A stretch of 64,000 nt of DNA from Guillardia theta CCMP2712 (lineage: Eukaryota > Protista > Cryptophyta), in assembly GCF_000315625.1 (NCBI RefSeq), contig NW_005434666.1:1-64000 (forward strand), read 5' to 3'. Made by a program: the position numbers and the translations under genes. Numbering within the stretch: the first letter of the stretch is position 1; each line of letters begins with the position of its first letter. The notes under the pieces are model-generated. The model ran no database searches. It was given only the letters and a program-made list of their open reading frames with translations, and was not told the origin of the DNA. Shown here in pieces: positions 1 to 64,000 of the stretch.

Positions 1-236
1 CCTAAACCCTAAACCCTAAACCCTAAACCCTAAACCCTAAACCCTAAACCCTAAACCCTAAACCCTAAACCCTAAACCCTAAACCCTAAACCCTAAACCC
101 TAAACCCTAAACCCTAAACCCTAAACCCTAAACCCTAAACCCTAAACCCTAAACCCTAAACCCTAAACCCTAAACCCTAAACCCCTAAACCCTAAACCCT
201 AAACCCTAAACCCTAAACCCTAAACCCCTAAACCCT
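1..236 (-). repeat. Telomeric array (CCCTAAA)n, i.e. TTTAGGG on the minus strand; chromosome end
   Basis: About 33 tandem CCCTAAA units from base 1, with CCCCTAAA variants near 181 and 224 and a final degenerate CCCTGAA at the junction. Confidence 0.98.
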
Positions 237-307
237 GAATTCAGAGCCGGGCGGCCAATTTAAGTAAAACTTTAGTACCTACGCTACGCAATCCGGGGCT
301 TCCATAA

Positions 308-3224
308 CCTTTAAACGACAAAATTTTTTGTCTGGAGTGTAGCAATTTCGGCAGTTTCAGAGCTGCAAGTGCCTCATGAAGGGGGTGGGGGGTAGTTGAA
401 TGAGAGATAGTACGGGGTTGATGCGCTAGTCTAATCCTGATATAAGATGGGTGGGGGTCATTTTGGAGTAGGTGGGGGTTTGCAATAATCGCAATGGTGG
501 CGCGCGCATGCTGGCGAGGAGAGCATCCAGTTCCACAGTAGCAGCACCTCGTCAGCCTGCAGAACATCTCCACGTATTGAGAGATAGATTTTATATCAAT
601 TTCTAATCTAAGGTGAATGATATCTTGATTGTGTGAGGTACAACATTCTGTTTTCACCATTTTTTGAGCCGCCAACCGCTGTAGATTTACATTTAGAAGT
701 ACCATGCCGGATGATTTCGGTGTGCTGACTCGCTTCTGAAGCAAAGTTGATCTTGTACAAATGTTACTAAAAAGGATTCATTTCTTAGCTATATTATCTT
801 ATACCATTTCACCGATGTTGATCTTGGTGCTCCTGTAAGCAATTTCTACGCGACGCTGGTCCGCAGATACCAAATGGTCTCTTAAGAGGATCATTCTTGC
901 TACAAAGTGAACAACAGAAGGTAGTGTACAAACCCTTTCCATTGCCACTTCGACAAATCCTGCATCTCACTCTTTTCAACCGCTGTGCATTACCCACTTG
1001 TGTACTTTGTTGGATGAAAGATCGAGCGTGGTCGTCAACAAGTATCAGTTGGTGATCATCCAACGGCGCTTCTGCTTCATGACTGTCATCATCCACGCTG
1101 GTATCTGTGCTATCCTGTCCTCCTCTTCTTGGAATCGATGAATCTGGACAACCTTCGTACGAATTTCTCATCAATGCTTTGGCCAGGGCGTCAGTAAACA
1201 TCAGATGTTTGGGGACTTCTTTCGGTGGCATTCCAATACGGAAAATCTTGTATGCATCCACTTCAATGAACCCAAGTATCGTACAGAACATTCTGAATCT
1301 CCAGTCATGAGTTCCAACTTTTTCTTCCAGTCCCAGTCCACTCTGTCTCAGGTGATTGTGCACATCGATCACAGATGCTCCGTTGAAATATGACTTGATC
1401 ATGGCCGTTCTTGGCGTTGACAGTGTTTTTTTCTTCCCTGTTCCTGGCTGACCCTTCCGTCGATACCGAATTTTCAAATGGGGATCGGTTTCTTCTGTTG
1501 TATTCCATGTCGAAATGAGAAGTTTTCTTGGGGTATCAGGCCTGCCAGGTTCATTCCATGCATGCCCGAAAATGAACATTTCCCTGCCATTATGCTGCCA
1601 TGAAGTTGATACGGTCTTCGTAGCACCTCTTACTGCACTAGCCTCCCATGCATCCTTGTTCAGATATTGTTTTGGAAAGCCTCTGTGACATTGTTTGACC
1701 AATCCTGTGAAAAAAGTGTTCCTCTCCAACAGAGCTTGTGCAGTTGACACTGACGCAAAAGCGGAATCTGCGTAAAGAATGTGACCCTGGTTGAAGTAAG
1801 GCTTCATCAATCTGAGAACCCATGATGTATGCTTCGGATATTGATCAGTAAATTCTTGATTCTCCATCACTCGTTTGCCTTCTTGTAACTCCAGCTGCAA
1901 CATAATTCCGTAGGTACACTCTGCAATGTTCTTGTACTCACTGCCAATACCTTGTGGTTTTCGGGCAATTTTTGTTAGAAATGGGATTCCATCATCAACG
2001 TCCTTCATACAAAGTCAGTCACACAAATTTCCAACACAATATGGTAGGATACCTCAGCAACTGGTATCCATTTACCCATGCTTTCATCCAAAATGAATTC
2101 AGATCCAGGACGAATTGTTTGCAATCTGTTCGCATTGAAAGCGTGTATAAGGGGTCGGATACAATTAAAAGCATTGTCTGTAATGTATGCATACGGAGGC
2201 CCTGAGCGAATTTTATGTGCTTTCGCCATTGTTCGAATCGACAACGACTGACTCCAAAGCGCTTACTACGGACTGGCAGAGTCGTAATCGCTGCCCGGTG
2301 GCATTGTAGAGTTCTCATGAACGGAGCACACCCATGAACTCAGCCGAAGCCATTCATGTACAGTGAACGGTTTCACATTTGCTGGCAAAGAATTGTTCGT
2401 CCAGAGCAAACAACATCCAGTTTCGTCACAATCTCCGAAAAAATACTTCCACGGAAGCAGAAATTTCCAGCAATCAAATGGAGTTTTCTCGTCAAGGATC
2501 TGCAGAGCTGGTGTCCAGCGAATCACAGTTTTGCGCCGCGATTGCAAATCCACTTGACAGTCGTTGATCTTCTGCAACACCAGTCGGTGATAACTGCCAA
2601 ACGAGGACATTTTCTCCAAAATTGCAATTGATGGTCATAGGCGAAGAGCCTCGGAATCATTTTCATGGTTTGATTCCCCTTGCATAGGGACTCAGGGTCA
2701 TGATGAGACACCCGGTGACTACATCATTAGAGCCAGCGTCATCGGACGCGGCTACATCGCGGGCAGCGGAAACATTGGTAGAATTTTGCAAATTTGGCAT
2801 TTCCCCAGGCAACAATGTGGATCGTAAGGTACTCTCCAAGACGCTAATTTTCATTCTTTCACCAGGCAAGTACCAATCAACCATCCATCTACCATTCCCA
2901 CACTTCGCTATCACCTTTCCAGTTATCGCGACGGAGTTCCAATCGCATCTATGCACGCCCATGAGAATGCTCTTTGCAGGCCTGAAACGGCCAAACATCT
3001 TAGTGACTTTTCACAGTTATCTCCTGTCCTATCTCGACAACGGGTTGGTCGTTTGCAACGCGAATTTCAGCGTTGGAAAGTTCTTCCTCCCCTCTTCCTT
3101 CCCCTGCCATTTTCCCCGCCTTTATGCCCTTCCGAGGGCCAAGGGGGCTGTATGAGGGCTCGAAAAAGGGACTCCCCGGGGAGTCCGGGATTCCCAGGGG
3201 AGGCCGCAGTTTGTCGATTAAAGG
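308..3224 (-). mobile_element. piggyBac-superfamily DNA transposon, full length (2917 bp)
   Basis: Left TIR CCTTTAAACGACAAA (308-322) and right TIR TTTGTCGATTAAAGG (3210-3224), 14/15 match; ATAA on both flanks (304-307, 3225-3228); encodes a piggyBac-type transposase. Confidence 0.9.
809..3110 (-). pseudogene. piggyBac transposase; 5' half frameshifted; one 50-nt intron (2003-2052)
   Basis: DDD-type motifs ILDESM / YADSAFASV / VIDVHNHLR, KPQGIG motif, and a C-terminal Cys-rich domain (CRIC...CCSLC...ICG...CLQEH). The N-terminal part is split across ORFs 2005-2244, 2019-2318, 2266-2619 and 2663-2998, with a candidate ATG at 3110. Confidence 0.85.
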
Positions 3225-3287
3225 ATAAGACCTCTACTAAACCGTTAGAGCTCGTTACAGTGTGGAAAGTCTGGTTTTCTGCTCAAC

Positions 3288-4283
3288 ATGCTGAGCTCCA
3301 AATTTTTTTTGCAATGGACTGCGCAATTTAGATACGGAAGATCTCTGCATTCATGCTTTCAAGCTCATTGTGTGATAAGACGGTTAGATGCCGGATGCAG
3401 ACACAATAGCCAGCGCTTGTTTTGTACCCCTCCATCCGGAAATACCAAAAACACAGGTGAAAATGACAAAGATGACGCAACTTTGGAGAGAGGATCTTCG
3501 GCTCCGAATAAAACTCAAGTCAGTCAGCAATCTACTGGACAAGACCAAAATGACAAGAAATTGAATCTGATGGAGTTTGCCAGGCTGTTTGAGCCTGAAG
3601 AGGGCAGAAGACAAGAATTTCCGACTGATTGGCTTGGAAGCTGGAAAATGCATAGAAAGATCAGAGTGAGTCTCATGCAGAGATATCTGGCAAATACCTC
3701 CTTGCGCTATATAAATAGGTACCTGGATCAAAAGTTCGACGTGGAAGAATTCATGACAGGCGCGAAAATGGCATACAAAATTATTCGACACGTGGTGGCA
3801 AATAGTCGCAAGGCAGATGACCTTGATTTGCTCGACGGCATTGTTTGTCCGAAGCTACTCCAAAAAATGCGAGATAGTGTTTCGTCTGCATCTGTGACAG
3901 AAAGAAATCTTGGCTTAGAAGTGCATGACATATACTGCGAGGTCATTCAGCCAAAGATACGGCTGGAAGCTTTTGAAAAAATGGACGAGAAGTCAATGTC
4001 ATGGAAAGATGCCTTTGAGCATCGTAATCGTACTCTGCAGAGAGGAGAGTGGATGCAGATCAAAGTAAGGTTCTTGGCTCTCGAAAACGTCTTCTTGAAC
4101 GCAGCCAGTGGAAGCCGAACAAGCATTAGGTCGTCGATGAATCCTAGCACATGGACGTTTCAAGGGAAAGTTTGGAATGTAGATACATCTGCAACGCAGC
4201 TCGACTCAGAAGAGCCGACCTTTTACCCAAGGGTACAGAACCCAGACTTATCTTGGCAACTGATAGCCATAGAGTACTGGTAA
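3288..4283 (+). CDS. Tim44-like / MAIP1-like mitochondrial protein
   Basis: 331-aa ORF with an Arg-rich presequence-like N-terminus; YLDQKFDVEEFMTGAKMAY and a C-terminal WTF...SWQL resemble the Tim44-like fold. Confidence 0.55.
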   Translation: MLSSKFFLQWTAQFRYGRSLHSCFQAHCVIRRLDAGCRHNSQRLFCTPPSGNTKNTGENDKDDATLERGSSAPNKTQVSQQSTGQDQNDKKLNLMEFARLFEPEEGRRQEFPTDWLGSWKMHRKIRVSLMQRYLANTSLRYINRYLDQKFDVEEFMTGAKMAYKIIRHVVANSRKADDLDLLDGIVCPKLLQKMRDSVSSASVTERNLGLEVHDIYCEVIQPKIRLEAFEKMDEKSMSWKDAFEHRNRTLQRGEWMQIKVRFLALENVFLNAASGSRTSIRSSMNPSTWTFQGKVWNVDTSATQLDSEEPTFYPRVQNPDLSWQLIAIEYW

Positions 4284-4534
4284 TAGGTATGGACTTCTGA
4301 AAGGAAATTTGAGTTCTGGTTTTCGCTGCTGTTCTGACGTATTAGAAAGGATTTATTTCTTGAAGTTTTACAATCAAATACACTCCAGCTTTGAGTTCTT
4401 TGAGAAGTAATCGGGCAGTGTGCATGCTTTGGGTAAAACAAGCAGAACCCCGATTTGATGCAAAGCTAAACCCTCTCATTGTTCAGGGCAAGAAAATTCA
4501 AGGACACATGATATTGTTTAGCACATCACTTTCT

Positions 4535-5152
4535 TTAACGAATCCCGAGAACAAATTTTTGAGTTCGTCCGTATCCATACACTGTGGACCCGTACAACAC
4601 AACACTTGCGCACAAGTATAGAATCTCATCGTCGCGGATTTCAATATACGGAAAGAATGTCACTGCAGCAATTCTCGAAAAACAGACAATGCCTGTAAAA
4701 ACAGAATGACTGTACCAGCTTGAATTGTAGAGCATCGACACAAAACACAGAATGAGCATTGCAACAAATCTTTGCTCCCTAACAACATTATTTTGAAAGC
4801 ATTCCGCGGAAAATGAAAGCATCCGTAACCAGATAAGACATCTGAGAACCAAAGCCGTTTTGATCTTGTCCTTCATCGAAAGCTCGCTAGCAGAACGATT
4901 CAGCATCCATCCGACGATGATGAAGGGAAGAGCTCGCAGAGTTCTTGATTGACTCGAATAAATGCCATACTTGTAAATTCTCACGGCGAATAAGATAATG
5001 TGAAAGAAAGTTCCAAGATAGAGAAGTACTTGGTTCGCGATAAATATGTAGGGCAGACAATGAACGTTGACATATTTCGTCATCCACCCTTCCTCTTCGG
5101 TTTGATGCAGCACATGCTCCATCCATAATTTGCTACGACGTCGCTTTTGCAT
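4535..5152 (-). CDS. Hypothetical multi-pass membrane protein
   Basis: 205-aa ORF with several hydrophobic segments; no family recognised. Confidence 0.4.
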   Translation of the reverse strand: MQKRRRSKLWMEHVLHQTEEEGWMTKYVNVHCLPYIFIANQVLLYLGTFFHIILFAVRIYKYGIYSSQSRTLRALPFIIVGWMLNRSASELSMKDKIKTALVLRCLIWLRMLSFSAECFQNNVVREQRFVAMLILCFVSMLYNSSWYSHSVFTGIVCFSRIAAVTFFPYIEIRDDEILYLCASVVLYGSTVYGYGRTQKFVLGIR

Positions 5153-5451
5153 TCTGACACCACGGCAGATTGAAAGATCACAACATACACTTCAAGCAAG
5201 TCAAGGAGCAGAGTGGTACATCAAATCGGCACTCAGCCAGACGAACGCATGCAGCAGGCCCTTCCACCTCCTCGAGCGCATATGATTGCCCGCATCCACA
5301 GTAACAAATTTAAGTAAATAATGTAGTACGAATTAGAGCTACACTTTACTAAAACTTATATTGATGCAGGCGGGTCCATGCGGGGTAATCCAACCTTTCG
5401 TGGGAGTGCACCCACGCCCACCTCGGAGTCATAGAACGCGAAGGGCCATAC

Positions 5452-7230
5452 ATGATGGTACACCGTTGGAGGGAGCGGCAGGCTGGGCCATCACTACTGC
5501 GGGTATCCTTCCTCGTTGCCATTATTGCAATGTGCTCTTTTGTGTTCCTTGAAAGCTTCTTGAACGAGGAATCAAGTTCATATCCTGCCAGCACCCAGCT
5601 TCTTGCAAGCAATCATCAGCTTCACATCGACGTTCCGATCAAACAGCTTGCTGAAACAAGAGTCGGAGACATTGTCAAGGGGCGCATGCTGTCAGACACA
5701 AATGGTGCTAAGCGCTATGTTAATTGGATGGGGACGATCACGGCAGACACAGTAATTTCTCCGAAACAGGGGTGCATCACCGTAAGAGTGATCTCAGACA
5801 GATACATTGCTCCTGGTACTCCAGTGAGCGGAACGGTGGGGAGTGCTGGCTTCCTTGGAACAGTCGTTGGAAGTCCAAACCATCTTCAAAGAATTGGAAG
5901 TATTGAGCGAAGACTTGAAGCACTTGAGCCAAGATCACGAGGAGAGGTATGTGTGAAACTAGCATGAAGATTTTTTCACGTTTTGTTAGGTTCAAGCACT
6001 TCAGCGTAAAGTTAAGCGCCTTAAGCGCCAGCTTGATCACCTTGAAGGGCACAAGACCGTTCAGGAGAGATTGCTTGAGATGGAAAAGAGGATTGTTGAA
6101 CTCGAGAAAAGACCGGTATTTATCTCTGTTGACTTGGCACAACTGACGGTTTTTCTTGCTTAGCCGTCAGAAAATGCTTTGGTATTTTCTGGAAATGTTG
6201 CAGGAATGCATTTTACGGGAGCTGTTGGTACGTTGTGAAAGACGCATATTTTCATCCTGTGAGGGAAGTTCTCAGGACCTACAGATTATCCCGATCTAGC
6301 TTCACGTATCGACAAAATTGATGGAAGAATCGCAGCTCTGGAAAATCGACCAAAGCCAAGCGAAGCAGTGATTTATTAAACTCATTCAATTTCTTCATGT
6401 ACTGAATTTTTCCAAGGTTCAACCGATCAAGGAGAAGATCAGGGAGTTAGAAGCTAGGCTGGATGATCTTACCAGGTATAGGCAGATTTCGCCTCCACAG
6501 ATGGTCAGACTTTATTTGCAGTCCGGAGGGTCTCGTGACAGCCAAGAATGAAATGGCAGAAATGGAAAAACGATTGTCTGAATTGGAGAGCGAGTATGAA
6601 TACAGTCGATTTGCTAGCATTACAAGTGACGTGACTATATCCTTTCTTGAGCAGATACGGAGGCGGTGGAGGAGAGAACAGTAAATGGTATGGCACAGAG
6701 GAGTATCATGGTAAGATTTGTGCGGCTTTCTGCCTCTTTGATCAAAGGTCTTGCAGGATTGTATTCCAAACCATCCAGGGTGCCACTAAGGGGCAGAGAA
6801 ATGGACCATTATCCAGGGGGTATCTCCTAACTTGTCGGGAATACACTTCAATATTTGAATACCCGCGTCAGATTTGTTTTCGAAACTTGTTTGTGCCCAC
6901 ATTAGTGCTTTCTCTGCACATCACAGAGGACGCATTCTATTATTTGAAAGATTTTGCATTCCACGTTTATTCCTCCCACGATGATTTAAGCCTTGACTGC
7001 ATACTTGCGCTGAGGGAAGTACTTGGCCTTCTTGATGGCCTTAAGAGTCTGCTTGGATGCCTGAGGTAGATTTAACACAAACAAAATCAGTTTTCAACCC
7101 GATACCTGTTCAGGAGAGAGCTTTCTCCTAAGAGCACGGGTCAACTTAGCTCTGATGTCAAGGGGCTTGTAAATCTCATCAGCGGATTTCTGAGACTGAA
7201 GTCAAACTGTGTTTCAACGACAACTTGAAT
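5452..7230 (+). CDS. Hypothetical type II membrane / coiled-coil protein, multi-exon (approximate end)
   Basis: N-terminal TM segment (VSFLVAIIAMCSFVFL), then repeated IERRLEALE / IAALENR / ELEARL / MEKRLSELE segments separated by ~50-nt GT-AG introns. Confidence 0.5.
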
Positions 7231-7517
7231 AAATTACATCTCGGATGGCTTGCTTCTTGTTCTGATTATACACTGTCAAAACTCTTGCGATAGACTTCCT
7301 CACAACTTTGCTGTTGCAGATAAATCAGGGCTAACGATCAAACCAAATTGGTATGATCATAGTCTTACATCTTTGAGAGTTTTGAAGCGGCACCTCCAGT
7401 AACCTTAGCGACTCTCAGCTGCTGAAGCTCGGTTTTCAACTCATCAAGCTGGCGGAGGAGCTCCTCTCTACTCTTGCCTCTAAGCTCATGAGCCTTGACC
7501 TTCACTGTAATGGGGAA

Positions 7518-7546
7518 GTCAATAAGTCAATAAGTCAATAAGTCAA
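7518..7546. repeat. 8-bp tandem repeat (AAGTCAAT) x ~3.5
   Basis: Read directly from the sequence. Confidence 0.8.
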
Positions 7547-8208
7547 CCAGTTCATAACTTCAAGGATGAGTTTCAGGGACAAGACATGTGTAATCAACTT
7601 TCATATCATCATTAAGCAATTCAGGATAACAGCTGCTGCGAGCTTGCATATTCAAACATGATTGAAGTACATATATCAACCCTCTGCTGGCAATACAGTG
7701 CAGCAACGATATCATCGAGCCAAGCACCATGCGATACAAATATTCCATCCAAACGAACATTTCGTGTTGAATATGTGCAGCCAAGGAGAACCAGAGCTAA
7801 CACACAAAATGTGAATGGCATCAATAGAAAGTAAACAACTCGCATGTTTTTCGCAAAGCACAGAATCTCATTGGTGGAAGTGGCTTCGCCCATGTTCACA
7901 TCGCTCGCTTACCCATGGTGCCGGGTGTGTGATTGCACGAGGCCTGTTTTTTTTTCTATTAGGAGGCTCGTTACACTGTGACGGTTAAGACCGTTACGGG
8001 GATTCGGCCCGGGCCCGGTACGGTTCGCCCGGGTCAGGTCTGATCGTTTTTTAGTTATCATCATCTCAAACGTACAAGCCTGAGAATGGCAGGAAGGGGA
8101 CCAGCGATCCGGTGTGGGATCCAATAGCGGCTGAGAGACTTTCCTGGTGATAGGATCATCAAGGGGTTTGGTTAGCTCTTTTACATCTTCAAGAAGTGAT
8201 TGTTAGCG

Positions 8209-9602
8209 ATGGTACTTCAGCCGAGCTCCTCTGAGGCTCTAAGACTCTTTACATGCTTTGGCCTGTTCCTTCTGTCAAACTCATTCCAAGCAGTGAACAT
8301 CGCTGTACGTGACGTGAACTCGGTGATGGATGCTTCAAGTGGTTTTTTTTTCAATTCACGATCAAATCAGGATAAGTCTAGTACGAAACTCTACAGCAGC
8401 CAGCAGGATACAAGGAGAATATGTAATGTTTTTGACTTTCGAAGATTGGTTCCATACCAAGAGGGTCTGCAACTGCAACAAAATCTTCAACAAGATTCGA
8501 TCAAAGCGCTTGTAGGAGGACATCAGACATCAGACGCTCTCATCTTGTTGGAGTAGGTCTCATGGCCCCTCGAAATCTAATATGATGTTTGATGTGCAGA
8601 CATCCAACTGTTTACACGCTGGGATCGAGCTCAGTGCTGTCGGATATTCTATTTGAGCTCCCTGACATTGACATAACGAATGTAAGAGTTTACATCTCCA
8701 AACGAGAACATATTGAAGATCCAATTGCAACACGCATTCGTGCCAATTTTCTGTGATCCTTTTTTGAAGGTGGGAGCCAAGGTAGTTGTTGAAGATTATC
8801 CCGAAATGCCGCCATTCTCCATCTTCAGGTTTATCCATTGATGAAGTTTCTCATGTCAGCCCGCTTTTCAGGGTTCAACGCGGGGGCAAAGTAACTTATC
8901 ATTGCCCAGGACAGCTTGTATTAAGTACGTTGACACTAGCGTCAGATAACGGAATTTTCAGGTGGTCTATCCCATTCTTGATTTGAATTATCATGGAAAA
9001 GACATTGAGCGATACCTGCGAAACTTGGAACAGCTGATTATCAACACTCTTGCAAGATTTGGGGTGCGGGGGGCTCGAGAAGAAGGCGATTAACCCTACC
9101 TAGACCACAGATGTTGAATTTGAAGCAGGTTTGACTGGCGTATGGATAAGTGGAAAGAAGGTTGCGGCGATCGGGATAGGAGCTAGCAGGTTGACATGAT
9201 TTTATCGGGTAAAAAGTCATCAGTCTCAAGGTGGATTACCATGCATGGAATTGCACTCAACATCAATGCACTGATGAAAGGTTTTGAAATGATAGTTCCT
9301 TGTGGCATTAAGGTATTTTCTCTGTTGGCTGTACTTCACTCAATGTGGATGTCTTACCTAAAACAGGATAGAGACGTTACAAGCTTGCACCAAATTCTTG
9401 GGGATTCATGCCCCTCTGTTGAAGAAGTATTTAATTGGAATCAATATTGCCCGTTTCTCATTTCTTTCCAGGTCAAGCTTTGTTTGAAAGATGAATTTGC
9501 AAAAGTTGACCTTCTGTCCATCAAGCGTTATTTCTAACTTTCTCACAGATTTTTGAGCTGCAGCTATGCGATGTAGAATTTCCAAATAAGAGTTCCTACT
9601 GA
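8209..9602 (+). CDS. lipB: Lipoyl(octanoyl) transferase LipB/LIP2, multi-exon
   Basis: Spliced motifs [16 protein letters not shown]|[38 protein letters not shown] and IVPCGI. Confidence 0.9.
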
Positions 9603-11392
9603 GGCTTTTCGTTGTTGCTGAGATCACATTTGACATATCTCGTTTTGTATCATTTCTGCAGTAACACATAAACAACTGGGTGGCAACCACAACAGATGAT
9701 TTCAGCTGCTGATCCCACAACTGTCTCTCGAAACTTAGCTATCAATGTTTTGACATTGCTCTCACCTTCCCAATTGTATTTGGCATATCAATTCGAGCTC
9801 GATAACAAACGCACAGAAGACAAGTACATGCGCTTCCCTGTACGCGAAGACTGTCTGACTCCAAGATAGTGGTTTGAAGCAAGCACAGGTTTGCAGATTT
9901 TGGATATTATAAGCACTTTGTTACTCTCTGACAGGAAAATTTTGGAAGACATTGCTGCATTTCTGTCCAATGCATAAGCGCATGCCTGATTGATGATAAA
10001 TCAGCAGAAAAGTTCAGAACATTTTAGATGACCATGTTTGCGTAGCTTTCTGCCTCCCCCTCAAAGATCTAATCTTGCTTGCGCAATCGCCGAACCCCCC
10101 CTGGCTCCGTGTGCCATGACCTGAATTTGCATCATGCATTTTAAAGCTTTTCAGCCTACTTTACCATGTAGTGATAAGCGACACCAACACCCTCCTCGTC
10201 ACCAATGTTCATACATTTCTGCATTTCTAAACTACTATCGCAACATCCTTGTTGCAAGTAAACCTAGAATCAAATTACTTTATGCAAGATATAAGCAAGA
10301 ATGACCTTGGCGAGGCCATGATAAGCTTTGCATTAATTTAGCAATGCTGCTCGGATGCATGGGAAATGCAGTGTGCAGTCTGGTGTGCAGTTGTAAGCGA
10401 TAGCAGCTGTCGCTACGGTCTGCTCTGAGGCAAGCTGTAGTTTTATCATGTGCAATGCCAATAGTTCTTGAAGACTCTGATAATGGGGGGTGGGGGTAGT
10501 CATCGGATTAGCCGGGGCGACGGAAATAACCAAAAGATGAGCAACAGTGGAAAAAGCGTTCTTTCAAGCAACGATGACATTACGGCTACGTCAAGCGTCA
10601 GCAAAAGATCAGCAAAACATACCGTCTCCGTCACTGCGTCAGCTCCAGGCCTTACGTCGACTTTCACTTCGTTGATCTCTCTCTCATTACATCCCTGAGC
10701 ATCCTTGGCTCAACTGCGACCACGTGCGTGTGCATCTATCAACCACTTTTTTGCAGTAGGCCTTACTCAAAACATGTCGAATTTCTGCCAAGTATCCCAG
10801 GACAGCAACCAGAAAAAACGAGGTGTCCTCGCTATTCTCGATGGAGATTCGTCTAGAGACAGAGATGACTCTTTCTGCGAAGTAAAGGAAATGTTGTCTG
10901 TCGGTTGTAATGGAACGACTGGAATTCTGATGAGACAGCACAATACAGACAGCACGAACGTGCAGAATCTTGAGATGCGAGAGGATGGGCAGAACAAAGA
11001 AAACATAGATCTTTTAGAAAAGATCTTAAGGATTTGGTAGAAAAGGCATACCTGAGTATTTTCTCAATATAAGTGCATGTACATAGACCTGTAATAAAAC
11101 AAGAATATGTAACACGATCAACCTTGACGGGTGTTTGTTTCATCCTGAGCGATTTTATTGGAGATCTGTCTCAAGGCATCGCGAAAGCTACAAAAAAAAA
11201 ATCGACTCGACTTGAAGTCACTTCAACAAACAAACAGATCACAAAATCTGCGTGCAACAAATGCGCGACGTGTACATGTCAAAAAGCCAGGGCGTTCAAG
11301 ATACCGAATCTCATGCTGAAGACATCCGGAAAGTTCAATCTAGCTTGGAGAGCAGACGAATCCCACTGAGATTGCCGGAGACGTTTGCCCAT
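9600..11392 (-). CDS. Hypothetical multi-exon gene (boundaries uncertain)
   Basis: Candidate ATG at 11392 followed by a chain of short minus-strand ORFs with splice-like GT/AG ends; no family recognised. Confidence 0.3.
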
Positions 11393-11396
11393 GCTT

Positions 11397-13254
11397 TCAG
11401 CTAGAGCTGAGGACAACAACCGAGCTTGAGTTGAAGACTCCTCCGTTTCCTTTGTAAGAGATCACCAAACGAAGTGATTCGTACGCGCATACCGTAGACC
11501 AGTGCCCGCTTGCAGTTCGGAATTTGCCGCCCGCCTAGATAACCCGAGTTTTCAGCCAGAGCTAGATATCTTCAACAGACCTTCTGTCGCTGTCAACGAA
11601 AGCTGTTCGAATGCCTCAATCAAAGCAAAAAATGCAGGCACCTAGATAATTTCAGCTTCATTTACTCAACTCTTCCTGATACCTCCCAGGGCGCACCGAA
11701 GGACAAAAGCCCTCCATGCGTATTGACTGGAAAATCTTTCACAGACAAGCGTTGTTTCATTGACCTACAGTCGTTCCAAATCCTGCAATCTAAATCAAGA
11801 AGGCGGGCACACACAGAGTCTGCAATCACCTAAACTTATCTTCGATCCATTGTCCTCCTTGCCCTTCCTTTGCAAGCCCTGAAGCTTCCACTGCTCTGTA
11901 GATGCATATGTTTGTTATTTGGAATCTCTCTTGAATGCTTGTTTTTACCGGAGAAAACATATCGGGAAACAATCATAGAGTCCAAAGAAATCAATGTCCT
12001 TGGCAGAACAATTGCAAGAATCGTAGCTGCAAGGATGAAGTCATACCACGGTCAGTCCACACAACCAAAAACATGGAGAATTATTACGCTCTCTGGAAGG
12101 CATGTTTGGCGGAAGAAATCCTGGAAAGCGTAGATTGATAGTCCTCTACTGTCAGTGCAGGGCTTGAAGCTTCTCCACCGCCCACAACTTTGATATTCCT
12201 GGCAGCAAGCAACTCAAGAAGAAATGTGCATACAAAATTATTGTTTACCCTTTCTTAGTAACAACAATTGCAGCAGCACCATCAGCCTTTCGGGCGCACT
12301 CGAGCAAGTTGAGATTTTGGCCTACAGTCTGAAACGGCCACGCCCAGACGCAACAGCTCAAAACGTCACAAGATCTGACTAAGTTGATTATTACGAGAAC
12401 AAGATCACCGTCGAATTCAAGACTTCGTCCAAATCGTATGGCCTGCGTTGCACGGCAAGCGGATGATACGTCGCCTGAGCTGACATCAGGACGGAAACCA
12501 TTGCCAGCTGCACAGCAAAGCTTAGTGGCAAGTAAAAAGTAGATCAAAGGCATTGATACCTGCTCTCTAGAAACATTATGTTTTTGCATATGGGCTGTTG
12601 TGCAATGGGCATACGCATTTGGTATGTACGGAGACTTGAGATATGAGATATTTTGGCGGACTTCTCTTGACGCAAAAGCCTCATCAGCTCTTTCAACAAA
12701 TTCTCTGGGGTTGAGTGAAGAAACCGAATCCCCTCCCACAACGACCACAACATTATAGCCTTCGTTCTCAACCATTTGCTTTGCCTGACAAATTGTAAGA
12801 GGGGAGGGGTTGTAGTCATCATGATGGTGTAAAGTGCCTGCAACAACATCGATACGGGACTTGCTCCCCCAACATCAATCGTTTTCGCACAGAACGGCCT
12901 TCTTTGAGCGTGATCAAATAGATCGCATTCCTTCCAAAATGGTCATGATGATAAAACACTGCAAATCCGAGTGCAATCACAGTTGCGATATGATGCGCTT
13001 CCATGAACTTCGGGTCCGACAACGAAGGGCATGCAAGCTAACAAGGCAAATAGATATTGAAAACCTAAATGGAAATATGGGAAATAAATACCAGGGCGTC
13101 TACACTTGTCTTTGCGATTTGTGCCCGTCCAAGAGCTCGTGACAAAGCTTCCTGTATAAGTTGCGAAGGCCTCAATCCCAACCTACGTGTTGCGATCATT
13201 CAAGCTGTAGATTGTCAGAGGATCAAGCGGAATAGCTCGACTTTGCATGGACAT
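11397..13254 (-). CDS. SCP2/Ltp2-like thiolase-fold protein with non-canonical active-site motifs, multi-exon
   Basis: Spliced motifs TIDVGGASPVSMLLQA, VVVVVGGD, SREQLAMVSV, LLECARKADGAAAIVV, DIDFFGLYDCFPI, PVNTHGGLLSFGAP and GNGGVFNSSSVVVLSSS*. Confidence 0.85.
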
Positions 13255-13761
13255 GATCTGAGCCACTGAGTGCAAGCATCAGCCTCCTCTTGAAGTCATC
13301 ACCTCACTCCGATGCGCGATGCGCCCCAACCGCTCACAGTAGCCATAGCAGGGCAGATAGCAGGGATTGTTTTTCTAGCAGGGTTTACCTTGAACTTTCC
13401 GGGTTTAGTTATTTTAGATGTCCGCATCTCTGAGGCGGTTTTGTATTAAGTAGGCTACTCTTGATGAAATTGCGACAATGCACCCTCTGAAATTGCAGCT
13501 TGTTTCATTCTATACAATGAAATTGATCATGAACAACAGCTTGGGCATGAAAAATAGTTTGATGAGTTGATTTGCAAAGCAGAGCGAGATCAGACCTTGT
13601 TTTATTGATTTTACGTGACTCATAGCATGTGAGGAAAAGAAAATAAGGCTCTTGATTCGTCAATATGAATAACTCCTCCCAAGATGGATTATGTGATGAA
13701 AGAATAAATTGATTGAACTATCGAAAAAAATATATGGATAAGTCCCATGCCATGGATTCAA

Positions 13762-14106
13762 TCATTCAAGCAGCAATTCGCCGACTTCCTTAAAATCCTC
13801 CATCTTAGGGAAGTTTGATGATTGAAAGCTTCCACTGCTGTCAGTGAAATTGCCCATACACTTGTTCTCGAATGATGCTGAAAAAGATCTTCCATAACAT
13901 GCGCGGCAATTTAGTCCGCGAGACTTTTGCGGCAAGTCATCATAACAAACATGCACGTCGTCCGTGCCTGTCATCCTTTCATCGGCATATCCTTCGCTAG
14001 AGACAAGGGTGGAAAAAAAGGGTGTATTTCTTGGCGAAGGCACTGGGAGATCGCATGGGCAGTGCCCATAGAATTGTTCGAAATCTGTCTTTGAGAGCGG
14101 TTGCAT
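13762..14106 (-). CDS. Small hypothetical protein
   Basis: 114-aa ATG-initiated ORF followed by an AT-rich 3'UTR-like stretch; no homology recognised. Confidence 0.3.
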   Translation of the reverse strand: MQPLSKTDFEQFYGHCPCDLPVPSPRNTPFFSTLVSSEGYADERMTGTDDVHVCYDDLPQKSRGLNCRACYGRSFSASFENKCMGNFTDSSGSFQSSNFPKMEDFKEVGELLLE

Positions 14107-14540
14107 TGCTCTGTCTGAAACAGGAAAGGCCAGGAAGGAGGTAACTAGGAGGACTCTGGAGCTTTTGTTCTCTTTCTAGAGGAAGCAGGGGACAGGAATA
14201 TGGAGCTGAGGAGATGCGTGTATGTTGAGGATGACGCAAGTTGATACCAACCTGCTGAGGATGTTGCGGGTTGATGTGGGAGGTGCAATCGAATCAGGAG
14301 ATGTGAACCGTACAAAGTTTCAGTTTGTCAACGAAAAAGATTGATATCGCAGCAGACGGCGAAGTCCTCTGGGAGTCGAACTGTGATTTCTCTTCTTTTT
14401 GCGTTCTGCTTTCCCGCATGTGCATCTTTGCTCCTTGTTACGTCTCCTCAAGGGGTCATCCAAGCCCGCCTCCGATTTTGATGAAGTCCCGGAAGTTCGG
14501 CCGGGCCTTGCGGCACTCTAGGCCCGGAGTCACCTGTTGT

Positions 14541-14622
14541 CGCCGTTTGGCCTGTGCGACAGTGTCAGGGTCAAGCCTCCTGATTGTCCTCGTACTGATT
14601 TTTAACTTAACTTTGAGTAAAG
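14541..14622 (-). repeat. Dispersed repeat family R, short copy 1
   Basis: Reverse complement of CTTTACTCAAAGTTAAGTTAAAAATCAGTACGAGGACAATCAGGAGGCTTGACCCTGACACTGTCGCACAGGCCAAACGGCG, shared with copies at 17.7, 27.5, 61.2 and 62.7 kb. Confidence 0.9.
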
Positions 14623-14708
14623 TGCATAGTTGTGCAGGTCGTCGGCCACCCTGCCGAAGTAGTAGTAGTAGTTATGAGTCAAAACTTTCGAGACCTCTGG
14701 CCCCCAAA

Positions 14709-15990
14709 ATGCTGCTTACAGCGAGAGTGGCAAGGAGTGTGGTGTCTTTGGGCATCATAATGGATTTGCTTAGCATGGTAGGATGCTTCTACCTGCATTC
14801 GCCACAAACATTGTTAGGAATCTGCTCTGTGACATCCAGAAGTTGTGTGCAGCCACCCTTTGGTCTCAAGACTGGCAAAATGACAACCCAAAAAGCGAAC
14901 ATGAGAAGGGCAAGATCGACGCTTTATCTAAGCACCCAAAGCGATCCACCTAATGAGCAACAGGTAGAACTAAATCGAAAGGAAAGAAGAAGATTGAACA
15001 GGAAAAATAGGAACAACCAAAGGAATAGGCTTACCGCTGATACACCAATAGGGCTTACCTCTATTGCACGCAAAAAATCCTTATCTCAAAATTTTCTTGT
15101 GGACGATGCAATCATCATGTCCTTGGTGAACTGTGTGGATGATCAGAGTCAAATGGGATGTTGTGTTGTAGAGTTGGGTCCGGGTCTAGGCTCTTTGACA
15201 AAGCATCTGCTTGAGCGATTTCCTCGCATGAAAGCTGTTGAGCTCGATGGCCAAGCTGTCAAGTCCCTTCAGGTGTCTTACCCCAATCTGGATATTACTG
15301 AGCAAAGTCTTTTGGATTTTGATTTCAAAAAACACTACGACGAGAAGGGAGAACGACTCACTGTCATCTCAAACGTTCCATTTGGAATATCAAGTTCCAC
15401 CTTGTACAAGCTGTTGGAAAACTCGGCGTACATTAGACGATCAGTTCTGGTTTTACAGCAAGAAGTCATTGACAGGATAATGTCTGGCCAAACTCAAAGA
15501 AAATACGGCTCGCTTTCAATAGAGCATGTGATTCGTGCAGAAAACATTCGGCAAGAAATGACCATACCGCCTATGGCATTTGAACCCCCTCCAAGACAAA
15601 CCAGAATAGGTGATTGTATTATCGTTCAAGGCTGCATGATTCATTCCTCTTCAAAGGTGTTGTCTCTATTGACTATCAAGAAGAGCTCCCGCTGGAAGAA
15701 TCTGAGATGCGGTAAGATAATGCTGGGTATATCAAGAAGATCAAACACATGCAGGATTCTTCGCTTATGCCTCCAAGCTTCGTTCGAGAAGTAACATTAG
15801 TTTGAGATCTTTTTTTTCACAGTTTTATCAATACGTTTGATTTGAAAAAATAGGAAAGGGGTAACATTACGTGAGAGTTTGCCAAGGAGCAAGGAATTAA
15901 GAAAGGCAAGTTAATCCAAGAAATTACCTGAAACCTGATGATTTGGGCCAGGAGCTCCAAGGACTTGCAGAAATCTGTTTGAGTGACGCA
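14709..15990 (+). CDS. ksgA: rRNA adenine N6,N6-dimethyltransferase (KsgA/Dim1 family), probably plastid-targeted; 3' exons approximate
   Basis: RKKSLSQNFL, VVELGPGLGSLT, AVELD, VISNVPF, LQQEV, YGSLS and AFEPPP motifs; hydrophobic N-terminus followed by VGC-F resembles a bipartite presequence. Confidence 0.9.
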
Positions 15991-16189
15991 AATTGGCTGG
16001 ATAAAAAACCTGCCACCCTGTCTCCTGGAAAGTGGCTGCATATTGCAAGGTGAGTCACATGAGGGCCATTTCACTGTAAACGCCGGTAGGCTGTGAGCTT
16101 GTTTGCGATTCAAGTTGAAGAATTTCCCTGAGAAAGGAAGTATTTAACATTTTTCTTCTTCAGATCTATCTACTCCAGGTCCATGTCGT

Positions 16190-17718
16190 CGCTGAGTGAG
16201 ACCGTCTGAGACCGTCGGACTCTGGGCTCGGATGTCCAACATGCGGGCCCGGGGGACTAGGATCACCCGGCGCTCAGCGGCTGACAGCCGGACTCTAATT
16301 AATGATACTTAGTACGGTCGGATGCATGTTGGAAGACGGGAAGCTGACTCGTCCACTTGTCGCTGTCACGAGTCAGTGCTGTCCCCCCGGCCCGAATAAT
16401 CACTATTAAGTAACTGTAATCATGCGGCACCTCCGACTGACTGACATGTGACAGTCAGATCGGCGGTCGGACTCGCCGGACCCGGCAAGTTACGGTCACG
16501 GTGTGTTAAGTTAGTTCCCGCCACGGTACTAGTCACGGTTATTCAACGGTGGACCAGCACTGTCAGTTCCGGCGGCGGGCCTATAGTGAGGTGACCGTGC
16601 GGCCGCCGGGCCGCCCGGCGGCGGACTCGGTCACCGGGTCTTGCCCCTCGGAACTTCGGAACTTCGGAACTCGGAAACTCAGTAGGCGGCACGGGTAGTA
16701 CCGGGTACATAGTACGCCGGGGGCCGTACGGTAGTACTATCAGTACTACTACCGTACGCCGGGTGTGGGTACCGTACAGCGCGGCCCTCCGAGGCTCGGA
16801 GTACCCGCCCTCGTCACAGTCGGGGAGTCCGATCACGACGGTACCCGGACCGTACTGGTTCGGAACCGTGGCCCACGGTTGAATGGCCAGTCCTGGCACT
16901 GTGTGAGCGGCCGCGCCGCGCCGCGGCCGGGGCACCGCCGCCGCCGGCCCGGCCCGGGCACTGCCCCGGCAGACTGGCCGCGGGCGCGGCCTCCGGGAGC
17001 CTTCACACGGCGGACGATCGCCGCGGGCCGGGGGGGACTCCTGAGACCGGCGTACTAGTAGCGTCGGCAGCGGCCGCGCATCCGGCCGGCGGCGGCCGCA
17101 GCCTGAGTGCGCCGGGCCGCGCGACTACTAGTCATGCATGCGGGAGCCGGGAACCGCTGGCCCGGCGGCGGCCCCCGGACTCAGTGCCAACGCCCCCGGG
17201 CCCGGCCCGGGCGGGCCGCGACGCCCGTGTGGCCCCGCTGAGTCTCCGACTCCCGCGCCGGGCCGGGCCCCCGGGCCCCCCGGCCGGGCCCCGGCGGGCC
17301 GCCCGGGGCCCGGCCCGGCAGTGCGGGGCGGCCGCCTCAGGCCGGCCGTCCGCCGGGCCCCGCCCCGAGGCCCGGGGCAGGCCCGTGGCCGCCAGTGCCA
17401 CTGCCAGTGCCCGGGGCCTGGGCGGGGCCCGTCATGTGCCGCACCGTCACCGTGGCACTGCCAGGCCCCGGCGCCCGGCCGCCCGGCCCGGGCGGCCCCC
17501 GGCGGCGGGGCCCGCCGGGGCCCCCTGACCGTCACGCCGACGACGGTGGCCGCCCGGGCCGCCTGAGGCTCCGGGCCAGTCCCGTCACGGCCGGGCCTTC
17601 GGGCCGGCCCGCCAAGTTGCCAGGCCCGGCCCGCGAGGGCGCATGCGGCCCGTACCGTCCGTACGGTGCTGTCGGAGCCGGTGGCAGGGTGGCACCCTTT
17701 ACGCAAAGTTACTGAGCC
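16190..17718. other. GC-rich fold-back island 1 (non-coding)
   Basis: Very GC-rich stretch built from short palindromes and local inverted repeats (CCGG, GGCC, GTAC, CTGAG/CTCAG, GAGTC); ORFs are only G/P/R/A low-complexity in all frames. Confidence 0.8.
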
Positions 17719-18350
17719 TTAAAAATCAGTACGAGGACAATCAGGAGAGTCGAGGGGCTTGACCCTGACACTGTCGCACAGGCCAAACGGCGGCGAGAAG
17801 AGAAAAGACAGCGAGAACCAACCCCACTGATCCTGCCAACTGCTGTCCCCGGGCCAAACTTAACTGTAACTGATACCTTCACTTAACTGCGCGCTGGACA
17901 ATCCCCCCGCCGGCCCCGCGCCGCCATGCCAGCGATCATCGGATGTCGCGGTGGCCGCCCGGCGCCGCCGAAGGAATGAGACGCATGCCGGGATGCACCC
18001 GCGATGATGGCAGCGTAGGACACTGGGGAGGCCTTGAGCTGACGAAAGATCCTGGACCGGGTCATGCGTTTGCAAGTCGGATCACCTGAGACGTACGGTC
18101 TCAGTGCGCCGAGGCCGAGAGACCATCCGAGCCCAGCGCTGCCGTTTCCTTGTTCGCCGAGCGATCCGCCAGCCACCACAGAAAGCGCAACGCATCGTCC
18201 TGCCGCAAGGCTCAGAGGCCATCATTGCTGGCGATGATGGGAAGAAAGGCCTTTGGCGGGACGTGCTGACAGTGAGCATATGCATTACGATGCCCTCGGA
18301 TCTTCCGCCGCAGTACGGTGCTGCCGCTTGCAGTTTGCTCCGAGCGAGGT
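17719..18350 (+). repeat. Dispersed repeat family R, long copy A
   Basis: Aligns by eye over ~550 bp with 27517-28010; begins with the R head motif. Confidence 0.9.
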
Positions 18351-19143
18351 CCGGTATTCCATCATTGTCAAAAGGTGGCACCAATCAATTTTCTAGTTGA
18401 GTCCCTGCATCGATGGGTCATCATGCTTTTACAGCTATCATCTGACCCTATCAATTGTTACGATGTTGTACCGCTCAATGATATGAGTAAACAATCAATG
18501 GTACATTGCATTGATTGAGTATTCATTCATAATGTCAGGTTATTACAGCCCCCGAGGATAAACAATAATAATACTCCTCCTCCGAGTCCCCGCATATCAC
18601 CCCTGCATTTGCCAGTCTCACCTACCCCCATGACTCCCACCTCACCACCCACCTTCAAGACTTCCTTTGCGCTCGGACATACAAGAGGCTACTGTACCAC
18701 ACTAGGTTTACTCAAAATATCTACAACCCCTGCGGCACGAACCTGATCAAACCATGGTCACTACCCACCTTTTTCTCAGAGTTTGAACCGGTGTGATGAC
18801 CACCTACCCGCCCGCCAGCGTGAAGCAAGCAACGTAGGCTTCTTTGCCATCCCCGCGACCCGGCATCGCAAGAATTTGTGAGAAAGAAGGGCAGTAAGCA
18901 GCATCGTGAGCCCTTTTCATCGGTAATATCTCTCCAGCATACCAGGTGAGAAACATAGCTCGGGGTATCATCATCCTTTCCTCCATCTACCCTTCCTGAA
19001 ACACACGGCCTCTTTTTCGAGCTTGTTACTCCTGGTCCTACACAAGTAACACTGCAAAAAAATAGTTGTCTTACCATTCATAATATCATGAACAAAAAGA
19101 GTTTCTAATTTTGTACTGGTACAGGGAACAAAACTCTGTTGAT

Positions 19144-19995
19144 ATGACAACGAGCTTACCGATCTTGGTTTCAATCCTTCTCACCTCTCTGATATGCCAA
19201 ATTTATTCCTTCACCCCGTCTCCAGTAGAGTGGAACTTGCAGTGTAGAAAACGGGCGAACCCCGATAATCGCTGTGTGAGGACATGCGCGCAAGTTTTAC
19301 CACAAGAAGATAGATTGCATGTTGCAAATGGCGATCAATTGAATTCGGAGGTAGAGGAAAACGCGAACGAAGCTTCGAAGGACATTCAAGCATCGTCACA
19401 GATAATGAGGTGGCTTGGATCCCAATACACAACCAAGAAGACTACAAAGCAGTACCTTGAATCTATTCAGATGGACATCGAGTTGCAGGAAAGTAGAAAA
19501 AGAAGGCCTGACGATTTTGGAGATGAATTGGGTGAAGCAAGCGATGAGAGGCCAACCTTCAAGGTCGCGGGCCTTTCTAATCTCGAGTTGTCGAAGAGAC
19601 AGCGGATCAAGATGGCACTCAGAAATGGAATTTCATACATTGCAAAATCTGCGGGATCAATTCTTAATTTCAGCAAATAGCTGATGGTTTTTGCTGGATG
19701 AAAGTTGTTAGATGCTGCCCTCGTTTTTGTATAGTAATACACATGACTCTTACATGATGTTCGTAACAAACCACAAATGTGGATGCATGATAATGAATTT
19801 CTTCAAGCTCATGAAAAGGGATTTCTGATTCAACAACGATTGCAAGGTATCCCTGAACGAACAGGCCACATCTTTGAGGGACGAGAGGCAGAAATTCTTT
19901 GTTGTAAACACGCAGCATCGCAATTCATCGCATCTTATCATTCCGTTACGATGTGTTCTAATATTTCGAAACCCGCAAAACATGGTACCCATTAA
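19144..19995 (+). CDS. Hypothetical protein with signal peptide + Phe (possible plastid targeting); 3' part approximate
   Basis: MTTSLPILVSILLTSLICQIYS-FTPSP start; ORF runs to 19680 with probable downstream exon(s). Confidence 0.5.
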
Positions 19996-20172
19996 CGATT
20001 TGATAATCTGGCGAAACGCAGGGTTTGAGTCGGGCTTCAGTCGTATATCAAATTATGTTATGTTAGGTTTACTAAGCCAGAAATCAAACACGTAACAAAA
20101 TCACACTTCATCGCCTTGACATGTCTGACGTCGCAATACTTGCTGCCTAAGCTGTCAAGAAACTCTTCCCGG

Positions 20173-21725
20173 TCACCCGGTATGACCGGTAGCTGCACTT
20201 AGGCCGATCTCTGATTGCTGTAGTGGAGAGATAGCAAGAATGTTCTCCCATTCGTAGCGTGATTGCATCATCCGAAGCACCCTCAGGAACTCAAGCCGCA
20301 ATCTACCAATACCGTAAGAGACTTTGAAACCGAGAATCGCACGCACCTCATACACCCTTCTGGTCTGACTGAATGCGCTACATTGTAGGAATCATCCAGC
20401 GGATCCACGATCAGAAGCCTATCCTGATTGGACGTCCTGCATTGTTGATATGCTTCATCTTCATCACCTTCCTTCTGCAAAAGCATCCAAAACTTTATCT
20501 GCTTTGATGTGTCGAATGTCTGCCACGTTGACAGTTAGAAATTAGTCAGAAAAAGCAATTTGAAGATACTTTATATAGGCGGAAGAAAAAAAGATAGAAA
20601 AGAGCCGAGACTGGCTGCATATTGCTTTTATCACTGCTGCTGAAAATAACATCTGGAATGTGTCAACCGGCGGGCTCACGTATGTGATGTATTCTCACCT
20701 CCTGCACCATGCAAAACAAGTGGAGGGAGAACGGGAGGAGAGCATGTTTGCAAAAAGTTGATCATCATTATAAAAAGACCAAATGTGCAGATTCCGCCAG
20801 TACGTGAGCTACAAAGGCCTCTTTGGACAGCCCACAGTTTGACAAGAAACAGCAAGTCAGCAATACGCTTGTCAAAGGCGAGGATAGATCGAAATATGGT
20901 CTTGTGTAGAATTGATGCCTGATTGCAAACGGAGAGGTCTCCATTCATCATGGTTGTCTTGTGCTTGAACAAAACTATGGGCACACGTGCTTTGAAAATT
21001 GGTATGGCTCGGAAATCACCCTCAGTGTTCAAAAGATCAGCGAGTTTTGAAAGTACGATAAGCGAATCATCTTGCGCCGACATATCGAGGTTGAGGACAA
21101 CATCCAAATCACTTCCACGTGTTGCTATCCCGTATGAACTGGAGCCAACCAGGCTTAGAGAGCTGTTGGGGTACAATAGGTCACACAATGATCGTATCCG
21201 CGACTTGACCTCCTCACACTTCTTCTGTTCATCTTCTCCCTTTGAATACTTTGAAACAATCTCAGGTATTCTGAGGTCATATGCCTCAGAGAGCGTAGCA
21301 TTTAGGTCCTTCTGCAGCAAGCAGGGTGCAAACTCTTGCTCAACGATCTCATTCAACCTGATCATTTGTGTCGCTGAAAATTTCTCAGGACAGAGAATTA
21401 TATGCTCAAGAAGAAATCTGGACTCTCCACCAGAATTCTGGTAACTGGAGAATTGAAGTTTCATGGTTTGCAGAATCCGATTACACCGCTGATTCTGCTC
21501 AGTCTTGTCCGTGCAACGCTGAAGGGAAAGTATGTCACAAAGAGTGCGCTTGTAACGTTTGGAAACGTTTCCATGGTGGGTAAAATGCATTCTTGCCTTT
21601 GTTTTTGAACAAGAGTAGGATGCGGTACCCTGGATCAGAACAAGACAATCCAATGCTTTGGATATGAGAAGAAAGGCCACTGGACTTGCTTTTGCGCTAA
21701 CAAAGTGCTGCTTGTAAGCTGACAT
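20173..21725 (-). CDS. Cid1/TUTase-type non-canonical nucleotidyltransferase, multi-exon
   Basis: GSSSYGIATRGSDLDVVL (GS...DxD), ARVPIV, DLS, LVKLWAVQRGL, GG...MMINFLQ...PPVLP, and PAP-associated-like IVDPLDDSYNVA. Confidence 0.88.
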
Positions 21726-22208
21726 GATCAGCTCAGAAGACAGCGGCAGTCAGACTCACACATCGAGAATATGAAAGGAAGTTATCCAGCAGCTGATCAT
21801 CCTCCGTGGGTCCACGAGCAAGCATGACATGCCTGCAAGACTCCCGTCACCTGCGCTTCATTCCCCATCCATGCGACCAGTCGGGGCGTGGCCTCGTAAG
21901 TAATCACTCGGGCAAGCAAAAGGGTAGGAAGGGAGTTGCTGTCTTTTCTTTGTCTTATCGAATGCTCCTAGGCAGGCTTGAAGTCAATTTCAGATTAGGC
22001 GACATGCATGGAGGAAATCAAAACGACTTGAGGCGATGGTGAGAGCGGGCACAGGCCAGGCGGCTGATGGGCAGAGAGGATGGTTCTCGCTTCATCCTGT
22101 TCCTCTTACAACGGAAAGAGCGACGACACGCCTCGACGTCTGCTCGCAAGAACAATAACGACCTGAACAATAACTCTTAACCATTTGAAATCTTTTGGGA
22201 AGGGAGCG

Positions 22209-24484
22209 ATGAGTGGCAAAGACCCTTTGTTTTCTGTTTGCTGCGTCATTTTCCTGATTCAGCTTGCGCGAGGGAATGTAGCGAACATATTCAACCCCAC
22301 TAAGATCAGCTCGTTTGCTACTGTTGGCTTCCACCTAAAGCAGGACACAGCAATGCGCTTCTTGCGTGGACGAGTTGGGGCGTTTGGAGACTTCGACAGC
22401 GACATGTACACTGATATGATCTGGATCTCCCAGGACTCCTCAAAGATTCTTGTCTCGCGTTGGGATCCGAATGACAACAACTTCGAGAACCCAGGAAATC
22501 CTACCTCGCTGCAAGCGATTATTACGTTACCTGCAAATGTTACGGACAAGGCCATCAATATCATTCCAGCTGACTTCAATTATGATGGTAAACTTGACTT
22601 GCTTGTCACAGCAACAGACTCGCTGTCTGGTGAGAGCATTCTACTTCTCTATTTTGGCAACAACCGACATTTCACAAGTAAACCACTCAGGCTTGCCTCT
22701 TCTTTTGGACAAACGTTAGTGCTCGAGGCTAATGGAGATATGAAGCCAGACTTGTTTGGCGAGCAGTACCTTGTAGGAGGAGATGGCAAGGAGTACGTTG
22801 CCAGAGGCTTCTGGCTGAATACACTAAGTTCGTGGCCAGACACATGCCTCAACGGCATCCAGGATGGCGAGGAAGAAGAGATTGACTGCGGTGGTCCTTG
22901 CTTGCCATGCCCCTGTCTAGGCTTTGCGTCGCTTGAGTTGTGTGGCTTCAATTTACATACATCAAGAGATATGACAGACAGTGCTTTATGGCCTCTGTCA
23001 CGGACAAGAGCGCACTCATTCGCAGACATCAATGGTGATTGTCTCGCTGATCTGATCCTGGCCAGTGAGAAAGATTTATCGAGCATGTATGAGGTGTGGA
23101 TCAACCGAGGGCCCAATGGAACTATCCCAAACTTTCTTCCACCGGACCAGGACCTTATGCTCTCGCTTCCAAATGGAGCTGGTTCTGTAACAGTTGCAGA
23201 CGTGAATCGAGATGGAAGCCTTGATCTCGTTTATGCTGCTGTGAAGGAGTGCAATTACAAGCTTGCTGACCGAACGTTACAGCAGCCTTCTTCTCCTTGC
23301 CTAGAAAGCCAACTGCTCGTTGCCTACAACAGTCGGACGGACAAAGATCGCCCATCGGGAGCGCTATGTAGTGGCGCAGCGAAAAACACCATAGGTGAAA
23401 AGAGCAGCACAGGACTTCGCGTAGGGACAGTGGTGATGTCAAATGCAGACTTTGCAGGGTCAAGACTGTTGCATAGCAACGAGATTCTCCCAAACAATGT
23501 TGCAGGAGGACAGGGATTCAGTGTGGTGGAAGACTTTGGAATGGATCCGATGATGGTCCGAGCTGGAGATTATGATCTCGACGGATACGTGGATTTGCTT
23601 CTCCCCCTGAGAGACAGAGATCAACAGAGCCGACTTGCGCTGCTAGTCAACACAGGAGGGGGAAAATCTTTCCATAGGAAAGTCTGCGCTTCAGGTTGCG
23701 ATCTTTCTGATTTGAACAGCATCAAAGGAGTGTACGCGGGCTCGTTCTTCGACCTGAATGAGAAGGGGAACATGGACCTTGTCGTACTCCACGTCGACTC
23801 CTCCATGGACCTCAAAGTAAAAATCCTTCAGAGCAACTTCAACGACCAAGGAAACTTGTTCCTGAAGGCGCAAGGGCTCAATGGTGTATGCCCAGAGTGG
23901 TGCCCTCCTCCAACCCCTTTCCCCGACCCGAAACCTTTCGGAGTCAATCAGCATGGCGTTTCTTTCAAGTACATCATGCAGGTAAGCATCAGCAAGCGCT
24001 CTTCTTTGCTCTTCTGATCTCCAGCTTTAGGATCTCTCCAGTCGCAGGTTGACAGCACAAGCAGCCCAGCTACATCAGAGCAGCCACAACGCACTGAATC
24101 TGCCGTATAGCATGTTCGGGCTTGGGCCAGCCTCCTACTACATCGAGCAGTTCTATATGGGCGTGCCGATGTCTCTGCAGTGGGGCCTAGATAGGAGCTA
24201 CATGAGTTGGATGGGTGTCATCCCCAACTCGCAGCTCGTTGTCTCGCCGACAGACAGAGCAAACGTCGACTACTGGTGGATCCAAGCGTATGGTGAGTGC
24301 GAATGGCATCAAGGGAGGCTGGATAACATTCTTTGCAGTTCACCCATCGGAAGGGATTGTGTATGTTGCTATCGTACTCGCCGTGACGCTTCTCGTGCTT
24401 GCAGCATCGATATGGTTCCTCGAACGACGAGAGAAATACCAAGATGAAATGGAAAAGAAGCTAACGGCACACGCATTCTTGTGA
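22209..24484 (+). CDS. ITFG1: ITFG1/LINKIN (T-cell immunomodulatory protein)-like FG-GAP repeat membrane protein, 3 exons
   Basis: Signal peptide; GAFGDFDSDMYTD and several D-x-N/D-x-DG-x-x-D repeats; PYSMFGLG, IPNSQLVV; C-terminal TM plus ERREKYQDEMEKKLTAHAFL tail. Confidence 0.88.
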
Positions 24485-24899
24485 TACTGATGAGAGAACT
24501 GGGAGGGAGAAAACATTTGTTTACTAATATACACGTCCATAACGTCAACAACATTATTGCATTCGAAACGATGAAACTCTATGAAGATCTTCCATAGGCG
24601 TAACCCCAAAACTTTCGGCATAGATCGCCTCTACAGGTGACCTTTGTGGGCGGTCGAATGAGTGGCCGTGCATCTTCCTCATCACCATCTGCAACCAAGT
24701 AAGAAGAAAGCACTACTATTGAGACAGTATTACATTCGCATAGTACCGCGAGCCACTTGTAGCCTGAGATCTTCTCTTGGATCGCCTCTCGTCATTGACT
24801 ATGAAGCTTTGAGTCGCCAAGAATTGTTTAGGCGATGTGCTTCGCTTGTCAAGAAATGAGCGCGAGTGACTGCTGGAGGGATTGACGTTGTGAACGATA

Positions 24900-25820
24900 T
24901 CAAGGTTCGAGCCCCAAAAGTCCTGGTTCAAAAGTCAACACAACAAAAACCATCAGCTTTCATTTCACCTTATCGAGCGCTACTGATGGAGCGACCATTG
25001 ACTTGGATGAGGACTTTAACAAGTCAGAGCAATGCATCCAGCGCTCTTCTTCTTGTTGTACTAGTTTTGCCAAAAGCTCTGCCTCGTCTCCATCCAATTC
25101 GTTCTCGCGATTGGATGGCCCGGGATAGCTGTTTTGTCGCAAAATCTGCGGCCTTTCCCTTCCCGCAGGTCCGGCATTCATCCCGTATTGTGCAAGCGGG
25201 CTGACTTGATGACCCAGAGGTCCAGGATCAGATGAGATCCGGGCTTTGAATCTGGAATCACTAGAGCCTGAGCTTGACCTAGTGATCTCATTCTGACATT
25301 TCCTACTACCTCTTGTTGATTTTCGTTCCTTTGCGTTGCAAGCTTGAAGCATTGCACGAGCAGACATCGTCATGGTCACTAATCCAAATGCGATCAACGA
25401 AACATAAACAACTGTCTGAGGATTCGACGAGGCACGATTCAGGCGTGTGTCCGATAAAAACGAGTCCCGAGCTCGCTCCATGGAGTATGCGTTCTGACTG
25501 CTTGTGTTCAAGTGCTGAAGAACTAAGTTTGAGCCCTCGAACAATCACAGTGTATGCCTTGTCTTGTCTTTGATCTTGCACCCTTTGTGAACAGCTCTTA
25601 CAGCCCTCTAGTCACCTCCATCGAGACAACTCTGGAAACCTAAGGACTGAAAGCTGCAATACTTGCGATGGATTGAAGACAGATACGATGATAAAGGAAC
25701 CGAAGGCCAGACGAGTAGAGCTTGAGGAAGGAGTCGGACAACAACAGGAGACTGATGGGCGAGGAGAACTGCAAGAGGAATACAGTACCCGCCCTCTGAG
25801 AAAAGGAACACAACAATGAA
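24900..25820 (-). CDS. Hypothetical protein with TM segment, probably multi-exon
   Basis: ORF 24960-25544 (VVYVSLIAFGLVTM) and an upstream hydrophobic ORF 25640-25846. Confidence 0.35.
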
Positions 25821-26233
25821 GAGATCAACTTGGTCGAAGAGGACACGAGGAGGAATTGATACGCACGGGAGATCTCGATAAAGATACCTTGAACCCTGCA
25901 AGTTTGAGCCTGGGGATTTCCGGCTTGGGACTTTTAAAAATCAGTTATTGCAAGATTGAGGCTGGATACGGTAGGGGGTAGGGTAGTCCTTGTACCGGTT
26001 TTTTTCCCGATAAAACAGGACCCCATTTGCAACCAATTCGCAGCACAGAAGGGTGTAACGGTACCGTGATATTTAAATATATTTATCAAAGCTGGTACTA
26101 TACGACCTCCACAGAACGGCAGAAGCGGGAAAGGTCTTGAAGAAGCTTAGTTTGGTCATATCTAAATGCTCCCGTGGTCACCTGCTGACCTCTTTCTCGG
26201 AAGGGGTCGCTGACAGCCACACGAAACTTTAAC

Positions 26234-27360
26234 GTGTTTCAGGAGTTCATAGTTGAATATTCCAACTTAGAGGAATTGATCTCCCGAAATTCGAAATCCT
26301 TTGCCCGTAGATCGACAAAGTCAATTCAATGTTCAATTGCAAATTTGATTTTGCAAACTTTGAACAACATTAGCAGGGGAAAGTACTCGAATGGTTGCGG
26401 AAACATCCGCATGCCCACCGAGAGAAGGGCGGGGACTGTCAAACCACCGGTTGTTTCGACCGAATTTGGAGGGATGATTCTAGGTACTATCGGTTATTTC
26501 CGCTGCTTGCTAGACTGTGATTTTACTACTGGAACTTGGTTGACACAAGCACTCACAGTGATCATGGCATGCGTGCAACAAGCGATGGATCCGCTTGCTA
26601 TTAGCACCATGCAACAGAACTTCGACGATCTCTTTTCTTTTGACATTGACATAGTCGAAGAAAAGATTGACACCATTCTAGGGAGTGATTGGATACAATC
26701 AGTACCTGTCCGAAACAAAGATTCAAGCTGCAAAGCAGAACTCGAGGATGAAAAAGAAGAATATCTCAAGTTGTTTGGTATTCAGAAGGACCTAGACAGC
26801 TACTTGGCCCAAGAAATTTCTGGCAGGAACCATCAGTCTGAAGAAAGCGAAAAGCTTTCAAAATATCTGAACATTTGGTAGCATTTTGATTATTCTTCCC
26901 AAGTCCGTGTTTTCTGAGAGTGGTTCTCTAAATCCTTTTTGTAAAACGCATCCAATTGATTAAAAATCTTCAAAGCATCTATGCATGGAAATGCTTGTGT
27001 TTGTTTCAATCTGATGAAGTTCCCTGCTGAGATTCACTGGGATACTCAGGAATGTTTGTCTCATGCTATCTTAATGAAAAATCATCCTTGTTGGAAATGT
27101 GGCCGACAAACACCGAAACCATCGAAAAGCGGGCAGAGCGGACCATAGCCCTGATGCGATCTGAACATTCCATGCACATCAAGAAGTACTCGAACCCCTG
27201 TGGGTGCAAAGCACCCAAGTCTTCATATGCTGCATCGGGAAATTGCTGGAAAAATCAATTCAACAAGCAACCTGAAGAAACAATAAGTGACCCCAAACAA
27301 GCTTGGCTCAAACTAAACTTGCTGTCCAGGTGCTGAGGATGACAATTCTAGAGTCTGGTC
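26234..27360 (+). other. Unidentified ORF or degraded coding relic adjacent to repeat copy B
   Basis: 215-aa ORF followed by frame-broken segments; weak resemblance to a hAT dimerisation region. Confidence 0.25.
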
Positions 27361-27516
27361 ATGATTCCACATCGTGACTGTGAATGGCTGACTTTCTGTT
27401 CGACTGGTGGATAGTATGACTGTGCGAAACCTTATCACGGGCACAACTTGGCAAATACCGTGGGGCCGTAAGAAGTTCACCTTGCTATGACTCTGCCTCC
27501 TTACTTCAACTTAGGT

Positions 27517-28097
27517 AGAGGAGGCTTAACCCTAACACACAGGCCATACGGCTTGAAGAGAAACGAGGGTGAGAACCAACCCTTACCCTGGACCTTTCCC
27601 CCCGCGCCATGCCGGCGATGTCGCTCAGTGGCCGCCGCCGAAGGAATAAGACGCATACCGGAACGCACCCCGGGCCCGCGACGATGGCAGCGAAAGACAG
27701 GAAGGCCTTGAGCTGATGAAAGATCCTGGACCGGATGCATTTACAAGTCGGATCACCTGAGACGTCTTGCGAGGCCGAGAGACCATCCAGTGCTGCCGTT
27801 ACCTTGTTCGACAGTCGCCGTGCGATCTGCCAGCCACCACAGCCTGCAGCGCAACACACAGAGTCATCCTGCAAGAGTCCATCAGTGCTGGCGATGATGG
27901 GAAGAAAGGCTTTTGGCGGGATGCGCTGAGCATATGCATCACGATGCCCTGCGACTCGGATTTTCCTCTGTGCTGTAATGCTGCTGTTTGCAGTTCGCTC
28001 CCAGCCAGGTTTCGGACATTTCCCGATTATACCAGCCAGTTTGCTCCGAGCCAGGTTTCGGGCATTTTCCACCTATGCCGGTCAGTTTGCTCCGAGC
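27517..28097 (+). repeat. Dispersed repeat family R, long copy B, ending in ~2.5 tandem 46-bp units
   Basis: Homologous to 17750-18350; units resembling CAGTTTGCTCCGAGCCAGGTTTCGG begin at 27991, 28037 and 28083. Confidence 0.9.
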
Positions 28098-29225
28098 GTT
28101 GTTAAAAACTGTGACACGTGGCATGCTGCCATGTTACATGCTACCAAGTCCAGGATCAATCCCTGCCCATCTGCCTCCAGTAGCCGGCCAGGGGCTGCAG
28201 TTGCGGAAGTTCAAACATCCCCTACGTGATGAACATCAGGGCCATGTTGGGGCAAACATTCTTCCTGGTGCCGAGAACGCCTTGCACATGGACGCGGTAT
28301 CTCCCCCCTGAATCTTTCATGGGGGTACTGAGGACGGCATTGTACTTTTAATGCGCATCAGTCCATAACGGGTTGCGGTGCTTGCGGGTTGCCATGTGTG
28401 TCGGGTCCTGCCAGGATGACGGAGAAATCATCCGACGGGTGGCAGTTATGCAGTGCAGCAAGAGGTCAATCGGCAGTCCATGAAGAACTGGTTGCCAGTA
28501 GCAGCCACCAAGCTCATGGCTCCCGGAAGTGCTGCCCACTGCCAGAAAGAATCCTAAGGTTTGGAGGAAGCTTCCATATCTGAGTGCCAGATCGTGTGCG
28601 CAGGGGGAAAATGACTCAGTGAGACAGAAGTTCATTGAACCGGGTGGCCTGGTACTCGGCGAAGTCACAGTGGAGTCTGACAGTAGAGAAAGGGGAACTG
28701 CAGGAGGGATTGAGCCGTGAGCACCCGCTGGGCTGGGATGAACTTCCGTTGAAAGCAAACTGGCAGACGTCCCCAATAAATCAGGCGAGGGGATCATAGC
28801 TATGATCCTCTTCTTCCAGTCGTAGCGCAATGAAGCTCCGCCCCTGCTCCGCCTGCCGGCAGCGGACTCAAGAGCTTCAAGGAGCCAGTAGAGTGGCGGG
28901 GGTCACGTAAAACATTTGTATGGCGTGAGAAATTCCCTGTGACACCATTCATATATATATTAAATTGGAGTTACAACGATTTAAAAAGGATTTTTGCTTC
29001 AAATACTTGCATGAGATAGCTAAAATGTCGTGAAAATAGTAAAAAAGGTACAAATGCTCCCAACAAAATCGGTTTTAGTTGTATGGATTGTCCGTGCTAT
29101 ACAACGAGTGTTTTAAAAAAGAAGGATATGATATTGGGGCCAGGTGCATTTCGACCTCTTGGGTCGGCAATGGCGAGCGCACGAGGAGGGATAGAGTGGA
29201 GTCAAAAACGCCATAAAAACCAAGC

Positions 29226-29323
29226 GAAATGATGTGAGATGAAAAGAAACAGTGAATGGAATGAAATGAGATGAAAAGAAACAGTGATTGAAATGATATG
29301 AGATGAAAAGAAACAGTGAATGG
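29226..29323. repeat. ~32-bp tandem repeat x3 (core TGAGATGAAAAGAAACAGTGA)
   Basis: Read directly from the sequence. Confidence 0.85.
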
Positions 29324-29499
29324 TGTCATGTGCATTGACGTGTCGAGGAAAAGTAGAATAGAGAAGTAGCGAGTGCAATTTGATTGGATGTCTGACGATG
29401 TGTGTAAGATTCCTGAGTAGAACGAGACATACTGCTTTGTTTCAGCCATGAAGGATGTTTTTTTTTTGTCTGATTTCCAACTTAGATTTTTGATAATCT

Positions 29500-31166
29500 G
29501 CATAATGCACGTCCAAACCTCGACAAAGTGATTCAGACTAAGTCGGAATGGATACTGATTCCCTGCAAAGGTAAACTTGATTCGATTCTAGCGTGTGTGT
29601 CTCGCTTTTGTCAAACCTCCTGAATTTCATCCTCAACCTTGCAGAGCGTTCTTGAGTTATCGCTCACCAAACACGTCACCGAGGCACTATCGGATTCCAA
29701 GCTCACAAACCAAACAAGGAAACATGCCAGTGAGCGCCAGTGAACAAGAAGCTGCACAAGATCCCATTGACAGTGACGAGGAAAGCGACAAAATATACGC
29801 AGCAGCAGGCAACTCGCATCATACACATGAAGCCTTGTTTCTTGTACAAGAATCTCTTGGAAGCAAGTCAGGTATACGTGACCAAGACAGTCACGGGAGG
29901 GAAAGGAAAGAAGAGATACGAAGATCTCTTCCAGGTATGCATGCGCTAGAATCTATTGATAATGTTTTATGATTGCGATACTACAGGCCCAGTAAAGAAC
30001 GACTCCGGCTATCAGGGAGTCATTGAAGTCAGGGACTCACACGTGTCTTTGCGGGGAATGCACTGTAAGAAAAAAGATGATTGCCATCGTAAATCTTGAC
30101 GGACGGCGCAGTATTTTGCAGCATAAGTGGAGATGGAAGGCTCGAGATATTTTCCGCATTGAGTTACCGGTATATTCACTATACGTATTGAATCATTCGA
30201 CTTGCTAAATCAGAAATAGAGATAAGATCTGCCCCGTTGGAGTCTTCGATCTCAACCAGACATTTGTATGTTGGCAGAGTTTGTCCTTGAACTTTCACTC
30301 AAATATGACTCGAATTTAAGGTTGGAGTGATTCAATCTATTCCAACTATGTTCACGTTAAGTACGTTCACCGTAACAAGGTTTGTTAAATCACTTCCTCG
30401 GTGCGCTTTTGATGGATAGCATGCCAGTGTCGAGGACATAGAGCGGAATGAAGGCGATGTGCTGTACTGCTTCAACGATGTGAGTTTAAACACGTGATAT
30501 TTTCTAGTTATGACATGATGCAGTCTCCATCTGCATGTTTGGAGTGGGTCTTTGCCCTCACGGTGTGCGAAGAGTGCGAGTCTTTTGTTCAACTCGTAAC
30601 ACCAACGTTTCAGGAATACGGAGCAAAGACAAATTTTGCCTTAGAGGAAGTGGATGAAAGAGGTGAGATCATCTTTCCGAGATTTTTCTGGTCTCTTTTC
30701 TGAGGTGCCGATTTTTTTTTCCGTCAGATGAACTGAAAAGAAAGGCGAGGTATGATGCACAGTCCTTGCGTCTGAGATGATTGACTTGTTGGGGCAGGGG
30801 AGGTTGCAGACACAGTCAATCCAAGTCATTGTCACCACTCCCTCGTTTCAAGAGATTAAATCTTGGTAGCCTTGCCGACCTGATCTTAGGGTCTGACGAT
30901 CGATTTGACGTTCAAATCACAGAAGACATCGTTGTGTCGCGAACCGAAAGTGACATGTCGGATGCGGTATGCTCTTTGTGTTCGCCTTGAGCCCTTGCTG
31001 ACAGCTTTGGTGCGCACAGGGCACCGAAGAAAGCTTGTGGATACCTAGAAGCAAACTGGAAATAATGGATGGGAAAGCAAAAGAGCTGGAAGGACAGGTT
31101 GGAGTCCCTGGAGGCGGTTCCAAGGAAATTCCAGGTCTGAGGACTTGTCGAAATCGAAATTGTTAA
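29500..31166 (+). CDS. Hypothetical multi-exon gene (approximate)
   Basis: Regularly spaced ~50-nt GT...AG introns (e.g. near 29935, 30170, 30480, 30663, 30750) separating short open exons. Confidence 0.35.
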
Positions 31167-31299
31167 TTCTATGCGCAGTCATTGGTAGATCTCCCAGCTC
31201 TCCATGTTGCAGCACAAACAGACGATCCAGCTCGCCCATTGCTTTCTTGACAAGTTTATTCCAAGCATCGTAAAGATAAATGTTGAATCTATCACTGTT

Positions 31300-32358
31300 C
31301 TAAAATCCATCCTTTCCATACCCCAACTCTTCGTTGTGGAAGAAGTAGACGATGGCGATCAAGCTTGTGAAAAGTACTGTGCAGAACGCAATCACCTTTC
31401 CATATTGATACCAGAAATTGTCCTCATGCCACAAGTGCGAAAAGTAACCCAAGCCCATGACCATGCCCGCTACAAATCCTCCCATGTGCGCAGACATGTC
31501 AACACCAACAGAGAAGGAAAAGACAAAGATAAAGATGAAAGAAAGCGAAAGTGAGAGAATCAACATCTTCTTCTGCAGATCTCCCAGCTGCCTCCACATA
31601 CCAGTGATGTATGCCACTTGTGCTCCAAACAAGCCGAAGATAGCACCAGAGCATCCAATGGACAGCGCCTGCGGAGCAAACAGCACGGACAAGATATTTC
31701 CGTAAATTCCTGCGCAAACGTAGATAATTGCAATCTGAGCTGCTCCCCACTCACGCTCAAGCTGAATTCCGAACATGCACTGCGTGAAAGCGTTGATGAG
31801 CAAGTGGAAAAGGCCAGCATGTAGCATTATTGGCGTGATAAGGCGCCAATACTCTCCAGCAGCAATCAGAGGAGCAACTTTCCCTCCCATCACTGCCAAG
31901 ACAGGGCTGGGGACATCAAGGATAGCTGACCAGCTGTTGCTGAGCGCCACTTCGATTACGAAGACAAGTACTTGTAACATGGTGATAATTCCGATGAAAG
32001 TCTGTAGCTGCGATAGGTACCATTTCTGACGATTCTCCGAGCATGGGTTCCCGAGGCAGCAAGGACAACACATAGCCATCGGTAGCTGCCAGGGAGATAG
32101 CGATGAAACGGGAACGGTTTCACCACATGCATCTATAAACACTTCACTGGCGCCCACACCGCCCATGCTGTACTGGTCAGGGATGGGAGTATACCCCCCT
32201 GCCGTGGTGTAGTTTCCACCAGCAGCCCCCATTCCACCACCTCCTGCTCCTGCTCCTCCTGCCCATGGGTTTGGCGTGGGGCTGACGAAACTGGCTTGCC
32301 CAGTACCACCAGTTGCTTCCCGCTCTTTGCGGATATCATCCATAGTTCGAATAGGCAT
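31300..32358 (-). CDS. Rhomboid intramembrane serine protease (single exon)
   Basis: GEYWRLITPIMLHAGLFHLLIN, catalytic IGCSGAIFGL and SAHMGGFVAG motifs. Confidence 0.95.
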   Translation of the reverse strand: MPIRTMDDIRKEREATGGTGQASFVSPTPNPWAGGAGAGGGGMGAAGGNYTTAGGYTPIPDQYSMGGVGASEVFIDACGETVPVSSLSPWQLPMAMCCPCCLGNPCSENRQKWYLSQLQTFIGIITMLQVLVFVIEVALSNSWSAILDVPSPVLAVMGGKVAPLIAAGEYWRLITPIMLHAGLFHLLINAFTQCMFGIQLEREWGAAQIAIIYVCAGIYGNILSVLFAPQALSIGCSGAIFGLFGAQVAYITGMWRQLGDLQKKMLILSLSLSFIFIFVFSFSVGVDMSAHMGGFVAGMVMGLGYFSHLWHEDNFWYQYGKVIAFCTVLFTSLIAIVYFFHNEELGYGKDGF

Positions 32359-33069
32359 CTTCCCTTGCTAACACTGTAGACGAAGAGAACTCACAACAAG
32401 ACGCTCGCTGTCATCTGTCGCAGCATGTCAGCCACTACTGCACATCGGCGCTTCGAAGAGACGCCTCGTCCTCACCTGCCTCCTCCTACTGCTCTCTGGT
32501 GCTGCTTCCTGCTCCGCAAATAACGAAGAGTCAAATATTTGGGGTAAAAGGTCTGGAGGCTAAGGGTCCTTACTATACCAATCTGCATTAGAAGATCATT
32601 TAAGAAATGTGGTATGAGCGAGCGATGCAAGGGTGATCAATACACTCGAGCCGAAGGAATGCGCTGCCGCCACTTCTACTCTATTGGCTCAAGCTCGCCT
32701 CACCAGGTTCAGGCTAATCATATTATGAGCCTCAGGTGGGTCCCTGCATTTCCGCATGGGGTCAGGGCTCAGAGGGGGTACATAGCAGGGAAGGAATCGG
32801 TAGTAGTGGAGTCCTAGGAACTCCTAGAACGCTAGAAAGAGGATCGTCGTGACCTAAAGGTACACGTAGTGGTCAGACTTTTGGAGAACGTCGGGGTGGG
32901 TGGGTAGTGGAGGGGAGGTGGGTGGTTGGAATGGTGGGGTGCCCAATAGGTTTCTAGTTGTGCTGGGGTAGGGTAATATAGAACAAGCAAGGTATGGCCT
33001 GAGATCGAGGGGGTAGTGGTGATAGGTTGTGGGGGTAGGGTGAAAGTGAAAGGGGACTTCAAGCAAGGC

Positions 33070-36000
33070 ATGGCAGACCGTCGTTTGAAGGGGAACGAGG
33101 TAAGGAGGGAAGGGAAATGGTGGCAGACGTTGAGAGCCCAAGAGCTCTGAAGAGATAGTGACAAGTTAAAGATGCTAGATATAGATGCTAGAGATAGTTA
33201 AAGATGCTAGATCCATGACTTCGCGATGAAGTAAGAGGAATCCCCTACATCGTGACTCGCGAGGGTGTGATCCTGTCTTGACGGGTCCAGACATTCTGTT
33301 TAGAAAGAGCTCAGACAATAGACAGACACACATTTCGGATCTGATGTTATCTTCTGATTTTATGGAAGATCGAGTTGTGAATGCAATCAACAACGTCTTG
33401 ACGAGTAATGGCAGGTTGTCCTCGAGGGGTATGTATATGACCTCGACGCCTTTTCAAAGGTTCATCCAGGAGGAGCCGGTGAGCGTTGATGTGTTTCTCT
33501 GTTCAACAAGCTGATGTTGCGATTGATCATATGAAAGATGCGCTGAGAGTATTCGGAGGGAGTGATGCCACAACGCACTACTACATGCTCCACCCGCACA
33601 AGGAGATTAGAGTCAAAGGTGACTGAAGCAGATTGACAACCTCTCCGGCTGACATCCATGCCAGCTCTTGAGCCCTTCCGGCTCCGCAAAGCGGAAGCTC
33701 CTGTGCATGACCTATGTTGTGAACGCGTGATGCCTGACACGATCGAGCAGAAGGGAAGTGGATCTGCTCACGGAGATTTGGTTTTCAAGCTCAACACCCC
33801 CGCGTTCCAGGACCTGAAGGTGCCTTTGTTGACGCATGCCTCCTGTTTCTGTGTACGTACACGCATGCGCTATCTTGACCCTTCCGACAGTCGAGGGTAC
33901 AGAAAGCTATTCCTTACCAGTTTGCAACCAGCGAGTGGTACGTCAAGGTAAGGCGGGGGACAAGGAGCGGACTATTGTTGTTGACTTCACTGCAGGCGTG
34001 TTTGATCATGATCCTCAACGTCTCCATGGAATACTTGATTGTTCGCGATGGCCCGTCACTGCTCAAGGCTTCAGGTAAGATCCGCATGTTGACGAGCATC
34101 TCTCAAACGATCGCAGTCTTAGGGCTCAGTATGGCCTTGATCGGACTTTGCATTCAGGTATGCTAACACCACAGAAAGGTGTAGAATGCAGGAAACAGCG
34201 GATAGGGATAAAGGTGGGGATGTTGATGCATGTATAGGAAACAAGAAAGGAACAGGAGAAGGAATACCAGACAAGAGGATGAGGTAGAGGAGAGCAAAGG
34301 TGACAAGGGTAGCAGCGGACCATAAGGCAAACAAGACGAGGAGAGAGGAGAAAGCTCCTTTGACCGGTTTGATTGTCTTAGCATGATGCCAACCACGGAG
34401 CTGTGTCCAAGAGTGGGTGGGTGAATCGATTCTGGGGATACACGCAGGTGAGTCTCAATCACTTGTTCTGATAGTCAAATCTCTTGTCTTCTGTTCTGAT
34501 ATTCGAATCTCTTGTCTTGTGTTCTGATATTCGAATCTCTTGCCTTCTGTTCTGATAGTCAAATCTCTTGTCTTCTGTTCTGATATTCGAATCTCTTGTC
34601 TATAGTCAACTCTCTTGCCTTTGAGTTGTTTTGTTGGATGTTCTGTCTTTCAGTGAGAATGGATTGTGTTTAACAATGCTTCTCTCAGGATTGGATCGGT
34701 GGAAGCTCCTTGCTATGGAGACATCATCATGTGTTGATGCATCATGCTGGTATACTTTCGTCTTATAGTTCCACTTGTCGCTACAGCTCCTCCTGCTCCG
34801 TCCTCTCCTCCTCCTGCTCGTCCTCTCCTTGTCCCCTCCTCCTGCTCCGTCCTCTCTTTGGTGCTGTGTGCATGGCTGTAGGAGGACTCACTGAAAGACA
34901 GATACCAACGTCAATGGCGACGATCCTGACATCACAGGTAGGGGGGGAAGCGAGCAGACGATGCTCGTCCTGTGCTTGTTCGGTTGCATGATCATGTCTG
35001 CAGGCGATCTTATCCGATTCAACAAGTTGACCAACTGGAAAGGGCACCATAAGTGGCAGGTAAACGAGATGTTCTCTTTCTATGCACTTCAAACATAAGT
35101 TTTCCTGGAATATCAGTTGTTGAAATTTGTCATCTCTGTATGATGAGACATAGTCCGATGATTTCTCGCAGGCTCTCTACACCTGGTTCCTACTTCCCCT
35201 TCTGCCCTTTCGTTGGCACTTCAGTGAGATTTTCGACCTCATCAACATGAAGGTCACACTTCCTTTTGTTTTCTTCTCCAAAACCTGACTTGGACGCGAG
35301 CAGCATCTCGATCGAAGCATTTCGCCGGTGACTCTTTGCTAGATCCTCCCCTCCCCTCTTTCTTGCCGATTCCTATCCTCAATCATCCTCCAATTCTCAC
35401 TGCTTCCTTTCTTTCTTCTCCTCACCTGTTGCTCCTTCTTTCTCTCTCCCTGATTTTTCACTTTGATCTGCACTTGTCTGTGACTTGTTTGACCTCACCG
35501 CAGATGGCCCAAACGGACGCCAGGATCGCTCTATTCCTGAGGCAAATGCCGTGATTACTCATGTCCATCTTTGACGATCTTGAAGATTTTTCTTCATGCT
35601 TCGATTCTATGCGCTTCCTCTCTACTTCTATCCTTCTTTCTTCACCCTCTTCTGCCATTTCGTGTGTCTGGCGGTGAGAAGCTGCAATCTCTGTCATCGT
35701 GTCCCTTAAAGAGATGCTCCAGGTGGGTGGAAGTTACCTGGGTTTCAACTTCGTAATCTCTCACAACTTCGAGGGAGCTCGGTACGTCTTATCAGTGACA
35801 TGTTTGATTTCTGTGTCTTCCCGTCTTTGTGCCGTTTCCCTGTTTCTACTCTCAAGGATTCTAAATCCTGTTTCTGACCCAACGGCCTTCACTTCCCTTT
35901 GACCTTGTAACCTGGGCTCAACTATGTCGTCATTAATCTTTGCTGTCTTGCCCTTCTTGTCTCTTCTTTCTCCTCGTCTTCAGTTTCCTTCCTCCTCCCT

Positions 36001-36888
36001 TTTCGTTGACTCCTGACATCTTGTAGATCTGTCCTTGATTCCACAGATCGCTCGAAGCACGAGAAACGTGACTGGTCGTTCGATCAGGTAAATCGTCTGC
36101 GTGCTCACCCGTTGTTCTTATCCTATCGATCGCATGTCCCTGTTCCACATGACTACCTTCCTCTAGGTCGAGACTTCATCTACAGTAGGAGGAAGAGTGC
36201 TCGGTGCGTATATTTTGACTCTGCTCTTCATCCTCTGCTCCACCCCCCTTACCTTGACTGCTCGCTGACCTGATTATCGACCAGGGTATCTCCACGGAGG
36301 TCTCAACTATCAGATCGAGCATCATCTCTTCCCCCGCATCTCCCACGTTCACTATCACAAGCTCGCTCCCGTTGTCCGACAGGTGAGCTAGGGAGAGGGA
36401 TCAGAAGCAGGGAGAGGAGGGGAGAGGAATGGATCAGAAGGATAGAGAGGAGAGGAGGGCAGGGCAAACAACACGATGATGTATGGAGAGGGACAGGAAA
36501 GAGGGGATAACAAGAAGGAGGACGAAGGGAAGGGAGGGAAGGAGTGAAGGAGGAAAGAAATTTTCGAATCTCTGATGGGAAACACTTTCAGTGGTGCCTG
36601 GATCATGGCCTCAAGTACACATACTACCCGACTGTCTTCCACAACGTATCAACCTCTTCTGCCTAGCCTTCCCCGACCCGCTTCATCAGCGGCAACCTCT
36701 CTCCCTCTCTCCCTCTCTCCCTCTCTCCCTCTCTCCATTCTCCTTTGCTTGCCCCTGCTCTTCCTCTTGTTGTCTTGGCAGCATGAAGCCTTCTATGTTT
36801 ATTCTGATCTCTCTGACAACAAGGACAGGTTCTTTCTACGTATCGCTACCTGAACGCTCTTGGCGAGCAGTCCCAGCAGGTCGGGTGA
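33070..36888 (+). CDS. Front-end fatty acid desaturase (delta4/delta5/delta6 type) with N-terminal cytochrome b5 domain, multi-exon
   Basis: [10 protein letters not shown]|[20 protein letters not shown]; His boxes IQ|[17 protein letters not shown] and [12 protein letters not shown]; ends [15 protein letters not shown]. Confidence 0.92.
34464..34621. repeat. Intronic 28-bp minisatellite (TGTTCTGATAGTCAAATCTCTTGTCTTC) x ~5.5
   Basis: Read directly; lies in a desaturase intron. Confidence 0.9.
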
Positions 36889-37032
36889 TGGAGACATGAG
36901 AGCAAGAGAAAGCCAAGCAAAATACACCCGGCAGCTCTTCAGGCGCGCAAGGCAGAGGATCTTTTCTAGTCACTTCATCACTTAAACAATCATTCACATA
37001 TCTACAGTTGAGACTATCAGCTTCTGCGAGCG

Positions 37033-38276
37033 TTACTCGTCTTCTTTGTCGCCCATCTCCTTCTCCTTCTCTTCCCCTCCTCCCTCCTTCTTCTTACAGT
37101 ACCTAGCTATCGCCTTCCTGCTCTGGCAGTATCGCTCGAACACTTCAGTGCAGTACATGTAGCCATGCCTCCTCGCCTCGCGGTTCTTGAGTCCGTAGTC
37201 GAGACCGGAGCTGGCGGGAGCAGGAGCCTTGTTGAAGGGCTTGAAGCCGAAGCGGCGAAGCATCATGAAGAAGGCGCGGAAGTTGAACTTGTGAGGATCA
37301 TCTTCGAACCACGTTTGCACTGCGAGCAAGAGGTAAGCAAGAGCAGCAGCAACACAGCAGCCTCACCATCGGTCCACCACTGGTCCACGTCCTTGACCTC
37401 CCATTCCTCCAGTCCGAGGGGGTTCCGCTGGTCGCACAGGTCCTGCTCCGTCTGCAGAGCGTTGAGAGCTTTAATGCGCACGACTCCCTTGTTCTGCTCC
37501 TCTTCCAAGAAATATCTGAAGGCCACAACCTGGTTGCCTTGCCCGGTGTTGCTCAAGCCGGGAGGCTTCTGCTTCTGCGACGCCTCCTTCATCCACTTGC
37601 TTCCTTGCTTCTCTCTTGCTCGCGCCATCTTCACAGCAAGCGACGTCTTATCATCACCGGACGGAGACGGCAGGTCTGACCTAGCAACAATCTCATGGTG
37701 AGCAGGAGCGCTCCCAAACGTAGTTTGTGCATGTTCCATGAAGGAGGCAGGGGCGCCCATGTAAGGATGGTTGCGTTGCTTGGCGCTTGACAAGTCGTAG
37801 ACAGATCCCGTAAAGAAGGACTGGGGCGAAGGTTTGCTGCTGCTGTCCAGCAGAGCAGGGCTCACAGAATGGTAGGAGCTCATCGATTGCCAAACTTGCG
37901 GGGCGAACTGACCTGACTGTTGTAGCAGTGAGAGAAGACTCGATAGAGACGTATTGGCGTTGTTAGCCCCGTTCACCTCCAGCCCAAGGACTTGGGATTT
38001 CGATCCGACGCTCAAAAATCTATCTCTATCCCCTTGTGCTAGCTTCAAAGTGTTCGAAAGATGAAAACTAGGGCCAACATTCATAGGTGAAAAGGACAGG
38101 TTGCTTGATGACAAGGGGCTCTGCTGCAGCATGGAGGGAACAACATTGGTTGTGAGCATGATCGGCGCAGACGACGTGTTTTTCATGAGCTGCGTGCTCG
38201 TATACCCTTCGCTCTGCGAAGTGCTGAACGGCAAGCGTCTTGAGGTATTTTTTTGAAAATTCCAGCCTCCGTCCAT
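37033..38276 (-). CDS. Putative transcription factor: long S/Q-rich N-terminus plus HSF-like DNA-binding segment; one short intron
   Basis: EWEVKDVDQWWTD|...WFEDDPHKFNFRAFFMMLRRFGFKP resembles the HSF motif NF.SF.RQL..YGF.K. Confidence 0.55.
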
Positions 38277-38344
38277 CAGAGGAGGAACGTGGTCAAAAGA
38301 ATTTGCAGAGAGTTGGTAGCGACTGAAGAGGAATGAAGAAGCTG

Positions 38345-38472
38345 GTTGAAGAAGGAGGAAGGACAGGGAGGAGAGGGAGGAGAGGGAGGAGAGGGAAGAG
38401 AGGGTCGACAGGAAGGAGAGGGAAGAGAGGGTCGACAGGAAGGAGAGGGAGGGAGGGAGAGGAAGGTGGAAA
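38345..38472. repeat. Purine-rich repeat including 27-bp duplicates (GGAGAGGGAAGAGAGGGTCGACAGGAA)
   Basis: Read directly from the sequence. Confidence 0.75.
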
Positions 38473-39379
38473 GAAGCGGTCTGGGGGAGAGATATGTAGG
38501 CTATGGGGGGGGGCGGAGTGCAAGGGCCAAAACGAGGAGCTGGGGTATAAGCAGTGGAGGAGATTTAAAACTAATTCTTAAGATGGGAGTTTATTATACT
38601 TGTATATCGCGGTGATGGCATATCTGTAGGACCCCCACCACCTCCTCAGTATTGAAGACATGAAGAACTGTCTGTAACCCCCCTAATAAAGCAATATGGG
38701 TACGTTTGAAGGAGCCTTTTGATAACCCCACCCCCCTTTTCCCTAACAATATATCCAAAAAGTTTCTTGACTACCTAACGAGGGGAATAAACCGGTACTC
38801 ATCAATTCAGAGATGCGCGGCGATGACTTTACTACTGCAACCACAATGGTTAAAACCTTGAGATTTAGAAATAGATCGTTTGGACGCCTGTTCCTCTTTA
38901 CCCCACTGTCAGCATGTCAATTCAAACAGTCGCAGTATCAAAGAGGTCAGCTCTTTTAGGTGCTTTCCCTGAATTTAAGGCACCAATGGCCTCCGTGCCC
39001 GTCATTTGCGAGCAAGAACTACCCCCAATGATATCGATACCCCAGTGTTTCCCTCAAGATACCCACCTTTTCCATATCACCTGTGACCTTTTGGACCTGC
39101 TTTAACACCTTGCACCGTATAGCTAGTGCTGACGCAGTAACGGGATACAGTCAGTCCAGAACCATCTTTTTGCAGGTACACAAATCGAAACGATAAGATT
39201 TTGTAAAATCTGCGGGATTGATCTTGAACCGTTGATATTTTCATTGGTATGCTAAGACCCTTCGGTGCAGCTCGCCTCAGAGGACGGGTTCACTGTGAAC
39301 CCGGTGAAACTCCGAACCGAACGGGGGAGGCGACAGGAGGCCTGGCAGTTGAATCTCGAGATCGGGCCTGACCTCTTCG

Positions 39380-40570
39380 CCTCAGGACTGTTTTAGTTTA
39401 AAAGGCTACCGGGGCTGGTTTCAAGTTTCGTCCGATCAGTATCCGACCCGAGCCCGGCGTGGGCCGGCCAGCCGCGGCCGCCCGGGCCCGGGGGCCCGGT
39501 GATCATCGCCGCGGGGCCGGATTGAACTTCGGCAGCCGCGGCCCGCCGCTGAGGGTCGCCGTCAAGCCCAGGCTTGCCACCGTAGCCCGGGCTTCCGCCG
39601 GGCGGGGGCGACCGTGTGCCACTGTAACAGTGCCAGAAGCAGTCCGCAATCACGGTCCGACTCCGCGACGAGCCGGGCCGCCCGGCGGCCGCCCCGGCCC
39701 GGCCGCGACCGGCGGCCGGGCCGGGCTGGCCGCCGGCCGAGCGCCCTGGCTGCCGGCAGCCGCTCAGGGCCCGAGCTCAGCCAGTCACTGAGTGCAGTGC
39801 CGTCCGATCACCGTCACCGGTGACCGTGGCGCCCGGCCGTCGGACTGACTCAGTGACGCGGCCGCATCATCGGATGCGGCTCCGATCACTGCTGTCACGG
39901 CCACACTGTGACAGGCTAGTGCCGCGGCCGCCGGCGGCTGAGTGCCACCCGGTCCGAGCAGTGCCGTCACCGTGGTGTCGGAGCCCGGCCGCCGTCAGTG
40001 AGTGGCAGTGCCAGCCGGTTGAACACCGTGTCAGCCGAGTGAGCCTGAGTACGACGGTCGGCCCGCGGAGTCGGAGGTGCCCCCGGCCGCGGCGGGGCCG
40101 GGGGCCGCTGGGTCGGACCGTACTGCGAGCGTCACCGCCCGGACCGGGGGCGGCGGCAGGGCCGCCCCGCTGATTTGATTCGACTCAGTAGGACCCCGCA
40201 GCGGCACTCCGACTCGGAGGCTCGGAACTTCAACTGGCCCGCCACTGCCAAAGGCGAGTCAGCTGGTATCTAGCGGCCTAGTACTCACGGTACGGGCGGG
40301 GCGGCCCCCCCCCCCCCCGGGCCCCCTCCCGAGTCACCGGCGGCCAGTCGGCCGCGAGTGACGGTCGGATCGGACCGTCCGGCGGCGATCGGACCGTACT
40401 GCGGCCCGCCGGCCCCGCCGCCGCGCGGGAACCGTACTCACCGTCCAACGGTTAAAAACCGTTCCGGCAGTCAAGCGATGGCAAGTCATTTCCGATCATG
40501 GCAGTGCAGGCACCGTCGGACGGGGCGCTGCACAGTGACTGACGGCGTTGATGCCATGCTTGATCACTGA
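39380..40570. other. GC-rich fold-back island 2
   Basis: Same palindromic motif vocabulary as island 1; intergenic between divergent genes. Confidence 0.8.
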
Positions 40571-40711
40571 TGATCAAAATGGCTGGTGAATATCATTCAC
40601 GGTGGAGCGTCAATGAGCTAGTTGGACAACATGTCCGATCTCACAATCTTCAAGTGCTGAAACCAAGAGCACAAGGATGAGACGAACTTTCGGTCAGATC
40701 ATGTTGCAGCA

Positions 40712-42400
40712 ATGAGTCTTTCCAAGTTCAGTCCGTTGGTAGGATGGGACGAGCATGGCAGTGGCAGCATTGGAACAAGTGTAGTGAGGAAGATGGGGGG
40801 GGAACGAATAAACAGGCAGCAGGAAGCAAAGGACGCCTTCGCCACACCACAAAGTCAGCTCTTTGTTAGAAATCACTCTTTTGGATTTCTAGATGACTGT
40901 CGTTTCTGCACGTGTGAAATAGTGCGGCTGCTTGTGAGAATTGAGACTTGACTGGGTTGGGATTATTGAAGTTTGTCTTGTATCTAAAGGTGGAAGGAAA
41001 ATCCAAGTCAGAGATAATACAGGACGGCTACAAGTAATGTACCACTCAATTCAATTTCTCACTTTAGACCCCGATACTGATGTTATGTAAGTTGTTCATT
41101 CTGCGGAGAATCATTCGTTGCATCAGCAACGTACAAAGTTTGCAGGTGACATCTGAACGAGGTTGCACTGACTGGAATTAGATGACGGTTACTTTCTCAC
41201 ACAGCAAATGTCTCTCTGACAAGGAAATCTCGCATGTGCGGAATCTACTTGAAGATAGAGATGATGCAGAGGTTACTTTGTTGGTTGCTGAGAAGCTGAA
41301 GCAGTTTTGAGTTTTGAGCTTACGATTGCGTTTGCTATTGACAGAGACAAGTCAAGGTCAAACCTCGAGCAGGAAGCAAGACAGATGTCGAGTGCGAGAC
41401 TGCTTGCCTGTGATGCATCTTCTTAACGATCATATTGGTTCGGCCAGCATTCTCTCTCTGATCATCGACACAACCGTCCACGGAGCACGCAACGTCAGTT
41501 GACATTCTGCTTGATCTCCGTGCTTTACCTGCGTCATGAACGCTCAGGATGTTTCATTGAACTCAACCCTATCAAGATCCTCATCTGCGAAGCATCCGAA
41601 TCCCATGGTAAAGGACCTGTTTACCTGAGCCAATGATGTGACCTGATCAGCTGCATTGGGGAAACAGGAGAAGATTGTCGGCGTCATTCGAAACCTTCCT
41701 TGCCTTGTCTCCATGCAACAAGAGCAAGCAGAGAACCTCGCAAGACATGTTCGGGTCAAAAGGTTGTCAAGGCATGCACCGAGTGTAACGTCCAAGTAAC
41801 GTTGATGATACTGAAGGTACGGTACAGGAGAGGTTTTGATCAAAGAAGGAAGCATCTCAAACTACATCTCGGTGACCAACTGGCCTCGCAAAGGTCGCTC
41901 TGACAGACCAGCAGGTGGTGATCAGAGGTCAGGTTGATGTTTACCATGAATCGTCATGGATCATCAGACTTGGAGTGAACAAGGTTGAGATGAGAAGTGC
42001 GGGGGAAGGGATAAACAGCCTGACTATTCGCCTCCAGGTTTTGAACGAGTGGAGTTCACTCCTCGACTCTCCTTCTCTTGCTTCCTTTCAAGCCGGTTGC
42101 AAACCTCTTGCACTCTCCTCTATCGTCGCTCTTTTTCCTTGTGCTGTTTGCTACCCCTGCGCTCTCTCTATTCGTACCACTCCTTACTCCCCATTTCGAA
42201 CATGGCCTTGACTCTTCTTCCCTCCTCTCTGTTGCCTGCCCCAGCGGCGGATCTGCAGGTTATGGAGATTCCCATCGAGCAGATGGTATCCTGCATTTCC
42301 TCAATGAGGTTCGGGGCACCCGAGGCTGCGGAAATTTGTCCTCACTTTTTGTCAGATCAGCGCGGCAAGGAAAGGATGCGGCGGCAGCAAAGCCCGGCTC
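40712..42400 (+). CDS. Multi-exon protein with a probable cyclic-nucleotide-binding-like domain (approximate)
   Basis: IRNLPCLVSMQQEQAENLARHVRVKR ... VVIRGQVDVY ... NEWSSLLDSPSLA ... VMEIP resembles the cNMP-binding beta-roll pattern. Confidence 0.4.
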
Positions 42401-43299
42401 GGCGATTTCATTGAGGCCGCCGACAAGTGCAACGGGAGGAAATGTGCTGGGCCCGTCCTACCGCCATGTCAAATGCGGAAGAGGAGATGGCGTGATCATA
42501 ACAAGTTCGCTCTCTGCTGGCAGAGAGCACAGGATGCGCGCAAGCATCAACGTCCCCACGTCCAGCATCCAACTTACACCCCGGCGAGCGAGGACAGCAG
42601 CGAGCGCCGAGAGGGAGAGCTTCGTGCAGCAGTGGACCTTGGGGCACGATAACGCCGACAGAGACTCTCTACTCCCTCCTGCTCCCCCACTCTCCAACGA
42701 TGTTCTCTCTGCCCAGAGCTGCACGCACAGGAAGTACCTTTTCGTACGCGATACTGCCACCGCAGGAACCGACGATCCTCAACTGACTAGTCGTAGCCTG
42801 CTCGTGGTACGGAGGAAGAACTCCTTGCTCGGCTCTGGAATCGTCCCAAGGAACCCCCTCTTCCTGATGGAGATCGGCAGGCACATGGAGGAGGATGGGA
42901 CATCAGCTCGAGCTGGCTCCTTCCCCACCTTCACGGCGATAGTCTGCCTCCGACCCAGCTCCAGCGCACGTCAGGGCTGAGGGAGAAGAGAAGGCGCACT
43001 GGGGATCCGCTCTGCCATCCAAAGTTTTCCCGCTGACGTACAGGAGCCCAGGGCCCAAAGACAAGGGCAGGAGACGCCTGAGAGCGGCAGATGAGGTAAG
43101 AACTTGAACACGCGGCAACCTCCTGGCCCCTTCCTCGTCTCCTCCTCAGCCACCTCACCGTTTTCTCTCTCTGTCCAGTGTCTCTGTATCCCGCTGTCCA
43201 GTGCCACTCCCGTCCCTTTGCCTTACTTCCGAGCAGCCTGCCGTTCTCGGGCCCTTACGATGATCTCGATCTTGCTCCTCGAGTCGTACAAGCTAAGTA

Positions 43300-44185
43300 G
43301 TACGGTAGCTGCGCGTGACTAATGTATCCTCTGCCCGGGTGACTGTCAAGTCTCCCCGGCGTCCCGAGTCACTGTGAGGCTCCGTCGGCTGAGCCGCGGC
43401 GCGGCGGGCCTCAATGCCAGGCTCAGTGTTCAACTTCTGGCGGCCCATGGTCCGGCTCTCCGCCGCCGAAAGCCGACTCGGCCGCCGCCGCCGCCGCCGG
43501 GTACCGACTCGGACCGGACAGTGCCACCGTGGCACGACGGTGGCGTGGCTCGCGGCGGCCCGGCGCCTGGCACACTCCCGCTCGGACCCACCGGGCCGGT
43601 CACCCGCCGGATCGGCGGACCCCGGGCCCGGCGTGACCGTCGCCGCCGGGCCGCCGGGGGGCCCGGCGCCGGCCCAGCCCGGGCACCGTCCTGGGGCTGA
43701 GGCCGCGCCCCCCGGGAGGCTCGGACTCAACTTGTACGGTACGCCGTGACCGTACCGGCGCCGGGTCAGCGCCGGGCCCCGGTCCGAAGTTCCGACTGAG
43801 TCCCACGGCGCGAGTCCCTCCCGGCGCTCGGAGTCCGGCTGGCCCGGCTCACGGCTGAACTAGTGACTTTCAACTTCCGCCTTGCCGGAGGCTGAACTTG
43901 ACCCGGCCGGGCGGCGCGTCCGAGTCGGAACCGTGCCACGGTGGCCGCACCGTAAGTGAGTAGCCCGGCTAGTACTACTGAGGCTGCCAGGGACTCGCCG
44001 GACTGAGCGGGCGGCGGGCCATGGCGAGTTCAACCGGCTGCCTGCACGGTCGCGCCGCAGCCCGGGCCGGGCCGGGCGGGAGGGCCGCCCGGCTGTGTGG
44101 CTCGGCCGGGCCGTGCGGCGGGCCGCGGGCGCCGCGGCCGGGCGGGACCCGGCCGGGCCGGGAGTTGATCCGAAGTTGATCACTA
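43300..44185. other. GC-rich fold-back island 3
   Basis: Same composition and motifs as islands 1 and 2. Confidence 0.8.
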
Positions 44186-44364
44186 AGGTTTTACAGTGAG
44201 ATTCAAAAAAAAAGGCGTGGAAGGAAAACGTTCCACAAGGAGAGGATAGACAGGAGAGGACGATGGATTGCGAAGTGAGACCGCAGTGACATCATGAAGC
44301 AAAAAAGAGCAGGAAACTCACAAGAGCACATCTCATCCCACTGACAACAAGCGTCTTGTGGAGT

Positions 44365-46100
44365 ATGGGGCAGCTGTTCTCAACTAGCAGGAAGGTTGTC
44401 CTGCTGCACGGCCAAACCCAAGTCACTTACCCCGTCCCTTCCAACAACACTGACCTCTACGATCTGCATGCAGATCTTTGCCGCAAATTTAAGTTGGAGA
44501 CAAGTGCGATCATTTCTGGGTTCATAGTCGATCACGAGAATGGCGGACCAGTGTGCCCTATAAGGCTCATTGCGGCACTGAAGGGAGGGGAGAGATGTCG
44601 GCTAGTGGTTTTGCAGCATGCTGTTGAAGACTTGTTGCAGCTTCCTGTCCCTCCTGCTCGCCTTGATAGGGACCAGATCTTGAACCTCATGGTGAGCTGG
44701 AAGATGCTCAAGGAAGGAACGGCAGAACAGAGGATGTTTTCCTTCGAAAAGTTATGCTCAGCGCTGTCCGACAAGGGATTTGCATACATTGCAGTGCAAG
44801 CAGGACAGTCAGAAATTGTGAGAAACGCAGTCAAGGCCGCGAAAGACTTCTTTGCAGATCCTTTAGAATCGAAAGTCAGAAACAAAGTCAGTTTCCCTCG
44901 ATCAAAGTTTGTCGGATACTCCAAGCAAGGCAAACGGGAGTTCTTTCAAGTGCGCAAAGTTGGAAGCCATTACCGGTTTCCCTGGCCAGAAGACGAGCAG
45001 GGTACCTCCGATTTCGCCTCTGCCATTCGCGTACTTTATGAGGAGCTGTCGCAATGCTCAAGATACCTTCTCGAGAACCTGTAAGCCATTGCGCAGTTTC
45101 ATGCATGTTGTTACTTACAGCTCATTTCTTGAGATGTCCACTCTTGCAACTAGACGCGAATGAGATCAGACAGATGCTTGATAGTCAGGACGATGGCCAT
45201 CTCGAGAATGAGAGGTGAAGGCAACATGGTGGTCAACCTTCCGATGATGAGACAGCACGCAGGAATGACAAGTCAGACGACGTTGCAGCTTCTGACTTCT
45301 TCGTGGGTAGTGATGTGCTCCGCTTGTATCAGTATCACCGGCCCTTAGGAGAAGCACCTCCGGGTATAGCCAACGCGGCTACAGGTGTGCATGCTCCCAG
45401 GAAGGTGCCACCTGCTCCTCCTCAACTGATCGCAGGAATTCATGCCGACATGGGCCTGCTCACAGTTGCTCCCTGCGCCAACTTGCCAGGAACCGATCGC
45501 GCGATCCTCATGCCCCGTCTCTGAATGTCTGTGCAGGGCTCGTGATGCTGTCTCCGGATGCGTGCAGGTGGTTGGACGTGGAGGCCTCGCTGTATGCAGT
45601 GATGGACGACGACAAGCTGGAGTCCCTGACGATGGAGGAGCATCCAAGAGAAGAGCTCTCACTACCACACTGCGACTTGCATGTTGAGAGCAGCGGCGGT
45701 AAGTCGTGACGATTGCTGGTTCCAGCCTTTCTCACAGCTTCCTTGTCCTGCTCTCAGCTCCAGGAGACCTGAAGGAGCTCGAACACAAGTTCTTTGTTGT
45801 GTTTGCAGGAGAGACTCTGGGTAACCTCTCACGCGGAAAGATCAGGGCTCCACTGCACTACGTGGACGAATATGTGGGATTATGAGATGTCTTGCTGAGT
45901 CACAGACTGGATTGACGTCATGGTAGGTGATAGGACGACCAAGAATCTCTATGCCCTTCTTCACCAGAGCTCGTCCAGATTCAAAGATCAGAAGGATTCA
46001 ACACAGCAGGTGAAGAACCTTTGGAGTGTATTTCAGTGTGATCATGACTTGAGTTCAGTCATTGCAATGAGGTCTCGGTCGCGAGCTTCATGGAGGACGT
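44365..46100 (+). CDS. 2-oxoglutarate/Fe(II) dioxygenase (IPNS/DIOX_N-like), multi-exon; possible N-myristoylation start (MGQLFS)
   Basis: LSDKGFAYI...AKDFFADPLESK (DIOX_N-like), LRLYQY, GIHADMGLLTV (HxD), VFAGETL, APLHYV (distal His) and RISMPFF. Confidence 0.88.
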
Positions 46101-46418
46101 TGTCCTTACCTCCAGGCCCTGGATTAAACCTCGTCCTCCACCAAATTTTGTTGTTGGTGAATCTTTTTGATCTCTTTCCCCGCAGATTGAGAGATTTTCT
46201 TGCAGATTTTATCCGAAAGCGGCAAGGGAAGCAGGATCACGTGCGGACATCGTTTAAGAGTGACTATTAAATGAAGGTTTCTATGTCATTGGATCTGGCT
46301 TGGGTGTTTCACTTACAAAAACACCATCCTGATCTGAGATTCGCCTTCTTACTTACAAGGGATCATTATTATTGACTCAAAAATTACACTTAGCAACTTC
46401 TCCCCAGCGATACAGGAT

Positions 46419-46956
46419 TTATCTACAAATTCTCTCCACATGTATCAACGCTTCGTCAATCAACTGTGCAGAGCTAAAAGTAAGATAAGAACATATTTGA
46501 AAATCCTGTCCGCAACTGTCCTTCAGGTCTTTTAGCTCTTCTTGTACATGAAATCGCTTCCCGGGCATTCTTTGACAACAACCTCGCTCTGACTTGCTTT
46601 CTGCCGGGGTCGAGCAACTGCCCACCATGAGCTCCTTCCTGGAGTTCACGTCCACAACCCTCAAGTCCCTTGTTGGAAGCTGGACCCGTGTTCTAGAGTA
46701 GGGCCATTTTTGAATGCCGAGACGGCGGCAAGCTTTTTTCATTGCCGTGATTGAAATTCCCTGCGCATCTCGGTTATGGGCAGAGACAAGAAGCGCACGC
46801 TCTGACGACACTCACCAAAAACTCAGAAGCCTCTTTCTCTTTCATGCAAAAAAGCTCTTGCAGATCTTGTTTCGTTAGATCTTGTGTCTTCCCGCATCTG
46901 TACTTGTGACAAGGATTTTCTCTCGTGGACGCGTCCAGGTAAGCCATGCTTGACAT
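46419..46956 (-). CDS. RWP-RK domain transcription factor, 2 exons
   Basis: LTKQDLQELFCMKEKEASEFL|GISITAMKKACRRLGIQKWPYSR, with an intron at ~46762-46815. Confidence 0.9.
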
Positions 46957-48632
46957 GTTGACTTTTCCTTCCCTCCCCCCACGAAAAGTGTCTGCAAGAA
47001 AACACGAGATCGTTAGAAAACAATGGTAGGCATGCGTCGAGCATTAAAAGAATCGGTCTTCTATCATCAACTACTTCACGAACCAAGAAAAGATCAAAAG
47101 AAATAAGTGAAAAGCAAATTAAGGCGATAAGGTCATCCCAAAATCATGCAATGCCATCAAGTGTTGTGGGGACACGCCCAGTTGTTGGTTCCCCACATTT
47201 TCTGCCATGGATAGGAAATCGATTTGCGATGGGCAATAACAGATCTTTCCATCGTCTTGGGAGAGAAGAGGGGGGGGGGGGGGGGGCTAAACGCTCTTTC
47301 ATCCTTCCATCCTTCTGTTGTTCCTACCCATACCAACTCAACAACATTGTGATTGTGTGTTCTTAACGTATCATGTTCTTCTCACTTGCTCTGGATCCTT
47401 CTAATCGCCGCGCTCAAACTCTCCAGAACGCCATCTCACTACCGACCTCCTCGCTGCTTTCTTCCTGCCCTCCTCTCTGGCACCTTTGGTGCTTTTATTC
47501 CCATGGGTCTCTGGTACAGAAAGGTGAAGCGCCGTCTTTTCAGTTTGTGTAGTAAACAATCGAGAGTTCAGTTTTGGGGGATATCTTTGCTCTGGAAGGG
47601 GGTGGTGGTTGCCTCGTACCGATGGGAGGGGTTCTCCGATGGGTCGTTGTCTTGGCTTAGGGGCACCAAGGGGCTGAAAATTATGCGAAAAAGATTATTT
47701 TCGTTCCTTTCTGTATGCACCATAACCCACGAGATACCGCAAGATCGCTGTTGATAGTCAAACTTGCTTTCCAGAGATTTTCCGAGGGTGGGGTACAACT
47801 AGATGAGGGAATCTGTGGGGTACTTTGGTTTGAATATGGGGGTGATGCTTTGTATTCACGGGTAGTGTGTTTTAGGGGTAGTCTTGAAGCCATAAATCCA
47901 GTTTACACATACGACTGTGAGTGGGGGCTGCACGGGGGGTTGTGCAAGAGGTGTAGGGGGGGGTGGCCCTGACTCAGGGTGTTTGTAACAAGAGGCACCT
48001 TGGGGGTCAAATATATCCTGGGGCCCCTCAGGGTACCATATCCCAGTACTGCTGGTACAATATTGAGTCTCAGGTGTAGGACTTGAAGGGTGGGTAATGC
48101 AGTGGACAGCCGTAACAACAGAGAGTTCTGAAATGAAGTCACCTTCCCGGATTACAACCTTTTAGCTTTAAAAACAACCAGCTCAGCCCTTGTACCCTAC
48201 CCACCAGAGGGAAACAAAATTGACAGTCGAAACCACCCGTGTGTCACGGACTCCCCGCGGCGGGGTGCATTTTATAAGTGGGAGATCCCAGGTTTACTCT
48301 GGAATTTTTACTCATCGACTAAAGTAAATAATTATCCCCTCCGGGCCGGGCCTTGTTCTGTCGATCTCCGGAGTAACTTTTTTAAAAAAAGGGCAGCGAT
48401 TTTTGCTCAACTTGCCGGGCCGGAAAGCCCGACCGGCCGGGCCGGGCCGGTGCACTACTTTTGATTTGATGCATTTGATTTGATTCGAAAAAAAACTGAC
48501 GTGCGGCCTCAGCCCAAAATAGAGCATGGTGGCAGTGCTGGAAAAGTCGAAGAACGTATGAGGGGCGAAGAGGACAAGAAGAGTGTTTTACGATGGGAAG
48601 GAGAGGACATGAGAAACATGCGAGGAGGAGGA

Positions 48633-48708
48633 GGATGGTCATGATGGTCATGATGGTCATGATGGTCATGATGGTCATGATGGTCATGATGGCATGATGG
48701 TCATGATG
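48633..48708. repeat. 9-bp tandem repeat (GATGGTCAT) x ~8
   Basis: Read directly from the sequence. Confidence 0.9.
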
Positions 48709-49749
48709 AAAAGTCTTGGGACAGCGAACTTACTTCAAGTGTAAGGCGGGCGGGGAGAGAAGGGAGGGAAAACATTGAAACCGAAGCTAGTTGAGGCTTC
48801 TCTTGTTTTGTGTTCAGTGATCGGGCAATAGGGAATCACGTACAGTGGGCGAGGGGAGGGAGGAGGTCAGGGCTCTAATGTTTAGCATTTTCCGGCGCTT
48901 AAAGCTATTTGAAATGACGTATGGGAGTGCTACATGGGTTGACAAAGCTGTGCAATGGAAGTCTTGACTTGTAAGAAGTTAGATAGGCGATGGTTTGCTT
49001 GTTTGTCATCAGGGTGTTTGAAGAATATTTTACTCGTTCACTGTTTTGACTTGGGTTTACTAGGAATGTTTGCCATACTAGCTCAATTCCGTACATCAAT
49101 CTTGCATTACGGCGACGAAAGTGAGTGTTACATCATGAATCATCTGTAATTTTTGTTGACGGTGTTTGTTAGAAACCAAGTACAGCGATGCGCCTGGAGA
49201 GGACTACTTGTTCAACTCCGAGGGAAACAACACCGAGAACAAGCTCAAGTCACTGGGTGTGAACGTTAGCAGTTGGGGGTTCCTTCCCTCTGATCAGTAA
49301 AAATGTGTGACTGAGTGTCTTGAGCGAATTTTGGTCGATCGTATTCACCCCGCCATGTTTGGATTTCATACATAACTCCGCATGTAGGTCACCTGTAAAG
49401 TGTATATGACGTATATGACCATCCATGCTAAGAAATGATATAAGAAGGAAGCGATAATATAAGTTGCCCCAATCCAGACGTCTGTTCACATGTAATTTTT
49501 TCCTATGTAGCAAGAAAGGTAGCTCTTCCAGTCTTCAAGGACGTTGATCGATTGCCATCGCCTCTTTTACATCCACTGCAAGCTAGCTGCTAGCAGCTAG
49601 CTTGTCATTGCAAGACAAGGACCAGCCCCAGAGTGTGTGCCCGGAAATCAATTCGAATTAACGAAGAGGTCCCGTAATCACCACTCGCTGACGGAAAAAT
49701 GAGACATTTTATGATACTTATTGATCATTTCTTCAAAATGGGGTGATCA

Positions 49750-50987
49750 TTATGAACTAATTTTTGTTTTGATTTCATTCCTCGTAGCCCTGATCGCCTT
49801 TGATGCGAGCAAATAGTTGACTAGATCAAGAATGAGAAACAGGGAATGAAATCAACATATTGTACCCGGGATTTCAAAGAGAAGAAATCCACAGAGGAGG
49901 GAATTCACCGACTCCTACCACAAATTAAGATTTGCTTACTCAATTGACACGCTTACCTCAGTAGTATGGAAGTATCGCGCAGTGACATAGTTGTTTGCAT
50001 TCACACAAACGACGATGATAAAGTTCATCATGGTCGCAAGATGTATCAACCTGGAAAGAATGTTGCAAACTCATGACCCAGCATCGTTTCTAAACCTGTT
50101 GGAATGATAAGTTTCCAAGCACACATGCAGCTCGAATCGGCAGAGTGCGGAGACGGAGAGAGCCAGAAAAACCTGTCGCCGAGGAGTTAGTATGGGCAAA
50201 GGCGTGCATGGCAAGTGGATTACGTGATCAGACATTATATCCTTGCTCTTCAGTAGCGTCAAGCTGTATGCTACAGCCCGTATAAGTGTCATGATGACAA
50301 AACCAGCAAAGATTCGACTAGGATCCACGTTCAGTCAGCAAGAAGAACATTCCTTTGCAGTGCCTGTTTGTGAAGTCGTTCGGCAATGAAGACTTTCCCA
50401 GGCGGGAAACAGCAAGACGGTAAAGGAGGGGAACGAAGGGAAGGAGGGCTCCTGTCTTCTTAAAGATGATGTTGAACTGATGTAGCACCGGGATAGGGGC
50501 TGATGGACGTGTAACCCCTTCCTGCTTGTCTGCTGCTCCCCCTAAGGTGAAGATAATCCCCAAGAAAGACATCAAGAGTGGAATGCCATACACTATCACG
50601 ATCTGCTGCGTCGAAGGCCTGCCGGTGTTTGTGTCTGCCTGCATCTTGTCCTGGCCGTGGTAAACAATGTTTCTGTTTCTTAACTGGACCATGTCGTGTA
50701 TCGTCAATCAGACGCGATTGCCAGCTGCAAGCATACGACCGTCATGCCCTTATATCATAGACCCAGAAAAATGGAAGAGGTAAGCAAGACAGAAAAAGGA
50801 AGGGTTAGCTCATTGCCAAAATGAGCATTGCATTGCTACATGATCGGCATTACTCACTTCTATGAGTTCTCACTGGTCTGGTGCAGTTTGCTATGAGAGC
50901 AGTATCAAGCTGCACGAATCTCTCTCTTCTTCTGCATAGATCTTATTCCTTCTTCCTCCTTCTACAGCAATCTCCATCTTCCATCAT
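49750..50987 (-). CDS. FIT (fat storage-inducing transmembrane)/PAP2-like membrane protein, multi-exon
   Basis: Several TM exons; spliced motifs DIMSDH|VFLALS and VTARYFHTTE resemble the two His motifs of FIT proteins (SGHxF, TxxYFHT). Confidence 0.5.
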
Positions 50988-51059
50988 GCCATCAGCGTTC
51001 TTGCACTAAGTCGCTGTCGTTCATTGTCCATCGCCGCTGGCTGCAAAAGTTTGAACTCC

Positions 51060-51500
51060 CTACAAGACCAGCCCGTGCCCGCCTCAATTACGAATGGGCT
51101 TCAAACAGTGCCTGTCCGCCCGGCCGCTCAGCTCGGAACCGGCCGGCCCGGCCCGGCGGCCGCCGGCGGGCAGCGTTCAGAAAGAACGGAACCGTTCAAC
51201 CGTTGGCCTGCCCACTGCCCGACCCGGGCCAGCCCGTCAGGCCCGGCCAGTCACTACTACAGGCGGTCCCGGGCGGCCCACCGTCACAAGTTGCCGCGTC
51301 AAGTTGCGGCCACGCCGCACGGTTTGGCAGCCTGAGTCTCTGTGTGGCCGACTCGGCGCCGCGAGGGAGTCGAGCTAGCCGGGCTAAACCGTTCACGGCT
51401 CAAAAATGCCTGTGGCCGCGGCCGGCCGGGCCTGTCGGGGGCACCACTGTCATTTGGAATCCGATTTGATTGTCCGGCGAGTCAATACAAGACTTGAACC
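51060..51500. other. GC-rich fold-back island 4
   Basis: Same motifs as the other islands; repeated AACCGTT. Confidence 0.7.
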
Positions 51501-51899
51501 GGGGGCTACTAATGATCAGACTGCGAAGCCAGTCATGAGACCCGTCAGGTCTTGGAACCAGCAGCCGCGCCGCTCATCATAAGCCAGCCGAGACCTTCTC
51601 CCTCCTCCCCGAACCTGAGGGACGTCAAGTCAGCGGCATGTGGCAGACTCAAGGCATGAGCATGAGCCCTACAAGCCTTCGCTGCCTCGTGAGCTCCCGA
51701 GCGACGTGTCCGAGCTAACAAGAACGTCGAATCAAGGAACATGATCACCATAGAAGCACGAGCAAGGAGGAGGTTGAAAGCAACGAACAGGAGAAGATGA
51801 GGAGTAACTGACGGCAGGCGGTGAAGGGTAACAGACGGGGAGGGAAGAGGAAGGGGGGAGAGAGGGTTGAGAGATGATGGGTATGCAAGGATTGATCAC

Positions 51900-54800
51900 C
51901 GCCTGTCAACGGAGTCAAGCAGCCCAAGTTCCGCCAACGTCTTCTTCTTCCCCAGCTTTTGCGGACTATCTTGCGGGCCTTGAGAGGCGATCAGAGGAGG
52001 GATAACAGCTGTGAAGTTGCTGACCTTGCCAACAGCTCCCCCCCCCCTCTTCCTCCCATGGGTAGAGGTCGTCGCTGCAAGGGCTTGACTCAGTTTCTCA
52101 CGTGGAGGGAGGAGGGCGGAGGGTCGAGGGGAAGACAGGAAACCTTCCAAAGCGTCGAACTCTCGAGTCTCTTGCGTCATCTAGCAGCTTTGCAGTGTGA
52201 CCCGGGCTGTACTCCACCGTGCTGCCTAGGATACTGGGAGAGGAGGCGATCTGAACGGTGGGCTTGAGGTGCTTGGATAGCTGAGGCTTCATTGACCAAC
52301 GAGGAGGAGACTGCTGAGGGGCGTTTGAGTCAGGACTCTCCAACTGGACTGAGTCTGCAGGTAACCCCTCGTGAGCCAAGTGAAGACGCAACGAGGAGGA
52401 AGCGGGGAGGAGTTAGAAGGAGATAACACAAGGACACGAATGTGAGTAATCGAACTAGAGGAGGCGCACAAAGGGGAAGAGGAGGAAGACCTGATGAGAT
52501 GTGAACCCAGTCGAGGTCCTGCTCTTTGCTGAAGGATGTCAGAGGGTCGCAGCTTTCTGACCTCCCTGTCCCGCCTTCCTCCTTGTGCTTGCAAGCTTGT
52601 TGAGGACGTTCCTGGGTAGACAGCGGGTCGGAAGGATGGGGCACCTGCTGCAAGCCTCCTCCCGCGTTGCTCCGTGATGTCTCTCCTGCTCCAGAGGGAT
52701 CCCCGTTCTCTCCGTCGCCTGCTTCCAGGATATGCTTCTGCTCCCAGTCGCTCTCCTGCTGACATGGGATAAGAACAATCATCGCATAGCTAAAGTTTGT
52801 CCTCTCACCAGCTCATCCAGGCTGTGCGATGAGCCGTTAGGGTCGCTTTCACCATGCTCGCTACCTGCGCCAGCGTCTGCTGAACTGTTGGTGCTAGTAG
52901 GAGGAAAGTCTTGGCTGCTGACGTCGATCTCTGGGGTTATCTTGATGGAAGATAAGTCCGTTACAAAGGAGTAGATGTTTTCGTCTTCACTCTCCATCAG
53001 CCGGTCAAATAGCTGCAAAACAAGGCAATCAAAACATCAAAGGTGACGATGGGAGAAGAAAGAGGTGATAGAGGTGTAAAGTTGAGGATACGGGCGCGTG
53101 ATGAGGATACGGGCGCGTGCGATGAATAGCGATGAGCAGGGTGAAGACAGTTGACGCTCAAATGCAGCGGAGCTGATTGAAAAAACAAAACTTACCGAGG
53201 GTTCAATCGAGAGCCGAGTAGCATCGAGGGTTTCAATGAAGTGCAGTGCACCTGAACAGCGAGTAAAACGGCATCTAAATCATCGATGCCCATAATTCCA
53301 TGTAAACGGATGTATGGTGTAGCCGACACCTCATTTACCTCCCCCCTTCTCCTCCTCTTCTCTTATTGTTTCATCATCTACAACTGATAATAAACGATGT
53401 TCTAAGAGCCTTTCGTCGATCTGTCGTCCACCATTGCTACACAACCTTCCCTCAGTTCCTCCTCCTCTTCTACCTGCGAGATGCGTAAAAAAATAAGCTG
53501 CTTCCCCGACATTCCTTGATCGAGATCGGTAATCGCTGATGAAGTCGATGTTTGAAGGCAGTTCGGAAGGGTTCGCTGCTCGTGACGTCACCCTTGATCA
53601 TGGCAAGTCAGACATGAACCTCTCAGCACGATGTAGACCAGGACAGGAAGGAAATCATCTGCCGAGACCTGACCGAGTGACATCATCTCCTCTCTCCTCG
53701 TTTTACTGCAACTCACTGTCGTGTGGAGACCATTCAAGGTCGGAGCTGAACAGATATGCCTGCAAACTTCGTCATCGCAACTAGTGTGCCCTCTGCTGCT
53801 GCCCCGCCAGCTCATCGTCTGCCTTGAGTCTTACCGAGAGGCCTCCAGGATACAATCAAGCTTCTCAATGGGAGACGTTCGTTCAGACATCACCTGCATC
53901 TTCACGTTATCTCAAGAGCCTTCAAAATTCTCCAAACATGTCAACATGCCACAAACATTCACCATCATCGTCATCATCATCGACTTGGTACCTGTAGAGC
54001 TTTTACGGACTTCTCCCACGACTCGTCGTTCCTATTCGTTGCCGGGATGTCCAAGTGATCCGGCCCGATGAATCTCAGTCGCGCGATCCTCATTCTGAGC
54101 TCCGAGTCTCGTTTCCTTGACATCATGTCGGGTGCAAAAATTCGCTTGTGGATGCGAGTGGTGACATATTGCTCCAAACTGCACAGTAAGGAGTCAGAGC
54201 ACTCTTGCAGAGAATCGTAGCGCGATAGTTCAATACACAACACGCGATACCAGGACTTGTCGCACAACAACACAACCCTTGCGTGTCAACGAGTCAATCA
54301 ACTAACCTGTCAAGTGCGCGGATCTGCAGCTCTGCTGTTCGATTCATCCATATGGGATGCTGCAGCATCCAGTTCTCCATGTCGATGAGAAAATTCTGCA
54401 TGAGCACAAGAAGTTCTCAACGACAGACAACAATCTTATGACTGCAGGAGCAGCAACTCAATACCTGTACAACCTCTCGACTCACGTCTCTCGAGTACCT
54501 TGGTCCCTCGTTAAAAGTCTTTACAAACCTTTGCAGTCGCGTGCGAAGATCCCACTGGGCAAGAGGGAGGTCAGGAGGTCAGTGAGTCACCACACAAGGG
54601 AGACTGACAGCGTTCGCCTGCCGCATGCAGGCAATGAAGTCTTCATAGTCACTCTTTCGCTGCTGGGCCAGAGCTTGAAACGAATCCTTAACACATGCGA
54701 GCAAACGCTCTCGAGTCACAATCATATTCCTCCACCATCAATTGGCACTCGCACCTGCACTTCAGTCTCCTCATGCCTTTTCCCTTCACTGTACAAGTCA

Positions 54801-55340
54801 CCCGAGTTGTTGTTCTGGTGGAACGAGTTGCCATCGATAGCGCTTTGCACCTCTCCCAAGATCGTCTTCAGAGAGCCGACAATGGTCCCCACAGCCTTGA
54901 GGGACGACTGCTCTAGCGCCTGCCACTCCTCCCGTGACAAAGCCTTGGTGGGACTGTTGCTGTACATGCTATGAAGCTGCTGACTTATGGAGTCATCCTC
55001 TTTACTCTCTGCGATCGACTTCCTCTGCTCGTCATGTCGTGACTCGGCAGGATGGGCAACTCAAGCAACGCAAACGACGCATGCCTAGCAAGTAGAATCA
55101 GGTTCGTCCACGGAGAAGTCAGCAGACTTGAATGCTCAAGTCAATAATCTTGACCACATGTTTGTTCTCAGACATCTCAAAAACAAGCTCTCGATCACAA
55201 GAATTTCTCTCACGTCCGGCATGGCATACCGATCTAACACTGAGACAGGTTATATCCAGATTCCTTCCACACATCATCTGCAAGGATCTCCTTCCATCCT
55301 TCTAGCTCATCTCGCCGCCCCTCCTTACGCTCTCCACCAT
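51900..55340 (-). CDS. VPS9-domain Rab5 guanine-nucleotide exchange factor, multi-exon (ends approximate)
   Basis: SLEQYVTTRIHKRIF, LRFIGPDHLDI, SPIEKLDCILEAS, SADDFLPVLVYIVLR|ANPSELPSNIDFISDYR...GEAAYFFTHL. Confidence 0.9.
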
Positions 55341-55731
55341 GTCTTGCCACCCATCATGACTACCCCTACCTACCGTCTTTGGAACAACTTGCAGCATACA
55401 CCTTTTTTTTTTTAAAAATATGTATATTTGAAATATATTTCAAACAGGTTCTGGGAATCTGGACCTCTGGGCCACGCGTGAAACGCTCCTTTAAATTCTC
55501 AAGTACCCCCACTCATAATTGAGTACCCTACCTACCCCCTGGAACCAATTTCATCATTACCGAACCTTCTGCGGCTCAAGGGTAGCGAGGCGAGGCCAGG
55601 TACCCTTGTTAGCAGATAGTTAAGTAAAGTAATTTGGCGCGGGCCAACCCTAGGCTGACAGTGATGCACAGAATCTTGCACGGAATCCGGCGGGGGAGGT
55701 GCTGAGCGCGCGGGGAAGTGCGAGGAGAGGA

Positions 55732-55761
55732 GAGCAGAGCAGAGCAGAGCAGAGCAGAGCA
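55732..55761. repeat. (AGAGC)n microsatellite
   Basis: Read directly from the sequence. Confidence 0.8.
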
Positions 55762-55923
55762 GGAGAGTAGAGGAAGGGCGTACAAGGAGGAAACAAAACA
55801 AAAAGGGAGGAAGACAAGTTTTCAGAACGAGAGTTGAGAGGTGAAGCAGTGGTGAGGGACGACGCTGTCGAGAGCTTGTAAGGGACGCGAACGGAGATTG
55901 CATCGATCAACTGGTTGACAACG

Positions 55924-58900
55924 ATGTTTCGTGCTCGTGGGAAGAAGGCAAAGGCCGTTGAGACACACAAGGATGTGACTCGAGTCATCAGAGAGAACAA
56001 GATCAAGTCAAGATCGTCACTGGCGACTTGGCTGTTTCTTGTTCTCTTGTTCGCATCCTCGATCGTGGTTGTCTTCGTTGCCGACAAGATGCAGTCAGAG
56101 TACTTCAACGAAGACAACGAATCTCCCGATGGCTTCAACCGGACATATGCTGTAAAGAGCATGGAGCATATCAAACAGCTATCTGCCATTGGCGTGAGGA
56201 TGATAGGAAGCTTGCAGAACGAGAAGGTTGCGAGGGACTACTTGGTCCAATCGCTGCTTGCGATCCGAGCCAACTCCAACAGCTCGATGCTGGTAGAAGT
56301 TGCGACTCAGCAAACGAGTGGGAGGTTCGATACAGATTTCCTTGGAGGACTGAAGAACGTCTACAGCAACGTCACTAACGTCCTTTGCCGAATTTCTCCC
56401 AGGGCGGACAAAATGTCCCGAGCGCATTCGCTCCTCCTGAATTCTCACTTTGACACGTCGATTGGAACAAGAGGAGCGGGGGATGATTTGTCGCAGGTGA
56501 CTTCCCTCCTTGTGTTCCTCTCCCCTCCTTGAATTATCCCCTCCCTTCCGTCTCATCCTGCCTCCTCTCTTGTCTGTTGGAGCAGGCTCTTCCTTGTCTT
56601 CGTCTCTCTCCTCGCCCTCTTCTCCTGATCTTCCACAGGTTGGCGTCATGCTCGGTCTAGCAGAGCTCGTCGCCTCGGGCAGGCATTCCATGTCCCATGC
56701 TCTTCTCTTTCTCTTCAACGGCGCCGAGGAGTCGAACTGGCTCGCAGCACATGGTTTTATTGTCAACAGCTCTCCAATCTCCTACGAGACTCCGAGCAGA
56801 GAAGCTGAAGAGTTTACTAACTGGGCTGATAGCGTAAAAGCGGTAAGCCAGCCGGTCGAGCACAACACACGGACGATCTGTGAAGCAGCATGCAGGTGAT
56901 CAACCTTGAAGCTATCGGGTCCGGAGGGAGAGAGCTATTGACAAGAACGACGTCGAAGGTTCATTACAACCTTGAAGAGATCATCTCCTATCTTCCTGTC
57001 TTACCTTCTTGCTCCTCTCCTATCTTCCTGTCCTACCTTCTTGCTCCTCTCCTATCTTCCTGTCCTACCTTCTTGCTCCTCTCCTATCTTCCTGTCCTAC
57101 CTTCTTGCTCTTCTCTCTACCTCTCCTCCGGTCATCCCGTTACCCTGTCCTCCTCTCGATCTCTCTATCCGCTATCGCAGTATCACACGCCTCCATGTCT
57201 ACCTAGCTTTCTACTTTACTCTCTTTCTAGCTGTCACCGTATCCACGTCCTAATTTCCCAATCTTGTCACTTTTTGTCTTTCTGCCATTCAATGTCGACA
57301 TCATTCATATCAGTTCCTCTGACACAGCCTCCAAGGCTTCTCCGCTTATCAACGCTTACAAGGTGGCAACGAAATATCCCCGAGGTTTTCTTGTTTTCTG
57401 TTTGCGCACCGTTTGCACAAGTTAACAGGATCTTGTAGGAAATGTGATAGCAGATGAAATCTTCCGCTCGAAGATTTTCCCGGGTGAAACAGACCTGAGT
57501 GTTTTCAGAGACTTTGGCAAGATACCGGGTTTGGACATCATCTTCGTGGAGAATGTGAGGATTTGAGTTGTCAGTCAGCAGAGTCTGACTCCGAATGGCA
57601 GGGGTACGGCTACCATGCCGCTGAAGACAAGCTTGAACGGCTGAAGGAGTACAACCTTGGTCGCGAAGGCAAGCATTTGTATCGGCTCTGCATGAACCTG
57701 GCCAACACAAAGGACCTTGCAACCCTGCAAAAGTTGAATGGGACGGAGCACAACAAAAATGACGATGTCTTCTTTGATTTCCTGGGTGTTCACTTGTTCT
57801 GGTATTCTGCGGATTTCGCTTTTTTCCTCAACATCGGAGTTGCTGCCTCGATGCTTCTGTGGATCCTTGATAAACGGGGGTCGTTGTTCTTGCTCCGCCA
57901 TGTTGGGAATGCGATGGTGCGATTCATCGTCATCATCTTTGCCTCGGTCGTGATAGGAGTTGTCATGATGTCCTGGTCGCCGCTTTCATGGTACAGGTGA
58001 GTCTGAAAAGCTCGTCGATCTAAGGAGATGTCTTTAGCTTGTTGTTGATGGTTTACTGTTGATGATTGCTTTTGATGCTCTTGATTGATGGCAGAGTTCA
58101 ACCCTTGCTATCTAGTCGCTCAATCTCTATTTCTGTCCTTGTCTGCGTCTTGTTTCTTGTCAAACTTATCTGATCATCGACAGCGATCCCCAACACGCAA
58201 TGCTCCTCTTCCTCCCTCCTGCTCTGGCATCTGCTCTCCTCGTTCACTCGATGGTACTCGGAGCGCTTGTATGACCCCTCTCACATCACGAAAGGCAAAC
58301 AGCGCTTCCTCCTCCATCTTGGGCGGAGCAGCTTTCTTGTCTATCGGTCAAGCAGCGATGACATTGCTCGGTAATTAGGGAGGAGGAGAAGGTAGTGATG
58401 GTAGTGGTGGTGATGATGAAGTGCCCAATACGGAGAATGATTATGAAATGCTGCATACACTTTCTATGACGGGCTTGATGGTATTATCGGCAGGAATTCG
58501 CTCAGCGTATGTGGTGATGTTGTGGACCTTTCCATTGGTGGTGGTGGTCTACTCCATCGATGTAGGGAGCATGTTTTCAAGGAAGCTGAGCAGACTCAAA
58601 TTTCTTCATGGCTCGGGTACAAGAGTGCCAGCTTGTATCATTTTTCTCCTCTCACGAGATCTCATGCAGATTTCAATGTTTCTTTCTTTCTTCTCTTTAC
58701 CGTCTGCTGCCTTCCTCCCGTTCTCTACTGGGTTGAGGTGACTGAGATTCTCGATCTTCACTCCTTCTCGTCACTTCGTTCCTCACAAGGTGATGCGAAC
58801 TGTTCTTGCCATTTTCCTCCCTGTCATGGGAAGATGTGGCATGATCTTGAAGCCCGACGTCTTCATCTCTGCCATCGTTGGCTTCTTTGTAGCTATCTTG

Positions 58901-59101
58901 ACATTAATCCCATGCTCGGCTCTTGGTGGGCTGCGATCTTCTCCCAAGCAAACCCGGCTCATCGGCCTCGTCCTTCTCCTCTTCACTGGCTATCAAGTCA
59001 TAGTCAGCAAGGAGAAGAGTCCCTACTCTCGGGAGCGACCGAAAAGACTTTTCGTGCAGCATGTTGAGAGAAGGTCTCTCAGCACTTTATCTTCCTCTTC
59101 C

Positions 59102-59135
<34 letters not shown>

Positions 59136-60276
59136 TTCTCGATTCTGGTCTCTGGATCAATGGCATGGACACTCTCGCGTTACAGCCTCTCCGTCGTCTA
59201 GGCAAGAGCTTGCACACCAAATCGTCGTCCCTAACACGCTACACCCTTTCCCCTTCTCTCTCCTGCCAGGTGTGAAGGAGTGGGAAGAAGCCAAGGCGCA
59301 TCCTTGCCGTTCGTCTCCTCCCTACCATCCCTTGCCTGACCCAGCAGCAGGAGGGCTGGCGTGCAACCTACCCTGGTTCTTTCCTCTTTCCGATGAGTTA
59401 CAAGGGGGTTGGCTCCTACCTGCCAAGTCGAACTCCGATATTTTATCTTTCTCCTCTGATTTCCCTTCAGGGCTCCCCCCATCAGTGAATCACGGAAGCT
59501 GAAAGTCACGGTCACCAAGGAGACGGGGAGCTCTCAAGGTCGAGCGAGGGAGAGGGAGGAGGATGTAACTTTGCAGCAGGGAGGAAGTTTTCCCTGTCCC
59601 TCGACGGCCCATCGCACATGGCGCTCATAATCCATGATCCCAACCATCAGGTTCATCGTCCCTCCTCTCGCACTCCTGCGTCATTTGAAGCACCCGCTCT
59701 GATGCACCCCCTTTTCTCCGCTTCCACCTTTCTCCCTCCCTCCCTCCCTCCCCCCTCCTCCCTCCCTCCCTCCTCCCTCCCTCCCTCCCTCCTCCCCTCC
59801 CTCCTCCCCTTTCTCTCCCTCTCTATTTCCTGCTCTTCCTGAACGTCTCTCAGATCTCAGCATGGAACTTGAACACACTCTCAACCGATGCCGGGAGCAA
59901 CGAGGTCGCGACTAGGCGAAAGGACAGCTCCTACTTCATCTACTTCGCCAGCGGACTTGCCGCTCCTTCCACCGGGCTCCATCCTTGGCGCATCTGGGTA
60001 GATCCTCTTTAGCTCCCTCCTCTTGCATGACGGAGTGGACAGGTGGAGGTTCGAGGGGAGGCTGCGGTCCATGTAGCAGCCTTTGGTCACTACCTGCTGG
60101 TAAAGTGTCTTTCCTCCAGTGTTAGTCTGACTCGCCACCGACAGTTTGACAACAACGGTGAAACAGATCTGTCAGGCTGCAGCTTCAGCGAGGAAGCGAG
60201 CAACTTTGCATCCTTGCTGCCCCACTACCTCAAGCCCATCTGCTTCTACGACGTGCTCTACAACTTCACGCTGTAA
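55924..60276 (+). CDS. ERMP1: Endoplasmic reticulum metallopeptidase 1-like (peptidase M28), multi-exon
   Basis: LLNSHFDT, GAGDD, LFNGAEE, INLEAIGSGG, GETDLSVFRDFGKIPGLD and YHAAED motifs, multiple TM segments, and PYS.ERPKRLFVQH. Confidence 0.9.
56985..57112. repeat. Intronic 32-bp minisatellite (CTCCTATCTTCCTGTCCTACCTTCTTGCTCCT) x4
   Basis: Read directly; lies in an ERMP1 intron. Confidence 0.9.
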
Positions 60277-60914
60277 AAGAGAGAGACGAACAAGCTTTGC
60301 AAGAACGTATCTTTCTCTTTTCAACACACGATGAGAGCAAACAACAAGGAGGTCAAGACAAACTTGATCCTGTGCCTCTGCCAGCCCTGTCGTCCTACCA
60401 GCCCGCGCCATCTGGATCTTCCCCCTGCGCCCACTCGGGATGGTGCCAGCTCTCATACCTGTGTGTTGTATGAGCAGCCGAAGACAGAGATACGGAGACT
60501 TGCGTACATGTCATAGACTTCGTCCGGGTCCTTGGCAGGGTCCAGGGTACTGGATCACAACGTTAGCGTCCTCCTCCTAGATCCCCTCCTTCAGCTAACC
60601 TGTCATTGCGATCCATGCTCGTGTCGGACTCCCCCCATAGCTGCGAAAACTGTCTGGCGCAATGGATCTTCTGAATGAGGCCTGCTGACATGTCAGAAGG
60701 AGAATCTGCAGCGCGGCTGACACAAAGGTCACATAAAGACAAACAGTCTTAGGATGAAACACCATTTGTTTCACGGAAGGAAACATCGGGAGACAAAATC
60801 TTCATGTTAGTCAATTACGACATTCTAGGAGCAATAGAGATGAGCTATATTGCGATCAGAGCAAGCTCAAAGTTCATCACATGCAAGTCTTCACTACAAC
60901 CTGACGGCATGACT

Positions 60915-61028
60915 TCATCAAGCCTTGACTACAACTTCACCACATCAAGCCTTGACTACAACTTCACCACATCAAGCCTTGACTACAACTTCACCACATC
61001 AAGCCTTGACTACAACTTCATCCCATCA
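60915..61028. repeat. 27-bp tandem repeat (CATCAAGCCTTGACTACAACTTCACCA) x4
   Basis: Four near-identical units with no spacers. Confidence 0.92.
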
Positions 61029-61139
61029 CTCGAACAAGTCTTGAGCATCGTCATCAACATTTGCCGCTCATCTCTCAAGCGGTCACTTCTGAGCTCTCAC
61101 CGAACATGGCGCCGCTTCCCCTTTTAGGACAACAATCCT

Positions 61140-62245
61140 TACTTCAGTGACGCCGGGCCCGGGCCGCCCCGCCCCGCCGGCGGCCGAGGGTCCCGGTCCG
61201 ATTCGCCGAGTCACTGGAGTCCGAACTGACTTTTTACTCAAAGTTAAGTTAAAAATCAGTACGAGGACAATCAGGAGAGTCGAGGAGGCTTGAGAAGAGG
61301 CTTGACCCTGACACTGACGCACAGGCCTCGAACTGAGGAGTCCGATCAGCACGGCAGTTTACTCACTGAGTCAAAGCCTACGACACACAGGCTACTGGAG
61401 GCGTTTTTGACCATGACTCGAGTGATGGGATATGATACCAGACCCCGGCCCGCGGACCTGGCTCGGAGCAAAGTGCAAGCCTCCGAGGGAAGCGGAGTGA
61501 CTGCGGCACCGTGGCAGGCCGGGGCTGACAGTCATCATGTCATGATCGGAGGCCCGGAAGATCCCGCCGGTCCGGGGCCGCATCCGGCGTCACTGAGTAA
61601 TGCTGATAATGCCACCGGCACAGCCGCGGGACACGGTGGCGGGACGTGACGTCCCGCGGTGGCACTGACTCGCCGGGCCCTCGCGGCAGTGACTGACCGT
61701 ACGAGCCTACTGGCTAACGGTCAACGGTTGTTGAGGCTTGTACCAGTCACTGAGTGTGCCAAAGTAACTGGCAAGCCTTCCGAAGTTCCGAGACACAGGC
61801 GGGCTGAGTTCAACTGTTTTTGCCGCCCGCCGCAAGTTGAAGACTCGGCCCGTCGGACTCCGTTTACTGAATGCACACTGGCACTGCGGCACGAAACTTG
61901 ACTCTTGAAACCAGAATTGAGGAGCACATGAGAGATCGGACAGTGACTCCCGTAGGCTGAGACTGCCATGTACGTACAGTGCCACCGCTAGGACTCCGGG
62001 ATGTGAAACCCAAGCACTGACTCGACCGTATCGGACGGTGACTGGCACTGAGTGCAGTGCGCCGGAGACTGAGACCTTAGCAAGACTCAGCCGGCGGCTC
62101 AGCGGCCGGGCTAGCCTCGGAAGCCCGGTCCGAGTCCTCTTCCGATTCCGAGTTCGTCAGCACTGTTGCCGTGGCCCGAGTCGAAACCGTACGTAACGGT
62201 CGTCTTGGTTACTAGGTGTGTCCGGTACGCTACTGTCGGTGACGT
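61140..62245. other. GC-rich fold-back island 5, containing a repeat-R head (61231-61328)
   Basis: Island motifs surround TTTACTCAAAGTTAAGTTAAAAATCAGTACGAGGACAATCAGG...CACAGGCC; an inverted ACCTGGCTCGGAGCAAA unit is at ~61456. Confidence 0.8.
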
Positions 62246-62738
62246 TATTCTGGCCGTAAAATTTGCGTAGAGTGCAAATTGCAAATCAGGTTCGGTATCA
62301 ACTTTACTATCTGCAAATGTGAATTTCGATGAATTTCAAGTTTCAAAAGTTTCAAATTACACGAGGAAATTACGAAATTGATGGGGGCGATCATGCTTCC
62401 GAATGGAGCGAACAGCAGCACCATGGCACAAGGCACGCATGCCTCATGCCTCAGCGGATCAGGGGCCGAATCTCCATTCGATGGAGATGAAGATCCTTGC
62501 GCACAAAACTTCCGTATCCTGATGCCGTCATTGAATGAAGATATATGCGTTGCGGACGGTACCATCAAAACAATTACGAGATGAGACAAATGGTATGATC
62601 AGCGGCCATCAGTACAATTCGTGCACTCGATCCTTCAAGATGGAGAGGAAACTTCATTCAACATTGGAAAAGCTCATTAAAACAATTAGCAGGAAGGTGC
62701 ACATGCAGCAAGGAGTTGTACGACTTCGCAAGTATCAT

Positions 62739-62893
62739 GGAGGAGGCTTGACCCTGACACTGTCGCACAGGCCAAACGGCGAGAAGAGAAAAGACAGCGA
62801 GAACCAAACCTATCAGGAGCACTTCAATTTGAGTAAAGAAGACGAGAGCCCTGACACATCTTTACTCAAAGGTAAGTATCAGGAGCCACTTCA
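62739..62893 (+). repeat. Dispersed repeat family R, rearranged copy
   Basis: GGAGGCTTGACCCTGACACTGTCGCACAGGCCAAACGGCGAGAAGAGAAAAGACAGCGAGAACC is near-identical to 17755-17821, followed by inverted TTTGAGTAAAG...CTTTACTCAAA. Confidence 0.88.
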
Positions 62894-64000
62894 CGGGAGT
62901 CCGATCGTGGTACAAAGCCCAGGTGAGTGTTCAACGGTTGCCGGCCCAAGAGTTTCCGGCGGCCCGGATTCCCTGGAACGATCATGGCACCGTCGGTCAG
63001 CGGCGGTTAATGATGGCAGTCAGGTCACACCGACAGGCCCAGTACAAGGCAGCACTATTATCTCGAGATCAGCTCGGAGGCCATGGGTGGAGGCCGCAGC
63101 GAATGCCCTTTTTTCACAATAAGGAGTGATTTCAACATGCTCTGGTTTCTTTGGTGCCGGATAGCCGCAAGTTCATGGCTGTTGACACCCGATCTTAAAC
63201 AAATCTCCCGTCAGCCGGAGATACCTCTGTCTAGCGAGGCGGGTTTGCCTGGAATATCCTCTAGGCTATGTGCAATAGACACCGTATGCTCTCCGGGGGT
63301 ACTGTGAGGACCGGTGTAAATTTATTATCAAGAAGGGGTGACAGGAGAGATAGGCCAGTAAGACTGAGGGGTGGGGTCTAGAAAAGCCTCAGAGTATCAG
63401 TAGAGTAGTAAAGGTAGTAGTAAAGGTATGGAACGTAGGACATGTGAGGGCCCGAAGAAGGCGCGGCAGCGAGCCATGTTCAACTGGTATAAGGAAAAGG
63501 TACTGAAGCCTTTTACATATATTTTTAAAGATTCCTGATTGTATTGCAAAGCTACCAAATGTAGAGTAAGCGGTACAAATGGTTCGAGTTGGTTTCCAAT
63601 TGCTAAAACCGCCTCGTGACAAGTAGCCGCAGCGCTGGAGGAACCAGAGGAAGCAATTCCCTACACCTACCGGGTCATTTAAAGGGCTCAAAATGGATAT
63701 GATGGGGTGGGGTAGGGTTTTCCCCTGTCACGAGACACCCAGAGCCTGTAAGAGGATACAGCAAAGGCCCTTTCAAAACGTTGTGAAAAAGAAACGATTC
63801 ATTTCCGGAGATCAACGAGATCGACAAGCCACTTCTCCGAGGTGTTAATGCGCGTAATGACACCGGAAGGACCCCACCCTTTTTACTGTCTACAGGGAGG
63901 GGTTCTCGCTGATGAACCCCACTTGACTCAATGATGACAGATTCAATTTAGCAATATAGGGCACAAAAGATCTCTTTTCACCTTCAAAACATTTTTTTGC

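Follow-up and report, generated by a model that had tools for sequence, protein, structure and literature searches.

Insertions with a constant C apex and an inverted flank copy in old retrotransposon copies and GC islands of Guillardia theta

Hairpin-forming DDE enzymes (RAG, Transib, hAT and MULE) leave short inverted copies at the junction, often with a retained target duplication, and the ends are joined by the host (PMC5499845, PMC2175297). These features are shared by small insertions in a 64,000-nucleotide stretch of Guillardia theta CCMP2712 DNA (contig NW_005434666.1), called the window here. However, the footprints of the DDE enzymes are perfect palindromes (register 0) or have an apex base that complements the flank base, whereas the insertions in this study have register +1, with exactly one unpaired base between the flank and its inverted copy, and a constant C at this position. 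In addition, the DDE duplication has a fixed length (5, 8 or 8-9 bp) and lies at a former element site, while here it ranges from 0 to 4 nt, and neither a preferred site nor an element was found.

Polymerase theta end joining also produces inverted, flank-copied fillers by repeated synthesis cycles, and it contributes to natural indels (PMC4912351, PMC4490562, PMC5068794). It typically deletes sequence and uses microhomology, in contrast to the 6:1 ratio of insertions to deletions in the affected copies (151 vs 24). Its templates lie at variable distances and its loops contain several original bases, whereas the apex here is one added C and no other local template is in excess. Template-switch or quasi-palindrome mutations create or perfect adjacent short inverted repeats, in clustered complex changes on either strand (PMC5453318, PMC7954356, PMC3820800), as the insertions here do. 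They mostly replace sequence and have no constant extra base, but the events here are net insertions with a constant C apex. Concentration in growing GC islands is not reported for them, while our insertions concentrate in such islands.

Staggered breaks of the topoisomerase II type that are filled in and joined by NHEJ give de novo duplications of 2-4 bp. Such short tandem duplications without site specificity were also observed here, and Ku and a family X polymerase are present in the genome. The fill-in signature lacks filler, C apex and inverted copy, all three of which are present here. In green-algal organelles, non-coding DNA is swollen by short palindromes, with indels clustered in or beside them, and error-prone break repair, not transposition, was proposed as the cause (PMC7043297). 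Those organellar palindromes have stems of 8-13 nt and 3-nt loops and are gained or lost as a whole, in contrast to the polarised 3-9 bp events with a single C apex in apparently nuclear DNA. The end-processing chemistry to which the C apex and register +1 point corresponds to none of the repair or transposition signatures described.

Repeat copies and the polarity of their differences

Two copies of a repeat, A and B, differ by many small indels (Table 1). An earlier note, made from the letters of this DNA, placed them at 17880-18350 and 27590-27990. The copies do lie there and each insertion example that it named is present in the sequence, but both copies are longer. The repeat is the 3' part of a LINE-like (non-LTR) retrotransposon, of which A and B are two old insertions truncated at the 5' end. 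An RVT_1 domain was matched (E 3e-8, 34 bits, cut-off 29.6) in an 825-aa ORF of the element (L031:730-3207, minus strand). Copies of the repeat have one common (3') end and variable 5' truncation, with starts at consensus 1-73 and ends from 423 to >2060. No terminal repeats were seen in L031:578-3214, a 2.6-kb copy that is not full-length. The DNA here appears to be nuclear, with spliced genes nearby.

Table 1. Coordinates of the repeat copies, insertion examples and palindromic zones in the window
Feature	Position	Strand	Remark
3'-end fragment, LINE family of A/B	14534..14623	+	Orientation opposite to A
GC island (75% GC) abutting copy A	16400..17700	.	Saturated with C/G-centred odd palindromes
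Copy A	17719..18373	-	5'-truncated 3' part, consensus 4-573 of LINE-like retrotransposon
CCCC / CGCCGG / CCCC	17904..17917	.	Copy A; insertion giving rise to CCGCCGG/GCCGGC
GAT / C ATCG / GAT	17934..17944	.	Copy A, type example; 3-nt duplication + C + reverse complement of CGAT
CGCC / CGG / CGCC	17956..17966	.	Copy A; 4-nt duplication, C...G filler pairing with both flanks
GT / acg / GT	18093-18099		Copy A
TGA / CAG / TGA	18267..18275	.	Copy A
Copy B	27598..28795	-	Older copy of copy A's element, consensus 175 to ~1221
CCC / C GGG / CCC	27668..27677	.	Copy B; C + reverse complement of CCC
TCG / ACAG / TCG	27808..27817	.	Copy B; duplication, filler without template
46-bp tandem duplication inside copy B	27991..28082	.	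Two complete units, then third partial unit
Second hot zone and GC island	39450..40500	.	Peel-back over 39450-40350: 17% vs 5% in shuffles
Third hot zone and GC island	43000..44500	.	Peel-back over 43300-44100: 11% vs 5% in shuffles
Hot 500-bp bin	51000..51500	.	C/G-centred 3-nt-arm palindromes 28 vs 9.9 expected
Hot zone	61000..62000	.	51 vs 13.7 expected; includes LINE 3'-end fragment
LINE 3'-end fragment in 61000..62000 hot zone	61246-61327

The indels were polarised against a consensus of 10-17 young copies. In this way 149 insertions were polarised across ~50 copies, all of this one LINE-like family. In copy A there are 14 substitutions, 2 one-base deletions (2 bp) and 16 private insertions that total 87 bp, which gives one scar per ~35-40 bp. 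Copy B is 9-12% substituted, mainly by transitions; its 24 insertions sum to 101 bp, and it has 7 deletions of one base each. These results agree with the earlier note, which regarded the indels as insertions private to each copy and the process as one that recurs at the same loci; the consensus polarity speaks against deletions from a longer ancestor.

In total, 14 insertion-rich alignments (13 copies, with B in two pieces) contained 151 insertions that add 683 bp, 24 deletions that remove 82 bp, and 267 substitutions. In contrast, the insertion signature was nearly absent from the family's long old copies (divergence 6-10%), which had 21 insertions, 27 deletions and 597 substitutions. The number of insertions per substitution was ~16x higher in some copies than in others. 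Apart from B, every insertion-rich copy is short (420-700 bp), and the insertion load of the insertion-rich copies is decoupled from substitution divergence; young short copies with zero insertions also exist (L006 and L007). A non-LINE repeat beside an insertion-free young LINE copy showed 6 extra segments versus 5 substitutions. Copies of the genome's piggyBac-like family vary by 30-40 bp in length. Two queries for other repeat families proved to be local segmental duplications and were rejected.

Contigs from the runs of two other studies (X3 and X5) were identical to A over 17792-18022 and 18065-18270, with zero differences. These independent contigs match the insertions of A exactly, which excludes the assembly artefact that the earlier note had considered. 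The GC island adjoining A was matched exactly by DNA run X1 over 16000-17309.

Grammar of the insertions

The insertions follow one grammar, in which 0-4 nt of the site are duplicated and the filler, which can lie on either strand, is a C joined to the reverse complement of the 2-5 nt beside it. The earlier note had described a 3-bp duplication. Short duplications were indeed above the null, but their length is not fixed at 3: duplications of 0, 1, 2, 3 and 4 nt were found in 51, 36, 23, 14 and 10 events, so that 38% of the events had no duplication, and there was no mode at 3, 5 or 8. The mean slide-ability was 1.72 (0.81±0.09 in the null), and 36 events had duplications of at least 3 nt (11±2.8 in the null). 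The duplicated segment was at least 2 nt long in 48 of 135 events, and 14 events were pure duplications.

The inverted copy was detected at a single register. At register +1, 95 stems of at least 2 nt were found versus 22.4±4.8 expected. For stems of at least 3 nt the numbers were 23 versus 4.0±2.0, and the unpaired apex was C in 22 of these 23. Registers 0 and 2 showed no excess of stems (20 vs 19.0±3.8 and 12 vs 10, respectively). A generic hairpin test with loops of 0-3 nt at any position gave 29 stems of at least 4 nt versus 25±4 in shuffles, and inverted templates within ±30 nt were not in excess either (28 matches vs 27.8±4.3). The inverted copy is overwhelming once the test is set to register +1, and generic hairpin tests miss it. 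The inverted local copies of the earlier note thus gave no signal by the generic tests and a strong one at register +1. Direct templates within ±30 nt were slightly increased, solely by the duplication, and no template signal was seen within ±1.5 kb, where the controls were confounded by LINE copies at other loci.

The first base of the filler was C in 79 of 135 events and the last base was G in 68. For the first 112 events, the initial-C and final-G biases over a simulated null (34% and 27%) had p values of 4e-7 and 3e-8, respectively. Insertions of 1-2 bp were mainly C (15) and CG (6). The ancestral next base was G in just 23 of 43 cases, indicating that the apex C is not the complement of the flank base. 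The two strands were used symmetrically (43 left-type and 37 right-type events, and 16 with both). The rule of C plus inverted flank accounted fully for the filler in 41 of 135 events, partly in 23 and not in 71. One filler of the last kind is ACAG at 27808-27817, which the earlier note had already described as less clearly templated. The insertion that it read as GCC+CGGC+GCC at 17957-17966 is present, read here with the longer duplication given in Table 1.

No site preference was found, with 59 pairs of events within 2 nt versus 58±8 expected, and the impression of recurrent sites comes from high density alone. One independent copy, L059, was struck at the site equivalent to 18267..18275, where it reads TGA / CTCG / TGA.

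Palindromic hot zones and GC islands

Palindromes in the window were counted without alignment, against a dinucleotide-preserving null and with tandem repeats masked. Our results showed that C/G-centred odd palindromes were increased, with 843 versus 571±23 for 3-nt arms and 281 versus 163±12 for 4-nt arms. Their number was ~1.5-2x the expectation (z ~10-17) in the window and in 186 kb from >40 other contigs, where C-centred palindromes numbered 396 versus 208 and G-centred ones 405 versus 198. Even, A/T-centred and 2-nt-loop palindromes in the window stayed at 0.92-1.08 of expectation.

The excess is regional, since ~80% of the window's excess is confined to 8 kb, in a few hot zones that are chiefly GC islands. 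A further 'hot' bin at 48.5-49.0 kb was rejected as a (GGTCATGAT)n tandem repeat, not a product of the insertion process. The rule, run backwards or forwards, relates to these islands. Run backwards (peel-back), it stripped 20% of the island abutting A versus 6±2% in shuffles (z 9.3), and nothing was obtained with control rules or in control regions. Run forwards, the simulated rule produced sequence of 66% GC, and 7 of its 8 top 6-mers were among the top 8 of the island next to A.

The palindrome excess of the flanks was not correlated with insertion load across all copies (Spearman -0.03), and neither was the 'cryptic simplicity' of the flanks. The flank of the old copy L027 is hot and the copy itself was hit lightly, and young copies often adjoin hot zones. 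Concentrated in hot zones, the process appears to build GC-rich palindromic islands. The earlier note spoke of a process that scrambles repeats, but the process is not aimed at repeats as such: the long old copies of the family are nearly free of insertions, and non-repeat GC islands are its main substrate.

Origin of the insertions

The favoured explanation, to which we give an even chance, is that A and B differ because both were hit many times in place by break repair of the host genome, a process that is regional and biased towards insertion. It corresponds to the second option of the earlier note, scrambling by a host process that inserts bases instead of mutating them one by one, which fits best. 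The lesions would be double-strand breaks, sealed by end joining, presumably NHEJ. At a break, 0-4 nt of the site would be duplicated, as from filling in a double-strand break that is blunt or has a 5' stagger of up to 4 nt. One or both 3' ends would then gain a C, followed by an inverted copy of their own last 2-5 nt. For this step, the end may turn round after one untemplated C and copy itself, or it may be closed into a hairpin, with C as the single apex base, that is later opened off-centre. A one-base hairpin loop is sterically awkward, and the turn-round step requires an enzyme-held intermediate. Finally, the ends would be joined without loss. Where such events recur in a zone, the sequence would lengthen and become GC-rich and palindromic, and copy A lies at the edge of such an island. 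The C might come from a REV1-like dCMP transferase, from a polymerase of family X or A, from a reverse transcriptase or from a hairpin-forming nuclease. Five loci of family A polymerases, a family with theta and organellar types, are present in the genome and are assigned at this family level.

REV1 is established to insert dCMP opposite abasic sites. In an unlikely alternative, replication-coupled template switching at lesions, a stalled nascent strand would gain a C opposite an abasic or adducted site in a REV1-like manner, copy itself or the sister nascent strand over a few bases, and realign 0-4 nt back. This explains the constant C, the adjacent inverted copy, the variable realignment, the use of both strands and the lack of site specificity, and inverted copies from short template switches are documented in other genomes (PMC5453318, PMC7954356). 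However, the 16 events with the signature at both ends fit a two-ended break better. Likewise, after its inverted copy the type example at 17934..17944 shows a blunt re-start with a clean 3-nt duplication, and not a realignment at microhomology. The concentration in GC islands is not predicted by template switching.

Many DNA transposons start with C and finish with G. A cut-and-paste element that ends in C...G and makes a short target duplication might have inserted and excised repeatedly. If its transposase cut one base inside the element, the flank would form a hairpin with the terminal C as apex, and its opening and joining by the host would leave duplication, C and inverted flank ... G and duplication. 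With such a geometry one would expect a constant C/G apex, register +1, a duplicated site and symmetry between the strands. Flanking-DNA hairpins are established for hAT, Transib, RAG and MULE (PMC5499845), and the genome has weak MULE-domain matches and a multi-copy piggyBac-like transposase. But MULE duplications are 8-9 bp long (PMC5499845) and piggyBac excision is seamless (PMC7351741), whereas the duplications here have no fixed length and fall monotonically from 0 to 4 nt. There was no target preference, and to reach the scar density of A an element would have had to visit 650 bp of DNA dozens of times. Equivalent sites in ~50 copies held no element, and the single 394-bp insertion seen has T...A-type ends. 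A six-frame, exon-by-exon search of the genome, which is a weak negative, gave no match to Transposase_21 (PF02992; CACTA) or to the hAT dimerisation domain (PF05699). Cleavage by hAT with a 1-nt offset makes the apex the complement of the flank base, and this type of apex was ruled out by the ancestral next base. The excision footprints of hAT, CACTA or RAG type proposed in the earlier note, for which stems at register 0 are also not in excess, are therefore not supported, and we regard serial transposon visits as improbable.

Reverse transcriptases can add untemplated bases and snap back for self-priming. The scars could date from the birth of the copies, if the LINE enzyme, or a repair polymerase acting on LINE RNA, repeatedly added untemplated bases, snapped back and re-primed during error-prone reverse transcription of low processivity. 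The shortness of the insertion-rich copies other than B, and the decoupling of their load from divergence, would be consistent with this origin. In contrast, events of left and right type occur equally often with respect to the orientation of the element, the signature also dominates non-LINE DNA in a regional manner (the GC islands), young short copies are free of insertions, and a non-LINE repeat beside one insertion-free young LINE copy has its own extra segments. We consider this origin very unlikely. An assembly or alignment artefact, or a selected motif, is hardly credible: GC-rich low-complexity DNA assembles poorly and misaligns easily, but the contigs of independent studies are identical, a simulated null passed through the same alignment pipeline yields neither the C...G bias nor the duplications, registers 0 and 2 serve as internal controls, the alignment-free counts concur, and the insertions break the retrotransposon ORF, which makes selection for a motif unlikely.

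Neutral DNA usually decays by substitutions and small deletions. Parts of this genome grow instead, by stereotyped insertions of 3-9 bp at a rate comparable to that of point substitution. With its constant C apex and only one register, the signature is a precise biochemical fingerprint that can be tested and that points to one specific end-processing chemistry. Comparing C/G-centred odd palindromes with even ones scores it in any assembly, and no alignment is needed. Should this rule also build the GC islands, a conspicuous feature of genome architecture would be explained by a simple iterated mutation, and the unexplained growth of some organelle genomes by palindromes would have a counterpart in the nucleus. 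We think it unlikely that the host break-repair process is a dedicated nuclear system, which would repeatedly break defined zones, heal them by C-apex fold-back, build and maintain intergenic GC-rich palindromic islands and destroy incoming mobile elements. Such a system might, for example, consist of a domesticated nuclease that forms hairpins, or of an enzyme that makes breaks and is coupled to a dCMP-adding polymerase, and, if real, it would shape or defend the genome by programmed insertion in a new way.

Repeat R and the polarity of its indels

Repeat R, the stretch common to copies A and B, has at least 44 matches across the assembly (87 Mb in 669 contigs). Its young copies are 97–99% identical, with one end in common and the opposite end variable, and a minus-strand ORF of 825 aa in a 2.6-kb copy at another locus (L031:578-3214) encodes a reverse transcriptase domain. 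The common end, the variable truncation and this ORF identify repeat R as the 3' end of a LINE-like retrotransposon, comprising coding sequence and 3' UTR; in the window it is oriented on the minus strand.

To polarise the indels, two consensuses were built from 17 and 10 young copies, and every retrieved copy was aligned against them. Copy A differed by 14 substitutions, 16 insertions (87 bp) and 2 one-base deletions, and copy B by 90 substitutions, 24 insertions (101 bp) and 7 one-base deletions. By the earlier note's own criterion, indels that were deletions from a longer ancestor would have refuted it; since insertions far outnumber deletions in both copies, this refutation fails. The insertion excess was also found in at least 10 further copies on other contigs, with substitutions/insertions of 13/18 (L056), 14/14 (L060), 14/13 (L059), 9/12 (L055) and 6/8 (L058). 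Fourteen insertion-rich alignments (13 copies) together held 151 insertions (683 bp), 24 deletions (82 bp) and 267 substitutions. In contrast, long and old members of the family (L027, L028, L029, L030 and L061; 5–10% diverged) summed to 21 insertions, 27 deletions and 597 substitutions, about a 16-fold difference in insertions per substitution. The insertion load is not a simple clock.

Contigs from runs of two other studies were identical to copy A at 17792-18022 and 18065-18270, spanning several private insertions, and a DNA run exactly matched the stretch 16000-17309 of the adjoining GC island. The insertions of copy A are not an artefact. The runs matching copy A exactly (17792-18270) are probably RNA and give no such cover over the island; this suggests that copy A may be transcribed, perhaps within the neighbouring gene.

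Several other loci were recorded. L058:1-320 (copy L040, contig C93) is a heavily scrambled LINE copy with a 31-bp unit three times in tandem, made of original sequence plus GTAC/CCGTAC-rich filler, and a perfect 20-bp inverted duplication of adjoining element sequence 36 nt off; larger duplications, both tandem and fold-back, thus also arise from the process. In a non-LINE repeat pair (L005:2020-2833 and L032:4076-4862) there were 5 substitutions and 6 extra segments (29 bp) in one copy, two of them inverted copies of nearby sequence with 3–4 nt loops; the insertion-rich member adjoins a young LINE copy without insertions. A 394-bp repeat at L026:1064-1457 and L002:2100-2488 (98.7% identity) is inserted into a LINE copy in L026, at about consensus position 109 with a possible AAT duplication, and lies just past a LINE 3' end in L002. 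A 399-aa ORF at 809-2008 (minus strand) of the window has a piggyBac-type transposase domain (DDE_Tnp_1_7, E 1e-18) from a family with at least 23 genome matches, and in the first 800 bp this copy is 30–40 bp longer than the others. The very start of the contig (1-274) is a 14-bp tandem repeat of at least 13 units, which may be subtelomeric.

Features of the window by position
Feature	Position	Strand	Remark
Copy A	17719-18373	-	consensus 4-573
Copy B	27598-28795	-	consensus 175 to about 1221
Spliced exons of the gene beside copy A	from near 18820		intron 18942-19122
Filler-motif site	16480-16500
Filler-motif site	17440-17460
Filler-motif site	17650-17670
Palindrome hot zone	16.0-18.0 kb		GC island and start of copy A
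Palindrome hot zone	39.5-40.5 kb
Palindrome hot zone	43.0-44.5 kb
Palindrome hot zone	51.0-51.5 kb
Palindrome hot zone	61.0-62.0 kb
Lesser palindrome zone	28.5-29.0 kb		within copy B
Lesser palindrome zone	3.0-3.5 kb
rRNA adenine dimethylase	14325-15794
Terminal uridylyl/poly(A) polymerase-like	20676-21725
FG-GAP repeat protein	22185-24017
Rhomboid protease	31300-32358

Form of the inserted sequence

Each event was left-normalised to the scheme L' X F X R'', with X standing for the duplicated site and F for the filler. The short site duplication reported earlier is real, with a mean slide-ability of 1.72 versus 0.81 ± 0.09 in the null. The inverted local copy claimed with it was not seen by generic tests and emerged once the register was fixed at +1. 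There, stems of at least 2 nt numbered 95 (22.4 ± 4.8 expected) and stems of at least 3 nt 23 (4.0 ± 2.0 expected), while pairing of filler with flank showed no excess at register 0 (20 versus 19.0) or register 2 (12 versus 10.0). The unpaired base was C in 22 of 23 cases. Because pairing occurs only with exactly one unpaired base, nearly always C, the insertion unit is a C followed by the reverse complement of the last 2–5 nt of the end, on either strand. Examples, with filler between slashes, are GAT/C ATCG/GAT, TCA/C TGA G/TCA, catc/C GATG/, GTTC/C GAA/GTTC and GAA/C TTTC/GAA.

The filler started with C in 79 and ended with G in 68 of 135 events (p = 4e-7 and 3e-8 in the first 112, against 34% and 27% for simulated insertions in the same pipeline), and one- and two-base insertions were chiefly C (15) and CG (6). 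The ancestral next base was G in just 23 of 43 cases, so the unpaired apex C is not its complement. Left-type (43) and right-type (37) events were balanced with respect to element orientation, and 16 events were two-sided. No hot spots were found along the element (59 close pairs versus 58 ± 8, an even spread).

The rule accounted fully for 41 fillers, partly for 23 and not at all for 71. Several off-rule fillers in many copies share the motifs ACGGT/ACCGT (4 versus 0.4 expected) and AGTGA/TCACT (4 versus 0.2), both also frequent in the island. ACCGT is among the island's most frequent 5-mers, CACGGTG/CACCGTG is present there, and GTACGGTGCTG is shared between the island (about 17655) and a modified site within copy A (about 18312).

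Origin of the insertions

A two-ended break with filled-in ends is consistent with the site duplication, the two-sided C...G fillers and the lack of loss. In the proposed mechanism, fill-in would act on ends ranging from blunt to a 5' stagger of 4 nt; each 3' end would gain one C and then turn round to copy itself, and blunt joining would follow. Equivalently, each end may be sealed as a hairpin with a one-base C apex and re-opened off-centre before joining. The genome encodes Ku, a family X polymerase and family A polymerases; the data single out no enzyme.

A replication template switch following REV1-type C insertion is a live, if improbable, variant. The transposon footprints offered as one option in the earlier note are unlikely: duplication length is variable, site preference is absent, no element lies at any scar in about 50 copies, and a six-frame genome search found no CACTA or hAT domain. 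MULE matches were weak and that family makes 8–9 bp duplications (PMC5499845), while piggyBac excision is seamless (PMC7351741). The observed geometry would nonetheless follow if a transposase made its cut one base within an element with C...G ends; the transposon reading is therefore kept as an improbable one. Scars arising during reverse transcription are disfavoured as very improbable, since the events are strand-symmetric and the same signal occurs in non-LINE DNA.

Palindrome excess, GC islands and young LINE copies

After masking of tandem repeats, palindromes were also counted without alignment, and expectations came from a null that preserves dinucleotide composition. C/G-centred odd palindromes in the window numbered 843 versus 571 ± 23 (3-nt arms) and 281 versus 163 ± 12 (4-nt arms); even, A/T-centred odd and 2-nt-loop palindromes showed no excess there (0.92–1.08 of expectation). 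In 186 kb of sequence from over 40 further contigs, C-centred and G-centred palindromes numbered 396 versus 208 and 405 versus 198, and A- and T-centred ones were 0.82 and 1.12 times expectation. The C/G-centred excess was present in all GC classes above 45% and climbed with GC. Within the window, 80% of it fell in 8 kb, with none in the four surrounding ordinary gene regions (Table). The 48.5-49.0 kb bin was rejected as a tandem-repeat artefact. A microsatellite, (GGTCATGAT)n of about 9 units, lies at 48630-48700, and small nascent CCGGGCC-type clusters lie amid AT-rich DNA at 48340-48350 and 48415-48450.

The rule was also run in reverse by repeatedly deleting an apex C/G and its new arm (arms of at least 4 nt). 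The island 16400-17700 lost 20% in 43 steps versus 6 ± 2% in shuffles (z 9.3), and two other islands lost 17% and 11% versus 5% each. A/T-apex and even-palindrome reversal did no better than shuffles, and control regions lost nothing. Run forward, the rule took a 60-bp seed of 45% GC to 1300 bp in 244 events, reaching 66 ± 6% GC, and 7 of its 8 most frequent 6-mers were within the island's top 8. The number of 6-mers made up of G and C alone is small, so this link to the islands is suggestive and falls short of proof.

Of the young, unscarred LINE copies, about half have DNA with strong C/G-palindrome excess (12–41 per kb) within 1 kb (flanks L016, L004, L017, L010, L012 and L006), a level reached in about one-fifth of the window's 2-kb bins. 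Either the LINE element prefers palindrome-rich zones, or its machinery adds to them.
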